Source: Alloascoidea hylecoeti (taxonomy: Eukaryota). From it: a stretch of 64,000 nucleotides of DNA. Location of the stretch: NCBI GenBank assembly GCA_001600815.1, contig BCKZ01000001.1, positions 974,613 to 1,038,612 of the forward strand. The letters run 5' to 3'. The notes beneath the pieces were generated by a model. It was not told where the DNA came from and did no database searches. It was given only the letters and a program-made list of their open reading frames with translations. This document shows, piece after piece, positions 1 to 64,000 of this stretch. The position numbers and the translations under genes are program-made. Numbering within the stretch: position 1 is the first letter of the stretch; every line of letters begins with the position of its first letter.

Positions 1-2
1 TA

Positions 3-1118
3 AAACAACGAGTTGATCAATTACTTTCAAAATATTCAAAATCTCATCATGATCATGATTCAATCATAAATATAAATATAAATGAAGAAGAAGAAGAAAT
101 ATTCATAAATGATATTATAAAATCATTTAAGCTTTTACAAAAACAATTACAAACGAGGAATTTCAATCATGATGATTCACAAATACAATTACAATTACAA
201 TTGAAATCAAATAAAATTGATGACTATTTAATATTTAATTTATTTAATGATAAAAGAGTTAATTTCACATTCAAAAATTTAAGATATTATTTATTAACCT
301 CTAAATCTAATTCATCATCAATATTAAATTCTAATTATATCATTGAATCAATAAAATGTTTAATCATTCGTCAACAAAATATTGAAAAACAATTTAATTC
401 AAATAAAGATACAATTTTTTTAGCACTTCGATTAATTTTAAAACAAAATGATTTTGAATTATCATTTGAATTAATGAATTTAACATTTGGTAATTCAAAA
501 TATTTCAAATATATTGAAGAAAATACCAACAAAATTAAAATCATATTACCAAATCAAAAATGGATTTATCCAGTAGTACCATCAATTTCATTATTTTTAA
601 TCATATTTGATTCAAATTTTCAAATTCATTTAACTATATTAAGCTATTTGATTTTAAATTCATTATTTTATTTCAATTATATTTATTTAAACATTTTATC
701 AATTAATAATTATTTAATTCATTGGAGACCTGGTTTATCATCATTTGAAAAATTTAAAAAAATAAATGAATTAAAAATGTTTAGGAAAATACTAATTGAA
801 TTTGATGAGAATTTAAATCTATCGGTTGCAAATTATCATTTAAAATTTAAAGAAATTGATATTGATAATAATTATAATCCATTTGCATTATCATTACCAT
901 CATCATCACCATTAACTAATTACAATGAATATGAACAATTACAAGTGGAAAAAATGGAAAAAATTAGAAAATTAATTGACCAAGAATTAGTTAAAAGGAA
1001 GATGAGATTATCACCAACAGATGAAGAATTGATGTTTCAAGAATATTGGTCTTCATATGGAGAAGGTTTTGAATGGGTTGAACCTGATAAGGATCCTACC
1101 GAATATGTCAACACGTGA
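3..1118 (+). CDS. 5'-truncated fungal hypothetical protein with two predicted TM segments
   Basis: The frame is open from position 3, so the start lies upstream of the window. It has hydrophobic segments and a conserved-looking C-terminus (DEELMFQEYWSSYGEGFEWVEPDKDP). Confidence 0.65.
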   Translation, partial: KQRVDQLLSKYSKSHHDHDSIINININEEEEEIFINDIIKSFKLLQKQLQTRNFNHDDSQIQLQLQLKSNKIDDYLIFNLFNDKRVNFTFKNLRYYLLTSKSNSSSILNSNYIIESIKCLIIRQQNIEKQFNSNKDTIFLALRLILKQNDFELSFELMNLTFGNSKYFKYIEENTNKIKIILPNQKWIYPVVPSISLFLIIFDSNFQIHLTILSYLILNSLFYFNYIYLNILSINNYLIHWRPGLSSFEKFKKINELKMFRKILIEFDENLNLSVANYHLKFKEIDIDNNYNPFALSLPSSSPLTNYNEYEQLQVEKMEKIRKLIDQELVKRKMRLSPTDEELMFQEYWSSYGEGFEWVEPDKDPTEYVNT

Positions 1119-1199
1119 TGGATGAAGAAACCTTCATTTCTCATGATAATCTCATGATCACCGCTTTTACTTTTACTTTTACTTCTACTGCATTATAAC

Positions 1200-2195
1200 A
1201 TGACAATTGAACAATCTGAAACAGAAGTAATTGTTACTTTGGACTCAAATCCAGAAACAAGTCTTAAGATCATCAATCATGGTGCTACTGTTGTTTCTTG
1301 GAAGGTCAATGGCAAAGAGCAACTCTGGTTAAGTGAGTAAGTACCACGAATACGTGTTCACTTTTATCAATATAAACTAATATATAATTATACAGAAAAG
1401 CAGTTCTTGATGGAAGTAAAGCTGTCAGAGGTGGAATTCCTTTGGTGTTTCCTGTAAGTGTTTCTACTTGTTTTTGTACTATATGGTCAAAAGTACTAAT
1501 AATATCAGGTTTTTGGTAAAGCATCAGAAGGTCCATGCTCATCTCTTCCACAACATGGATTTGCACGTAATAGTAATTGGGAGTTCTTAGGTCAAACTTC
1601 AGAATCTCCAATTACAATTCAATTTGCATTAAGTCCTGATCAAATTTCTGAGGATTCTAAAACTCAATGGTCAAATAATGATTTTACTTTAATTTATTCT
1701 TTAACTCTTGATGAAAAATTAATTAAAACTGAAATCACGATTGAAAATAATAACAATGATAAAGATTTCGATTTTAAATGGTTATTTCATACCTATTTTA
1801 GAATTCCTGAAATTGAATCAATTTCCGTTAAAAATATTAAGGATGTTTTATTTTATGATCAATTGATTAAAGAAGATACAACTCAATCATTAGATGAATT
1901 GAAATTTTCAAAAGAGACTGATGCAATTTATAAGGATTTTAATTCAGATATTATTATTAATGATAATAAATCATCAAATGATTCACCTTTATTTACAATC
2001 AAAAGAAATGGTTTAAATGATGCCGTTATTTGGAATCCTTGGACTGAAAAAGCAGCTGGAATGGGTGATTTTTATCCAAAGGATGGATTTCATCAAATGG
2101 TTTGTGTTGAAGCGGGATCTGTTAGTAAATGGACTACGTTAAAAGCTGGTGGTAAATGGACTGCTAGTCAAACTATTATAAGTCACCAAGAATGA
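1200..2195 (+). CDS. Glucose-6-phosphate 1-epimerase (YMR099C-like); introns 1337-1395, 1454-1508
   Basis: The spliced product has HGATVVSWK, AVRGGIPLVFP, LPQHGFAR, FHTYF, WNPW and MVCVEAG (aldose 1-epimerase family). Introns are GTAAGT...CTAA(T)...CAG. Confidence 0.92.
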
Positions 2196-2354
2196 CTATC
2201 TTTTACAACGTTAACTGCAAAGTTATAGATATATTAATTATGGAGTATATATATCATTTTTCTTTTCTTTTTCAAACTCAATCGTTACATTCACATATAA
2301 TATAAATAGTAAATAAAAATTTTGCCCTCCCCCTTTCTAATCAGGGTTCTCCAT

Positions 2355-3003
2355 TTAAGCTTTTGTTTCGGTGGTAGCTGCAATCGCAGGTGTTTTAGCA
2401 GCAGCTTCTTCATCTTCGCTATCAGAAGAAGACTCATCATCTTCAGCATTACTATTAATACTAAGATTAGCAGCTTGAGCTTCAGCTGACATTTTAGATA
2501 ATCCTTCCAATTGTGATAGATCAAGACCATTCATAGCATCGGCTCCTTCAACCTTATTTTCAACTTCTTCTTGTTCATCTTCATCAACCCATTTATCAAA
2601 ATCGGTATGAATATAATGAAGTTTTCCCTTTTGTTTAAACAATCTTGGCCAATATTCCAAACCTTTTTCTTTTTTTTGTAAGACAAAATAAATAAATCGA
2701 CCAGTTACATTATACTTTGATTTTGTTGGTTCAACATCCTTAAAAAATTCAATGTTTAATTTATACAATTGATCATGTTCTCCAACTGATTCAATTGATA
2801 ATTTAGTATCTGTTATATCAATTTTTGGATTTGTTGCGACTGGAAGGTTAACTGTTAAAAAAATGATATTCTTTTCTAGAATATTCTCATTTGATCTTTG
2901 TGCCCATAAGACTATATCAATAACAAAAAATTGTTAGTTCACTATTTAGCAATTATATTTAAAATAGTAGAAACATACCTTCAGGAACTATAGCAGATGA
3001 CAT
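2355..3003 (-). CDS. SBA1: Hsp90 co-chaperone p23 (Sba1/Wos2); intron 2978-2912
   Basis: The spliced N-terminus reads PEVLWAQRS, followed by YWPRL and HTDFDKWVDEDEQ and an acidic tail. Confidence 0.93.
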
Positions 3004-3194
3004 TTTCAGTAAAGTTATTTAATTTCAATCGAAAGTGTTAAAATTCAAGAATAACTAAAAAAATACAAAAGCAAGTGAGCAAATCCTTTTTACTCCAATT
3101 CTTTTGAAACATCCAGACGTTTCTAGATTTTTCATTTCTCGTTTCTCACGTGTTGATTGCCACTTTTTGGATTTTTATTCAATCAAAATTAATA

Positions 3195-4259
3195 ATGATA
3201 CTTCAGGATTTACCATATGATTTAAAATGTATTTTAGTTCGGAGTTCACCAGAATGGCGGTTCACTTGTAAGGAGTTTCGCAGGATTGACAATGATGTTT
3301 ATAAAACTAGAGCGATACAAGGTTTAGGATTAGATATTATTAATGAATTTTATGAATCAAAATTTGGATATTTATGGGAACAGTACTTGATTGCAAAGGA
3401 TATTTATACAGAAGTGAGTTTACAAACATGTACAACTGAAGAATTAATTGATGATACGTGGGGTTATTTATATAAGAAATTACAATGCCCTTTTTTATTA
3501 CTCGACAAGAAATTCTTTACCATCTTTCAACATGATATTTATGAGTTTTATAATGATGATAATAATGAAAATTCGATTGGAAAGCGTACGCATTTAAATA
3601 ATATAAATAAAAATAAATTGATGGACTATAATCCAGGTTATGGTGTTAAAATCGATTCTGCCTATAATGTTTTCGGACAAATAAAGATAAGATTATTCCC
3701 TGACAAATATTTGATTCTATTAACATTTAAGCACGAAACTTCAAAGTCACATAGTTTCTCACCATTAAAAATATCAATCAAAGATTCAACTACACATCAA
3801 GAACTAGGCTCTTGTTACACAAGAAATGTCGAAAGTAATTTTTTATCAAATTATATACTTGGTATGAGAGACATACCATCTTTAAATCCCAATCCAATTC
3901 CAGATACAATTCCAAACGGAATTGTAGATTTAATCCATCTGAATAATGAGAGATCAGAAGCAGATTATATAAATACATGGCGACGAATAACATTAACAAT
4001 TGAAGAAAGAGGTTACGCAAGAAAACAAGATCTATCATTATATCATTTTAAATTGATTCCTATTAGTACAATACCAACTAATAATTTAAGTAATATGAAA
4101 TTGCAAATTAGTTCGAGGAAAACCTTTAATGAAAAATTTGGGGATATGGATTTATCATTTCCTTTAAAGAAAAAATTGGATGATCAAGCACAATCTCCTT
4201 TTATGATTAAAGAAACTATTGATTTGTATAGAGCAATTCAAGAGATTCTAGGAACTTAA
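3195..4259 (+). CDS. F-box protein, resembles Ucc1/YLR224W
   Basis: N-terminal F-box-like LQDLPYDL. The segment IDDTWGYLYKKLQCP resembles Ucc1 IADSWYIVYNALQYP. The first ATG is at 3195. Confidence 0.55.
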   Translation: MILQDLPYDLKCILVRSSPEWRFTCKEFRRIDNDVYKTRAIQGLGLDIINEFYESKFGYLWEQYLIAKDIYTEVSLQTCTTEELIDDTWGYLYKKLQCPFLLLDKKFFTIFQHDIYEFYNDDNNENSIGKRTHLNNINKNKLMDYNPGYGVKIDSAYNVFGQIKIRLFPDKYLILLTFKHETSKSHSFSPLKISIKDSTTHQELGSCYTRNVESNFLSNYILGMRDIPSLNPNPIPDTIPNGIVDLIHLNNERSEADYINTWRRITLTIEERGYARKQDLSLYHFKLIPISTIPTNNLSNMKLQISSRKTFNEKFGDMDLSFPLKKKLDDQAQSPFMIKETIDLYRAIQEILGT

Positions 4260-4832
4260 TACTACTGATGTAATATATTTATCGTTTTTTTATATGATCG
4301 AGTTCTCGTGAAATACGCCACTGAAGGTAGACCTCCGGTCATTTGTTTTACGATTTTACTTGGAAATTTTCACGAAGATTAGTGATATTGTGTTTTGTAA
4401 CATATAATGATTATGTGAACCATAAACTTAAAAATGCAACTTTACAGGGGTTTGGGCTAAGATTTGCATTAGTTGCAATAATTAATTGACTATTGGGATA
4501 GATTTAACTAAATGATATACATATATTTTTATCAGGGGGAACCTACTTATATACCAATCTATGTAACGACTGATATGTGTCCAGAAGGATGAAATAGATG
4601 TCTAGGTGAAGTGAGAATGGAATGTTAATGAAGGATTAACTCATGGTTTTATCTTATTATGTCGAGTATTCATGGGATATTTGTATGGAAGGAAAGAATG
4701 GTAATTAATAATTAATTATCTAATATATTGACGATATGGCTAAGAATGTGAAAACGGATTTGAAGCTTAATTCTGCCACACAACAAAACAAAACAAAACA
4801 AAACAAAGCAAGTACTAATTATTATTTCATTT

Positions 4833-7030
4833 ATGACAATTTCTAGAGAAACACAACCTCCACGGCCGATGGTATCACCACAAAATAACCCTGGTCTAGT
4901 TTATGCGAAGGACATCAAAGTACACTCAGAATATTTAAATTTAGTGCCTAATAAAAATAAATTCGGAGGTCATATATCTGTCCCAAAATCACGACCAGGT
5001 ACTCCTGTTAGATCAGCATCTCCAAGAACTTATGATCGCGGCCGTGTTAGTCCAATACGACAATCTCCGAGGCCCTCCTCCCAAAGGGGAAAGATTGAAA
5101 AGACACCAATTTTTAATGTTAAGACTCCAGATTTAACAATTAGCTATAGATCACAGCCTGATTCACCTTTACGAAGTGCTAGATCACCTAGTCCTAGTCT
5201 TATGAATTCAGAAAATCGAACGGGGAATATAAAGGTCTTGGTTCGTGTTCGACCTTTTGTCCAAAGAGGTAAGGATTGTTGTGTTTAGTTTTATCGTAAT
5301 CAATCAGTCAGTAATATATGACTTATACTAACCTCTTTTGTTACTTTCAATTGAAAGAAATTGATAATGGATCAATAAATCTTATTTCTATGAATACAGA
5401 AACACAAACAACAACAATCAAAAATATAAAATCTAATTCAAAAAATGATACTAAAGAATTTCGATTTGATAATTCAATATGGTCATTCGATCCAAATGAT
5501 CCTAAATTCATCGATCAAAATGTTTTATACGAATTAGTCGGTACTGAATATTTAGATCATTTATTGATGGGTTATAATACTTGTATATTTGCCTATGTAA
5601 GTACTTTTATTTATATGTAATAGCTATAATTAACTAATTGAGTACATGGCTATAAATATATATAGGGACAAACAGGATCCGGTAAATCATTCACAATGAT
5701 GGGATCACCACAAAATCCAGGTTTAATTCCAAGATTATGTCAAGATTTATTTGAAAGAGCTAATGACTTTATTGAAGAAAATATAAGTATAACGGTTCGA
5801 ATGTCATATTTTGAGATTTATAATGAAAAAGTTAAGGATTTATTAGATAATTCTTCTATATCAAATAATAATAGTACACAAAAAGGAAGTTCAAGTATAA
5901 ATAGCAAAAAAAATATAAATGAAAAGGGAAAAGATAATGACCTGAAGTTAAAAGTGCGTGAATCACCAACAGAAGGTCCATACGTTGAAAATTTATCAGA
6001 ATTTACTGTTAAAAGTTTCAAAGAAGTTTTACATTATATCAACATTGGTAATAAAAAAAGAACAACAGCTTCAACACAAATGAATGATGTTTCATCTCGT
6101 TCACATGCTGTATTTACATTAACAATGAAACAAAAATTATTTGATGATTTAACAGGTATAACTGAAGAGAAATTATCACATATACGATTAGTTGATCTAG
6201 CCGGCTCAGAACGTGCTAATTCATCTGGTGCAGTTGGCATGACACTTCGAGAAGGTTCTAATATTAATAAATCCTTAACTGTTTTGGGAAGAGTTATCTC
6301 AGCATTAGCGGGACCACAGGATAATAACAATGGCAGTGTGAGTAGTCGGTCACCTAGCCCAAGTAGGAGAGAACAAATACCATATCGAGATTCTACACTT
6401 ACTTGGCTTTTAAAAGAGAGTTTAGGAGGTAATAGTAAAACAGCAATGATTGCTTGTATATCACCAGGTGATTATGAAGAAGGGATGTCCACTTTGAGAT
6501 ATGCAGACCAAGCTAAAAGAATCAGAACATCTGCTGTCGTTAATCATGGTGTTGTTAATTCTGCAGATAGTGATAAATTAGTACAAGAAATGCAAGAACG
6601 TATCAATAATTTACAAATTGCATTAAGTTTAGGTACTGATGCAATGGCACAAATGGATCAATTCAAAGCAGCAATTAGATTTTATGAAGAAAAAGTAATT
6701 GAGGAAGAAAACAAAAGAAAAGCAATTTTAGCAGAAAAGGCATTAATTCAAAAGAAAAACGATGCTTTAACAGAACAATTGAAATATTTCTCACTTAAAA
6801 TTTCTCATGGTAAAGTTGCAAATAGTGATAAATCGAATAATGATAATTTTTATGGTGGTTCATCTGGTAATTTTAAGAACAACAATTCAAATGTTGGGGT
6901 TACAGATTACGATAATTTGGAGTTTGAATTATTAGCACTCAAAAGTGAGATAACACGGAGTGAAAATAAGTATAAATCTGATGCCGAGCAATTCAAATTA
7001 TTGTTAGATATAGATAATTATGAATGTTAG
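4833..7030 (+). CDS. Kinesin-3 family motor, short UncB/Nkin3-like form; introns 5269-5357, 5597-5665
   Basis: VLVRVRP, GYNTCIFAY|GQTGSGKS, KVRESPTEGPYVENL, SSRSHAVF, LVDLAGSER and IPYRDSTLTWLLKESLGGNSKTAMIA, then a C-terminal coiled coil. Confidence 0.9.
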
Positions 7031-7357
7031 TGTCAAAATATATAATGTATATGTATGATGAGAAGTATATAACGTTGCAAAATGCAATTGATAAGGTGTC
7101 AATTCTTATAATATTATTTTAATGCCCGTTGAAATGAGACATGCTGATATTGAAGTTGAATATTTTAACCAATAGAATATAGATAGTATATTATACTATA
7201 TAGCTATAGGGGTTTATACACTGTATAAATCTAGAAGAGAAATCCATTGTTGTTCTTTATTTATTTAATTCCTTCAAATTTCTCCTTTAATTATAAATTT
7301 AAAAAAGTTTGAAATCTTTTCTCCATTAAATTTACATAAACTTCCATATTAACATTA

Positions 7358-8042
7358 ATGCCATCAATTTCAAGTATCCTATCAAAAGAGATGACCACTG
7401 CAAAAACTGACAAAAGTGAGTAAGGTCTCAAAAAACAATATCTCAATTTTTTTGTTCATTTGTTATAATTAATTATAATTACGATGATGCTTAAGTTTTG
7501 GAAATAGAACTAACCTAACAATGTAGCTGCAGCTGTTTTAAAAACGGCAGATATGGTATGTCAGTTCTCAAAGTTCAATTGCAAGGCTTATAGGTATCAG
7601 TACTGACTCCAAATCATCGTCTATACATGTATAAAGGATAAAAAACTCATTCAGCAAGTGATATTAATTGGTAAGAGGTTAAAGATATGACAAAAGGACT
7701 GAAAGCATTTGATTCTAACAAGAGCATGCAGCGTCAGAAGCTAAAAAGACAAACAAAGTGGAACGAGATATGGCGATGCAAATCAAGAAAAAAGTTAGTT
7801 CTATAAACGAATGAATAAATAAATCGAATACTAACAGGAAGTGTTTATAAAGTTAGATGATCAGTTTGGAAGAACCTGGCATGCCATTGTGGGAGAACGT
7901 TTTGGAAGTTATGTGACGCATGGTGAGTGCTACTTAGTAGAATATATTAATGCTGATACTAATAACCACTTCAATAGATTTACACCACTTTATATATTTC
8001 TACATTGGTACAATGGCTTTTGTAATCTTCAGAATAGGCTAA
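7358..8042 (+). CDS. DYN2: Dynein light chain LC8; 6 exons (introns 7416-7526, 7556-7636, 7671-7731, 7794-7852, 7923-7977); start at 7358 or 7391
   Basis: The spliced protein reads AVLKTADM-DKKLIQQVILIA-SEAKKTNKVERDMAMQIKKK-LDDQFGRTWHAIVGERFGSYVTH-DLHHFIYFYIGTMAFVIFRIG. Confidence 0.88.
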
Positions 8043-8170
8043 ATATAAAATAACTTTGAATATGAAAAAAGATAGTAGATAACTGATTACCCGGCTTTAT
8101 ACGTAGCATTTAACCTAATTATTTGAATATTATATTGCTTAATGAAAAACTCTATCTAATTAAATAAAGA

Positions 8171-9907
8171 ATGGCTGATCGTGATAATCTTTCTCAAGAA
8201 AAGAGAAATATTTTGGAACAGTTTGTAGAAATTACTGGATGGACTTCAGGAGACGAATCAGCGATCGATGCGCTGGATTATAGTAGCTGGAATATTGAAA
8301 GAGCCGTTTCTAGACATTTCGATGGTTCTGGTATCGCCACTACTTCTTCGGCTCAGCCTTCGCAAGCTACAACAAACGAAAATGAAATACATGATAGAGG
8401 AGGACCTGATTTTTCATCGGATTCTACTGGGTATCAGCCAAGAAGACAACCTCGTGAATCGTTATATTATCAAAACCTATTCGAAGAAATGGACAATGTT
8501 CCTAAGTTACTACCTGCCCCACATGTAGACTTAAGAAAACCACATTCTTTTTTTGCCCGTCAAAGAGGAAGAGGTATGCATAAAGGGGTTGGAATTGGTT
8601 TCTGGAGTATACTCAGAGCATTGCTACTTCTTCCATTCACCTTAACTTTTAGATTATCAAATGGGTTGTACTGGTTCTTCACCAGAATATTCCCTTTCTT
8701 ACCTCGTGCTCCAAGACTCTTTTTACAACAACAGCAACAAGAAAGACAAATTGAAGGGGCTCAGCAAGAAGAATCAAATGATCCCACCGAAAATTCAATC
8801 AAATTCATTCAAAAATTTAATGAATTAACAGAGGATAATGTTAAAGTAGACTTTTATCCTGGTGGTTATAACGATGCTCTTAGATTAGCAAAAAACAATT
8901 TAACATGGCTTCTAGTTATATTACAGGATGGTAGTAATCCTCATTCCCAGGAACTTGTTCAATCATGCGTTAACAATGATGAATTTGCAACTTTCTTAAA
9001 TGAACATGATATTACTCTTTGGGGTGGTGATGTTGATGATACAGATGAAGCATACCAAGTAGCTTCAGGTTTAAGGTCCGCAAGATATCCATTTATTTCT
9101 TTAATTGCTCATATATCCTCTTCAAGTTCCCTTCATCCTAAGATGTCTGTCGTGGTTAGAATACAACTACAATCAAATCGAGCTACAACGGCTCGTCTTA
9201 TTGCAAAACTAGAATCAAAAATTGAAAAGTATGAACCTCAATTAATTACTCAAAGAATTGATAAACAAGAGCAAGAATTTAGTAGACAAATTCGAGAACA
9301 GCAGGATTCTGCTTATGAAGTTAGTCTTGCTCTTGATAGGGAGCGCGAACAAAAGAAACGAGAAGATGAAGAGAAGCGTCAACTTGAAGAAGATGAAAGA
9401 CACCAAGAAGAGTTAGAAGAACAAAGACAACAACAATTAAGGGAACAATACTTACGATGGAAGACACATTTAATATTCAGTGATAATTATGGAAAATTTA
9501 CAAGTGAAAAGAGAGCAAAAATTTCAATTAAATTTGGTGATGGTGAAAGGGTTCTTCGTGAATTTGATCCTGAAGATACCTTAGAAGATGTTTTCATGTT
9601 TATTGAATGTTATAGGTTTAAACGGGAACACCAAGATGATGATAGTGACGACGAAGAAGAAGACGAAGAAGAGGACATCGTGGAACCTGTTGGTTATGAA
9701 CACAATTTTACATTTGATCTAATATCACCTTTCCCTAGACAAAAATTGAAGCCAGAAGCTACAATGATCAAAGACGTCAAATGTCTATGGCCAAATGGAA
9801 GTTTACTAGTAGAAGATCAAGTAGAATTGGTGAGTAGCAGCGATGAAGACTATAGCAGTGATGAAGAAGAAACGGAGTTTAATGAAAAATCAGGTATTTT
9901 GGCATAA
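8171..9907 (+). CDS. UBX domain Cdc48 adaptor (Ubx2/FAF2-like: UBA, membrane hairpin, UAS, coiled coil, UBX)
   Basis: UBA-like WNIERAVSRHF, a hydrophobic hairpin, a UAS-like domain, REQQDSAYEVSLALDRERE, and UBX FPR plus LWPNGSLLVE. Confidence 0.88.
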   Translation: MADRDNLSQEKRNILEQFVEITGWTSGDESAIDALDYSSWNIERAVSRHFDGSGIATTSSAQPSQATTNENEIHDRGGPDFSSDSTGYQPRRQPRESLYYQNLFEEMDNVPKLLPAPHVDLRKPHSFFARQRGRGMHKGVGIGFWSILRALLLLPFTLTFRLSNGLYWFFTRIFPFLPRAPRLFLQQQQQERQIEGAQQEESNDPTENSIKFIQKFNELTEDNVKVDFYPGGYNDALRLAKNNLTWLLVILQDGSNPHSQELVQSCVNNDEFATFLNEHDITLWGGDVDDTDEAYQVASGLRSARYPFISLIAHISSSSSLHPKMSVVVRIQLQSNRATTARLIAKLESKIEKYEPQLITQRIDKQEQEFSRQIREQQDSAYEVSLALDREREQKKREDEEKRQLEEDERHQEELEEQRQQQLREQYLRWKTHLIFSDNYGKFTSEKRAKISIKFGDGERVLREFDPEDTLEDVFMFIECYRFKREHQDDDSDDEEEDEEEDIVEPVGYEHNFTFDLISPFPRQKLKPEATMIKDVKCLWPNGSLLVEDQVELVSSSDEDYSSDEEETEFNEKSGILA

Positions 9908-10840
9908 TACTTATATAATGTGTAATTATCATACTTTTTCTAGTTTTATTGAATTTTAATATTATCCAACTGGCATTCCAACAATTAATATGATAAAACA
10001 ATAAAGAAGAATCTATAGAACTCTCCCCATTCCAATAAAATTAACACTTCTCCCACCAGTCTGAATTTGAGCCACCCTAATGCCTACAAAATTTCTACCA
10101 AGAGATTAGTATAGGCCTATTCTCAGTCACACGGTATATCGAATATGAGGTAGCAATTTTATAGTATATTAGTGAAATTCTATTAATTTAAATTCTAATT
10201 TTAACTCAACTGGCTCATTATCGGGATCATAATCAAGAGATTTTTATGAAATCAATCTATTTGAAAAAAAAGAGATATTCTTAAATTGATAGTTTTGGAA
10301 CTGCATAATTATAAAAAGTACCATAAGGGAACATTATCACCATTGGAATTTGTTTCTCAAGAGCTCCTAAAATGTTGAAAATTAGTGCATTTGAGGATGG
10401 TTAACAAAGCGATTTCACTTAATTTAAGCCATCTAATGTATTATACACTGGAAATATAATAGCAAATATCTATTCATAATTTAGTCCACCACGAGGCCAA
10501 AATTAAGGGTTTATAGGATTGATTTCTTATTTTTAAATATAATATTAATGGTAATTGATTAAATATACGAATTAGGAATAATAATTATAAATATATTTCA
10601 TTTTCTAGTACTATGATAAGCATATTACGCTATATAAAGATAGGGTATATGACAATACAAATTCCAAACGTTTTAATAGATATTAAAATCCGGATTAATA
10701 ATATAAAAAGACACAAAGATATGAATTGAGGGAGTTATAATAATTTTAAAAAACGTTCAACGAGGAAGCTATTTGGTTGGAAGAAAAAAAATTATATTGG
10801 AATATAACTGTTTTACAGGGCCAACTTCCCAATTGTCCAC

Positions 10841-12670
10841 TTACCAGTCGTCAGCTTCCTTTTCTCTATCATCATTATTATTGGCATTGCCATTATTATC
10901 GTTGTAATCATCGCGATTATCGTTATCATTCTGAGGAGAACGAGATCTATCACGAAAATCACGGCGGTCATCACGATTATCCCTATCATCCCTATCTCTA
11001 GGACGGTCACGACTATAACGATCGTCTCTTCTATCGTCCCTTCTGTCGTCTCTTCGATCATCTCTGTAATTGCTTCTTCTATCATCTCTTCTACGATCGT
11101 CACCACGTCTGTCATCACGGTCTCTGTAGTTATTTCTGTCACGACCGTAACCACCACCACGTCTATCATCACGTCTGTCATCACGCCTATCATCTCTACG
11201 ATAGTTATCACGTCTGTCATATCTATCGTGCCCTCCATACCCTCTACCACCATCACGTCTATCATAATCTCTGCGCCCAAAATCTCTTCCACCTCTTCCA
11301 CCTCTTCTGTCACCATATCCACCTCTGCCGTATCTACTAGGTGGGGGAGGAGGTGGTGGTCCAGTGAAATCCAACTATTTGCAAAAATTTGGTTAGTATA
11401 CATAAATAAGAAAGCAAAAAAAGACACTCAACAATAGTTGTACTTACATCTTGTTTAACAGTGACCCTCTGACCGAGGAAGTCAATCTCATCTAACTTCT
11501 TGATAGAATCATCGAGATCATCTTGAGTTTTAAATTCCATAACACTAAAATTAATTGGAAATTGTTAGCATTTATCAAATTGTCAATTTAGACCTACCCC
11601 AGTGATGTTGTGAAGTTCGAATGTAATAATGAACCATTTCAATCCAAGACCACAAATTTTCATGCCATCGAATGTATATAAAAGAGGAAGAAGTACCCAC
11701 CCATCACCATCCAAATCACGAGGAATATCCGTATAAACTGCGTTCACCCCTGCGGTACGGGCATAATCTTTTAGATCCTATAAGAAACGGGTGTGGATAA
11801 TTAGAAACCAAAGCTTATTAAGTACCAAGAGAATAATCCAGTATGTATTTAAGTGAAAAGATAACAGCAATCTAACTCCAGGAATATCATTTTTTTATCT
11901 TTCAGTTTTCACTTTCTTCTGTAGAGTAAACTTCAAAAGGAGGAACTGACTAGGGGATAAATATATATAATATTGCAATAGTAAATACGCAATTTAGATA
12001 TATTTATCAAACCAAGTGTACCAAAAGATATAATTGTTTAAACCACCAGAGGAGAGTTTTATTATTATTTCCCAGGGGAGCATAAGGAGAAAAGGGAGCC
12101 AAAAGCCAGACCATAGTCCTTTTTTTTTTGTATGTTCTTACCTGCCAAGTTGAGTCATGAGGAATGCCTTCAACGATAATGCGGAATTCACCACGTTCAT
12201 ATCTGCTTTCCTTGCGCTCTCTATCAAAGTTACGACGACCACCCTTGGCCCATTCAACTTGGAGAGTTTGTCCATTAAGTTCAAACCCATCTAATTTTTA
12301 TGATATTAGTAATCTGCATAATAGACATTAAAACAAAACAATCAACTTACCATAATCACGTTTGGCTGATTCTGCTTCTTCGGCAGTTTCAAATTCAACA
12401 AACCCCTTTTGATAAAATATTAGAATCTATAATGTGAAATATGCAAAACTGAGAAAAAAAAAAAGAAAGTTTCTATTTTTGTCCCATACATATCCATTCA
12501 TGAGTTTAACATCTAAAACTTTTCCAGTCTTGTTGAAAAGATCCTGGATATCCTGACGTTGGACTATCATTTTGTTAGCTAAAGATCCCAATATAAATTT
12601 TAGTTAGGAGTAATGCCATACCTTCCATAGAGATTGGACGAACGAAAAGTCTGGTGTTCGAGTCAGACAT
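10841..12670 (-). CDS. NPL3: Npl3/Srp2-like SR protein (2 RRMs + RGG/RD-rich tail); exons 12670-12622, 12563-12490, 12405-12351, 12290-12142, 11777-11701, 11544-11448, 11374-10841
   Basis: RRM1 reads NTRLFVRP...MNGYGFVEF and the pseudo-RRM reads STWQ|DLKDYAR. All six introns are GT-AG with branch-point-like motifs. Confidence 0.85.
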
Positions 12671-12834
12671 TGTGTTTGCTTTGTTATGTTTTCTACGAGA
12701 GAAGGAGAGTGAAAATATTAATGAGCAGGGAGGGACCCAGATATACTCCGGTCCTCAAACTTCGTGCATAAACTTTTCAATATCATTCCTCCTTGTTGAA
12801 AACATCACGATAATTATCTTAAATTGGCCACATA

Positions 12835-15800
12835 ATGTCTTCAAACCCCCTTCTTTTTGCCAGGAGGGTCTTCAAACCTTCCAAATTTCACCTTAATGCT
12901 TTGAAATTAAACAGAACCCTTGCTTCTGCCTCTTCTAGACTGTATCAACCTGGGGCTAAATACTGTGGATACACTGTTAAAAGATCAATTGATGTCCCGG
13001 AGTTCGAGTTAACAGCCGTCGAGTTGGTTCATGATAAAACAGGGGCACAGCATTTACATATAGATAGAGATGATCGAAACAATGTGTTTAGCATGGTATT
13101 CAAGACTAATCCACCAGACGCCACTGGAGTTCCTCATATCCTAGAACATACAACACTTTGTGGTTCCCAAAAGTTCCCAGTAAGAGATCCTTTCTTTAAA
13201 ATGTTGAATAGATCTTTATCAAATTTTATGAATGCAATGACTGGGCATGATTATACTTTTTATCCATTTGCTACAACAAATGAAATTGACTTCACAAATT
13301 TAAGAGATGTTTATACTGATGCAACTTTAAGTCCATTACTAAACGAAGAAGACTTTTTCCAAGAAGGTTGGAGATTAGAGTCGGAAGATCCAAAGGATAA
13401 AACTTCTCCGCTTACATTCAAGGGTGTTGTGTATAATGAAATGAAGGGACAAATGTCAAGTGCTTCTTATCTTTTTTATATCCGTTTCCAAGAGAATATA
13501 TATCCAAGTTTAAACAACAGTGGCGGAGATCCGGCACATATTACCGATTTAGGTTATGGTGATTTGGTTGATTTTCATTCCTACAACTATCATCCTTCAA
13601 ATTCTAGGGTATTCACTTATGGTGATATTTTGCTTAAAGATCATCTACAACATCTTGACAAGGTGTTTAAAACTTTTGGTAGAAGAGCAACATCAAATGA
13701 AATTAAACAACCTATCAATCTGACAGAGTCAAAGAGAGTACTTGTCAAAGGACCTGTTGATCCAATGGTGCCTGCTGATGGTCAAGTCAAAACATCGTTG
13801 ACTTGGCTTGCTAGTACTCCAACTGATATCTATGAAACATTTTGTTTAAAGGTTTTAGGTTCGTTACTAATGGATGGCCACTCTTCTCCTTTACACCAAG
13901 CCCTGATTGATACTGGACTCGGTTCCGATTTTTCAGTTAATTCTGGCATGGATACGACAACTGCTGCTAATTTTTTCACTGTTGGTTTGCAGGGAATCTC
14001 TGAAGATAAGATTCCAGAGGTTGAAATCGCTATCAGAACAACACTGAATAAAGTTATGAAGGAGGGAATTGATCCTATTAGGATTGAGGCTATAATCCAT
14101 CAAATGGAACTTGGTAGAAAGGACAAGAAATCTAATTTCGGTATGCAATTATTATACTCTGTTGCACCAGGTTGGGTCAATAATATTGATTCATTCGAAT
14201 TGCTAAAATGGAATGAAACCATTTCAAGATTTAGAAATGATTTGAGTAAAGGTAGATTCCTTGAGAATTTGATTCAAAAGTATTTTGCTGCCGATAAACC
14301 AACTTTCAGCTTTACAATGCTTCCGGATGATAATTTCGAAAAGCAACTTGAAGCTGATGAGAAAGCCAGATTGGAGCAAAAAGTTAATGCTTTAGATGAA
14401 GAAGATAAAGAAATCATTTACAAAAGAGGTTTAAGATTACTTGAAAAACAAACTGAAAAGGAAGATTTGACTTGTCTACCGACTTTACATGTTAATGATA
14501 TACCAAAAACAGCTGAAAAATTCCCATTGGTTCATTCTCTCATAAATTTGGCCGGAACCGAAAAGGTGGACCTACAAAAGAGACTAACTGGTACCAATGG
14601 AATCACATATTTTAGAGCTATAAGACAACTGAATAATATTCCAGAGGATTTATATCCGTATCTACCATTATTCTGTGATGCTTTAACTAACCTAGGTACA
14701 AAATCGAAAACAATGGCTGAGTTAGAAGAGCAGATAAAGTTAAAGACAGGTGGTTTATCTGCTGGAGTAAATGCTCGTCCATCCCCCTCTGATATTAATA
14801 GTTTAAATTTACAACTTTCCCTTTCTGGTGTTGCATTAGATCAAAATGTTGAGCCTATGTTTGATTTATGGTCTCAATTATTACTAGAAACGAATTTTGA
14901 AAATACAGATAAACTTATCTCATTAATTAAGGCACAGGTTTCAAATAACTTGAGTTCTTTAGCTCAAAGTGGTCATTCCTACGCAAGATCAGTTGCGGCG
15001 TCTTATTTAACACCAGTGAAAGCCATATCGGAACAGTTATCTGGCGTTCAACAGGTGAAATTTTTAAATGACCTCACCTCCATGATAGAAAATGGCACAT
15101 TTGCAGATGTCGTGATTCCAAAATTAAAGGAACTACAACAGTTAATTGTTGCTTCTTCAAAATCTAGAATCGCATTAACATGTGGTGAAAATGCAGCTGA
15201 TTCAAATGAAAAGTTAGCAAGAGAATTTATCAATAAATTGCCTGCATCAGCTTTAGAAGATGGAAAAGATTATTTATCACAATTTAAGATGCCTTTGTAT
15301 ACAGCTGGTATTAAAACGAATGTAAGATTGCCTTTCCAAGTTAGCTACATAGCTGCTTCGCTCAAAGGTGTTTCTTATACCCATGAAGATGGTGCTCCTT
15401 TACAAGTGTTATCGAATCTTCTTACTTACAAACATCTTCATCATGAAATAAGAGAGAAAGGTGGTGCTTATGGTGGAGGTGCTGGTTATAGTGCTACAGA
15501 AGGTATCTTTTCTTATTACTCTTACAGAGACCCTAACCCAATGAAGTCTTTAGAAACAGTTTCTAAAGCCGGAGAGTTCGCAGTTGGCAAAGATTGGACA
15601 GATGAAGATTTAGAGCAGGCCAAGCTGACAATATTCCAAGGGGTTGATAGTCCTATTAGTGTAAAATCTGAAGGTATGATTGAATTTGTTGATGGTATTA
15701 CAGATGAAATGAGGGAAACAAGGCGAAAGAGATTGCTTGAGGTTGAGATTAATGATGTTAAAAGAGTAGCTCAAAAATACTTAATTGACAATAAAGAGAC

Positions 15801-15900
15801 GAGTTTTGCAGTTGTTGGGCCCAAAAAGGATGAAATAGACGATAGCTGGAATGTGATTGAGATGGGTGGAGCAGCTGAAGCATTGGGCGAGATGCAATGA
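12835..15900 (+). CDS. CYM1: Mitochondrial presequence protease (M16C)
   Basis: TGVPHILEHTTLCGS (HxxEH), RDPFFKMLNRSL and IREKGGAYGGG, with a basic N-terminal presequence. Confidence 0.95.
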   Translation: MSSNPLLFARRVFKPSKFHLNALKLNRTLASASSRLYQPGAKYCGYTVKRSIDVPEFELTAVELVHDKTGAQHLHIDRDDRNNVFSMVFKTNPPDATGVPHILEHTTLCGSQKFPVRDPFFKMLNRSLSNFMNAMTGHDYTFYPFATTNEIDFTNLRDVYTDATLSPLLNEEDFFQEGWRLESEDPKDKTSPLTFKGVVYNEMKGQMSSASYLFYIRFQENIYPSLNNSGGDPAHITDLGYGDLVDFHSYNYHPSNSRVFTYGDILLKDHLQHLDKVFKTFGRRATSNEIKQPINLTESKRVLVKGPVDPMVPADGQVKTSLTWLASTPTDIYETFCLKVLGSLLMDGHSSPLHQALIDTGLGSDFSVNSGMDTTTAANFFTVGLQGISEDKIPEVEIAIRTTLNKVMKEGIDPIRIEAIIHQMELGRKDKKSNFGMQLLYSVAPGWVNNIDSFELLKWNETISRFRNDLSKGRFLENLIQKYFAADKPTFSFTMLPDDNFEKQLEADEKARLEQKVNALDEEDKEIIYKRGLRLLEKQTEKEDLTCLPTLHVNDIPKTAEKFPLVHSLINLAGTEKVDLQKRLTGTNGITYFRAIRQLNNIPEDLYPYLPLFCDALTNLGTKSKTMAELEEQIKLKTGGLSAGVNARPSPSDINSLNLQLSLSGVALDQNVEPMFDLWSQLLLETNFENTDKLISLIKAQVSNNLSSLAQSGHSYARSVAASYLTPVKAISEQLSGVQQVKFLNDLTSMIENGTFADVVIPKLKELQQLIVASSKSRIALTCGENAADSNEKLAREFINKLPASALEDGKDYLSQFKMPLYTAGIKTNVRLPFQVSYIAASLKGVSYTHEDGAPLQVLSNLLTYKHLHHEIREKGGAYGGGAGYSATEGIFSYYSYRDPNPMKSLETVSKAGEFAVGKDWTDEDLEQAKLTIFQGVDSPISVKSEGMIEFVDGITDEMRETRRKRLLEVEINDVKRVAQKYLIDNKETSFAVVGPKKDEIDDSWNVIEMGGAAEALGEMQ

Positions 15901-16115
15901 TCAACTATATGTAAATATCGGTTGTACAATATTTTTAGATGAAAAATAAATGTAAATAGAAGAACAATATTATTATTGTGATAATGGTTATAATTTTATG
16001 AAGCTTGCTTTAACAACTGAACACCTTTTCCATTGGTTTCTTAAACCTCCATCATCAAATACACAGACCCTCAATTCATTATCATTTATTTCCAATTAAA
16101 TTGATACAATTCAAA

Positions 16116-17346
16116 ATGTCTGCTATGGATATAGATAACGATGTTCCAACCGTTCTTGCCACCCTAAGAATGGATTCGGACCCAGATTTAACTCCTGCTT
16201 TCTACAACTTGGAGGATCTATATGAAAGAAAGTTCGTAGCCTTTATTGAGCCATAACAACCACTCCTATATTTAAACTAACAATATTTTTTTGTCTTTTT
16301 TAACTAGACTCTGGCATCAACTTACAGGTTCTTTGGTTGAATTTTACCAAGATCCAAAAAGCAATGGTCTTCGTTTACGACTCTACAATAGGTTTATCGC
16401 CACTTTTCATAAAAAAATCAATCAGTTGAAACTTGTTCAATTCGCACTTGGGTCACTACCGGAATGTAGGGACGACGAAGAAAAACTTGCATTTTTGAAA
16501 AGAGTCGAAGATACAGTTTCTCCTGATCAAGAAGCTTTGATATTTGCACAAGTTGAAATTGCTCGAATCTATCTTCATTTGAAGACAGATGACACCGCAA
16601 GAGGAATACTAGATACAGTCGGTAAACAAATTGAAAAACTTGATTCAGTTGATACAATTATAAATGGTGCTTATTATTCTGTTAACTCTGAGTATTATAA
16701 ACATAAGGAAGATTTCAATAACTATTATACGAATTCTCTTCTCTATTTAGCTTGTATTACTGTGACAGAACATCCTTTACTAGATCAACAAAAAAGAGCT
16801 TATGATTTAAGTATTGCAGCTCTATTAGGTGATAAGATTTATAACTTTGGGGAACTTTTAGTACACCCCATCTTGGCATCATTGGTAGATACCGAGTATT
16901 CTTGGTTAAGAGATTTACTATTTGCCTTAAACACCGGTGATATTAATTCATTTGAATCTCTTTCTGGTAATTTTTCCAAGCAACCAGTTTTACAAAATGA
17001 GCAAGCTTTCCTCCAACAAAAAATATGCCTAACTGCTTTAATTGAATTAGTGTTCTCTCGTCCAAGCACTAGTAGAATATTAACTTTTGAGGAAATAGGG
17101 AAACATACTCACTTGACTGTTGATGAGGTTGAACATCTTGTAATGAGAGCTTTGTCCCTTGGTCTTATAAAAGGATTTATTGACCAAGTGTCTGAAACAG
17201 TTACGGTTACATGGATTCAACCAAGAGTCATGAATGAACAACAAATCACATCAATGAAAGATAAACTACTCGCTTGGGACGATAATGTGAAGAAATTGGC
17301 TGTCTGGATGCAAGATAACGGTAAGGAAATTTGGACCTCAGCCTAA
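16116..17346 (+). CDS. RPN9: 26S proteasome lid subunit Rpn9; intron 16232-16307
   Basis: The splice joins EDLYERK|LWHQLT. Also IYNFGELL and the PCI-domain segment EVEHLVMRALSLGLIKGFIDQV. Confidence 0.93.
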
Positions 17347-17427
17347 TAATGATAATATAATCCTATAGATATAACTTATATAATCATAACTAGAATTTTA
17401 TCATTAAAATTTGTTCATTAGCTATGT

Positions 17428-18270
17428 TCATAAATTTTTTATAAATCTTTCTGTTAAGCTTTCGATAGATGACAAGACAATCTTAACTAGATAATCTGAT
17501 TTAAAAACATCATCGTGTTTTCCAAAATCATCAATATATAAATTTGTTTTAATACCACTTTTTCGAAGATGGTTTAATAAAATTGATGTTTGGTTAAACG
17601 ATAAGAGTTCATCTGAATATGAATGAAGAATCGATATTTCCCCATCAAAATTTAGATTAGAATCAGGATCAGCTTTATATTTTTCATGATTATTATTAGA
17701 GATTGTAAGCTTATACTTTGAACTTATAGCACTATACTTATCCCATGATTCTTTATCTGTTCCAAATGTATCCTCTACAAAAAAATTATACGAAGGATAT
17801 TCATCAATTAATGTTCTAATGTCATATATTCCTTCTGAAAAGATCATACTCAATATTTTAAATGGCTTCCTTAGTTCGGAAACAAGATTGAGATGTATAT
17901 TGAGATATAATGATAAAAACGCTCCTGCTGAATGCCCTATGAACACCAGATTTTCCACTGAATACTTGGAAGTAATATATTTCAAGGCCAATAGAACGTC
18001 TAGAGTCTGGTCATAAATTTTAAATTCCGGGCTTAATCTGTAGTTTAAAGAAAAGGCAACGGAGATTGGAAGATTTGAGATCGTTGGGTGGTTTAGTAGA
18101 GATCGAAATAGGTGATCGGCATCTTGTTCTGTATTGTTTGGATCTCTCCATGCTCCACCATGTATGAAAATAGGAATTAAATCATTTGGGGAAGGAGGTT
18201 TGATGCTGAAAGATTTAAATACCTGAAGAGGATGATCCCCATAAGGAATTGTTTCTTCTACTAAAGTCAT
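17428..18270 (-). CDS. BNA7: Kynurenine formamidase
   Basis: IHGGAWRDP, YRLSP, GHSAG nucleophile elbow, DELL and GKHDDV. Confidence 0.88.
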   Translation of the reverse strand: MTLVEETIPYGDHPLQVFKSFSIKPPSPNDLIPIFIHGGAWRDPNNTEQDADHLFRSLLNHPTISNLPISVAFSLNYRLSPEFKIYDQTLDVLLALKYITSKYSVENLVFIGHSAGAFLSLYLNIHLNLVSELRKPFKILSMIFSEGIYDIRTLIDEYPSYNFFVEDTFGTDKESWDKYSAISSKYKLTISNNNHEKYKADPDSNLNFDGEISILHSYSDELLSFNQTSILLNHLRKSGIKTNLYIDDFGKHDDVFKSDYLVKIVLSSIESLTERFIKNL

Positions 18271-19190
18271 TCTTTTGAAGAAGAGAATGGAATTAACCCT
18301 AGAGCAGAAAATATATGGGGATCTTCTTTAGATTACAACAACATTCGTACACCCAACTAGCACACCTCTTGGATATTAATTCAGTCATAGATTATCCAAA
18401 TTTTATTGAAGTAGGAACATATTTTGTACGAAGAAAAAGAAGGGTATATCTCCTGAGTCTCCTTTGTCAAAATATATGCCATTTACAGTACACATGTATT
18501 AGGAAGAATATTATCTGTCACGGTACCAGTTTCGGCATTCGAGATACAGTTGCAGGTATTAGAGTAGAAATCTGATTCTATGCTATGGAGAGACTTTCTG
18601 ATCATTTATCTTCATTTTTTGCTTTCCCGTAGTTTCTTAGGGCTGATTCATGTTTCCCGATAATTCTTTTTCACCTACTCTATTGCAATTGGGTTCGAAT
18701 TCAGATCAAGACCACAATATATGCAGGACACTTATTCCTTTTCAAACCACGACACGATATCACCAGCTTCGTAAACAGGGGCATCATCTTGTATGAATAT
18801 TATTCTGAAAATTTTGCCAGTTTTCTACGAGGTGGGGCACTTTTCGGTATTGTATCTGTTATGGGAAATTGTTTCGCGACGTCTGTCAATGGCAAATCAT
18901 GATCACTGATCAGTAAGCGCCATCCATCTCAGATGTCCTATGGACCTAACTATATTGATTAGCTTTCTGCGACGGGTTTCGGATCTCAGAATGGAGGCAT
19001 TGGAGAGCCTAGAACCGTTTCTCACGCTAAGCTTACATTCGTATCTTTTCGGCCCCACTTGCCCATCAGGAATATTTCTACAGTTTTTGTGATTAATGTT
19101 AAACTTATAAAATTGGCTCAATACCTATTTTAGAGCTATTCTGGATCACAATTGTATTTCAACAAATTTGACAATATTTTTTCTGATTTG

Positions 19191-19200
19191 TTCACGTGAC
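19191..19200. promoter_or_regulatory. Cbf1/bHLH-type E-box (TCACGTGAC) upstream of RRP3
   Basis: An exact RTCACGTG match about 80 bp upstream of the RRP3 ATG. Confidence 0.35.
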
Positions 19201-19278
19201 CTGATTGACCTAATTTTTTTACTCTTTTAATCGAAAAACATTTTTTTCTTTAATAAACTAAATTTTATAAAAACTAAA

Positions 19279-20817
19279 ATGCCAAGTCTTAGAGAGAAGG
19301 GGCAAAAGTCCCACAATAAAACTAAAATATTAAAGTCTGGTAAAATGCGTAAGATCACAAAGTCTAAGAAAACCAGTAAGAATGAAGAAAAGAGTAAAAC
19401 TGATCGAGTAAGCGAAAATAGTAAGAAACTCAAGAGATTAATAGCAGATTTTAAATCCAAAGAAGAAGAAAACAAAAACTTAAATAATACAAAAGAATCT
19501 GATGATGAGCCATCAAAAGAAGATAATAATGAAGAAGAAGAATCTAACCCTGTTGATAAAACAACATTCCATGATCTTGGTCTTTTACCTCAATTATGTG
19601 AAGCAGCCGAAGCAATGAAATTTAAACATCCAACACCTATTCAAAGTCAGGCTATTCCATTTGCCTTGGAGGGACGTGACATTATAGGTTTGGCTCAGAC
19701 TGGTTCTGGTAAAACAGCTGCATTTGCTCTTCCAATTTTGGATGCACTTTGGAAAGAACCTTCTAGATGTTTTGCATGTGTGTTATCACCAACAAGAGAA
19801 TTGGCAGTTCAAATAACTGAACAATTTGAAGCATTGGGTTCAAATATGGGCGTGAAAGTTGCAACTCTTCTAGGAGGTATGAATAAGGTGGACCAAGCTC
19901 TTGCTTTGGCAAGAGGTCCACACATCATCGTTGCTACTCCCGGTCGTTTAGTCGATCATTTAGAATCCACAAAGGGATTTTCGTTAGGAAAATTGAAATA
20001 CTTGGTTATGGACGAAGCAGATAGATTACTTGATATGGATTTTGGAAAAGAAATTAATACAATTTTGAAAATTATTCCACCAGAACGACATACTTATCTT
20101 TTCTCGGCTACAATGACAACTAAAGTTCTCACATTACAAAGAGCATGTTTAAAAAATCCTGTGAAAGTTGCAGCAAATGTTGAAAATACCACAGTTGCAA
20201 CATTAGACCAAAAAATAATATTTCGACCTTTTGCAGAGAAAGATTTCATTTTAATATATTTACTTAATGAATTTCTTGGAAATTTGACAATTATATTTGC
20301 AAGGACTTGTAATGATGTACAAAGAATAGCAATTTTATGTCGAACATTAGGATTTCATGCTGTTCCGTTACATGGACAATTATCACAGAGTGCCCGTTTA
20401 GGAGCTTTAAATAGATTTAAATCAGGCACGAGGTCAATTCTGGTTGCTACAGATGTTGCCGCCCGTGGTCTTGATATTCCTCATGTCGATTTAGTTCTAA
20501 ACTATGATATCCCTACAGACACAAAATCGTATATTCATCGAGTTGGTAGAACGGCAAGAGCAGGAAGATCAGGTAGAGCTCTTACACTTGTTTCACAATA
20601 TGATTTGGATCTGCTTTTAGCCGTTGAAAACACATTAGATAAAAAGCTAGAACTATATGATATTAATCAAGATCACGTTGCGTTGCTACATGAACGAGTT
20701 AGTGAAGCACAACGAATGGCAATTAGAGAAATGAAAGATGTTCAAGCAAAACAAAAAACTAGAAATAATAATGGATTTCGGGGAAGAAGAGGTAAAAATG
20801 ATAGGGAAGAACAGTGA
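19279..20817 (+). CDS. RRP3: DEAD-box rRNA helicase Rrp3/DDX47
   Basis: Q motif, [31 protein letters not shown] and HRVGRTAR, ending with the Rrp3-type [10 protein letters not shown] tail. Confidence 0.93.
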
Positions 20818-21350
20818 AAGGGTTTCATAAATAAATAAGTATTCTATCTATAAGTGTATTTTCCATCATATGTGTATGGTGGCTAGATATAATTAACAGT
20901 AAATAAAATACACAGATTTCTGGTTATAGCTAGCCTTCAACCACAAAACTTTGACCTACCTGAACTACATTATTATTTAAATTTCTGATTCAAACTCCTA
21001 CTAGAAACCACTTACTGAGGACATTCTAATGAATGTGAAAAACCTCTTTGGTATAAGTTATGCTCTTATCAATTATATTAATATGATTACATTCGAATTC
21101 CTTTCGTAGATATTATACTAGCAGCGTAAATTATAACTACAGCCACTTAACTTCACTTCAGTAGTATTTATTTTTGGAATATAATTGAATATAAAGATGG
21201 AGTAACTTGATGTTGAATTCATATTTTTGTGGCACCGTTAATAAAAGAGAAAGAAGCAGATGAGATATATATAAAGATGGTCAAACCATAAGAAAAGCAT
21301 AATAAACCTCTTTTTATATATTTAATATATTGCTAATTATCTGCCTATGT

Positions 21351-21505
21351 AACTCTTTAAATATTCATATTATTTTCTCGACTTCTTGCAAAGAAAAAGT
21401 TAGTGAAGCACAATATATGGGTAGGAATTAGAAAAATGAAATATACCAAGTGAAACCGAAAACTAAAATCTCGAGAAAGAAAAGATAAAAATAGGATAAT
21501 AATAG
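21351..21505 (+). pseudogene. Degenerate fragment of the RRP3 3' end
   Basis: gttagtgaagcacaa...aattagaaaaatgaaatat...caagtgaaaccgaaaacta aligns by eye to RRP3 20698-20817, with indels. Confidence 0.7.
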
Positions 21506-22258
21506 CTGATACAGTATTCATTAACATTCAAACTTCGAAATAAACATTTTATTGATACTTTTAATATATTATAACGATGGAGAAAGGTTAAATAATATTA
21601 GAAGAATGAATATGTATGTAGCAGTGGTAGAGAGATTTGTAAATAAATGTTTTGAAAAACATTTCTAGGTCAAATCAACTAGAGGTGTTCAAATAATTAA
21701 CACATTATTTAATTTATACCTATACAGGTAGGTGCATAGTCAAATATAAAAAAATCGAAAATAGCCTTCTTGAATTTTTATTTTCCATATTTCTTTATAC
21801 AGTACTTCTTTTATATCGATTAATTCCCTATATATAAATTATATGAAATATCCTATTATCTTACTTTTATCAAACTTTGAAACTTTATTAAGCTCAAACC
21901 AATTAAATGTAAGGAAATCACATTACATGTAATCAGTAGAATAATTAACATTTACTTTTCTTTGAAGGAATCTGTAAGTAAACACAATTGATACCAGTCT
22001 GCCTCTAATAATGTAACTTATTTTATAGTGTGCATATGAATAACTCATGTTTAGTAAACTGTGCAAACACAAAAAGAAACAGCTGCAGTAAAAAACAGTT
22101 AACTATTATTCATTTCTCCATACTTATAATTCCTTTTGTACTCATAGCTAGCGCTTAACATCATTCTTTTTCTACTTAATATCATTTTTACCAACTTACA
22201 ATATTTGATTTTCTTTTTCTACTGTATTATTCATATAAATCGGTCTATTGGATAGCAT

Positions 22259-22894
22259 ATGATAACAATGAGAGGCAGCTTTACAAGATCTAACTATAGC
22301 TATAGAATGAGAGTTTTCAATGCAAATAATCTCATTGCAATTCCAACATTAATATCAAATCAAAAAAAGATCTATAGAATATTTAATGACAAAGAAGTTG
22401 TTCTAGTAGATTTACTTCATGAATTTCTAGGACATTTGACAATTGTATTTACAGAGAGTATTGAAGAGGTACAAAGAATTACTATTATATGCCGAGCATT
22501 AGGATTCAACGTCGTCCCGTTAGATGGATTAACGCCAAGTATTCGCTCTGAAGCTTTAAATGCTTGTATGTCTGAGAGATCAATTTTGATTGCTACAGAA
22601 GATGGTACTCGTGGTCTTAATATTCCTTTTGTTGATTTAGTTTTAAATTATGAGGTACCCCACAGTACAAATTCTTACGTTTACCGAGTTAGTATGACAT
22701 CCAGAGAAAGAAGATTAGGTACAGCAATTACACTTTTTTCGACACCACATGATATACAAACAATCTCAAGGATTGAAAATGGACTAAGAAGACGTTTGAT
22801 AATCCATGGGATTAACGATTTTCATATCGAGCAATTATATGAAGTAGTGAATCAAGCAAAACAGAAAGCTGCTAGAGAAATGATTCTTAGCTGA
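22259..22894 (+). CDS. Truncated RRP3 paralog (RecA2/helicase C-terminal domain only, motifs degenerate)
   Basis: Colinear with the RRP3 C-terminal half (LLHEFLGHLTIVF, VQRITIICRALGF, RGLNIPFVDLVLNY). The ORF is intact but motif VI reads YRVSMTSR. Confidence 0.7.
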   Translation: MITMRGSFTRSNYSYRMRVFNANNLIAIPTLISNQKKIYRIFNDKEVVLVDLLHEFLGHLTIVFTESIEEVQRITIICRALGFNVVPLDGLTPSIRSEALNACMSERSILIATEDGTRGLNIPFVDLVLNYEVPHSTNSYVYRVSMTSRERRLGTAITLFSTPHDIQTISRIENGLRRRLIIHGINDFHIEQLYEVVNQAKQKAAREMILS

Positions 22895-23053
22895 GACACA
22901 ATTAGAAGCTTATTTAGAGATGGTAGTATCTATAGGGATTAGAATTATGTTGCATGCGTAATTATCATACCGACAACGTATATTGTAGAACTTCAGACAC
23001 TCCATACATTTCTAATTATCTTCAAACACCAGTTCGCTATAAAATTAAAAACA

Positions 23054-24482
23054 ATGGATAGCAGCGATAATGAAAGGATAGGTACCCCTGAGATTCCGGG
23101 AATAAATGGAGCTCCAGATACACCAGGGAGTTATGAAAATGGGACCACAAAAAATATCCCTAATCCAGCACTTGAACTTGAAGAAGATGATGATGAAGAT
23201 ATACCAATTAAAAGAGGATCAAGGAAAACAGATAACGAGGATGCCAATGGATTATTTGATGATGATGATGATGAAGAGGACGGTAAATTTTCTAATGGGA
23301 AAAACGTTGATAGAAGACCAGCTGGTGACTCTGACGATGAGGATGATATATTTGGCGACAAGCCGACAAGTGGGCCTGAAACTAAGGATTCTCCACTTTA
23401 TGAGTATGTTCATGTTTACTATGAAAATTGAAAATTTCATTGTATATTGTGATACTAACATAACATTTAATTATAGTTCAAATCGATTGGATGAAGACCA
23501 AGAGGAGGTAGAACAACGCGAAATGGAAATATCAATACCAGCTCATGCCATATCACACAATTCTACATCAGTTTATACAGTTCGTGTTCCAACTTTTCTT
23601 TCAGTCGAGCCACGACCTTTTGATGCTGATGCTTTTTTGCAATCAGTTGAGAATTCTAAAAATAATAAAAAATCATATCTCAATAAATTAAAGGCCGAAA
23701 ACACGTTACGGTGGAGGTATAATAAGAACGAAGAAGGTAGTGTATATAAGCAATCAAATGCTCATTTCATTAAATGGTCAGATGGTTCATTATCAATGAA
23801 ATTAGGTAATGAAATTTTTGATGTGGTAAATAAACCAATAGCGGATACATTTTTGGCAATTTCTCATGATGCTCAGGAAATTCTTCAATCTTCAACAATG
23901 GTTGATAAGACAATGACATTTGTTCCAACTTCAACCTCTTCATCGATGCATAAAAAGTATACGGAGGCTCTCCTGAAACAACAGGTTAAACAAGCTTCTG
24001 TTAGAAACATTGCAACCAACGATGACCCTGATAGAATCAAAAGGGAGGCTGAAAAGGCGGAGGTTATTAATCTCAGGGCTAGAAGGAAGCTTGAAAATAA
24101 ACGAAGATTGCAAGATGAGAAGGGAGGAAAGGGAGCGGCAGGGTCCAATAACAAATATGGGTCACATTCGGATAGACTTGGTGGTTATGAGGACAGATAC
24201 GAACGACCTTCTTCATATTCTAGAGAGAAATATGATGAAGAAGACGATTTTGTTGTTGGAGATGACGAAGAAGAAGAAATCGATGCTATGAATAGTGACG
24301 ATGAAGATGAGGAAGAACTGGAGAGAGCAGAAAGGCTACGTAAAGTTAAAAGAGCTGGAACTGACAAGTATAGTGATAGAAATGATCACCGAGAGCAAGA
24401 AAAGAGAGTCGAGTCGGATGAAGATGCCAGTCGAGCTTCTAGAAAGAAGAGGAGAGTCATTTCCGACGACGAAGACGAGTAA
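23054..24482 (+). CDS. LEO1: Paf1 complex subunit Leo1; intron 23404-23476
   Basis: VPTFLSVEPRPFD, ENTLRWRY and SNAHFIKWSDGSLSM, with acidic termini. Confidence 0.92.
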
Positions 24483-24702
24483 CTGTATAATAATAATTCA
24501 AGTACACTGTTTCAGACACATCATATAAATAACGTTATAAAGCTGTAATAATATCTTCATTACGCCTTTAAAGGCAGGTAATTGGCGGGTAATCCACATC
24601 ACGTGTGTTTCCTCCAGCAGTATAACTTCCATTCCTTTTCTGCTTCTCCTGAACCTCCTCTGTATTTTCGTTTTATAAAAACTTCAATTGTAAAGGATAA
24701 TC

Positions 24703-25532
24703 ATGTCGTGGCAAGGTATGTTTTTATTTTCCATGATGAAGAGGACCACTTTGTAAATTTCGTTGGTCAACATTTAAAGGAGATCTGTCGTCATATCATT
24801 ATTTTGTTGTTTGGTGGGATGTTGATCATCGATCTGATCTTAAATTAAATTTTTTACAAAATGTTTACAAAGGATCTTTTGGGTGGGAAAAGGATCTCCA
24901 ATAAGAATTGATTTACTAACATCAATCTTTTATAGCATACGTTGACAATCTTGTTGGATCTGGAAAGGTTGACAAGGCCGCTATATACTCAAGAGCCGGA
25001 GACAGTGTCTGGGCCTCCAGTGCTGGTTTCTCTGTAAGTTTTTATGTGTGATTGACGGATTAAAAAAACGAATTACTAATTTTTTGTCTTATGTTTAGTT
25101 ATATGCCCCTGAAATCACTGAATTGGCAGGTGGATTTGATGATCCCTCAAGATTACAAGCTTCTGGTTTACATGCCGAAGGTCAAAAATACTTTTTGTTA
25201 AGGGCTGATGATCGTAGTATTTATGGTAAACAGGTATGTTGTTGATTCTTAATAAACGTATTAGGGTGGTTTGTGGGAAAAATGACGTGTGATTTTTCAT
25301 TTTATTATTTTTCCCTGGTGTGTTCACATGTCCACATCGCCCTTAATCAGTTAGGTGAAATTATGTTCTAACTTGTTTTTTTGCTTGGATATTATAGAAC
25401 AATCAAGGTCTTGTTGCTGTTAGAACTAAACAAGCAATATTAGTAGCCCATTATCCTGAAGGGGTTCAACCAGGTGAGGCTACAAAAGTTGTTGAGCAAT
25501 TGGCTGATTATTTGATTGGTGTGAATTATTAA
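24703..25532 (+). CDS. PFY1: Profilin; introns 24716-24935, 25034-25098, 25234-25397
   Basis: The spliced protein reads [31 protein letters not shown]...[17 protein letters not shown]...[12 protein letters not shown]...[13 protein letters not shown]. Confidence 0.95.
24729..24841 (+). ncRNA. Candidate intronic box C/D snoRNA in profilin intron 1
   Basis: A perfect C box (ATGATGA, 24733-24739) and D box (CTGA, 24834-24837) lie about 100 nt apart in an unusually long intron. No target is confirmed. Confidence 0.3.
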
Positions 25533-25968
25533 GTTTTTATTTAATGTTCGTAACATAACATCTGGAAAATTCTTTATAATTCAAATAGAATTGGAAATGG
25601 CTTAAATGACCCTTTTTTTTAACAATTAATGGGTCCATAAATTTATTTTTAAGTTTAAGTTTATTTTAGGCCTCAATATTTAGTTAAATTAAATTGTTAA
25701 TTGTTTTTTTTTTTCCCTAAATTTTATATTTATTGATTAGATTTGAATTTTTCCATTGAAAATTTGTATTAGTGTATTTGCAAATGGTTATAGTGTGGCC
25801 ATGTATTTGACAATTGACACCTAGTTCGTTTTATTAGGTGTTGATGCTCAAGCATGATCGCTAAAAAAAGGTCCTGTATTCTAGCATATGAAGCGATAGG
25901 TTGAAAATCTCCAATTTCTATTCCTATTTAGTCATTCAAACAGCAAGAAATTTTGCAACAAAAAAAAA

Positions 25969-26861
25969 ATGTATAAGCCAACTGTTATGCCTGCTACAAT
26001 ACCTCTCAATTATGACAAAATAATATTATTAGGAGATTCTTTAACAGAATATTCTTGTCAAACAAATCATGGTGGTCCAGGTTTAGGGCCAATGATTGAA
26101 AATGCTTATATGAGAAAAGTTGACGTTTTATTTAGAGGTTACGCTGGATATAATTCAGATGGTGCGAAATATATCGTCCCTAGAGTTTTAGCTGCTGAAC
26201 ATAATCAATTCACAAAGGTTAAACTTATGGTATGTTTTAATTTCAATTACAATATATCTATGTCAATCACTAATCAAATAATCCATGTGGTGGATCTACT
26301 TTATAATTCTTATAGATTATTATTCTAGGTTCTAATGATTCCGGTTTATCTGGTCCTCAATCTGTCCCAATTGACCGATTTAAGAAAAACATTGAATCAA
26401 TTATAACGGAATGTATGTCATTTGGTGTAAAACCCTTATTAGTTGGCCCATCACTTCATGATGAAGAATTATGGCAAAAAAGTATGAATTCCAGGGATCC
26501 ATTAGAATGGGCTCATAGTAATGCTACTCATAGACAATTTGCGGATGCTTCTAAATCAATTGCAAATAAATATGGTATTGCTTTTGTTGATTTACAACCA
26601 GCATTTTTACAATATGGAGGATGGAAAGTTGGAGAGGAACATCTTGAAGGGATTGAAAATTTACTTTGGGATGGGGTTCATTATACGTCAACTGCTTATG
26701 GGATTGCTTTTGAAGAAATAATGAACAGTATTAGATTAAATTATCCTGATGTTGCACCAGAGGCATTGTCTACTAAGTTATCTCACTGGAGTGGATTGAA
26801 TGTTAATGATCTTGAAGCGACAATCTTTGTAGATCAACCAGGTCAAAATATTATAGAATAG
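25969..26861 (+). CDS. IAH1: SGNH/GDSL esterase, Iah1-like; intron 26230-26315
   Basis: GDSLTE, RGYAGYNS, GSND and DGVH catalytic blocks. Confidence 0.85.
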
Positions 26862-26963
26862 ACTAGAATATAAATATATTACAACCTTATACCCTTGTTT
26901 TATAAGCATTTGATCTTCATGATCTCTTCTTCCTTCATATTTAGAAGTATCAATTGATATAAA

Positions 26964-27481
26964 ATGTCACCAAGGCAAAAAGAATATATTGTGGTTATTC
27001 CTGATTTCCCAAATGCCGTATGTGCAAATGCAATTTTTTTTAAGAAGCATAATTACTGTCCTAACATCAATATAGGATAGATCTCCATACAGAGAAGAGC
27101 ATCTTTCTGGATTCCCACCTCTAGTCGATAAAGGTGTTTATTCATTAGTTGGTATGTTTGTCAGTCATGAGCTCGCAATCGAGGTTTTTAAGCCTTGTTT
27201 TCAAATGATGTTAAAACCTTACTAATTAATGTTCAATAGGTCCTACTATTTCAGACGATAAACCAGGTCCAACAGGTTCCCTTTTCAGTGTTATTGCTGA
27301 TTCGTCTGAAGAGGCCTTGGAAATAGTTAAAAAAGATACTTTTGCTAGAAATGGGGTTTGGGATATTTCAAAAGCTCAGATTTTTCCAGTAAGTATACAT
27401 TAATAGTTATGTTATGGTATTGAAGTGCTGATCTAACATTTCTTTTAATTTTAGTATATTCCATTTGCTAGATCAAAGTAG
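26964..27481 (+). CDS. YCII-related domain protein; introns 27018-27075, 27152-27239, 27389-27454
   Basis: The spliced protein reads EYIVVIPDFPNA-DRSPYREEHL...GP...GSLFSVIADSSEEALEIVKKDTFARNGVWD...QIFP. It is absent from the ORF track. Confidence 0.82.
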
Positions 27482-27764
27482 ATCATTCCATTGATTTCCC
27501 AAAGATAACTAATTATAATAGATTTAAAATAAAGTAGAATAAATATTATATTAAAATATGAATATATTGTACAATTCAATAGTGAATAATAATATTAGTA
27601 GCGTATTATAACGCCAATTAAAGAGATTGAAAGTTGTCCATAGTGGAGGTTTAAATTTCATCATGGTTGTGCCGGATTACGTTTTCCTGGGGTTCAGAAT
27701 AACTTTGTTTACAACTGTACTTCTTATCTGCTAGCTACGACTCTTCTTCTTTTTTACATAACAT

Positions 27765-28640
27765 ATAGAAATCAAGACAATTGAGAGTGAAAATAGTAGT
27801 CCTAAATTCTCCAAGACAAGTATACCTTTAGTTAAGGTATCCGGTACTTCATACGAAATCGGATTTGCACACGGTTCAATAGCAAAAAAACATCCATAAA
27901 TTAATCGCATATCACCATATTATATTCAGAACAAAATATAATTACAATTGAAAACAGGTTGGCGAACTAGTTGAGAAATTTGTTCTAACATTAGAAACGC
28001 TTGTCCCGAAATTAATTAAGACATGAAAGGGATTGCAGATGGAGCAAGTGTTGAATAGTTGGATATCTTATCGCTTAATTCAAGATCAGAGATTTTTAGG
28101 TATGGATTTTCAGATGGTTGTACTAGTATTGGACAAATTGATCATACCACAAAAGAAATCTACATTGATCAGAATGGGATTAGATTTCGCTATGTAAAGA
28201 TAAATTTGTTGCGCTTGATATCACACAGCTGAATACTAAGATACGACGTATTTTCTTGATAGCTGAAGCCGGATTCGTGGGTAAACATGGCCTCAACTCT
28301 AGTGGAGTTGGATTACTTCAAAATGCAATCGAATACCCTTCTGTTGATGTTATCCACTGGCTTATTAAAATTGCGACCAGAGAGGCTTTAGAGCAGCATA
28401 CAGCTGCTGATTCTTAAGCTGTTTTATAGAAAACATGGTGTTGCTAGTAGTTGCCGATAGCGCACAGACTTTTAATATTGAAGCTACACCTTTGGGAATC
28501 CGAGTGATCAAGCCGACTATTAACCAAATTGGAGATAACTTGGTTACACACAAAGATCGACAGTTGGAGAGACATTCGATCAAGATTAAGTGATATCCAA
28601 AACTGTCCCTGAACATGAAGCGATCATTACCATCTGTACC
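27765..28640 (+). pseudogene. Pseudogene of a peptidase C45 / isopenicillin-N acyltransferase (AAT)-like Ntn hydrolase
   Basis: SGTSYEIGFAHG, MKGIADGA, LNSRSEI, DGCTS (28113-28127), QN(W)D and EAGFVGKHGLNSSGVG, interrupted by stops (27949, 28056) and frameshifts. The 3' end is approximate. Confidence 0.85.
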
Positions 28641-28886
28641 ATCATGGACTTGACGAAATTGAAGGCAAACATTAGTATCGGAGAACCTTCCACAAACCCT
28701 GAACAAAATATATACAGATTAGACTAGGTTTTTATACGTATTTGAATATTTTTTGTATTTTTACTATTAAATCCATGGGCCATAGCCAGTGTAGCCACAT
28801 GATCAAACTCACTTCCATATAATTGATTTCAACTGTTTGCCATCATCCCCCTTCTTTTTAACTGGAACTTTAGCTATACAACCATC

Positions 28887-30409
28887 ATGGACTACAACCG
28901 GTCTCAATATGATCCTTCAAGACCTCCGCCAATTCCACCCCGCCCAGCTAACTGGCGTCCAACAATTTCCCAGCAACACATCCCTCCTGGACAAAGAGGA
29001 CTTCAACCTCACGGCCCAGCACACGGTCAGGGCTATAGATCGGTCTTATATTTTTGCAAGTGTGTAAACAAGATCTACATATTGTTTCATTCATACTTAC
29101 TAACCTTTTTCTTTCACTACTTTAGCTGGGCAATTTATGCTAGAAAACATAAACCAAAAGACATTCCATTTGATCATGTTTCTCATATCCTTTATGCCTT
29201 CTGTAACGTTGATGCCGGCTCAGGAGAAGTAAGATTAAGCGATACTTGGTCAGATCTTGAAATTTGTTTAGATGGAAATCAATCAAATCAACTGAAAGGC
29301 TGTTTCGGATCACTATTTACAATTAAACAAAAACATAGAAACTTAAAGTTAATGCTCTCGATTGGTGGTTGGACCTATTCACCTGCTTTAGCCCAAGGCT
29401 GTGATTCCGAAACTAAAAGACTCAATTTTGCTAAAACATCTGTTAAATTACTTTCTGAATTAGGTCTTGATGGAATTGATATAGATTGGGAATATCCAAA
29501 TGATCCACAACAAGCTTATGAAATTGTTGATTTATTATATAAAGTTAGAATTGAATTAGATCAATTTGCATCCTCTGTTGGGGCTCCAAGGGATCAATTT
29601 GAATTATCAATTGCTGCTCCCGCCAGTTTAGAAAAAATGCAAAAATTAAGAATTAGAGATATGGATAAATATTTATCATTTTGGAATGTTATGTGTTATG
29701 ATTTTGGAGGGTCTTGGAGTTCAAAAGTTGAACATTTGGGTAATTTATATGGAGGTGATATATCTGGTGATCAAGCTCTACGATATTATATGGATAATGG
29801 AGTTCCTGCTAATAAATTAGTTATGGGGATGCCTGCTTATGGTAAGTTATTTGATAGTGATAACATTTAATGTTATAGATCCTGTTCATTCAATTGAGAG
29901 GCTAACTAACTCTTCTTATTATAGGACGTGCTTTTGCAAATACAAATGGTTTCGGCCAATCTTTCTCGGGTGTGGGTGAAGGCTCATGGGAACAAGGCTG
30001 TTGGGACTATAAAGCTTTACCATTTCGAAATTCAGTTGAGCAATACGATCCCCGGTTGGTGGCTGCCTATTGTTATGACCCATCATCTCGAGTTTTCGTT
30101 TCTTATGATAATCAAGAATGTGCAAGGGCTAAAGCTGTAAGTATCACACCCTATCATCATTACTATAGGACTTTATTTCTAACTTTATATTAATATGCAT
30201 AGTCATATGTTCAACAGAAAAGATTAGGAGGAGGAATGTGGTGGGAATCAAGTGGAGATTTCCCCATAAGTCATCCAAAATCTCTTGTTTTAAACTTCGT
30301 GCATACTTTAGGTGGTTCATCGGCTATTGATAATTCAAATAATTGGTTAAATTACCCAGAAAGTAAATATAAAAATATTAGGGAAGGTCCTCGAAATAAA
30401 CAGTATTAA
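28887..30409 (+). CDS. GH18 chitinase (Cts2/Cht4-like, no signal peptide); introns 29060-29125, 29842-29924, 30137-30202
   Basis: YFCN|WAIY, SIGGWTYS, DGIDIDWEYP, MCYDF, SYDN and LGGGMWWESSGD. Confidence 0.92.
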
Positions 30410-31568
30410 ACTATTATAGTTACAAGTCAAGGGAAATAAAAAGTTGTTACATGATGAAATTGTTCTTTTAAATTAGGGTTACCATATTCTATGTTACTTG
30501 TAAGTTATAACAGCTTCAGTAAATCACGGATATTTGTAATTCTAATTTCTATCATTATTTGTATCTTCCACTATTTAACTATATTTATCACTCGATTGCG
30601 TACGGTATAAGTCTTAATTATAAGCTTATATGTATACGTAATAGATGAAAATTCTTTCCTTGCAATATCGAGGAGGATCCAAATATATTAGGCTGGTTTT
30701 GAACTTATAATTATAAACCCATTATATAATGATGAAAAATCAAAAAAGAAGAAATTAAATTGAAACAATTATGGTATCGACTTAATTGTTCATATATGCC
30801 CTCTTCGTGTATAGTTGTGCAATGATTATCAAATGATCTATATCTAAGCGTTATACCTCAAATAGAGCAGTTTTTGACATGTGTGAAAGCTTGGCTGCGG
30901 GTGAAGCGGCCGGGAGTTGAAGATGGGACAGTTGATTAAAAAGTTTACAGAAAACGATATAATATTATAACAATTTCTAAGAACACCTTATAATTATGTC
31001 TTGTTTTAGGAAGTGTAGATCAAAAGAGCCTTTATAGTGTTACAGATACAACTTGAACAAGTAATCGTTAATAAAGAGTTGCTAATAAATTTCCGGAACG
31101 AAATCGGTAGTAAATTCTTAAATTTAAAGAATGCTGCTAAATATAACAATTTTTAGAGGCGCTAGTTTTTGTTTTGCGAATATTCTAAGAGATCACTAGC
31201 TAATTTATTATAAATATGATGGCTAAATATTTCCATATTCGTTCACTAATTACTTTCTCGGAACTCTCTAATTATAAGCATAAAGATCACCCTATACCTA
31301 AAAAGAATAGCCGCTTACGAAATCATCTCTTCCATTAAATCATCCAACTGGATCTTTTAATACGGTATAGCTTGTGATTATAATTATATTTTGAAGTATG
31401 TATAAGATAAATTATATAGAAGAGAGAGTATCTTATAGAAGTACAAAGATAATTCATATAAATAAGAAATTAAATTAATTTTTGAATGTTTTAATATAAT
31501 TGTATTATTATCTTCTTTAAGAAAAAAGGAGCAATAGTGTATGTATTATTAGTATTCGAATTCTTTAA

Positions 31569-32545
31569 TCAATCGAAATTAAAAGAAACAAGTGATCGAG
31601 TACTTGCCCAATCATCGTTAGCAACAAAGTCCATAACAACAATTCCACATTCCTTATTAAACGAGTCTTCAATCCCTTTTGATTTTAAACCTTCCGCAAC
31701 TTTCTTTGGCCAACAAGATGGTTCAAAAAAATTTGCGCCGGAACAAAAGTTAAGGTATAGTTTAGGATCTGAATTGGTGGCATTGTATTGAGCAGCATCT
31801 TTTATACCATCTTTTATGTAGTTGGCTTTTTTCTCGATATCTTCTTCTTGATTGAGTTCACACCAATCTTGAACAATAAATTCACCGCGATCATCTCGGG
31901 TTGTGTTATAATCCCACCATGATGCTTCAAATCCATAATTATTTCTCTTATTATCATCTTTAACTCCAAATCTTCTAAATAATACAGCGCGGCCTCTAGC
32001 ATCACCCAATCTGGGGATTCCTGGTTGTAGGTACCATTTGTCTTGATTTGGTTCGATATATCGATCCCAAATTAGATTTGGGAAATCGTCATTCTCCCAC
32101 TTGTCATCACCTTCCTGCTTGATTGATACTATGACAATCTCCGATTGATGATGATGTAAAAATTCGTACACCTCATCCAAAATCGATGATAAATGGACTG
32201 GTAAAGGAATACGAACTGGAAATTTTCCATGAATTATTTGTAGGTTCTCCTTATCATCGCTCAGTGAAACGAATTGTTTAGCAACTCTTAGATCGAGAAA
32301 TCTAATGCCATGTTCTAGTTGTTTTGTAACGGAGGCATTTTGACACTTGACAGTGGGTACTAATTACAAGCGTGGTTAGCAATACAACTTAAAAACGATT
32401 TATAATCATACATACAAGAAGCCTTGTGAGAAGCAGCACTATTGTGAGTTCCTGGAATTGACAATTTGGACAACAATACATCATCACCAACGTTCTTTTG
32501 CCAGTCCTTTAAGGCATCAAGTTCAATTAAATTATTAGGGGCCAT
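31569..32545 (-). CDS. Bacterial-type phosphatidylinositol-specific phospholipase C (Candida Plc2/3-like); intron 32415-32360
   Basis: LSIPGTHNSAA, KCQ, GIRFLDLR, IHGKFP, PRLGDARG, VQDWCE and LYLNFCSG. Confidence 0.9.
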
Positions 32546-34668
32546 TGTATAAAGATGAAATAAATTAAAAAGGGATTTCAATGAGAAAAGAGCAATATTA
32601 AAGTAGAAGAATAGAATTACTGTCAGCTTGAAATCTAGATATACACCGCAATCTTATAATGTATTGTTTTAGCTGTTAAGCTAAATTGCAGACATTAATT
32701 TACAATAAAGCCTCATGAGCTCATTTTCCCCGAGCTAAAAGTTAAAATTCTGCGGCTGGGAAAATCTATTAAGTAGATGTTGCAACTAATAATATTATAT
32801 TCCTTCAACACTTTTCAGTTACTATAAATTATTATTAAACTCATTAAATTTGATTTACTAATGGGAATAGCTTTAGATCTTTATACTATCTTAGCTAAGC
32901 CTGCATCTTTTTGTTAGTTTTCAATTGCAATTGTTTAATTCAAGTTTAAGATGTGAAAATTAAAGACGTCATATACAACGTTTAAACTTAATCCCAGCGA
33001 GATTCATATTCAGCCACACGATACACTAAAGAATCGGCCATTTCATGAATATTTAGTTAAAAAGTGGCTGACATTAAGTGGAAACATGATAAAACCTTAT
33101 AAACTTATAAAATTACATGCGGTAACATTTGATCATGTTCGATAACCGTAGGGTATTTAGATATGTATTGGGTATAATATAGGGCTATAAGGTCTTATGC
33201 CTACAGCCTTCCACTGGGTGTGTGCTGGTACGTTCGAATCACACGAATCGGTAAGCGCCGTATATTTTTTTTCCGCTGCAGAAAAGAAACTTACGACCTC
33301 TTAAATCAAGAAGAAGTCTGGACGCGGTAAATGCTTTGAACAAATTACACTTGAACCGAACACACCGCTTTCACAGATTGCCTCAGAGAATAGTGTGCAA
33401 TGCTATATGAAATAAAGAATGCATATGGTGGAGACTCCTAGAGGTTATATTAATTGGATTTTGATATCTATGTGCTTTATACTTTAATTATGAATAAGTT
33501 CTAATAATGAAACATGGAGGATTGTGTATGCTAAAGAATGACATTTAAAAAATAATATTATTATGTATATATAATAATTATAGGTTTATAATTATGTACG
33601 ATTACAATAGACTATAAGGAATTTTTCAGCTCTCCAAAGAACACCCTAAGAGCGCTACTGAAAAAATATGGATATGAAACATATTCGGAACCTAAGGGTC
33701 TTTTCTGAATGAGAAGAACCAAAGTAACAGAGGGATATGCTAAAAATAGAGTGGTCTCAGAGAATTTGGGATGCGGTCGTATTCAGTGGCAAATGTTCGG
33801 TCCCTACAAGATCCGCTTCCGGTGAAGTATAGGATATGCTTGACAGCAGTCACACTAGGCGTTTAAATCTTACAATTTGTAACATAAGGAGGTCAAACTT
33901 CAGTTTAAAGAGCTCGGGTGGTTGGGAATATTACTAATACTCCAGGTTAAAGTGGCAGCCGTTTATGATATTAAGGGCGCTATCACTCAATATTAAACTT
34001 AAAATGCCATTTTAGAGACCAATGGATTCTCTAGAGTTGGCACAACGTTATACGGTGTAAGGAATTGTAGAGTACTCAGTAGCTGGTTATAGTATTTATT
34101 TGGAGCGGTAACCCGAAAAAAGTGTCAGTTACGTTTAGACTTGGCCGTGTAGTGTAAATGAGATCAGAAACACATTTACTAAGTAAAGCATCGATGTAAA
34201 AAGTACACACCAATTATTATCAAGTCTTTTTAACTGGTCGTGGCTGTATTATATATAATACGATAATAGTAACCCGGAAATTCGCGCCGTTAAAAAACTG
34301 GGATCGTGAGATTAAGTGCACGATTAAAAGATCATCCTTGCGACCATCTTATGACACATTCCCAGTGGCGAAGCCATTCAAAGGGATTGCATGAGAAGCA
34401 TTAAGGACCCTCGGCAAACCTGTAGCAGTTACACCTGGAACCGTGGAAAGTCTGGCGGAAAGTCTCGCCCAATATTGTTGGGATGTCCGGGTAACCATTG
34501 GCCATTTCCGTGCGCAGCGCGCATTTTCATATGTTTTCATGCGCCATCATTACAACTATGTGTGGCGAATCTTCGTTCGGAAAGAGCGGATATACAGCTG
34601 TACATGTTATAATGTTATAAATCATCCTGCTTTATCTTATTTTCCTTTCCAACTCGTCTTTTGCTGTA

Positions 34669-37513
34669 ATGAAGAGGCAAAACTCCACTTCTTCTTCTCC
34701 TTCGAACCCTCCTTCTCCCAAAACCAACACATCTCCACAACCACCAAAACGACAAAGAACTCAGAAAGCCTGTGATTTTTGTAGGAAGAAGAAAATAAAA
34801 TGCGATGGAAAAAATCCGTGTTTGAATTGCAAAAACTATGCCGTTGACTGCGCCTACACCCATGTTGAAAAGAAAAGAAGCCCATTAAAGCGGTATGTTC
34901 TTCTTGCTATTTCATAGATACTTGTTTTCAGGAGACTAATGACATTTTGTAAAAAGCGCCCAGCACATCCGATCGATGGAATCCCGTTTACAACGGATGG
35001 AAGGAATGATTGAAACTTTAGTCAATAAACTTCAACCGGAAATATCGCACCAACACATCCCTGAATCTTCAACTACTCAAAATTTAATCGATGATCTGTC
35101 AACAGACCCTGAATCTTCCGATGATGATCAAGAAACAGTAAACAATACTACTACTCCCATGAGAATGGAGAAATCATTATCCCTCCACCTCACTCCAAAA
35201 CCATTTACTTCTAATCCAACTGTTGTAAAAGATAACGATTCTTTGAATCCATCTAGCGACAATGTTGATAATTTAGATTTTTTCGGCGCTCATAATAATT
35301 TCTCTTTATTTTCAACACAAGGTGTTCGGTGGATACATACAAAAGTACCGTTTACAAAAAAAGATTTCGAAGCATTAGTTGAGGGTAGAAAAAGAATTCA
35401 TTCGTATTTCATAACAACTTTCAAAGTTTGGGTTGAACCAATTGATACAACACAAGTAGTTGCATTACCACCACAATCAGATATGAATTTTGCGGTTGAT
35501 ACTTTTTTTAAACATATGACTGGAATTAATTTTGTATTTGATAAAAAAGATGTTCAAAGAATGGTTAATAATTATTATGATGAAGAGAAAAAAAATACTT
35601 ATGCTGAATTATTAACAATGAATTTAATTATTGTTATAGGTATACATTACATGATGGATTTAGACATTGCTAATAATAGTAATTCTGAATCTTCAACAAG
35701 ATTTAGAAACATGTTTCTTAAGAAATTTGAACCTGGTGAAGAAACTGCCTATGTTAAAAATACAATTTTTTATTATCATAGATTATCTGTTATCGGTGAA
35801 GGTATACGAACTGTTCAAGCAATGATCTTAATGGTTATTGTATTGACTCATATTTCTTCTCCTGATATTGGTTATATGATTGCTTCAACAACAATTAGAT
35901 TAGCTCAAGAAATGGGTCTTCATAGAAAAGAATCATTAAATGGTTTAAGCCCTGAAGAAGCTAAAAGAAGAAAATTATTATGGTGGACCTGTTATGCTGT
36001 TGATGTTGATATATCAATGAAACATGGTAGACCTGCAATAATTAATCTAAGAGATGTGTCAATGCCATGTGAGCCGATATCAAGAGATCTTTTAGATCAA
36101 TTTAACTTATTAGGTTCTTCTCTCTTAAATCCATTGAATGATATTTCTGAAGACTCTGAAGATAATTATGCCGAAATAGTTGATAAGAAAATTTCAACTT
36201 TTTTACCTATTTTTCAAGAGGTTATAATAAGATTAATGCAATCATTAAATATTATAGCAGGTGAATTTTATGAGGATTTATTTTCAACAAATGCATTTGA
36301 AAATAAATCGTTTCAAGATATTGTTGATAAAGCATTATTAATGGAATCAAAAATTGAAGCATGGAAAAATGCTTTACCAGTTATAATACAACCAGATTTA
36401 GATCAAACTCAATTTTGGAATGATACTAATTGTTCATATTTTATGATGAAAACTCAAAGTTCTGATTCTATCTTACATTATAAAGTTTCAAAAAGTTTAC
36501 TATTGTTGGTATTTTTTAATTATTATTATTATCAAATGGCTCTTCATAGAGTTGTTATAAGTTTCCCTGATGCTGCAAGTTCAGAATTATTATCTGATGG
36601 AAGAAATGGTAGAGTATTTGCAAAATTATCATTACAAAAATTTATAAAAGCTGCAAAATCAATACTAGAATTATCACGTAGTTATACATCAACATTAACA
36701 GTTTTTGCAAATTGTTTAATGTTTTATCCATTATCTGCTTTCATAGCGGTTTTTACACATTTTTTGGTCCATCCTCAACATCCTGATGCTTCAAAAAATT
36801 TAGAAATGATGAAACTTTTCATTAATGATTTTTCAGATACAAAATTTAATAATAATTTTGGTATTAATATGGGTTCAAAAATCTGGGATTATGCTGGGAA
36901 AATGTTAACTCATATTTTTGATCTTGCAACAAGACTTTCAGAAAAGGATAAAATAATGAGATCTCAAAATCAACGTTTGCAATATAACAACAATCTTCCT
37001 TTAACGAATAATGGGAATCGAATTTCACAGTCACAACCACAATCATCCTTCAATGGAAATAGTACTGTTAATAATGAAGCATGGAATCAATCTATTCCTC
37101 ATTCAGCGAATACTCTTTCTAGGAGTGCAACACACTTCCCTCCACCACCATTTCAACCTCCAACTCGAACAACTTCAAATATCCCATTAAACTTTAATGG
37201 TACAAATTGGCCTAGCTCAACATCACTTTCAGATTTATATGATTATAATAATAATGATTTAAATAGCCTTGTCAATGATAATAATCTTATTAATAGTAAT
37301 ACTCCATTTCTCAATGATTCAATGGATAATTATATGTATTCGGGAATGTTTTCAATACCAACTTTTATAACAGATGGAGTATTTGATAGTCCTTATTTAC
37401 CGAATTCAGAAGGTACCACTACTACTCCTAATAGTGTAGGACGACCAAATAGTACTACTGAAAATATGGGTGTGGACTTACCTACAGTTGTAATGGATGA
37501 TTATCATTCATAA
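34669..37513 (+). CDS. Zn(II)2Cys6 transcription factor with fungal TF middle domain; intron 34893-34956
   Basis: [28 protein letters not shown], middle homology region [11 protein letters not shown]...RRKLLWW, and an Asn-rich/acidic C-terminus. Confidence 0.92.
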
Positions 37514-38435
37514 TTTTTTATTTATAATTTCTCATCCTTTTTTTAAAAAAAGCTTTTGGCATTCATGATAATGCTTTGTTTTGGTTTCCATTTTTATGAA
37601 AGAGCTTACTTTTTTTTTAACTAGAAGTCAATTGTGTTGTAACTTAAGCTTATAAGTTGAATGAATTTTTGTTGTCAAACAATGCATTTATATATATAGC
37701 ATTTAGAAACTAACATCATATCATTAAGAGATAAATTTCCTTGTACATTATATAATAGTTACCCATATTTTGGGCAATTAAATGTTGATGGACCATTTAA
37801 ATTGTTTATATTACGATTGTTCATATTTTTCATTTGTTTGCTTGCTTGCTTGCTTGTTTGAATATTGTTATTTTTATTTAGGGTTTCATGTTTCATGAAA
37901 AAGCTGTATTTTACATTTACGGGTGTTTCATTTAATTTCGGCCCCATGACGTATTATGTATTCGACCACTTGATGAGCAAAATATTCCGCACATTTTTTA
38001 AGTTAAACAACCGGTTACAGAATACATTAATGTTTGGCCATGCTGAATACAAATATTAAAAAAAAATCCCCTTAGTTTTTGGCTAATGTGAGATTTTAAT
38101 GTTAATAGTTTCCTCCGTAAACAATATTTATCTTCTTTTACGTTCATTGAGCTTGCACTTGTAATATATTTAAAACACATATAATGAAGTAGTATGTAGA
38201 TCGACATCTTTTCTCGTCAGGCTTCAGAGGTTTTAGGTTTTTAAATGTATCCACCAAGTGGCCGAAATTAAGTGAAATGACTCTATGTTATATATTTAAA
38301 AAGAACAAACAAAGATGGATCACCATTAAGTAAAATAAGTGCATCTAAACATATATATAGCTATAGTCCAATATAGCTCGCAAACAAGTGCGGCAATAAT
38401 ATAATATATATGTTTAACTTTTGACTTAAATTTCA

Positions 38436-39611
38436 TTAATTAACATCCAATGGCTTCCTTGCAACAAAAAGCATCATTGGAGTAAATATCTCCATCTTTC
38501 CAGCATTCACTAAGTTAATTGCTGCATCTTCTAGTGTAGTCGTAACCTTGGTGGTTCCTTTAGGTGCAATCCCGATTGATTCCATCAATCTGCAACCATT
38601 TCTAGTGATAGATCTTCCTAGTGCTGAAATTCGAAAGTAGTTAAATAAGTCGCCAATTGCAGCGGTTTGAACATATTTCCATTCCCCGCTTAAGGGATAC
38701 CACCATGGAATCTCATCACCTAAAGCTGCCAAGTTCTTTTCACATTCAATTTCAAACCCAACTTTTTCAAGCGCTTTACGGGAAACCTCAACTTTGTACA
38801 TTTTTGGTATACCGTTACCAAATTCAATCTCATATGCAATTCTTCTATGCTCTGGATTTGTTTCATCGTATTTATCGGTCATAACCCATTCATAAACACC
38901 AAAGACACACCCTGGCTTCAAAACATTATAGATTTCTCCATACACTCTTTCTAAGACAGGGGCGTGTACAGTGGCTTCAATCGCATAAGCAGCATCAAAT
39001 GATTCAGGTTCAAAATCCATTTGCATGAAATCTCCTTTCACAAAAGATAATTTATCTTCTAGTTTGTATATTTTACTGTAATTCTTAGCGCGCTCTATTT
39101 GATAATCACTATTATTCAATCCAACAATTTCGCACCCAACGTAACGAGTGATCTCCATGGCTGGGCCGCCAACGCCACAACCAACATCAAGAACCTTCAT
39201 ATTTTCATCCAGGTTCATCTTATTAGCTAAGTAATGCTCATGACGGGCCTGTGCTTGCTTGAAAGTTTCACCTTTGTAGAAACGATTGAAATGAAAGTTG
39301 GAACTCCAGCCATACTCATAAAAATCCGTAACCAAATTATAAAAATGTTTAGTCATTGAAGAATAATCATCTAAACGAGTCTGTACGTTTTCAGGATCAG
39401 TTTTCCCATCCCAATTTTTGAAATAGCTATCAACAGAAACCTTTTGAGCATTTCTTCGTTTCTCAAGAATTGCGGTAAATCCTGTTTTTGCACCAATTCT
39501 ATTTCCATGTAAGGCATGAGCAAAGTCTAAGTCAGCTTTAAAATTCTTGTTTCCTAGTTTAGAAATGTGAGGTTCGGTAGAGGTTGAGTTAGAGTGAACT
39601 ATAGTGGACAT
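38436..39611 (-). CDS. ERG6: Sterol 24-C-methyltransferase
   Basis: YNLVTDFYEYGW, LDVGCGVGGP, YAIEATVHAP and GVYEW. Confidence 0.92.
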   Translation of the reverse strand: MSTIVHSNSTSTEPHISKLGNKNFKADLDFAHALHGNRIGAKTGFTAILEKRRNAQKVSVDSYFKNWDGKTDPENVQTRLDDYSSMTKHFYNLVTDFYEYGWSSNFHFNRFYKGETFKQAQARHEHYLANKMNLDENMKVLDVGCGVGGPAMEITRYVGCEIVGLNNSDYQIERAKNYSKIYKLEDKLSFVKGDFMQMDFEPESFDAAYAIEATVHAPVLERVYGEIYNVLKPGCVFGVYEWVMTDKYDETNPEHRRIAYEIEFGNGIPKMYKVEVSRKALEKVGFEIECEKNLAALGDEIPWWYPLSGEWKYVQTAAIGDLFNYFRISALGRSITRNGCRLMESIGIAPKGTTKVTTTLEDAAINLVNAGKMEIFTPMMLFVARKPLDVN

Positions 39612-41640
39612 TATTGAAACTTATATTTTAGCAGTTGAATGCTTAATTAAGAGGATAAGCTAATAAAAAGCAAGTTATAATTAATATTAAAATTCAATAC
39701 AATATCTTATACTTCAGCTTAGAATATTAACAGGAAACCTCTGCTTTATATAAAGAATGACAAAGCTAGAGTTGATATTTAATTTTGTAACCCGGTTAAA
39801 TCAAGTTTTTGAGACTGATCTATAGTTAATACATCAACAATGTTGTATCTCACTATATGCATAAATTGATTTCTTTATCATTTTTTCGGTACGAAAGGAA
39901 ATATTTGGTTCCTTATAATAGCAATAAATTATCAGCTGTTTAGAAGAGAAGAGTAAAGGGGAACATTTATTGGCCACTTTTGCAACACTTATTGCAGGAT
40001 TAAGATTATTATTGATCAGCCTGCAATTGTATAGGACAATGAATCATCTCATGATCATGATCAAATTGCTAGTAACATTACAAAGATAATCAATAGAATA
40101 TCTGAAAAGTTCTAATATAAACTTATAAGTTATGTAGATAAACATGTATAATGTTACACGTACTTTCCAATCAGGATAGGCACTAGATTATAGAGACCAA
40201 CAACTTTAATCATAGTTCTTTTGCTGGGTTCGACAATGAAAAAAAATGGTTTTTATAGCTCATTGGATTGTAGCTATTTTAATTTTAATAGCTAGGACTT
40301 ACCATATCTTATACTGTTTTTTCACTTGTTGTTAGCGAAATATTTTGGGAATATTATCGAAAAGTGTTAGATTAAGTTACATATGTATACCAATAAATGC
40401 GATAAATTATGCGATATAATTAAAATTAAAGGTTTGGAAATCAATTTTGATTTAAAAATTATTCAAAGAATCAATTACCATTGTTACGTATACCTTACAG
40501 GTACTCAGTTTAATCAATTCATATATTTAGCGATATTATTGAAAATTATTTAGCCAAGACGTACATATGATTCCGTATGAACCACTAAAGAAATGAAATA
40601 AAAGTACATGTACGAATTATTGGTTATAACTATAACTTAATATGGTAGTAAAACATTTATTTGTGCATTGGCAATTTGGCACGTTTAGTCTATTCGTTTT
40701 GTTTTACAACAATTCACTTGTGGTGTTTTGGTGAGGACCATTTGCATTTAAACATTTGGTCCATTTGTTGAGCAATGACTCACATACACTGGGAATAGAA
40801 AGTTGAAAATAATTAAGCATTAAATTTATAATTAATTTATTGAAATATACAATCATATATTTTGAATTGTTAAAGAATAATTATAAATATATATTTAAAT
40901 GCAAAATAAACATGAGGTTGAATAGCACAACAATAATATCTTTTCATAAAAAACAGAACAAATAGAGCAATTGCAAATTGATGCATAAGAGAATATAGAT
41001 AAAAAAAAATTAGACGAAAATGTTTGGGAAATATATACTAGAAACAAAAATTAGTTTAACAATATGAAAACATGAATGAAAAATGATAATTATAAAATAA
41101 ATCAAATAAAAACAAGGTTAATAAAGCAAGAAGGCACATTTAACTTTTTTCACTCTTTCTATCACCACTCTTCTTTGTAATCGATTATTATTAATCAGAA
41201 CACATCTACCATTAATGACATAAACGGGATGTATCTAATATAAAAGAAATTATGTATAGGAAAAAAATATGTATAGGAATAAAGTATGAATATGGTAGTT
41301 AGTTCTTTTTTGAACAAGCGTATTGTTCCTTGAACTAAAAATCTACCCCGTTCTTTCAATTAACTTTTAATAATGAATAATTGTAGATTTCGCCAATTAT
41401 CTTTAAACTCATGGTGAAAAAATAAATAATCAAAATTTATAAAATAATTATAAAAAAATAATGACCATATAGAGGGATGGAACATCAACTGAACGAAAAA
41501 GTCAAATAGTAAAAGTTAATGTCATGATAATAAAGAGAATACAGAAACTGGTCATTTTTATAATTTATCATAATGTGATTATAAAGAAACAAATGCTAGA
41601 ATAAATTTAGATATCGAACGTAGTTTCAATACTAACATAA

Positions 41641-44574
41641 TCATCGCATACTTTGGATTGATTTCCTGTCAGCAATCATAGCGTTTGTATCTTCATTTAA
41701 ATGTTTTGGTAGAGATGGACATTTAGAGATTGATTCTAATAATTCAGGAACCAAAGTAGAAAAATCATCGATTTTTCGTGATTTCAATTCAACTCTAATA
41801 TTTCCAATTTTTTGTACCAATTGTGGATGATATAAAAAGGGGAAACCTTGTAACAATGATAAAACTGAATCAACACAAAGTTCTTTTAAAATGTATTTAA
41901 AAGTCAATACTTTAAATATAATTCTTCTTGCTTCATAATCAGTTTCACATCTCATATGAATAAGTGTTAACATTTCTTCTCTAAATGATGATAATTTATC
42001 ATAATTTGATTCTTGTGTTGTTATAATTGCATCAGCTAATTCACGTACAGTTGTAACTGAACTGAAAATTTCTTTGTTATTATTTAACCAATCATTATCA
42101 TATTCAGTTTGTGCAAATGATTTTATATAATAAAAAAATAATATTGAATCATAAGGTAAAAAGAAAGTTTTTTCAACAAATGATTCTAAGAAGTCACGTA
42201 ATGTTGATGAATGAATTGAAAATTGAAGTGGCAAATCTAATGATTGTGGATATACATCATCGTTATTAGTTTTTAATTTATTTTTATTGACACTAGTATC
42301 ATTATTGTTTGTAAAATTATCCTTACCAGTCAAGTGGATGTTTTTAAATTTCTCAGTATCTTTATGCAATTCAGTATTAAGTTTTATTGCAATCGAACTT
42401 GCTTCACTGGCAGCACTAGTAGTACTAGAACTGCTAGTACATCTAGATGAAGTGCCTGCACTTATAGATGGGGATATATTATCCTCTTGGTCCAAAGCAC
42501 CCACATCCGTCATAATATTTCCCACGGCTTTACTTGGCGGTGTATTACCATTAGTCTTAAGTGATTTTGAGGATAAAACACTATTACCTAATCTCATAGA
42601 AGACGCCAGTTCGTTTCCACCATTAGAATTTGTAGGATAAATACTTTTCGATATGACTGAAGATATGGAGTCACGTTTATCAAGTATGGATGACCTAAAT
42701 CTATTAGGCGATGACGATCTTTTGGATAATGAGGATTCTAAACGAGAACTGGATTGAGAGGGAGAATTCGACCTAGTAGAAGTTCTTGATCTTGTCCTAG
42801 AATCGGATCTAGTTGATCTTGAACTCTTCAACTTTTCTTCATCATCATGTCTTAGTCTTGGAATTGATTGTGTTGATAGTACAGAAGAAATTGATTTTGA
42901 AGATGTTGATGCTGATATTTTGGGAGTTATTGTTTGCCTTGAAATAACATCATTCATAAAACTAAGATCGAGTGGATCAATATTCTCGTCATGTGGTTTC
43001 TCATTTGTATTATTTGAAGTTGGTTTTGTTTGTTCTTTATAATTAGACTTGTTGGATTCTTCTACTTGAGAAAAGTCTCGATATATTGAAGAGTTGGTAT
43101 GAACACCTGCCATAATACTTTCGTTAATATTTGCAATAAAACTCTTGTTTAGGTCTTTATATTTGAGACCAGGCAACTTACGTGCCATTCTTGAAATATT
43201 AAGAGAAGCTTCGCGTGCATGCTGTGGTTCAGAATCATGTTCAGGGACGATTTCCTTTACAGGAGAGTGTACCTCCTTTTCAGAATGTTTCTCATTCTTA
43301 TCCCCTTCTTGGCAAACAGTTTCATTGTTTTGAAGTTTGGGACAACTAGTGGATATGTGAGAGTTGCTACCACATTTAAAACATCGTTCCTCTTTTTTGT
43401 ACCTATAAAATTCTTCTCGTGTTAAATTCCAAAATTTCCAAGGCTGTTTATCTTTGATAGATTTTTTAGATCTGTGCCTTCTTCTTTTGGCATTTGGAGA
43501 AGGTTCTGTTGATGTAGTGGATGAAGGGGAGAACATAGAAGGACTATATGAGCTTCGAGGGCTCAATGAATTTCTAGGAGACGGTGCTCGAACGGGAGAC
43601 GATGATCGGATTGGAGACGATGATCGGATTGGAGACGATGATCGGATTGGAGACGATGATCGGATTGGAGATGAAGATCGGATTGGAGATGAAGATCGAA
43701 CAGGCGAATATGACCGAGTAGGAGAAGTTGGAATTTGAAGAGAATGCATCAGTGGAGATCCACTTAGATATGATGATAAAGATGAAATAGACGAAGAGTA
43801 TGATAGACGCGAATCTGAATCTTTATGCTCCAGTTGAGCTTTTGACTTTAGTTTAATTCTCTTAAATTTTTTCATAGTCTCATTAATAATTTCTTTCAAT
43901 TGGTGTGTAGATTTGATATCTCGTTCCAAAAGTTGGGTTCTTAAGTAAGGTTTAAACTCTTCATTTAAGCCTTCGTAAAACCATTGGGCCAAAATGGTAG
44001 GATCAAGATCGACAAACATTGTTGTATTTGATCTCAAGTCATTTAAATATCTTTGCCAATATTGTCTAAATGAGAGATTCCTCTGTCTAGCATTCTTCAA
44101 TAATAGCTTTGCATCGATGGCATCCAAAGAATATATGTTTTCGTCTTTAACGCACTCCAAAACAAGGTTATGGTACTCATTAAAGTTTCTGACATCGACT
44201 TCTTCAGTATTAATTAAGAGTTTGGAAATGGCAGCCGCTTTTCTAAAGTTTAAACAGTTGAATAACCATCTCGAGTATATTTCGATATCATTTCTTTTTG
44301 ATTCTGGAGCGACATTTTGATACGCTCTGGCGTATTGTTCCAGTAGTTCATGAACGGTAATCCCACCAAATTTCTCGACAGCCTGGTCCCAAGCCAGAAA
44401 ACTCAGAACCTTTTTATTCTCGAAGCCATCGTTTATGAAGCGTTCTACGATGAGGGGATGTAGTTGAGAGGAAGATGAATCCATACCTAGCTGTCGATTT
44501 GTCGTTTGTTCTGGCTCGAGCTTCTGGGCCAGGAGCAGACTAAATGGTTCTGTCATGGGGATTACCCGGTGCAT
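41641..44574 (-). CDS. Retrotransposon Gag-derived protein (Ty3/gypsy-like capsid + CCHC zinc knuckle + Ser-rich linker + C-terminal helical domain)
   Basis: An MHR-like segment LKNARQRNLSFRQYWQRY, then WFYEGLNEEFK, and the knuckle YKKEERCFKCGSNSHISTSC. No pol motifs or LTRs are visible. Confidence 0.72.
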   Translation of the reverse strand: MHRVIPMTEPFSLLLAQKLEPEQTTNRQLGMDSSSSQLHPLIVERFINDGFENKKVLSFLAWDQAVEKFGGITVHELLEQYARAYQNVAPESKRNDIEIYSRWLFNCLNFRKAAAISKLLINTEEVDVRNFNEYHNLVLECVKDENIYSLDAIDAKLLLKNARQRNLSFRQYWQRYLNDLRSNTTMFVDLDPTILAQWFYEGLNEEFKPYLRTQLLERDIKSTHQLKEIINETMKKFKRIKLKSKAQLEHKDSDSRLSYSSSISSLSSYLSGSPLMHSLQIPTSPTRSYSPVRSSSPIRSSSPIRSSSPIRSSSPIRSSSPIRSSSPVRAPSPRNSLSPRSSYSPSMFSPSSTTSTEPSPNAKRRRHRSKKSIKDKQPWKFWNLTREEFYRYKKEERCFKCGSNSHISTSCPKLQNNETVCQEGDKNEKHSEKEVHSPVKEIVPEHDSEPQHAREASLNISRMARKLPGLKYKDLNKSFIANINESIMAGVHTNSSIYRDFSQVEESNKSNYKEQTKPTSNNTNEKPHDENIDPLDLSFMNDVISRQTITPKISASTSSKSISSVLSTQSIPRLRHDDEEKLKSSRSTRSDSRTRSRTSTRSNSPSQSSSRLESSLSKRSSSPNRFRSSILDKRDSISSVISKSIYPTNSNGGNELASSMRLGNSVLSSKSLKTNGNTPPSKAVGNIMTDVGALDQEDNISPSISAGTSSRCTSSSSTTSAASEASSIAIKLNTELHKDTEKFKNIHLTGKDNFTNNNDTSVNKNKLKTNNDDVYPQSLDLPLQFSIHSSTLRDFLESFVEKTFFLPYDSILFFYYIKSFAQTEYDNDWLNNNKEIFSSVTTVRELADAIITTQESNYDKLSSFREEMLTLIHMRCETDYEARRIIFKVLTFKYILKELCVDSVLSLLQGFPFLYHPQLVQKIGNIRVELKSRKIDDFSTLVPELLESISKCPSLPKHLNEDTNAMIADRKSIQSMR
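43595..43698 (-). repeat. 18-bp coding minisatellite, about 6 copies (RSSSPI)
   Basis: Tandem ggagacgatgatcggatt and ggagatgaagatcggatt units on the + strand. Confidence 0.95.
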
Positions 44575-45829
44575 TTTATTGGAGAAGCATTATTATCATA
44601 ATTTTATTTAATTTTTGTAGGGAACCCGCCTCTTTTCTGCCTTTTCTGCATTGCAGTCTGCGTTCTACAACTTCCAAAGCCAGCCCTTCTGTTTCGTAAG
44701 AAAGGAGACTCCGGATCTGAGAAAGTGTCCCCTCATTGGCCCATTCTGCCACTGTTACTATTAATACTCTCCGATCTTTTGATTTGGGGAAAAAAATAGC
44801 AAAATTGCAATGTATACTCCCGGGCAATTGCTCTTTTATGTCCCCACCTCGGAATCACGTATGAACTATGGTGAAGATTAGTTTAAAATTCAACCTTCGT
44901 TCCCGCCACTTGTATAAACTGAGATCTCCTTAATTAGCAGTTGGGTCTTGTTATATGTTATGCGCGCGTCGCTTTTGAGCAAATGCACATTAAGCATTAT
45001 AAATTGGATATAAGTAACCTATAGATCATCTTTTACTTCGATGTTATAATTATAAATTTCCTTATTTGTCCCGTTGCACTAATATCAATGCTATTCTTGT
45101 CTCAAAGTCTTATTGTTGAACATTTGAATCCAAGCGATGAGCTTTACGATTATTCATAGAATCATAGCAAACTATATTAACAGTCCATTTTATTAAATCT
45201 CCATATAATAGTTGGTTGACTTCTTAATTAATATTCGCCTGAAATTTTCAAGTTTTACTGATCATACATGCTAATCGATGCAATCTCCTATTTTAGAAAA
45301 TAAAACTTGAAAATCCCTTTAAGCCTCGGTTCTCCTGGTTATGCCATTTCCGCTTAAATACTGTTGATATGTTTACTAGTTTCCTAAAATGCTTGACAGT
45401 AATGGTGATCATCGGATAAGTCATATTTTAACATTATTCTCTAAACTTCATGTTTGCCATTCTATTTATTTTTCAATAAACATTTGCTATGGTAACATAA
45501 TAAAACCCGCACCATTGTTACAAGTATGACATGATTTTTGTTGTAGCATTTAATAAACTCAATTGCATAATTAAACTTTTATTTTTATATATTGTTAGGG
45601 CCTACATTATTGTTAATTGGAGGCATTTACCAAACTTTCACAATTGCAATTACAACTAAGCCTAGGAATGGAAAACCTTCTCCGCATAAATCTTAAACAT
45701 TTCAATATACACTTTACTCTCATTAATATTCCAAATTCTTCAATCACTTGTGAACGTTTATTAGAAGTGTACTTCGCGATTGAATAGAAGCTATAAGCGT
45801 TGAAAGTCGGTACCTGCTTACTTTAGTAG

Positions 45830-46948
45830 TCATTGTCTATCCTGAGGATATACTAATCCAGAATTTTTCCGAATTTCATCTAAGATTCTCATCTCAACAA
45901 CAGTTTCTTTTAAAGGCATTTTATCGCTCTCTAATTTTCCAGCTGAGATATTTTCAGCCATTGCATCTGCTTCAAAAATGAATCCTTTTATCTCATTATT
46001 ATTTTCACAAGGCATCATTGTCTTTTCAATAGTCTCTTTCTTTGCGTCTCTGAAAGTAATCTTATATGAATCAGGTCTAGCAGGGCATAAATCACTACTT
46101 AAATACATTGTTCCTTCAGTTCCTTCCAATCTTGCAAAATCATGTGGCATATCACTAAATAAACTATTTGTTAATATTCCTTGTTTTCCATCTTTAGTAG
46201 TATAAATAATACTGGAAATGAAATCGGCTCCATTTTCAACAGATAAAGAAGATACAAATGAATAATCATCTTTATTATAACCTTCATTATTAGATTGATC
46301 ATGTAATAACATTCTTGCGAAGCCTAGACAATAAACACCAACGTCTAAAAGCATCCCAGCACCTAATTCATTGTTAACAACTCTTGAATTTTTAGAAACT
46401 GTATTTAAATCAACAAAGTACGAAAAATCAACAAATAATCTTTTAGCATCACCAATAATTTTCTTCTGATGAATTAAAAATTGAATTTCTTTAACAATTG
46501 GTAAAAATCTTGTCCAAAATGCTTCCATTAAAAAAACATTATTTTTTTTACATGATTCAATCATTAAATCTGTTTCTTTTAAATTAATTGATATTGGCTT
46601 TTCACAAAGTATATGTTTACCATGATTAGATGCTAAAAGAACTTGATCTTTATGAAATGAATGTGGTAAAGCAATATAAACAGCTTCAACATTTAGATCT
46701 TCGTAAACTTCAAGATATGAACCATATGCTTTTGTTTCGAAATTAGGTAGAGAAGTTAATTTTTTTGTAATGCTCGTTTCAATGAATTTCTCCGCTTTTG
46801 ATAACTGTCTTGCGCCAACAGCAGAGATCTGATGAGTTACGGATTTATCATAAGAATCAGATCTCATATTAATAGATAGAACAAGATCATTTACAAAGAA
46901 ACCGGCTATTTGACCTGTTCCAATAATTCCCCAACGAATTGTACTCAT
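45830..46948 (-). CDS. Gfo/Idh/MocA oxidoreductase (dihydrodiol / D-xylose dehydrogenase-like)
   Basis: IRWGIIGTGQIA, GKHILCEKP, FLMEAFWTRFLP and GMLLDVGVY. Confidence 0.9.
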   Translation of the reverse strand: MSTIRWGIIGTGQIAGFFVNDLVLSINMRSDSYDKSVTHQISAVGARQLSKAEKFIETSITKKLTSLPNFETKAYGSYLEVYEDLNVEAVYIALPHSFHKDQVLLASNHGKHILCEKPISINLKETDLMIESCKKNNVFLMEAFWTRFLPIVKEIQFLIHQKKIIGDAKRLFVDFSYFVDLNTVSKNSRVVNNELGAGMLLDVGVYCLGFARMLLHDQSNNEGYNKDDYSFVSSLSVENGADFISSIIYTTKDGKQGILTNSLFSDMPHDFARLEGTEGTMYLSSDLCPARPDSYKITFRDAKKETIEKTMMPCENNNEIKGFIFEADAMAENISAGKLESDKMPLKETVVEMRILDEIRKNSGLVYPQDRQ

Positions 46949-47301
46949 GTTTATAGTAGTAGTATAAGTGATTATTTAGACAAGGGAAAGTAAAAAACTA
47001 TTTTTACACGTTAAAGTACCTTATTTTGCATAACTAACGGGATATCTGGGTAACCCACAACGAAGCAAACCAACACACTTTCTTCAAGACATCAAGATCA
47101 ACCCAGAAAAAATACAACGACTCCCAAAAATGCCTTTACAACTAAAGAACTCCAAAAGATAACTAACAGAAAGATGAATTCGGAATAATTCCTAGTATCT
47201 AAGGATGTACGGATGTTTTCCCCTTTTGTTTACTCGACTCACCACCTTTTTTTTCCTCATCACAACATCTTCAAACACCAAAACACCCTTACTGAGTAGG
47301 T

Positions 47302-47956
47302 ATGGCACGTCTCTCTCATACTCCAACAGTCCGAGGAAAAGGCAAGGGAAAGGGAAAGCACCCACGATCAAGGTTGGCTGCTACTGCAATTGAAAGCCCT
47401 GTCTCCACTCCTGCTTCCAAAAGATCGAAACAAAAGTCTTCTCTTGGTGGGAAAAAGATCGCGAATATTTTGCGTAATCAGCGTATGTATTGTAATTATT
47501 TTCTTTCTATAGTCATCAATCTCAATGTTATACCTATCCTTATCAATGTTCACAATTGATGCAAAATCCAATTTTAAACGTTTTTAAACTTACTAACGCG
47601 AGATTATATTAGCTGGAGATCCAGTTCCAGAAAGACGAAGACGTTACCATCCAGGAACAGTTGCGCTTCGGGAAATTCGTAAATTTCAAAAGTCTACTGA
47701 TCTTTTGATTTTAAAATTGCCATTTGCACGTCTTGTTAGAGAAGTTGCAAATGATTTCGTTAACACCGACGCGTCGAGTGGTCTTCGTTGGCAATCAGTT
47801 GCAATTTTAGCTTTACAAGAAGCAGCTGAAGCTTATCTTGTTGGATTATTCGAGGATACAAATCTATTAGCTTTGCATGCTAAACGTGTTACTATTATGC
47901 AAAAGGATATACAATTGGCTAGACGAATACGTGGTGCTTGGGGTGGTTTGGGTTAA
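47302..47956 (+). CDS. CSE4: Centromeric histone H3 (CENP-A); intron 47483-47612
   Basis: Histone fold [23 protein letters not shown], with a long loop 1 and LRWQS (CenH3 signature) and a non-H3 N-terminal tail. Confidence 0.93.
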
Positions 47957-48942
47957 TTGCTTTGATTTTTGTTGACCCGTATCAAATGAAACCCAAGTTA
48001 GATCTGTGTTAATGTTAATACATTTATGGTTTATATACCAATTCATTTGTATCCATTAGTGTTGCTCATATTTTTTTTTGTTGAAATATTATTGAAAATG
48101 CTAGTAGTTAGCTTGTACCTATCTGTACTTTGTATTCAGGTTTTTCTTTTATATCGTTATATAAAGCTGCTTTTTTTTTTAATATAGGTTTCTACTATTC
48201 AATTACTACAATCATTTGATGTGTTCGATATGTGACGCGTCACATACACGGGGTTGGATTATGGTAATATAAGAAAAATTTAAAGAATATATTTATTAAA
48301 CCTAATATTGAAATATACTTAACTGCAACTAAGGCCTGAATTTATGGTATACGATAAAACTGAATATTTAAAACTAATAAACTTAAGAAAAAGAATTGTT
48401 TCTAAACAGTTGAGTATTAAAATTAAAAATAATACAAATTAAAGTAAAATATAATTAATAGTAATAAGAGAATATACAAAGTATAAAAATATATATAATA
48501 AAATAAATAAATATAGAGTAAAGAATAAAAACAAAGATAAATACACCAAGGGTCCTCTCTGTAAATAAATAAAAACAATTAACTAGCTAAATAAACTGAA
48601 TTATAATGACATAATGAATCAACCATTTTACTATCATCATAAAGGATTTTAGATAATATAATAATAATGAAAAAAAAAAGTTTAAATCATACCATTTCAA
48701 TTTTCAAAGATAACAAAAACAGATATATTTATAAGTATATCCTAAAAACAGGATAGAAGTCAATTGATAATCAAAAGGATGATATTTATAATTATCATTT
48801 ATACATCCATTTGATTAAGTATAAAATCCCTGACTAACAAAACAAGTATGAACATCATTTTATATCATATAATTCAATTTTCAATAATGATAATTGCAAA
48901 TTAAAATCGAAAAAGTTTATTTATAAAGGTTTTTAAAATTGT

Positions 48943-51580
48943 TTACAATGGAACAAGATAATTACTTGGCGCTAAACCAACAGAACCTCTGCCCAAAACT
49001 TCAACTTCCCACCAACCATCTTCTTGACATCTCAAAACCAATAAAATATCTCTTTTTCTAAAACTAACTTCTTCTGGAATACCAGCTCTATAATCATATT
49101 GTGCTCTTGCATGATTGATAACAGTTCTACCATCTTTTGAAAACATTGGTAAATTCGATGTATTAATTGTTGATGACATTGTTGTTTGAGTTTGTGATGG
49201 ATTATAAGTTGATTGTAATGCAGTACTATTTGAATATTGTGAATTTGAAAAATCCATGGATTTTGTTCTACTTTGTGAATGTGCTGATCTTGGTCTTGAT
49301 CTTGTTGTTTGGTAACCTGTATCAGTACTAAATTGTGATGAATCAAATTGAGAACTCATATTTGTTCTTGACATATGTTTTCTTGGACTTGCACTTGATG
49401 ATCTCATTTGTTCTTGTTTTAATTGTTGTTGTTGATATAATAATCTTTGACGTTTTTGTTCTTCATATTGATGTTCTAATTGTGCTCTTCTTGGATCGTC
49501 ATAATATGAATGAGGGCGTCTATTTTGAGATAATGTAGCTGGATCTCTTGGTTGTGGTGTACTATATGAAGTATCAGTAGATTGTTCAAATCTTGAATCA
49601 TTCAATGTAGAAGCTGGAGGACCGGTATATTGCTTCCGTAATGGACTTGCAGATCTGTTATATTGTTGTTGTGGTCTTGATTCTGGTTTTTGTTGTGGTT
49701 GAGGACTAGCAGATCCAGCTCTTGCAGTAATAGTTGAACTTGAAGCAACTCTTGATGACATTGCTGATCCCATTGAATCTCTATTCCTAGGGTCACTCAG
49801 AGCTTGAGGAGCTGAAGGAATTCTTAAATCTTCAAGAGCGGCAACTAAAGGATCCGATAAGTCTGTATTTGATCTAGCAGATTTAAATGATGCTTCCGAA
49901 GCACTAAGATTAGAAGCAACACTTGCGTAAGGTTTAAAAAAAGGTCTTATTGGACTAGCACTATTCATTTTTTGTTTATTAGACGGTTTTAAAGTATTAT
50001 CATATGATGATGATGATGCAGCACTTGAAGCAGAAGATTGTAATGAATTTGAAGCTGAATCATCGCTACTTAAACTATGAGTACTATTCCAACCCCGATT
50101 TTTATCTCTAAGACTTCTTTTCCTAAATGGTGAACTCCAAGTTTTGATTGCTTTTTGTTGTTGAGTCTGTTGTTGTTGTTGTTGTTGTTGTTGTTGTGTA
50201 GAATTAAAAGATGAAACTGAACTTGTTAAATTAGATTCATTTTTAACATTTAATTTATCTTCATCATATGTACTATAACTTGAAACTGAATTTGGGTCTG
50301 AGGAAGTTGAACTTCCTAATTCATGATTGGTTGAAAATGACGCAGCTGATATTGTAGTTGGTGATGGATATGAAACAATTTCCTTTTTTGGGGAAATTAA
50401 TGGGACTGTATTTGGTATTGATGTTTGAGGTTCTTTTTTAATTGGAGATATTCTACCTGATTGTTGTAATTGTTGAACTTGAGATAATGGTGATTTTTCA
50501 ACTTTAACTTGTTGCTGTTGCTGTTGTTGATGGTATTGTTGGTTTGAATGTGAAGGATTTAGTTTTTCTTCTTCATTTTTAATTTTTGTTGATGTAATAG
50601 TCTCAGGTCTGAAAAAGTTAGCAACAGTATAAGTTCTTTTCTCTTCAACATTACCTTGTAGAAAATCAATAAAAGCTGGAGGTGAATATATATCATTACC
50701 AGTACCTTTTAATTTTATAAATTCATTTAAATCAGTTTTAATATCACAATTTTCTAAACTAATTCTAATATTTTCACAAGAAACATCATCAGAAACACAA
50801 CAAGTTGCAATAATATTTGAATATGACCAAATATTTGTACGTAAGAAGTTGATTCTAATTTCTTCTAAATCTTGAAATTTATCACAAGCTGAATGCCATT
50901 CAATATTCCAATGATCGATTGTTTCTGCTAAAAGTTTTAAATTATTTTGATAATCTCTTCTTGATATTGGTAATTGAGTTTTTAATTTTTCAATTTTAAA
51001 TTGATTTTTATCTAATTCTTTACCAAGTAATAAATTTGCTTGAGCATAATGACCATTTATTTTTTGACATTCTAATTCATATTTTTTTTTTGATTTTTCA
51101 ACATTATTATTTTGTAAATTTTTTAATTTTAATAGTTTTTCAATTTTTGTTGATAAATCTTTTCTTTGACTTTTTTGTTGTGATATAAAAATTTCTAAAT
51201 TTTTATTAATTTCTTGTTGTAATTGTTGTGAAGAATTTAGATGTGAATGACCAATTTGTTCTGTTTCAATTCTTAAAATATCAAAAGATTTACGTAAAGT
51301 TCCAATTTCATTCGATCCTAATGATTTTCTTGATAAATTTATCATTTTTTTGGAATATTCTTCTTCTATTGATAATCTTTCTTTATAGAATGCTCTTAAT
51401 TCATCGCATGTTTGTTTTGCTTCTTGCATTCGTTGTAATAAATTATAAGTACCTTGATCATCTTTACCCTACACGTAGATGAAACAACATGTTAGTCAGA
51501 TAATAAATAGGGGGTGGGGAGGTAAGTCAACATACCCAGAAGTGGTTTGCAAAAGCATAAGAAGATGCAACTTCCGTCAT
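48943..51580 (-). CDS. HOF1: F-BAR/SH3 cytokinesis protein (Hof1/Cdc15-like); intron 51535-51469
   Basis: The splice joins FANHFW|GKDDQG. F-BAR segment FYKERLSIEEEYSKK and a C-terminal SH3 (ARAQYDY...DGWW...PSNYL). Confidence 0.88.
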
Positions 51581-51866
51581 TTTGGATAAGTAATAAAATA
51601 ATAAGGTGGAAAGAAAGGAAAATAAAATAAAAAATTAATAAACAGAGAAGAAAATGAGGAGGAAAATAAAATGACAGTTTGTTTTGGGTTTTGTTTACTT
51701 TTTGCCATTTTCGTATAGAATTGATTTACTCACCTCCAAATTTTAAATTTTAATTTAGATTTGATCGATTTTATCTTCTCATAATAATTTTTAATGCTAT
51801 ATTTAATTCATATTTATTTATTTATTTATTGATTGTGGTTGTGACTAAATGCTTGATGTTGTTAAG

Positions 51867-52649
51867 TTAATCAGACGATACCTTCTTTCTTCTGTTTAAC
51901 GCGCCTCCATTCCCTTGAGATGATGTTCCAGACCCGGAACCGGTTCCAATAATATTTTCATTCACATCATCATCATTAGAAGTAGCAGCCTTCTTTTTGT
52001 TTAACTTTTCAACTAAGAAATCAAAACTTTTCCCCATATTCTTATATTGGGCAGTGACATCCCTGATTTGCATTTCAACATCCTTCAAATGACCTTGTAA
52101 TTTAACCAATTCTTGAGACTCATTAATCTGATTTTTAGCAGATTTTTTACCGTCAATTTCAAGATTAACTAATTGTAATTGATGTTTATTTAATTTAACA
52201 ATTATGAAAAAGGTAACCAATTCAACGAATCCTAAGAATAAAGTAAAACCGGTAAGATATAAATTTCTTTGAGCATATAAATTACTGACTTTAAAATCAT
52301 CTTTTAAATATACCTTATCATTGTCAGGTATCATCGGATCGTGTCTTTGTTGATATCTTTGATATTTTGCCTGATCATTTCTGAAAACTTTATTAGCAGA
52401 ATCCAAAAACAGCAAGAATATAATTGAACCGATTGCAGTTGATATTAATTGGACCTGGTTATTTGAAGTTAAGATTGTAACGATTTTGATCTGTTGTGAT
52501 CTAATTTTTGTAGAAATAGGGGAGATTAAAACCACGTAGGACACAATCTCAAAGATGAGAACTAGAAAGACCTAGATTCCATGGTTAGTCGTGTGGCATC
52601 CCCTGTCTGGCAGTGTGAATATACTTACTAGAGAGAAATAAATAGTCAT
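51867..52649 (-). CDS. BAP29/BAP31 (Yet) family ER membrane protein; intron 52628-52572
   Basis: The splice joins MTIYFSL|VFLVLIFE. Also LLFLDS and LYAQRNLYLTGFTLFL, then a coiled coil. Confidence 0.88.
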
Positions 52650-52997
52650 TTGGGCTAAAAAGTGTGTGGCAACTGACAAAGAAGATGAGAAGAAAGGAGG
52701 TTTGGAAGTAGATCCCATTATGTAATACCGTGCGCAGAGGTTAGTCATCCACCCATTACGTAATTATGACAGCTAATAGTCGGCCACTCCTGCATGGCCC
52801 ATGCCGGCCAATCAGAGGGTGCGTGCTGCGGCAGTCCCCTGATCCGTGGAGACTGCGTGACCTTGGCTGTGATTGGCGGAATCGCTTGTAATTATAATAA
52901 GGTTTCTTATATGCATTTGGTGCATTTGGTGCATTTCATGCAGCCACACGCATCTATATAATCCCCCCCAAATCTCTTTAAACTTCAACACCAAAAA

Positions 52998-54710
52998 ATG
53001 TCCTTTTTGAAATCTCGCATAGGAAGACCTTCCTCTCACACAAACGATGATTTGGAGAAAAAGGCAAAACAAACTCCTTTCACCGAGGATAGTGTCTCAA
53101 TATCCTCTTTACAGACCGCTGTTGATGAGCAGCTGAGCAGACGCAAACTGAAAAATCGTCACATCCAACTAATCGGGATTGGTGGTACTATTGGCACGGC
53201 TCTCTTCGTTGCAATTGGTACCGCTCTGTTAAAAGGTGGCCCAGGCTCTCTGTTTTTGGGTTTCGCGCTATGGTGTATACCAATACTATTCATTACTACT
53301 ACTGTCGCTGAAATGGTTTGCTATTTACCAATAAATTCTCCTTTTATTAGATTATCTGGTAGATGTTGTGAAGAAGCTGTTGAAGTTATGGCTGGTTGGA
53401 ATTTTTTCATATTAGAAGCTGTTTTAATACCTTTTGAAATAACTGCTGTCAATACAATTTTACACTTTTGGGTTACGGGTTATAGTCCTGCAATAACAAT
53501 ATCTATTCAGTTGGTTTTATACTTCTTAATTAATTATTTCACTGTTAGTTGGTATGGAGAGTCTGAATTTTGGTTGAGTTTAGGCAAAGTTATATTAGCT
53601 ACAGGTTTAATTATTTTCACTTTTATTGTTATGATTGGCGGTAATCCTCATCATGATAAATTCGGTTTTAGATATTGGAATGATCCTGGTGCTTTTAAAG
53701 AATATATTTCAACTGGTGATTGGGGTAGATTTTTAGGGTTTTTCGCTTGTATTATCCAAGCAAGTTATACAATTGCTGGCCCTGAATATGTTTCAATGAC
53801 TGCAGGTGAATGTGAAAATCCAACTGCAAATTTACCAAAAGCTTTTAAAGCGGTTTTTTATAGGTTAACTTTTTTTTTCGTTTTAGGTGCTTTGGCTGTT
53901 GGTATATTATGTCCAAGTAATGACGAAGAATTAACTGCTGCTTTTGATAATTCTTTACCTGGTGCTGCTGCTTCTCCTTATGTCGTTGCAATGACAAGAT
54001 TAGATATCAAAATTTTACCCCATATTGTTAATGGATTAATCTTAACTGCTTGTTTTTCTGCTGGAAATTCTTATACCTATTGTGCTTCAAGATCTTTATA
54101 TGGTTTGGCATTAGATGGTCATGCTCCAAAAATCTTAAGAAAACAAGTTCGTGGTGTACCCATTTATTGTGTTCTTATTGCTTTAGCATTTGGTTTATTA
54201 TCTTTTTTACAATTGAATAATTCTTCTGCTGTTGTTTTAAATTGGTTGGTTAATATGATTACTGCTTCACAATTAATTAATTATTGTGTTTTATGTACCA
54301 CCTATCTTTGTTTTTATCGCGCTTTAAAAGCACAGGGAATCGATAGAAAAACATTACCATTCCGTGGTTGGTTTCAACCATATTTGGCAATATTTTCGTT
54401 AATTTGTGTCTTTTGTATGACATGGTTAGCAGGTTATACTGTTTTTGTACCTGGAAATTGGGATGTTCAAACTTTTTTATTTTCATATATTATGATTTTT
54501 ATTGATATTTTTATTTATATCAGTTGGAAATTAATTAAAAGACCAAAATGGAAAAAACCTGCGGAAATTGATATAACAACTGGAAAAGAATTAATTGATG
54601 AGTATGAAAAAGCATATTTGAATTTACAAGAAACAATGGATTTAAATGGTGAAATTCATAAAAAGAAAAAACCAATATATGATAAAGTATTGGATTTCTT
54701 GTTTACTTGA
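52998..54710 (+). CDS. AGP2: APC-family amino acid permease, Agp2-like
   Basis: RHIQLIGIGGTIGT, YGESEFW, GFRYW, AGPEYVSMTAGE and AAASPYV, with about 12 hydrophobic segments. Confidence 0.8.
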   Translation: MSFLKSRIGRPSSHTNDDLEKKAKQTPFTEDSVSISSLQTAVDEQLSRRKLKNRHIQLIGIGGTIGTALFVAIGTALLKGGPGSLFLGFALWCIPILFITTTVAEMVCYLPINSPFIRLSGRCCEEAVEVMAGWNFFILEAVLIPFEITAVNTILHFWVTGYSPAITISIQLVLYFLINYFTVSWYGESEFWLSLGKVILATGLIIFTFIVMIGGNPHHDKFGFRYWNDPGAFKEYISTGDWGRFLGFFACIIQASYTIAGPEYVSMTAGECENPTANLPKAFKAVFYRLTFFFVLGALAVGILCPSNDEELTAAFDNSLPGAAASPYVVAMTRLDIKILPHIVNGLILTACFSAGNSYTYCASRSLYGLALDGHAPKILRKQVRGVPIYCVLIALAFGLLSFLQLNNSSAVVLNWLVNMITASQLINYCVLCTTYLCFYRALKAQGIDRKTLPFRGWFQPYLAIFSLICVFCMTWLAGYTVFVPGNWDVQTFLFSYIMIFIDIFIYISWKLIKRPKWKKPAEIDITTGKELIDEYEKAYLNLQETMDLNGEIHKKKKPIYDKVLDFLFT

Positions 54711-57700
54711 TTAATTAACTATAAAAGAAAGATTATAAAAAAAAATAATTCACTTGATGTAGCATGGAAATCATAAAAAATATTATTTTATTTGTTTTTG
54801 TTTGTTGTTTTTGTTATTTAAATCATTAATCATAAAGATGTTAAACTTTCAATCATATATCATAAATTTGTATATATCAACGTTTATAATTAATGAGATA
54901 TAATTGAAAAGTCAATTCTCGAATTAAAATTAAAATTTAGTGTATATTTCGCATCTGTCCCTTACAGATAATTTCAAAATTAGTTTGAAACCAATTGCAA
55001 TGAGATTCATGTGAAGCCTTTGCATATTTTTTCATTAAGAATTGCTAACTATAGAATTTAAAATGAATCCATTAATTTTTCATGATCGGCAGAAATACTT
55101 TGTGGGGAAAAAAATACCTTTAGAATCAGGGTAGATCCAGCTTGTTAGAATTACCTTCATTAGATTTTTTAAAGATATAATTTTCTGATAGTGAGTAAAA
55201 ACACCGAGTATATGTCGATTATTTTTCAGATTTGCATTGAAAGCTTATAACGTGTTAAACTATGCATGTTAGCTAGCCCTGAATCTAATGGCATATAATT
55301 ATTGATCATTGAAGGTCACTTAAAGCTATGACTCCTATGAGTAGTAATCAAAAGAATAAGATGAAATAAGATAATGAAGTATTAAAATCTTATTTCGAGG
55401 ATCATCATTTGATCTAAATTAATCTAATTATAATGATAGTAATAGTTTTCAATTCCAATATAACAAAAAGATGGTGCTGCATCTGTAATGATTCTGTAGG
55501 ATCATATGATTGGACATTTAATTCCCTATCGTTATAATTATGTAGATATTTTATACCGGTATAGTGTCATCACTGCCATATAATATTACTTATAGCCTAT
55601 AGTCCCTTATAGGCTACGCTAACTAAGGAGGACACAAATAAAGTTCATTAATCAAAATTGTAATACGTAATTAATTTAAAAATATGTTATACCTAGTGCA
55701 TGTGTGGGGTATAATTTTTCAGTTGATTTCGACATGCTTGCAACTTGCAACCGATTTTATCAGTTAAAGAATTTCTTTAAATTTAGAGTGACTCTCAAAA
55801 CAAAATACAACTTCGCCACTAACCATAACATGTTATGGAGCTAAAATTATCAAAAGTGCAAATCAATTACCAATAAGTATGATTAGCAGAATGTTGTTTT
55901 TATTCCAATTGTTTCTGATATTTTAATGATATCCTAAAAACAGCATGTTGTATTAAGGACCATGTTGAAGCAGATACGCCAAAAAGGCACACGACCTCTT
56001 GGTGAATCGGCAATTGCTCAAGAATATTGGACAATGGATCACATAATGTCTTAAATGTTACATTATTATAGCTACAATCTATGGATGATTTCTCACTAAA
56101 ATAGTTAGTTAGAAGTTGTAATTGGGAATCATATGTAAAGCTAAAAAGAAGAAAAACATTGATATAATTATATCTTATAGCTATAAATAATAGAAATAAT
56201 TAATTGATACAGTATGTCTTAAATTCAGTATATGAATGGGTAGTGTTTTGGCGCAATATGGAATTAATAATTCGATGTCAGGGAAATAAAATGATTTAAT
56301 TAAATTTCATCCTTTGTTCGAGTAACAATTGGTAGGGATGTGTATTTATTAACCTGACATAATTTTACATTGTTTTATCTTTGGTTAATATTATTGAATG
56401 TACCCTGGCATACGTCTGTATTTACTATTTATTCGTATTCATGAAGTCCATTGCAAGAGAGATTTTTCTAGTTTTAAACTGTTGTCTTGACGTGTTGTTT
56501 CGTAGGAACCTTTTTCGACAAAAATCAACGGGTTCCAAGATTTTCCGCCTTGTTTCTCTGCACTATTTCTTCGGTGACTGTTTCCTAAATCTGGCGAATA
56601 GAGAAGTCAGCATCGTTTTGCAAGTGTAAGTCATGTACATTTTAGTGAAGAGCCTCCGTTTTAGTTTGTAGTGCATATGCATATGAACACATACATAACT
56701 ATAAACTTTATAGTGTTTTGCTTTGCAATTGATATCGACATGTTGACCTATGTGTAAACTATTTGCCCACACTTTGAATTAAATATTAGGCCACATCAAT
56801 GATTTGGCCACAGCTAATATAACGAACATGCCGATTAAAATGGTCGGCCACCTATACTATAAAAGAAATACTTATTGATCATATATTTACAAGTCAATAC
56901 TTTTATTAACATACAATACAGATTTTATTCAAAGGTGATGCACATTAACACTTCACCGCTCATTTGAATTCGGTTGGTCCAAATTTAAAAGGGAAAACAG
57001 CACTCGGACAGGTTAACACTTTGAGTACACTATAACTTTGTTATTGGTGCTATTTATTTCCGGACATGGATCGGAGAAACAAAACAACGCAAACTTAACA
57101 ACGAACCAATCATTAATTAGTAACACATGTTAACTTTCTACGATCACAATTGCAATATGAATAAACTTTTCAATTTGTAAGAACGACTAGGGAATCGTAG
57201 AGATTGCAATTTGCAATTATATATGTACTAACGTCGTATATTTTTAGAATCCAAACTTCGAATTCGAATTCCAAAGTAAGTTTGAAATCTCAATCGGATT
57301 TTTAAAGAAGTAAATGGAACCCAATATACCGGTACTTTTCTTTTTATAAATTAATATTTCTTGTGGTGATAAATGAGTTATATTAATATTGTATCATATA
57401 CCGATATCTATATACATAATGATAATAATAATAATGAAGAAGAAGAATAATTGGTATAGGCCTATATGTAAGTTATAACTTTTATTTTCTAAAATATACT
57501 ATGTCCTGAGTTTTCAACCTACAAAATATAAATTTCTGTTAACGTTGTAATTTGGAATTTAATATAGTAAATTCAAATTCTTAATAAATTAAAACAAAAC
57601 CGAAAAAGATGGAGGATGGCTCTTATAATAAATGGTACCAAAAGGAACAATATTAGCGCTAACGCCGCTAGGTATTAAACAATGCAGTAAGAAGTGTAAA

Positions 57701-58157
57701 AAAAAAAAAAAGAGAAGTAGGAAACAAAGTAAAAGGAAATATTATTATAATACGGTTTCGTAAATCATAAGTTTATAGTTTTTTAATTTTTTTATTTAGT
57801 TTTTTTTTAGTTTTTTTTTAGTTTTTTTATAATCTTTTTTTTTAATTTTTTTAATTTTTAAGCTACCATATCAATCTTTAAACATAATATTATTCCTAAA
57901 CAATTTTGACAAAGAAAAATATTTGTATATATAAATTGTGGTACTCCAGTAAACGGAAATCATCACCATCACTAAGATGATTAAAAGACAACCATTAATT
58001 GTGATATCTATCAATTCCAACAGGACCTAATCAGCACACTTGTAATTGATGTTCTTCAGATAATAGAAACACAAAGAGATGAGTGATTAATGAGAAAAAA
58101 AGATTTTGTGTTCATTAATGTAGATATATGAGTTGTTATTGTTGGGTTATTTTTTCT

Positions 58158-59450
58158 TTAATGAGTTAAATAATTTAAACTGACCATTTCTAAAGCTCTC
58201 CCACTATAAATAGATCTTTTGTTTAATCCTTTACTACATCTTAAAGATCTAAAATATAATAATTCATTTAATTTTGATTTTGGTAATTTTAATAGTTTGC
58301 CAACTCTTTTTATTGTATTTGCAGTAAATAATCGTTGTTGTTTATTATTATTATTATCAGATTGATTAAAAGTATGATTTGAGAAATTTAAATTTGTATC
58401 CAAATCATTATTAGAATTAATTGACTGTTGATGCTCAATTGCTGATGATGTAGAAGATATGCACTTATTTTGAAAATCGGGGACAACAGCAGGTAATGCA
58501 AGGTTTAGTTTTTCATGCCTGCGATAATCATAACAAAGAGGGATAGTAATTGGTGATGAAGGGGCAGTAGGGGAAGGAGAAGAATGTGGAGATTCTAAAT
58601 CTGAAGAGCTATCATTATCAGTTAAAGAAGGAACTGAATCATAATCGAAATATTCATCGATTTTTAATTCCGTAGGTTTGGTAGTTGTAGATGAAGATGA
58701 AGATGAAGATGAAGATGTTGAGGTAAGTTGCTGTTTAGAGTCGGATTTCTCCTTTTCATCGTTAGAAGCAGTATTAGTATTCTTCTTTGATGTTTTAGTA
58801 ATAGATTTTGGGGTTGGAGTTTTATTAAGCATCGTAAAAATAGAAGAAAAATCCTCTTTTTCTAAAGGCCACCTAAATTTATCCAAATTCTTCGTACCTT
58901 CTATTAATTTTTGTAAATTTTCATTAAAGATCTTCATCTCATCAGCATTATCGGCAAAATCTAATGGAGTCACCAGTTCGGTAGTCAATTCTTCAGGGTT
59001 GAGTAAAGACATATCTGGAAAATCTGGATTCGAATTGTTTGTGGGTAGCATTGGAAAATCAGTAAAAAGGTCACGGAAAGAGACATCAGGACTTGTGATG
59101 CTTTCAAAGGGATGATGGTCTTCACTTACAACGTTATCTTTCAATGAGTCGTGCAATGAATCATGTAGATGGGAATAGATATTAAATGACGAGGAGGAGT
59201 CGAGAGTATCGAAATTTGGTTCAATTTCATCATCATAGAGCAAGACCTCTTCTTTTTTTGGAGAAGAAGGGGGAGATCTGGATCTTGATTTGTGCCTTTT
59301 CTGGATTCGTTTGTGGGTGGATGGTGGTGTAACAGTTCTTGGCCTTTTGGGAGGATTCAGCATCTCATCCATTCGGTCCAAATCGACGGCTTTTCTGACC
59401 CGAGAAGATCGTCTCAGGTGGCAATTGGAGGTTTCTGGAGTATTTGTCAT
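58158..59450 (-). CDS. Hypothetical low-complexity, probably nuclear protein
   Basis: A long ORF (first ATG at 59450) with basic NLS-like segments (LRRSSRVRK, PPKRPR), S/P-rich disorder and a short hydrophobic C-terminal motif. No family was recognised. Confidence 0.7.
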   Translation of the reverse strand: MTNTPETSNCHLRRSSRVRKAVDLDRMDEMLNPPKRPRTVTPPSTHKRIQKRHKSRSRSPPSSPKKEEVLLYDDEIEPNFDTLDSSSSFNIYSHLHDSLHDSLKDNVVSEDHHPFESITSPDVSFRDLFTDFPMLPTNNSNPDFPDMSLLNPEELTTELVTPLDFADNADEMKIFNENLQKLIEGTKNLDKFRWPLEKEDFSSIFTMLNKTPTPKSITKTSKKNTNTASNDEKEKSDSKQQLTSTSSSSSSSSSTTTKPTELKIDEYFDYDSVPSLTDNDSSSDLESPHSSPSPTAPSSPITIPLCYDYRRHEKLNLALPAVVPDFQNKCISSTSSAIEHQQSINSNNDLDTNLNFSNHTFNQSDNNNNKQQRLFTANTIKRVGKLLKLPKSKLNELLYFRSLRCSKGLNKRSIYSGRALEMVSLNYLTH

Positions 59451-59773
59451 TTTGTAGAGTGGATTGTGGAAAAAAGACAAATAGTTATTTTGTCATATAA
59501 ACAATCTTTTTTTAACCTTCCTGTTTTATGTTCACAAAAGAAAAATTTTCAGATGCAATGCAGGTATTCCTGCAACCATGCGCACAATACAGCCAATAGT
59601 GAGTCAGAATGTGCCTAAGTGCATGTGGTATGCGCAATTTGTAATCTCTCTCGTCCAATCAGGATCCGATATATGTAATTAAGATTTAAATTTTCAACTG
59701 AAGTGACGATGACCTCCCTATAATCTGCCGTTTCTATATTTGACTCATAATTTGTCTGAAACTCAGAAATCTT

Positions 59774-59847
59774 GGTTCGATGGTCTAGTTGGTTATGGCA
59801 TCTGCTTAACACGCAGAACGTCCCCAGTTCGATCCTGGGTCGAATCA
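59774..59847 (+). tRNA. tRNA-Val(AAC)
   Basis: Cloverleaf with acceptor GGTTCGA/TCGAATC, anticodon arm TCTGC-TTAACAC-GCAGA and T arm CCCAG-TTCGATC-CTGGG, followed by an oligo-T terminator. Confidence 0.97.
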
Positions 59848-61404
59848 TATTTTTTACTTTTTTCACCATTGGCTCGTAGAATGGATAAACGTGGGCTTGA
59901 GATATTCAAATAAGCACCAGCCAAGAAATCTACTCGATCGATTCTGAAATATAATCATTAATATTAAGTTTTTCTGTAAGCTTAGGGTGCGAAGGGCTAG
60001 GGTATGGCTGTAACTAGCTACATGTGTGAAAAACCCTATAAAGTGGTACGTATGAGCGGTTATAAGCATATATCACCCAAGACTTGGCGACAGGTTAATG
60101 AAATAATTGTGCATTTCCCTATGACAAATCCGACTACATAGTCCATATAAACTTATGACGTTTCAGTTCTAGATCCATTAAAGAATTCAAAATCCTTAAC
60201 ATTTGGTAAACGGGACGATAAAAGCTGCACCTTACTCAATAATAATAATTAGACTTTGTAGTCCCATAATGGTAAAATCAGATATATATTGTGTCTTCAA
60301 AACGAAAAGGCTGCAACTGTACTCATTTGCAAATTAAAATATTGCTTCAATAATATAATTAACTCACCACTCCATGATAGCCTGAATAGTATAATTTTAC
60401 TATTATAGAAATATAATCCTTGTTCAATACTCCAATACTAAAGCTTCTAATCTTCAATCGACTAATATTTCTACATTATAATTAAGATCCAGTTCCTCAA
60501 GTTAAGCTATCATATTTTTAAGCTTTCTGCGGCCGCTTTAAGTGGTAATGAAAAATGATCAACTTTTTTCCTTTGGTACCTCTTACCATCCTTGTGATTG
60601 ATAAAGTGCCTGTTGGAAATTAGAATCAATTATCCCACAAAGCCATAAGACCTCTTGACTGCCCAAGAGTGCCAATATCCAACAGTAATCACCTATATTT
60701 TATAAATCAACTAATAAAATTTATTTCCAATAAGAATGTCAGTGAACAATAATATTATTAGGAATAGTATTAATTCGTTTAAATTAACTCTTCCTCCCTA
60801 ACCATACTCATTTATCCATTAATCCAATCACCAAATCCTCAGATATAAATATAAGTTATATAACCTAAATAATCTATAATGATTCTACATAATATATATC
60901 GACGACTATTACAGTTTACAAGCTTACCAGCTACCTGAAAAATATCATAAATGTTTTCCAATAATGCTAAGTTTAAGGGACCAAATATATCCAGAATTGG
61001 TATTACCTGCCGCAATGAACAATGATAATAAAAGGCATACGGATATTTTAATAAATAACGCTTTCCAGATTCAGTATTTTTATCATATATGAAATAATAT
61101 CATATGCAGATTTCTGTATTTTATTTGATGATGATACACCATGTGAGGATAATACACAAAGAGAACTTGTCTGGTACAAAAACTAGGTGTTATATAAATC
61201 CCACCATTGTTAAATTTTATTTAATCTGTGAATAAAATCACTGATCTTATGCTTTTCCTATTGACTTGTATATCGATACTTTTAATATATTAAGGGACCA
61301 TCTAGGCTCTAAATTAAACCAAAATAGTAGACAATATTTATGGGGAAAAAATGATTTCTTTTTGTTTATATCTAATCATTTTATTATAAATTATACTACT
61401 AGCT

Positions 61405-61692
61405 AATCTAATTTTTTTTTCTTTCATACTTTAACGTTTTATTATAAACTATACTAATCTATAAGAGGATTAAAACTATGAGTAGAGAATTATTTAAATA
61501 AATTGTTATACCCTGGCGGTGCAACCTTGTCTTAATTTTATATTTATTTGTATCTTTTTTTTTTTTTAACTTTATCATTTTATTATAAATTATAAAAATC
61601 TATAAAAAAGTTAAAACAAAACGTAAGTATAGAATTATTTAAAAGTGTTATACCTTGACAGTACAACAATGTCTGTTTTGTATTTATATCTA
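61405..61692. repeat. Degenerate tandem duplication, unit of about 140 bp, 2 copies plus a partial copy
   Basis: ttttattataaa-tata...aatctataa...agaattatttaaa...tgttatacc...caac...tgtct...tatttat occurs twice in succession. Confidence 0.75.
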
Positions 61693-62188
61693 AGAATCAG
61701 TTTCCGTCGTTCAATATTTGCTAAATGAATAATAGTATCTGAGTCTATTTTGAGATGAGTTGAATCTTCTGTTTACTCGCTAAAATCTCTGAAATTAGGC
61801 TTAGACTTTGAATTATTTTAGTATCTTTGTACGTTGGGCATATCAAGTCATCCAAACTTTATATATATATCTTTACCTAAGAAGTGTTGGAAAATTGTTG
61901 TTTTTGTTTGACAATTATTGAAAACATGATCTTCTGTTTCGATCATTAGTTGTAGGCAAAGAATACACTTATTCATATTACCATTTTTATGATCACTTGA
62001 GGTAAGACTCCAGTGATGTGTGTAGTGTCGGAGATTTAGTATGAATAAAATCTACTGACTGACCTGGTTCTTTCCTATTGATCCTGTGTAAGAGCATCCA
62101 CCATTCTTTCCAGTCCTGTGTGAACCCGTTAAGAGGATAAAAATAATTCTTTGATTTTTAAAAATTAAAAACGAATTTCACAACTCGT

Positions 62189-62262
62189 TGATTCGACCCA
62201 GGATCGAACTGGGGACGTTCTGCGTGTTAAGCAGATGCCATAACCAACTAGACCATCGAACC
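62189..62262 (-). tRNA. tRNA-Val(AAC), identical second copy
   Basis: Exact reverse complement of 59774-59847. Confidence 0.97.
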
Positions 62263-63070
62263 TTAATTATTTTTAAATAATTATTAATATTTCCTCAAGA
62301 ATATCTCATCGAGCGGTGGTCCAAATATTAAATGAGATTGATTGGGGGATTCTAAGATCTAAAAACTTGAAAAAGTAAAAAATATCTAATAAAAAAAAAA
62401 TTACTTTTAAGGTGGTCTAGGTTCATGAGAGAAGAAAGAAGAGTGGCAAGAATATACAAAAATAAGAAGAATAGAAAAAGAGGTTTTTATTTCACTATAT
62501 ACAGTAGAGATTTCCTCAGTATTTACATAGTTTCTAGTTATATGACTTAATTATATGAAAAGTTAAAAAAAAAATATAAGCTTATAAGTTTATATTTTTA
62601 TACCAATCGTAGAGGGAACGGGTGTTGAATATTATATAAAAATCGGTCTCTGTACCAGAGAGACTCCTGTGTAAAAGATCTTATATTTTCTACCAGGCGA
62701 CATCACTCGAGTCCAATTCAGACTTCTCAGCATACCATATAACCTTATAGGAAACCTCAGGACCTCAATTATTTTCGGAGAAAACACTGAGAAGGATCTG
62801 TTTAACTTCACAGAATTTTCTGAATGAATGGATGGCAAGCTGAAGTTGTGTGGGATGAATAAGAGCGTACGTGTTCGCAGGAGTGGCAGGGCAAGTCGTT
62901 AAATGGTCCTGATTCCCCAAAAGTGGTGTATGCAGGTCACTGATGGTTCGTCGTATATTTAAAGACCCGCCGCCATTGTTATACATCCATATCAAATTGA
63001 GAACCAGCACCATATATTTCAGCTTGCGTCTCCACAACGCTGAACAACCTCCAGCTCAACTATAGCTAAT

Positions 63071-63937
63071 ATGAAGAAAGAAAGTAAACCATATGCTAAG
63101 GAACAGGAATTCGTTTCAATTGGTGAGCCAGTTCCAAAGTTTGACAGTTTCGAAGGATATGAATTTTCCAAGATTGGGACCCTGCCGCCATCATCACCCC
63201 TTCTCCCCGTAAATAACATTGACGGTTATATCCAGCCTGATAGCGCATTATACACCATTCTCTCAATGCCAAAACTAGTTATTTGTCGTAAATACAAAAC
63301 ATGGAAGAATAGCAAGCATTTTGATACATATTATATCACTGATGAATTTGGAAATCATCTGGGCTATATTATTGAAGATAGTACAACGGATGGGCCACGT
63401 TCCGAAAATATCCAGTTGGTAATGTTTGATATTTATGGAAATGAGTTGATGAAAATAAAACAGAAGTCCTCGAAGTTTCGATATCACTACCAGGCATTAA
63501 TAAATGATCCAGCAACTGATGAGGATGTAGAATTCGGTCGCACTGAAGGAAAAACAACTTTACTGAAAAAGAAGTTTGACCTAAGACAACAGTCGGTGGG
63601 GATAAAAGACCAATACAATCTATTTGCAAAGGTCCGTAAACTGTCTCGCGGAAAGGATTTTGTGGCAACAAATGGAGTTGGTGGCATTTACGCTGCAGTT
63701 ACCCACCAGTCTTTGGGTATTAAAAAGGAACTTCTGACTGATTCTGCTGTCTTCATTCTTCGCATGGACCCCAGTGTGCTTGGAGTAAATCTAGACAATT
63801 CAATCAAGAAATTCGTGGAAATTTCTATTGACCAAAGAGCAATTTTGCTAACTACAGTGATCGGCATTGATTTTGAATTTTATAACACTGAAAAATCTGT
63901 GACCAATGTTATCTATTCGTCAGCACCTATAATTTGA
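63071..63937 (+). CDS. Phospholipid scramblase family protein (Aim25-like, divergent)
   Basis: YYITDEFGNHLGYIIE, ELLTDSAVFILRMD and SIDQRAILLTTVIGIDFEFY resemble Aim25/scramblase segments. Confidence 0.75.
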   Translation: MKKESKPYAKEQEFVSIGEPVPKFDSFEGYEFSKIGTLPPSSPLLPVNNIDGYIQPDSALYTILSMPKLVICRKYKTWKNSKHFDTYYITDEFGNHLGYIIEDSTTDGPRSENIQLVMFDIYGNELMKIKQKSSKFRYHYQALINDPATDEDVEFGRTEGKTTLLKKKFDLRQQSVGIKDQYNLFAKVRKLSRGKDFVATNGVGGIYAAVTHQSLGIKKELLTDSAVFILRMDPSVLGVNLDNSIKKFVEISIDQRAILLTTVIGIDFEFYNTEKSVTNVIYSSAPII

Positions 63938-64000
63938 ATAGGATGTGGAACTCCTAAGTCAATTAACCTAGGAGACTAAAGAGACTTGGCTTTTTACGTC

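Follow-up and report, generated by a model that had tools for sequence, protein, structure and literature searches.

A long, TGG-rich intron at the SRSF5/srp2 regulatory position in an SR protein gene of the budding yeast Alloascoidea hylecoeti, a candidate for self-regulated intron retention

The fourth intron of an SR protein gene of Alloascoidea hylecoeti occupies the position of the unproductively spliced intron of animal SRSF5 and fungal srp2, is far longer than most introns of its genome and carries a strand-specific excess of TGG motifs. The gene, here called SRP2, was found in a 64,000-nt stretch of contig BCKZ01000001.1 (the window, whose numbering is used throughout). We hold it somewhat more probable than its opposite that intron 4 (11778..12141, minus strand) descends from the SRSF5/srp2 regulatory intron and still acts through regulated whole-intron retention and nonsense-mediated decay (NMD), with Srp2 sensing its own level through UGG(A) motifs. 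The original prediction had made two cryptic 3' splice sites within this intron the switch, and that headline mechanism was not supported. Its description of a 364-nt intron splitting the TWQ|DLKD motif and containing many TGG motifs was confirmed.

SRP2 spans 10841..12670 of the minus strand and consists of seven exons (12670-12622, 12563-12490, 12405-12351, 12290-12142, 11777-11701, 11544-11448, and 11374-10841) encoding 344 amino acids, with introns that measure 58, 84, 60, 364, 156, and 73 nt in the sequence. The same seven exons were returned by a gene model that was blind to the annotation and self-trained on 864 kb of the genome (the 64-kb window plus 80 stretches of 10 kb). The protein carries RRM1 followed by a pseudo-RRM with the SWQDLKD-type helix of the Srp2/SRSF4-5-6 group, here TWQDLKD, and ends in an RGG stretch, RD repeats and one RSRSP, a tail of the RS or fungal RD/E-rich kind; the tail of fungal Srp2 is described as RD-type (PMC9767378). 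Among the proteins predicted from the 864 kb, SRP2 was the top match to a profile of eight fungal Srp2 sequences (E 1.9e-48, colinear), and the runner-up was a Gbp2/Hrb1-like gene (E 7.5e-25). Exon 4 matches plant SR30/SR34 and SRSF1, and one of the three matches in a representative-protein search was relevant (plant SR30); queries of exon 4 alone, or of exons 2-4 translated through their introns, gave no match in protein searches, and these look-ups named no yeast ortholog. Introns 1 (phase 1, same column), 4 and 5 are shared with mould srp2 genes, and intron 2 had no mould counterpart in 22 loci. Judged by its sequence, SRP2 is a fungal Srp2/SRSF5-type SR gene (SRSF4-5-6 subfamily) of an early-branching budding yeast.

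No second Srp2/Npl3 paralogue was seen in the genome contigs examined, in which an intron-split copy could be missed. To our knowledge, NPL3 of Saccharomyces cerevisiae has no intron. Two Gbp2/Hrb1-like paralogues were present, at L249 (G000:C21) and L250 (G000:C10); the L250 copy has at least eight introns, and its predicted 490-nt first intron is probably mis-predicted promoter sequence. An Srp1-like, single-RRM SR gene (L248:3706-4536, minus strand) was predicted to be intronless, compared with the six introns of SRP2. Broken fragments at L249:412-1767 and 2388-3217 (plus strand) resemble, by eye, Ty1/copia reverse transcriptase-RNase H.

That the host is a budding yeast, as originally predicted, was borne out by the neighbouring presequence protease, which has 55-56% identity with the proteins of Lipomyces, Nadsonia, Babjeviella and Wickerhamomyces. 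A single-gene tree of the protease, built by the quick FastTree method from 32 of the 120 matches listed, placed the host within Saccharomycotina, outside Lipomycetaceae and Nadsonia, and adjoining the clade with Pichia, Ascoidea, Wickerhamomyces and Saccharomyces. The NMD genes are represented in the genome by UPF1, UPF2 and UPF3 domains. The protease gene (Cym1/PreP, 12835-15900, plus strand) stands head to head with SRP2, with some 165 nt separating its start from that of the SRP2 coding sequence (12670, minus strand), and the two have a very short shared promoter. Elsewhere in the window, a short ORF (22307-22894, plus strand) looks by eye like the C-terminal half of a DEAD-box helicase; it lies downstream of a full DEAD-box gene (19279-20817) and is possibly a decayed partial duplicate.

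Intron 5 of SRSF5 is unproductively spliced in human and across animals, one of very few alternative-splicing events common to animals and fungi (Lareau and Brenner, 2015; PMC4379411). The available text of that paper reports that the equivalent srp2 intron is retained in N. crassa (NCU07069, intron 3), A. niger (An16g03890) and P. placenta, that it is stabilised in a upf1 mutant and that it ranks among the longest 1-3%; it describes no poison exon in fungi, calls the Aspergillus intron sequence "not notably conserved" and presents fungal regulation as unexplored (PMC4379411). The N. crassa primers given there encode IEYKDA, in exon 2, and GEGFVE, across the junction of exons 4 and 5; the NMD-targeted intron 3 of N. 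crassa is therefore the WQ|DLKD intron and the same intron as intron 4 of SRP2. By this correspondence of sequence, intron 4 is the positional homologue of the SRSF5/srp2 intron, as had been proposed, with the human equivalence taken from the text of PMC4379411. SRP2 has in common with the known system the orthologous gene, the intron position, the great length, the stop on retention and the NMD genes; it adds the (Y)TGG(A) array and a lineage, since the table of that paper contains no Saccharomycotina. The poison cassette exon of animal SRSF5/B52/rsp-1 lies in the same host intron (PMC4379411). In contrast to the animal cassette, intron 4 has neither a credible internal exon nor an ultraconserved block.

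Intron 4 is in phase 0 and is the second longest of 89 high-confidence introns and tied for fourth among all 196 introns predicted ab initio in the genome, where the median is 70-71 nt. Were it retained whole, the first in-frame stop (12007..12009), 44 codons into the intron, would give a 153-aa product and lie 937 nt ahead of the normal stop. Its splice sites, which count against the retention model, are unremarkable: the donor GTAAGA (12136..12141) is at the 60th percentile, the productive acceptor TAG (11778..11780) at the 51st and the branch point TTCTAAT (11800..11806, A at 11801) at the 25th. In a model combining acceptor and branch point, the productive acceptor scored 5.66, a value at which intergenic DNA supplies 0.1 decoys per 300 nt. 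The branch point had been called weak, which was overstated; it is mildly weak, is the sole site in the intron scoring above 2.5, and recurs in SRP2 intron 2 and in 3 of the 89 high-confidence introns. Other functions considered for the intron were rejected. A stable overall fold is contradicted by a whole-intron z of -0.33; a snoRNA host is contradicted by the same value and by the lack of an Rfam match near any gathering score; and a poison cassette exon is contradicted by internal donors that reach the 10th percentile at best and by internal acceptors without branch points.

The motif content of intron 4 sets it apart from other introns of the genome. Against the expectation from those introns, intron 4 contains 12 TGG (2.9 expected, P 5e-5) and 10 YTGG (1.4 expected, P 3e-6), a YTGG count reached in 1 of 2016 intergenic windows; all 10 YTGG are in the sense orientation, with none antisense, and TGG is the top 3-mer of the 64 tested (P 8e-5). 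Eight TGG form a 5' cluster of candidate pseudo-RRM sites (12012..12113; at 12113, 12108, 12101, 12074, 12048, 12045, 12023, and 12014) and four form a 3' cluster (11808..11880; at 11880, 11840, 11827, and 11810), the last of which abuts the branch-point heptamer, with TTTGG directly preceding TTCTAAT. A TGG close before the branch A was found in only 13 of the 196 introns. TGGA alone was not enriched in intron 4 (2 vs. 1.0), and the two-RRM pattern CC-n-WGGA was absent from it. The SR-like protein Npl3 of S. cerevisiae has the same layout of RRM and pseudo-RRM, its RRM2 targets GNGGA or UGGA, and pseudo-RRMs have GG in common (PMC10630445). From this published UGG(A) target, the pseudo-RRM of Srp2 would be expected to bind the TGG sites of intron 4; other U/G-binding proteins could use them as well.

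Homologous introns were collected by a pattern scan for the acceptor-side motif, which gave at least 117 metagenome loci (flanks for 80) and two loci of a viral collection that added nothing. The pattern requires DLKD[FY]AR with a CGN codon and disfavours many yeasts. Of the 119 loci among the matches listed, 97 passed the SR filter and 93 were left once four bacterial-looking loci had been dropped by hand; 69 of these had a complete GT intron, reduced to 57 by dereplication at 90% and to 54 fungal loci by leaving out three judged non-fungal by eye. Taxa were read from the protein sequence, not from database labels. The original prediction had called for an alignment across relatives, and in it intron 4 aligned with no homologous intron (best E 0.19); the loci listed included no recognisable Saccharomycotina ortholog.

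Among the matches listed, all 54 non-redundant complete fungal introns sit at WQ|DLKD. The intron is at least 128 nt long in 42 of them and at least 250 nt in 30, compared with a median of 53 nt for the next intron, where the 128-nt cut between long and short was set post hoc and the species, being related in part, do not count as independent cases. In the 42 long introns listed, TGGA was the top 4-mer (194 occurrences vs. 32 in shuffled sequence, a sixfold excess, and present in 42 of 42), was biased to the sense strand (194 vs. 71) and had 2.3 times the density seen elsewhere in the loci. YTGG was correspondingly in excess in long introns (2.31 vs. 0.86 per 100 nt) and not in short ones (0.62 vs. 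0.68) among these matches. The splice signals of the listed introns differed with length in the same manner: long introns had non-consensus donors (40 of 42) and mostly no CTRAY (missing in 39 of 42), whereas short introns had consensus donors (11 of 12) and CTRAY (9 of 12). Again among the matches listed, a GG motif lay within about 14 nt ahead of the branch A in 30 of 39 long introns, in 2 of 12 short introns and in 7 of 28 neighbouring introns. The short state occurred at five separate places in the protein tree of the listed loci, and thus length, weak splice signals and motif appear to behave as one module in this simple comparison, whose cut-off was post hoc.

Measured against this mould pattern, which was derived here, intron 4 shows the sense YTGG excess and the site beside the branch point; it lacks the non-consensus donor and branch point and the dominant TGGA. 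Its splice sites are average, unlike the weak ones of the mould homologues sampled, and YTGGA makes up 2 of its 10 YTGG compared with 154 of 324 in the mould introns listed, a drift to TGGT and TGGC. Under a 4-mer model built from the mould introns, intron 4 has a z of 4.0, short of the 4.3 that marks the 99th percentile in 400 intergenic windows. With the same model the highest score in the window belonged to another gene, which we take from its sequence to be profilin-like (24703-25532, plus strand; introns of 220, 65 and 164 nt), whose first intron, after codon 4, reached 4.4.

Of 15 transcript-like fungal contigs among the matches listed, 8 keep the WQ|DLKD intron with the next intron removed and 7 are spliced. 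Two of the contigs, L157 and L182, match the intron of the genomic locus L116 at 138/139 and 139/139 positions and have both flanks spliced. The retention contigs may be splicing intermediates. For A. hylecoeti, three same-study metatranscriptome contig sets contained no piece spanning the introns of SRP2, a result that speaks neither for nor against retention. None of the 15 listed contigs joins WQ to an internal acceptor, one of them (L160) being uninformative on acceptor use, as it begins inside the intron. Contig L148 was considered as an alternative-acceptor transcript and rejected, as it contains the full-length intron with GG in place of the GT donor. In Sclerotinia, isoforms of the srp2 homologue that lose an RRM are reported at all five stages examined (PMC9597501), which fits the retention model, but the intron is not named in the available text.

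Several other features of the srp2 loci were observed. Three non-fungal SR genes (L149, L169, and L189) have introns of 134, 132 and 947 nt, respectively, at WQ|DLKD without a YTGG excess, the last being an animal-type locus. In moulds L155, L165, L131 and L183, intron 1 of srp2 is long and rich in YTGG (341 nt with 7, 334 with 7, 165 with 6, and 301 with 9, respectively); the set includes three moulds with a short WQ|DLKD intron, a possible turnover of the regulated intron. In the second intron region of mould srp2, the best join is VP|AFHG in some cases and VP|DG in others, a pattern that suggests a micro-exon of 6 nt or a tandem acceptor, and SRP2 intron 3 sits two codons downstream of this VP| site. 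Two C-terminal forms follow the second RRM, D-VSDPPPP (L117, L157, L182, and L228) and D-TQPDIPR/DPQSEIPR (L127, L154, and L132). SRP2 has a similar proline run after intron 6, and an alternative in-frame event at the final intron may account for the two C-terminal forms.

In the mechanism that we favour for intron 4, the pseudo-RRM of Srp2 would bind the UGG(A) clusters that follow the donor and adjoin the branch point on its upstream side, and excess Srp2 would hinder recognition of the donor or branch point and slow the splicing of its own message. The intron would then be retained whole, the stop 44 codons in would fall about 940 nt early, and the message would be removed by NMD. For A. 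hylecoeti itself we infer the retention, its NMD sensitivity, the binding and the direction of the feedback. Npl3 takes another route, autoregulating its own transcript via termination-site choice (PMC2538588, citing Lund 2008); the RD-rich tail that the SRP2 protein has in common with mould Srp2 is counted as a difference from Npl3.

The best surviving alternative, which we nevertheless regard as unlikely, is that intron 4 is a relic, inherited at an ancient position and now constitutively spliced, its length and TGG content being left over or serving as ordinary enhancers for a long intron. The average splice sites of intron 4 make a relic possible, and the drift from TGGA to TGGT/TGGC points the same way. 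The regulated layout was lost at least five times in moulds among the matches listed, and alternative splicing is described as rare in Saccharomycotina (0.26% of genes, together with Taphrinomycotina; PMC3925392). Against a relic, the strand-specific TGG excess (10 vs. 0) and the placement at the branch point persist even though the sequence can no longer be aligned, and loss of the motif in the listed mould introns accompanies shrinkage, which intron 4 has not undergone.

Less likely still, to the point of being improbable, is regulation through the internal acceptors of the original prediction, whereby use of 11950 or 11919 would produce stop-containing messages. Both AGs (acceptor 1, 11950..11961; acceptor 2, 11919..11930; minus strand) are present and are preceded by 8 and 7 pyrimidines of 9, respectively. 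Reading on from the first, a stop is reached after 15 codons; from the second it comes after 7, by way of a purine patch and the TAA at 11897-11895. Their scores (-0.07 and -0.22), however, correspond to the 4th percentile of 85 real acceptors and are those of decoys, as AGs just as good occur in intergenic DNA at 8.1 and 8.5 per 300 nt, and the strongest candidate branch points in the 60 nt around them rank at the 3rd and 2nd percentiles. An AT-rich hairpin (11956..12008) with an 11-bp perfect stem ends 6 nt before the 11950 AG and could bring a weak branch point (A at 12037) near it, but at 1.03 that branch point falls short of the 5th percentile. The hairpin stands out modestly: its folding z is -3.3, its sliding-scan values are -4.0 to -4.7 against a 5th percentile of -4.3 in 89 intergenic windows, and 11-bp inverted repeats occur in 3.75% of 400 windows. 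The intron core contains three pyrimidine-rich YAGs vs. 0.9 in dinucleotide shuffles (P 0.04, by a criterion picked post hoc), and this excess together with the hairpin near 11950 keeps the internal-acceptor idea alive at low odds. The purine patch after 11919 contributes to five matches to GAAGA/AAGAA/GAAAG vs. 1.5 expected (P 0.018; the matches overlap and one is at the donor), and Srp2 of S. pombe is reported to bind purine-rich enhancers (PMC9767378). In the relatives, pyrimidine-rich YAGs are not enriched in the 42 long mould introns listed (53 vs. 67.5 shuffled), no listed contig uses an internal acceptor, and the fungal form described in the available text of PMC4379411 is retention without a poison exon; intron 4 also has no internal donor above the 10th percentile with which a cassette exon could be completed. 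On the sequence evidence, retention with a conserved self-binding motif appears the better model.

Intron 5 (11545..11700, minus strand) may act as a second switch, serve as a decoy or have no such role. That regulation has moved or been extended there, through a weak donor in a TGG run competing with an inner GTAGGT, or through retention, is in our judgment very doubtful. At 156 nt, intron 5 is three times the mould median of 53 nt among the matches listed, its donor GTGGGT is at the 11th percentile, and it contains 6 TGG vs. 1.25 expected (P 0.002). The inner donor (11597) is stronger, at the 31st percentile, and its use, like every alternative including the skipping of exon 5, would end the reading frame prematurely; PMC4379411 has the turnover of such events as its theme. 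Set against this, the inner donor lies 32 nt from the branch A, where 87 of 89 introns have at least 39 nt, and intron 5 has just two YTGG (P 0.13). Intronic polyadenylation or termination in the TGG-free middle of intron 4 (TATATA at 11969/11967, then an A-rich run), akin to the 3'-end autoregulation of NPL3 (PMC2538588, citing Lund 2008) and to the early polyadenylation of frog and fish SRSF5 (PMC4379411), is hardly credible, given that TATATA, TAYRTA and AATAAA are not enriched over other introns (P 0.21, 0.17, and 0.53).

The broader picture that retention with self-sensing suggests is tentative, and we give it rather less than an even chance. The srp2/SRSF5 intron would have kept a UGG(A) cis-code across ascomycetes without alignable sequence, a code that in moulds goes together with weak splice signals and disappears with them as a package when the intron shrinks. 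A. hylecoeti, next to the clade with S. cerevisiae, would still run the loop, to which intron 5 may add a second switch, at the stage just before feedback moved to the 3'-end choice of NPL3. The kind of event is already published; the Saccharomycotina lineage and the candidate cis-code appear to be new. Our literature search found no paper on the TGG motif or on a Saccharomycotina case, a weak sign of novelty in that subscription papers, such as the FgSrp2 study, lay outside it. A strand-specific motif that is the protein's own published binding site, stands at the branch point and is gone from shrunken introns makes a direct mutational test of autoregulation possible, and the test is open to Neurospora, Aspergillus or this yeast. 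The presence of the intron in a budding yeast would also bracket the loss of the splicing-based loop on the way to S. cerevisiae.

Follow-up and report, generated by a model that had tools for sequence, protein, structure and literature searches.

Between a sterol methyltransferase gene of the ERG6 type (Sterol_MT_C, E 2e-26) and a gene for a GFO/IDH/MocA oxidoreductase (E 4e-18) lies a single large open reading frame, P0001, which runs uninterrupted from ATG to stop over 977 codons. ORF coordinates and the Pfam matches of the two neighbours thereby bear out the arrangement that a first, sequence-only reading of this DNA had described. At 35% GC, the chance of 977 open codons is approximately 3e-32. 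The features of P0001 and of the DNA directly upstream are listed in table 1, with positions given for the window, i.e. the whole 64-kb stretch of DNA that was analysed.

Table 1. Features of the P0001 locus, with window positions and residues of the predicted protein
Feature	Position	Strand	Residues	Basis
P0001, intact 977-aa ORF, the whole gene as far as visible	41641..44574	-	1-977	ORF intact; codon use within the range of neighbouring genes
Probable promoter or 5' leader (candidate)	44575..44974	-		GC 0.40-0.41 versus 0.20-0.31 in the remaining flanking intergenic DNA
N-terminal all-helical capsid-like domain, nine predicted helices	43810..44412	-	55-255	low-confidence AlphaFold secondary structure; ESM Atlas look-alikes
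Part bearing the Retrotrans_gag (PF03732) signal	43795..44100 (best stretch 43822-43977)	-	159-260 (best stretch 200-251)	Pfam
Eight tandem S-P-x-R sites (SPTR, SPVR, five SPIR, SPVR)	43588..43725	-	284-329	sequence
Basic lead-in to the knuckle, including KRRRHRSKKSIKDK	43384..43512	-	355-397	K+R 0.32 in residues 351-400
Zinc knuckle CX2CX4HX4C, retroviral type, CFKCGSNSHISTSC	43342..43383	-	398-411	shuffles; Pfam zf-CCHC; PDB sequence match
Long Ser/Thr/Asn-rich region, probably disordered	42238..43287	-	430-779	composition
Arg/Ser-rich stretch inside the Ser-rich region	42742-42822	-	585-611	sequence
C-terminal hydrophobic, Ser-poor domain, likely folded	41644..42237	-	780-977	composition

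GC3 declines along P0001, being 0.41 over its first 200 codons and 0.12 over its last 200; the 400 nt upstream are GC-rich as well. Both traits are a habit of this genome, shown also by other genes of the window: GC3 declines from 0.30 to 0.15 in a permease gene and from 0.36 to 0.15 in the ORF at 58158-59450, and the GC content upstream of other window genes reaches 0.45. Since GC-rich upstream regions are common among these genes, that of P0001 is no sign of foreign origin, and the idea that the gene is of foreign composition was rejected. Inspection by eye revealed neither a PBS-like nor an LTR-like feature in the upstream region, and the idea of a remnant of either there was rejected.

Capsid-like domain and zinc knuckle

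Retrotrans_gag, which is chiefly a Ty3/gypsy family, was the top-ranked Pfam family for P0001 in every reading, including those with genetic codes 12 and 26, with E values of 0.11 when the whole protein was used, 0.007-0.009 with the domain and 0.0013 with residues 159-260. The corresponding scores, 13.2-19.4 bits over all readings and 16.6-19.4 bits for the domain or fragment, did not reach the curated cut-off of 24.1 bits. The signal spans residues ~159-252 only; Pfam gave no Gag match in residues 55-158 and no match of Ty3_capsid (PF19259) to P0001. Moreover, Cas8b_C, an obviously unrelated family, scores E 0.01-0.016 on the same K/E-rich helical stretch, so that the Gag match stands less than ten-fold above visible noise.

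The sequence-only reading had seen a Ty3/gypsy capsid pattern at residues ~65-235. The strings that it quoted are all present (EKFGG at 67-71, ELLEQY at 76-81, LKNARQRNLSFRQYWQRY at 159-176, WFYEGLNEEFK at 198-208 and IKSTHQL at 220-226), whereas the pattern itself barely rises above noise, with Retrotrans_gag below its cut-off and residues 55-158 blank, and the label 'MHR-like' should be dropped. HMMER aligned its best stretch to positions 33-84 of the Retrotrans_gag profile, a register that, going by the family consensus, probably differs from that motif reading. In an exhaustive phmmer search with residues 31-255, no Gag was found among 1.84 billion representatives, and the three matches at E <= 0.001 were repeat proteins of 1,046-1,133 aa, in which 'ERFGG..EL.E' units were matched in 6-9 stretches; as relatives of P0001 these proteins were rejected as chance matches. 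Being matched in the databases solely by these three proteins, which are of a bacterial type, the EKFGG..ELLEQY string is no Gag hallmark.

A language-model search of the ESM Atlas with residues 31-255, i.e. with the knuckle left out, gave a best score of 0.93. Sixteen of 30 matches fell into the Retrotrans_gag set, and further rows carried Ty3_capsid, DUF1759 (a Bel-Pao gag family) or a caulimovirus coat domain. Retrotrans_gag and Ty3_capsid head the named rows, with DUF1759, DUF7041 and the caulimovirus coat domain ranking lower. The match has 127 of 256 features in common, a level typical of chance matches or distant relatives. Two AlphaFold models built from the single sequence had low pLDDT values (45 and 49); a low-confidence model of this kind has nine helices in residues 55-260. 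Fold searches with the two models, whose quality is too low for a decision on the fold, returned no capsid match. By sequence, the PDB yielded no capsid either, its only matches being an HIV knuckle and unrelated proteins. P0001 also illustrates a limit of detection, its Gag-like module being invisible to single-sequence searches and staying below Pfam cut-offs.

A nucleocapsid-type zinc knuckle lies on the C-terminal side of the helical domain and is preceded by a basic stretch, which is the order of Gag; both the knuckle and its basic lead-in had been recognized in the earlier reading and are confirmed here. The CX2CX4HX4C pattern arises in one of 20,000 shuffles of P0001. Pfam zf-CCHC matches the knuckle with E 0.0015 and 18.9 bits, which is below its cut-off of 20.8, and the best PDB sequence match is the HIV nucleocapsid knuckle (E 0.68).

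Linker, serine-rich region and C-terminal domain

The tandem SPxR sites lie within a Ser/Pro linker (residues 256-354), and part of their coding sequence is formed by 6.8 copies of an 18-nt tandem repeat (43577-43698). SPxR fits the established Cdk consensus, S/T-P-x-K/R. The tail of ~570 residues, previously described as mostly Ser-rich, is so in residues 430-779, whereas residues ~780-977 are hydrophobic, Ser-poor and likely folded. No Pfam family matched residues 436-769 at E <= 10. For the C-terminal domain, DUF5752 was the sole match (E 0.003; 17.3 bits, below its cut-off of 23) and the ESM Atlas held none; with these results, and with no similarity to the N-terminal domain, the notion that it represents a second capsid copy was rejected. 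Overall, P0001 is a chimera, in which a Gag-like module is combined with the eight SPxR sites, the long disordered stretch rich in Ser and the helical domain at the C-terminus.

Copy status, relatives and strain variation

The hallmarks of an LTR retrotransposon, i.e. flanking LTRs and the pol domains PR, RT, RNase H and IN, were not found within the 64-kb window. P0001 contains neither a D[ST]G nor a YxDD motif (0 and 0), no transposon Pfam domain was detected in 61 other ORFs of the window or in a separate scan of eight, and no LTR-like direct repeat occurs around P0001 or anywhere in the 64 kb. Motif, Pfam and repeat scans thus agree with the earlier statement that protease, RT and integrase motifs and a flanking LTR pair are absent. 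Contigs assembled from the runs of three studies bridge P0001 into unique flanks and are unbroken at the ends of the ORF; in all three, the sole break lies at the internal 18-nt array, and the depth of the P0001 contigs equals that of the flanks. Among the runs listed as containing P0001, none was an RNA run. In the window and in these contigs, the locus has the traits of a host gene that stands alone in a single copy, with neither pol nor LTRs. If a Gag origin, itself only probable, is granted, the Gag module sits at one host locus of its own, detached from all other parts of the element.

A second strain, with a variant haplotype common to X3 and X4, differs at two positions in the 2,934 nt of P0001, both synonymous (0 non-synonymous). 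The same haplotype carries nine SNPs and a 5-nt insertion in 3,284 nt of flanking intergenic DNA, and three non-synonymous and one synonymous difference in the neighbouring oxidoreductase gene (Fisher p 0.07). Together with the contigs reaching into unique flanks, the synonymous nature of both differences in P0001 is more in keeping with a host gene than with a mobile copy; as evidence for selection, two polymorphisms within one species are very thin.

Within length bands near that of the query, no protein homologues were returned for the complete P0001, for its residues 780-977 or, at E <= 10, for residues 31-255, and no relatives were found in metagenome or viral contigs. For synteny, an ERG6-anchored set was used: 435 of 471 pattern matches encoded an ERG6 relative, and the best 80 of these (at most 68% identity) gave 80 metagenomic fungal loci, 21 of them with at least 5 kb upstream. 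P0001 and four neighbour genes found nothing real in these loci by tblastn at E <= 10, and there was no match at E <= 1 with low-complexity masking. The best P0001 match (E 0.25), inside a 1,314-aa ORF of locus L003, was rejected as clearly another gene, and no ORF in these best 80 loci combined Gag and knuckle. As the neighbours of P0001 are likewise non-syntenic in this set, the blank synteny search says little.

Origin, possible function and known systems

The Retrotrans_gag signal, the knuckle and the language-model look-alikes, all of them sub-threshold, point to an LTR-retrotransposon Gag as the source of the first ~410 residues. P0001 probably began as a retrotransposon capsid and zinc-knuckle (Gag) gene, which is now part of a larger host protein. 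Of the host-captured capsid gene proposed in the sequence-only reading, the stand-alone, single-copy status without pol or LTRs has held up, and the Gag origin is supported by two Pfam matches below their cut-offs and an ESM match in the chance-or-distant range. On balance, we regard it as fairly likely that P0001 is a single-copy chimeric cellular gene whose first ~410 residues stem from an LTR-retrotransposon Gag, most like that of Ty3/gypsy elements, and a new co-opted gag gene is a plausible designation.

Alternatively, P0001 could be a fast-evolving, lineage-restricted yeast protein that has a helical domain at the N-terminus, long stretches of Ser-rich disorder and one cellular-type CCHC knuckle, and in which a likeness to capsids arose by chance from K/E/L-rich helices. 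Several observations favour such a protein: every Gag match is sub-threshold, the spurious Cas8b_C match (E 0.01) falls on the same stretch, EKFGG..ELLEQY is matched only in bacterial-type repeat proteins and few features are in common in the ESM match. However, Gag families came first in both searches that did not include the knuckle (ESM Atlas and Pfam), and a canonical knuckle, rare among shuffles, follows a basic stretch in Gag order; chance would need to yield all three jointly, and we consider a non-Gag protein possible but rather unlikely. Very improbable, in our view, is a decaying or non-autonomous retroelement remnant, either a solo gag ORF whose pol and LTRs were lost or a gag of an unsampled family, that has no host function and is still intact because it is young. 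The Gag-like N-terminus with its knuckle and the absence of an orthologue from the protein, metagenome and viral collections would suit such a remnant, but for a young insertion one would expect a likeness to at least some sampled Gag, and none was found among the 1.84 billion representatives. Furthermore, the 64 kb contain no LTRs, pol remnants or repeats, the contigs of three studies join the gene to unique flanks at flank-level depth, ~560 non-Gag residues, a folded C-terminal domain among them, are read in the same frame, both strain differences are synonymous and codon use lies inside the host range.

A question of lineage arises as well, since the knuckle-bearing N-terminal part might derive from other Ortervirales, i.e. 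Ty1/copia, Bel-Pao or a caulimovirus-like coat protein, rather than from Ty3/gypsy. DUF1759, DUF7041 and the caulimovirus coat domain do appear among the lower-ranked ESM Atlas rows, and the published fungal gag co-options are of copia (two) and Bel-Pao (one) type (PMC8321522). Yet Retrotrans_gag is the sole capsid family reported by Pfam, and, with Ty3_capsid, it leads those ESM rows that carry a name; in our estimate, a derivation from other Ortervirales has hardly any probability.

With a Ty3/gypsy-type Gag as the preferred origin, a course of events can be proposed. The pol genes and LTRs of the ancestral element would have been lost, and the Gag module would have become joined to the eight SPxR sites, to ~350 Ser-rich disordered residues with an Arg/Ser patch and to a folded C-terminal domain. 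The basic region and knuckle may bind nucleic acid, probably RNA, and the capsid-like domain may self-associate; phosphorylation of the SPxR sites, placed between the two Gag parts, could switch binding or self-association, and the C-terminal domain could tether the Gag module to a cellular partner. Possible roles are a scaffold for RNA and protein, or dominant-negative inhibition of the assembly of a related retroelement. We lean slightly towards the scaffold, since a decoy for a currently active element would not be expected to differ from every sampled Gag as much as the Gag part does. A bolder version, in which an old Ty3/gypsy-type Gag exaptation in a budding-yeast lineage yielded a self-assembling, RNA-binding scaffold, gated by multisite Cdk-type phosphorylation of the SPxR sites, switched with the cell cycle and tethered to a partner by its C-terminus, is speculative and improbable.

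For animals, gag co-option is well documented; for budding yeasts, we found no case of it in the literature. If our interpretation is true, assembly, RNA binding and interference with retroelements could be tested directly for a domesticated capsid, in a genetically tractable yeast that carries the Gag-derived gene in one copy, and P0001 would show how disordered, phosphorylatable linkers are grafted onto such a capsid.

Among known systems, the Gag-derived restriction factors Ty1 p22/p18 and mouse Fv1 share with P0001 a Gag-type fragment without pol that could disturb particle assembly, but the Gag part of P0001 is too diverged from sampled Gags to argue for co-assembly. Closer in layout is Gag3 of the Ty3 element of S. 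cerevisiae (Ty3/gypsy, Metaviridae), in which a helical capsid region likewise precedes a basic stretch, with one CX2CX4HX4C knuckle behind it. Among protein families, the strongest leads for P0001 are Retrotrans_gag and Ty3_capsid, and the nine helices predicted in its low-confidence model compare with the 4 + 5 helices of Ty3 CA (PMC6525542), which has a two-lobed, all-alpha fold. Unlike Ty3 Gag3, P0001 is a single-copy gene without pol, LTR or frameshift site, has a capsid-knuckle spacer of ~145 residues filled with SPxR repeats and ~560 extra residues after the knuckle, and matches no Gag at a Pfam cut-off.

The co-opted Ty3/gypsy gags of animals (Arc/dArc, PEG10/RTL, PNMA) are, like P0001, Gag-only genes that lack LTRs and occupy a fixed place in the host genome. 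Extreme divergence is normal for co-opted gag genes, identity between Ty3 and Arc being 10-14% (PMC6525542), and 'intrinsically disordered regions' figure in the title of a paper on retrotransposon-derived mammalian genes (PMC11299033). In contrast to these animal genes, P0001 has a fungal host and yielded no orthologue in the collections searched, and for its C-terminal domain no counterpart was found among them. The main text of Wang and Han 2021 (PMC8321522), in which the stem 'Saccharomyc' does not occur, describes the three fungal co-opted gags in print, Crtg12-14, which come from Ty1/copia (two) and Bel-Pao (one), none from Ty3/gypsy, and reside in Pleosporales-related families and in Tremellales/Trichosporonales. 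Like these, P0001 is a candidate for a single-copy gag-derived gene in a fungus; unlike them, it looks Ty3/gypsy-like, and its host is a yeast-like ascomycete.

The open frame and its neighbours

The gene under study is a single open reading frame of 977 codons without interruption, lying between an ERG6-type and an oxidoreductase gene as the sequence-only reading had it, and all strings quoted there are found in the product, P0001, at their places. Since the DNA of the frame is AT-rich (35% GC), such a length is improbable by chance (about 3e-32), and its codon use falls inside the range of neighbouring genes. GC in the window is highest at promoters and gene 5' ends (upstream-400 GC up to 0.45, window mean 0.32), and GC3 often declines 5' to 3' inside genes.

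The ERG6 product shares 60-68% identity with metagenomic fungal loci and presumably resembles S. cerevisiae Erg6. Genes in the window are compact. A small number of introns were observed, all short and with GTATGT or GTAAGT as 5' site and ACTAAT as branch point; together with the Erg6 likeness, these traits would fit a budding-yeast-like ascomycete. Saccharomyces genes have fewer introns than the window appears to have. Short introns divide four genes between two frames; in two of the four, the introns seen measure about 65-70 nt and carry ACTAAT together with either GTAAGT or GTATGT. The centromeric-type histone H3 variant, with a loop 1 that we take to be longer than in canonical H3, has a KG-repeat-rich, non-H3 tail from an ORF in a different frame (47302-47559), and therefore contains an intron or frameshift.

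Features of the locus (window coordinates) and of P0001 (residues)
Feature	Position	Remarks
ORF encoding P0001	41641-44574 (-)	977 codons
Sterol 24-C-methyltransferase gene, ERG6 type	38436-39611	downstream of ORF
GFO/IDH/MocA oxidoreductase gene	45830-46948	upstream of ORF
Kinesin gene	5315-7030	split over two frames
GH18 chitinase gene	28827-30190	split over two frames
Zn-cluster transcription factor gene	34621-37513	split over two frames
Bap31 gene	51870-52571	split over two frames
CenH3/Cse4-like gene	47296-47953 (+)	fold at 47597-47953, Pfam Histone E 4e-40
tRNA-Val(AAC) genes	59774-59847; 62189-62262	identical, inverted to each other, 2,341 nt apart
Helical, capsid-like part	residues 55-255	low-confidence single-sequence AlphaFold helices
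Ser/Pro linker	residues 256-354	eight tandem S-P-x-R sites (284-329)
Basic stretch	residues 355-397	composition
Zinc knuckle	residues 398-411 (43342-43383)	motif and shuffle count
Ser/Thr/Asn-rich region	residues 430-779	Arg/Ser patch at 585-611
Hydrophobic, Ser-poor domain	residues 780-977	composition

Domain layout and Gag likeness of P0001

P0001 has only 10 cysteines, and the pattern CX2CX4HX4C of its knuckle, CFKCGSNSHISTSC, arises in 1 of 20,000 shuffles of the protein; the nucleocapsid-type knuckle with a basic lead-in is confirmed. Each of the eight S-P-x-R sites matches in full the Cdk phosphorylation consensus, S/T-P-x-K/R. The tail, previously described as mostly Ser-rich, is so in its first part but not merely so, because it ends in a hydrophobic, Ser-poor domain. 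This domain has no relatives in the protein homologue search, no ESM Atlas match and no similarity to the N-terminal domain, its sole Pfam match being a sub-threshold one to DUF5752. In P0001 a Gag-like module is thus fused to sequence of a different kind.

Word-index protein searches with P0001 or its parts gave no match, metagenome and viral contigs gave none to P0001, PDB sequence searches returned no capsid, and an exhaustive phmmer search with residues 31-255 found no Gag among 1.84 billion representatives. Methods based on profiles or features, unlike these single-sequence ones, do lead to Gag. In Pfam, whole P0001 had only two matches at E <= 1, to Retrotrans_gag at E 0.11 and to zf-CCHC at E 0.095. 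Sent alone, the domain matched Retrotrans_gag at E 0.007-0.009 (16.6-17.0 bits), residues 159-260 did so at E 0.0013 (19.4 bits) and the knuckle region matched zf-CCHC at E 0.0015 (18.9 bits), all short of the curated thresholds (24.1 bits for Retrotrans_gag, 20.8 bits for zf-CCHC); residues 55-158 alone had no Gag match, and reading CTG as Ser or Ala made no difference. In the ESM Atlas, residues 31-255, which exclude the knuckle, had a best score of 0.93, and 16 of 30 matches belonged to the Retrotrans_gag set, others being Ty3_capsid, DUF1759, DUF7041 and a caulimovirus coat domain. Of the capsid pattern proposed from sequence, only the second half is matched, below cut-off and little above noise, and residues 55-158 are not.

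One component of that pattern, EKFGG..ELLEQY, did not survive. The three phmmer matches, all long repeat proteins (P0002-P0004), each match the 'EKFGG..ELLEQ' stretch 6-9 times, and it is therefore no capsid hallmark. These proteins are of bacterial type and by eye consist of an ATPase-like N-terminal part and, after it, 6-9 repeats, each about 36-38 residues long (unit 'VVERFGGS..ELQE.VA.AL.NKG'); as relatives they were rejected, the match being a chance one to query residues about 50-93.

Copy number, strain variation and synteny

Logan contigs from three sequencing runs of three studies, X1 (possibly the sample from which the window derives), X3 (a wood-decay metagenome) and X4 (another isolate), were compared over 38000-48000. 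In every run one contig spans the 3' flank and the ORF up to 43624, and a second begins at 43642, passes the start codon and extends into the 5' flank; they are interrupted only within an internal 18-nt array, at a 41-nt piece whose depth is about double. Contig depth over the ORF equals that of the flanks, and near-identical extra copies are unlikely because they would break contigs at the ORF ends, where no break occurs. Just 3' of ERG6 lies a short dispersed repeat (about 38250-38286), at which the contigs of each run branch into several different continuations, and depth is about double in the bin 38000-38333.

A single variant haplotype, common to X3 and X4, carries 22 substitutions and 2 indels across the 10 kb. 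Two of the substitutions fall in the ORF, both of them synonymous changes at third positions (L907 and L279). Flanking intergenic DNA (3,284 nt) has nine plus an insertion of 5 nt, the oxidoreductase gene four (three non-synonymous) and ERG6 one, synonymous; six substitutions plus a 1-nt deletion (47247) lie elsewhere. This deletion is near the CenH3-like gene, within which depth doubles at 47355. The lower variant density in the ORF than in the flanks (Fisher p 0.07) is no more than suggestive. From these contigs and codon use, we read the gene as probably fixed, constrained and single-copy.

With ERG6 as anchor, 435 of 471 pattern matches encode an ERG6 relative. In the flanks of the best 80 of the 435 (identity at most 68%; at least 5 kb upstream in 21) neither P0001 nor the oxidoreductase, Zn-cluster factor, F-BAR/SH3 protein or histone was found; at one locus, L003, ERG6 adjoins a 1,314-aa ORF and a bZIP-like ORF. 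The collection includes no close relative of the host, and all that follows from the result is that the gene does not generally accompany ERG6.

Origin of the gene and comparison with known co-options

The N-terminal part of P0001 is probably of Gag ancestry, because two methods rank Gag first on knuckle-free residues and because a statistically real retroviral-type knuckle then follows in Gag order behind a basic stretch. Somewhat less assuredly, we favour P0001 as a candidate co-opted, highly diverged Ty3/gypsy-type Gag module inside a larger, phospho-regulatable host protein, which may bind nucleic acids and self-associate. The main rival, a protein specific to this lineage whose knuckle is cellular and which resembles a capsid by chance, seems rather unlikely. 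In its favour, the unrelated family Cas8b_C, at E 0.01 on a stretch also matched by Retrotrans_gag, shows the noise level for that match, and the 127 shared ESM Atlas features lie within the tool's range for chance matches or distant relatives. AlphaFold was run on a single sequence because no alignment could be built, and fold searches with the resulting models (mean pLDDT 45 for residues 31-427, 49 for 55-260) gave generic helical matches only.

Less likely still is a decaying remnant of an element. P0001 contains neither D[ST]G nor YxDD, as expected from the claim that protease and RT motifs are missing; nothing but short junk frames occurs in the AT-rich DNA on either side (39612-41640 and 44575-45829), and no transposon family matched at E <= 0.001 in the 61 ORFs scanned with Pfam. 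These were taken from the 118 stop-to-stop frames in the window with a length of 70 aa or more, after frames overlapping larger ORFs had been set aside by eye, along with 8 that were scanned separately. Nor is there a flanking LTR pair, again as claimed: besides the internal 18-nt tandem array, no direct repeat surrounds the gene, and the only other repeat of at least 50 nt across the 64 kb is the pair of tRNA-Val genes, which no LTR-like repeat adjoins in the window.

Under the co-opted Gag reading, the nine helices predicted for residues 55-260 would agree with the 4 + 5 helices of Ty3 CA (PMC6525542), a count that is not specific; identity between Ty3 and Arc is only 10-14% in the same source, as far as excerpted. 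A screen of fungal host-transposon fusions describes, in the sections available, a Bel-Pao gag-PEX14 fusion and nothing like the P0001 gene (PMC10799480). No budding-yeast gag co-option was found in the literature searched, supplements aside, and the available main text of Wang and Han (2021, PMC8321522) does not contain the stem 'Saccharomyc'. The three fungal gag co-options which that text reports, in Pleosporales-related families and Tremellales/Trichosporonales, are copia-derived (two) and Bel-Pao-derived (one), whereas P0001 would, by its best reading, be of Ty3/gypsy type.
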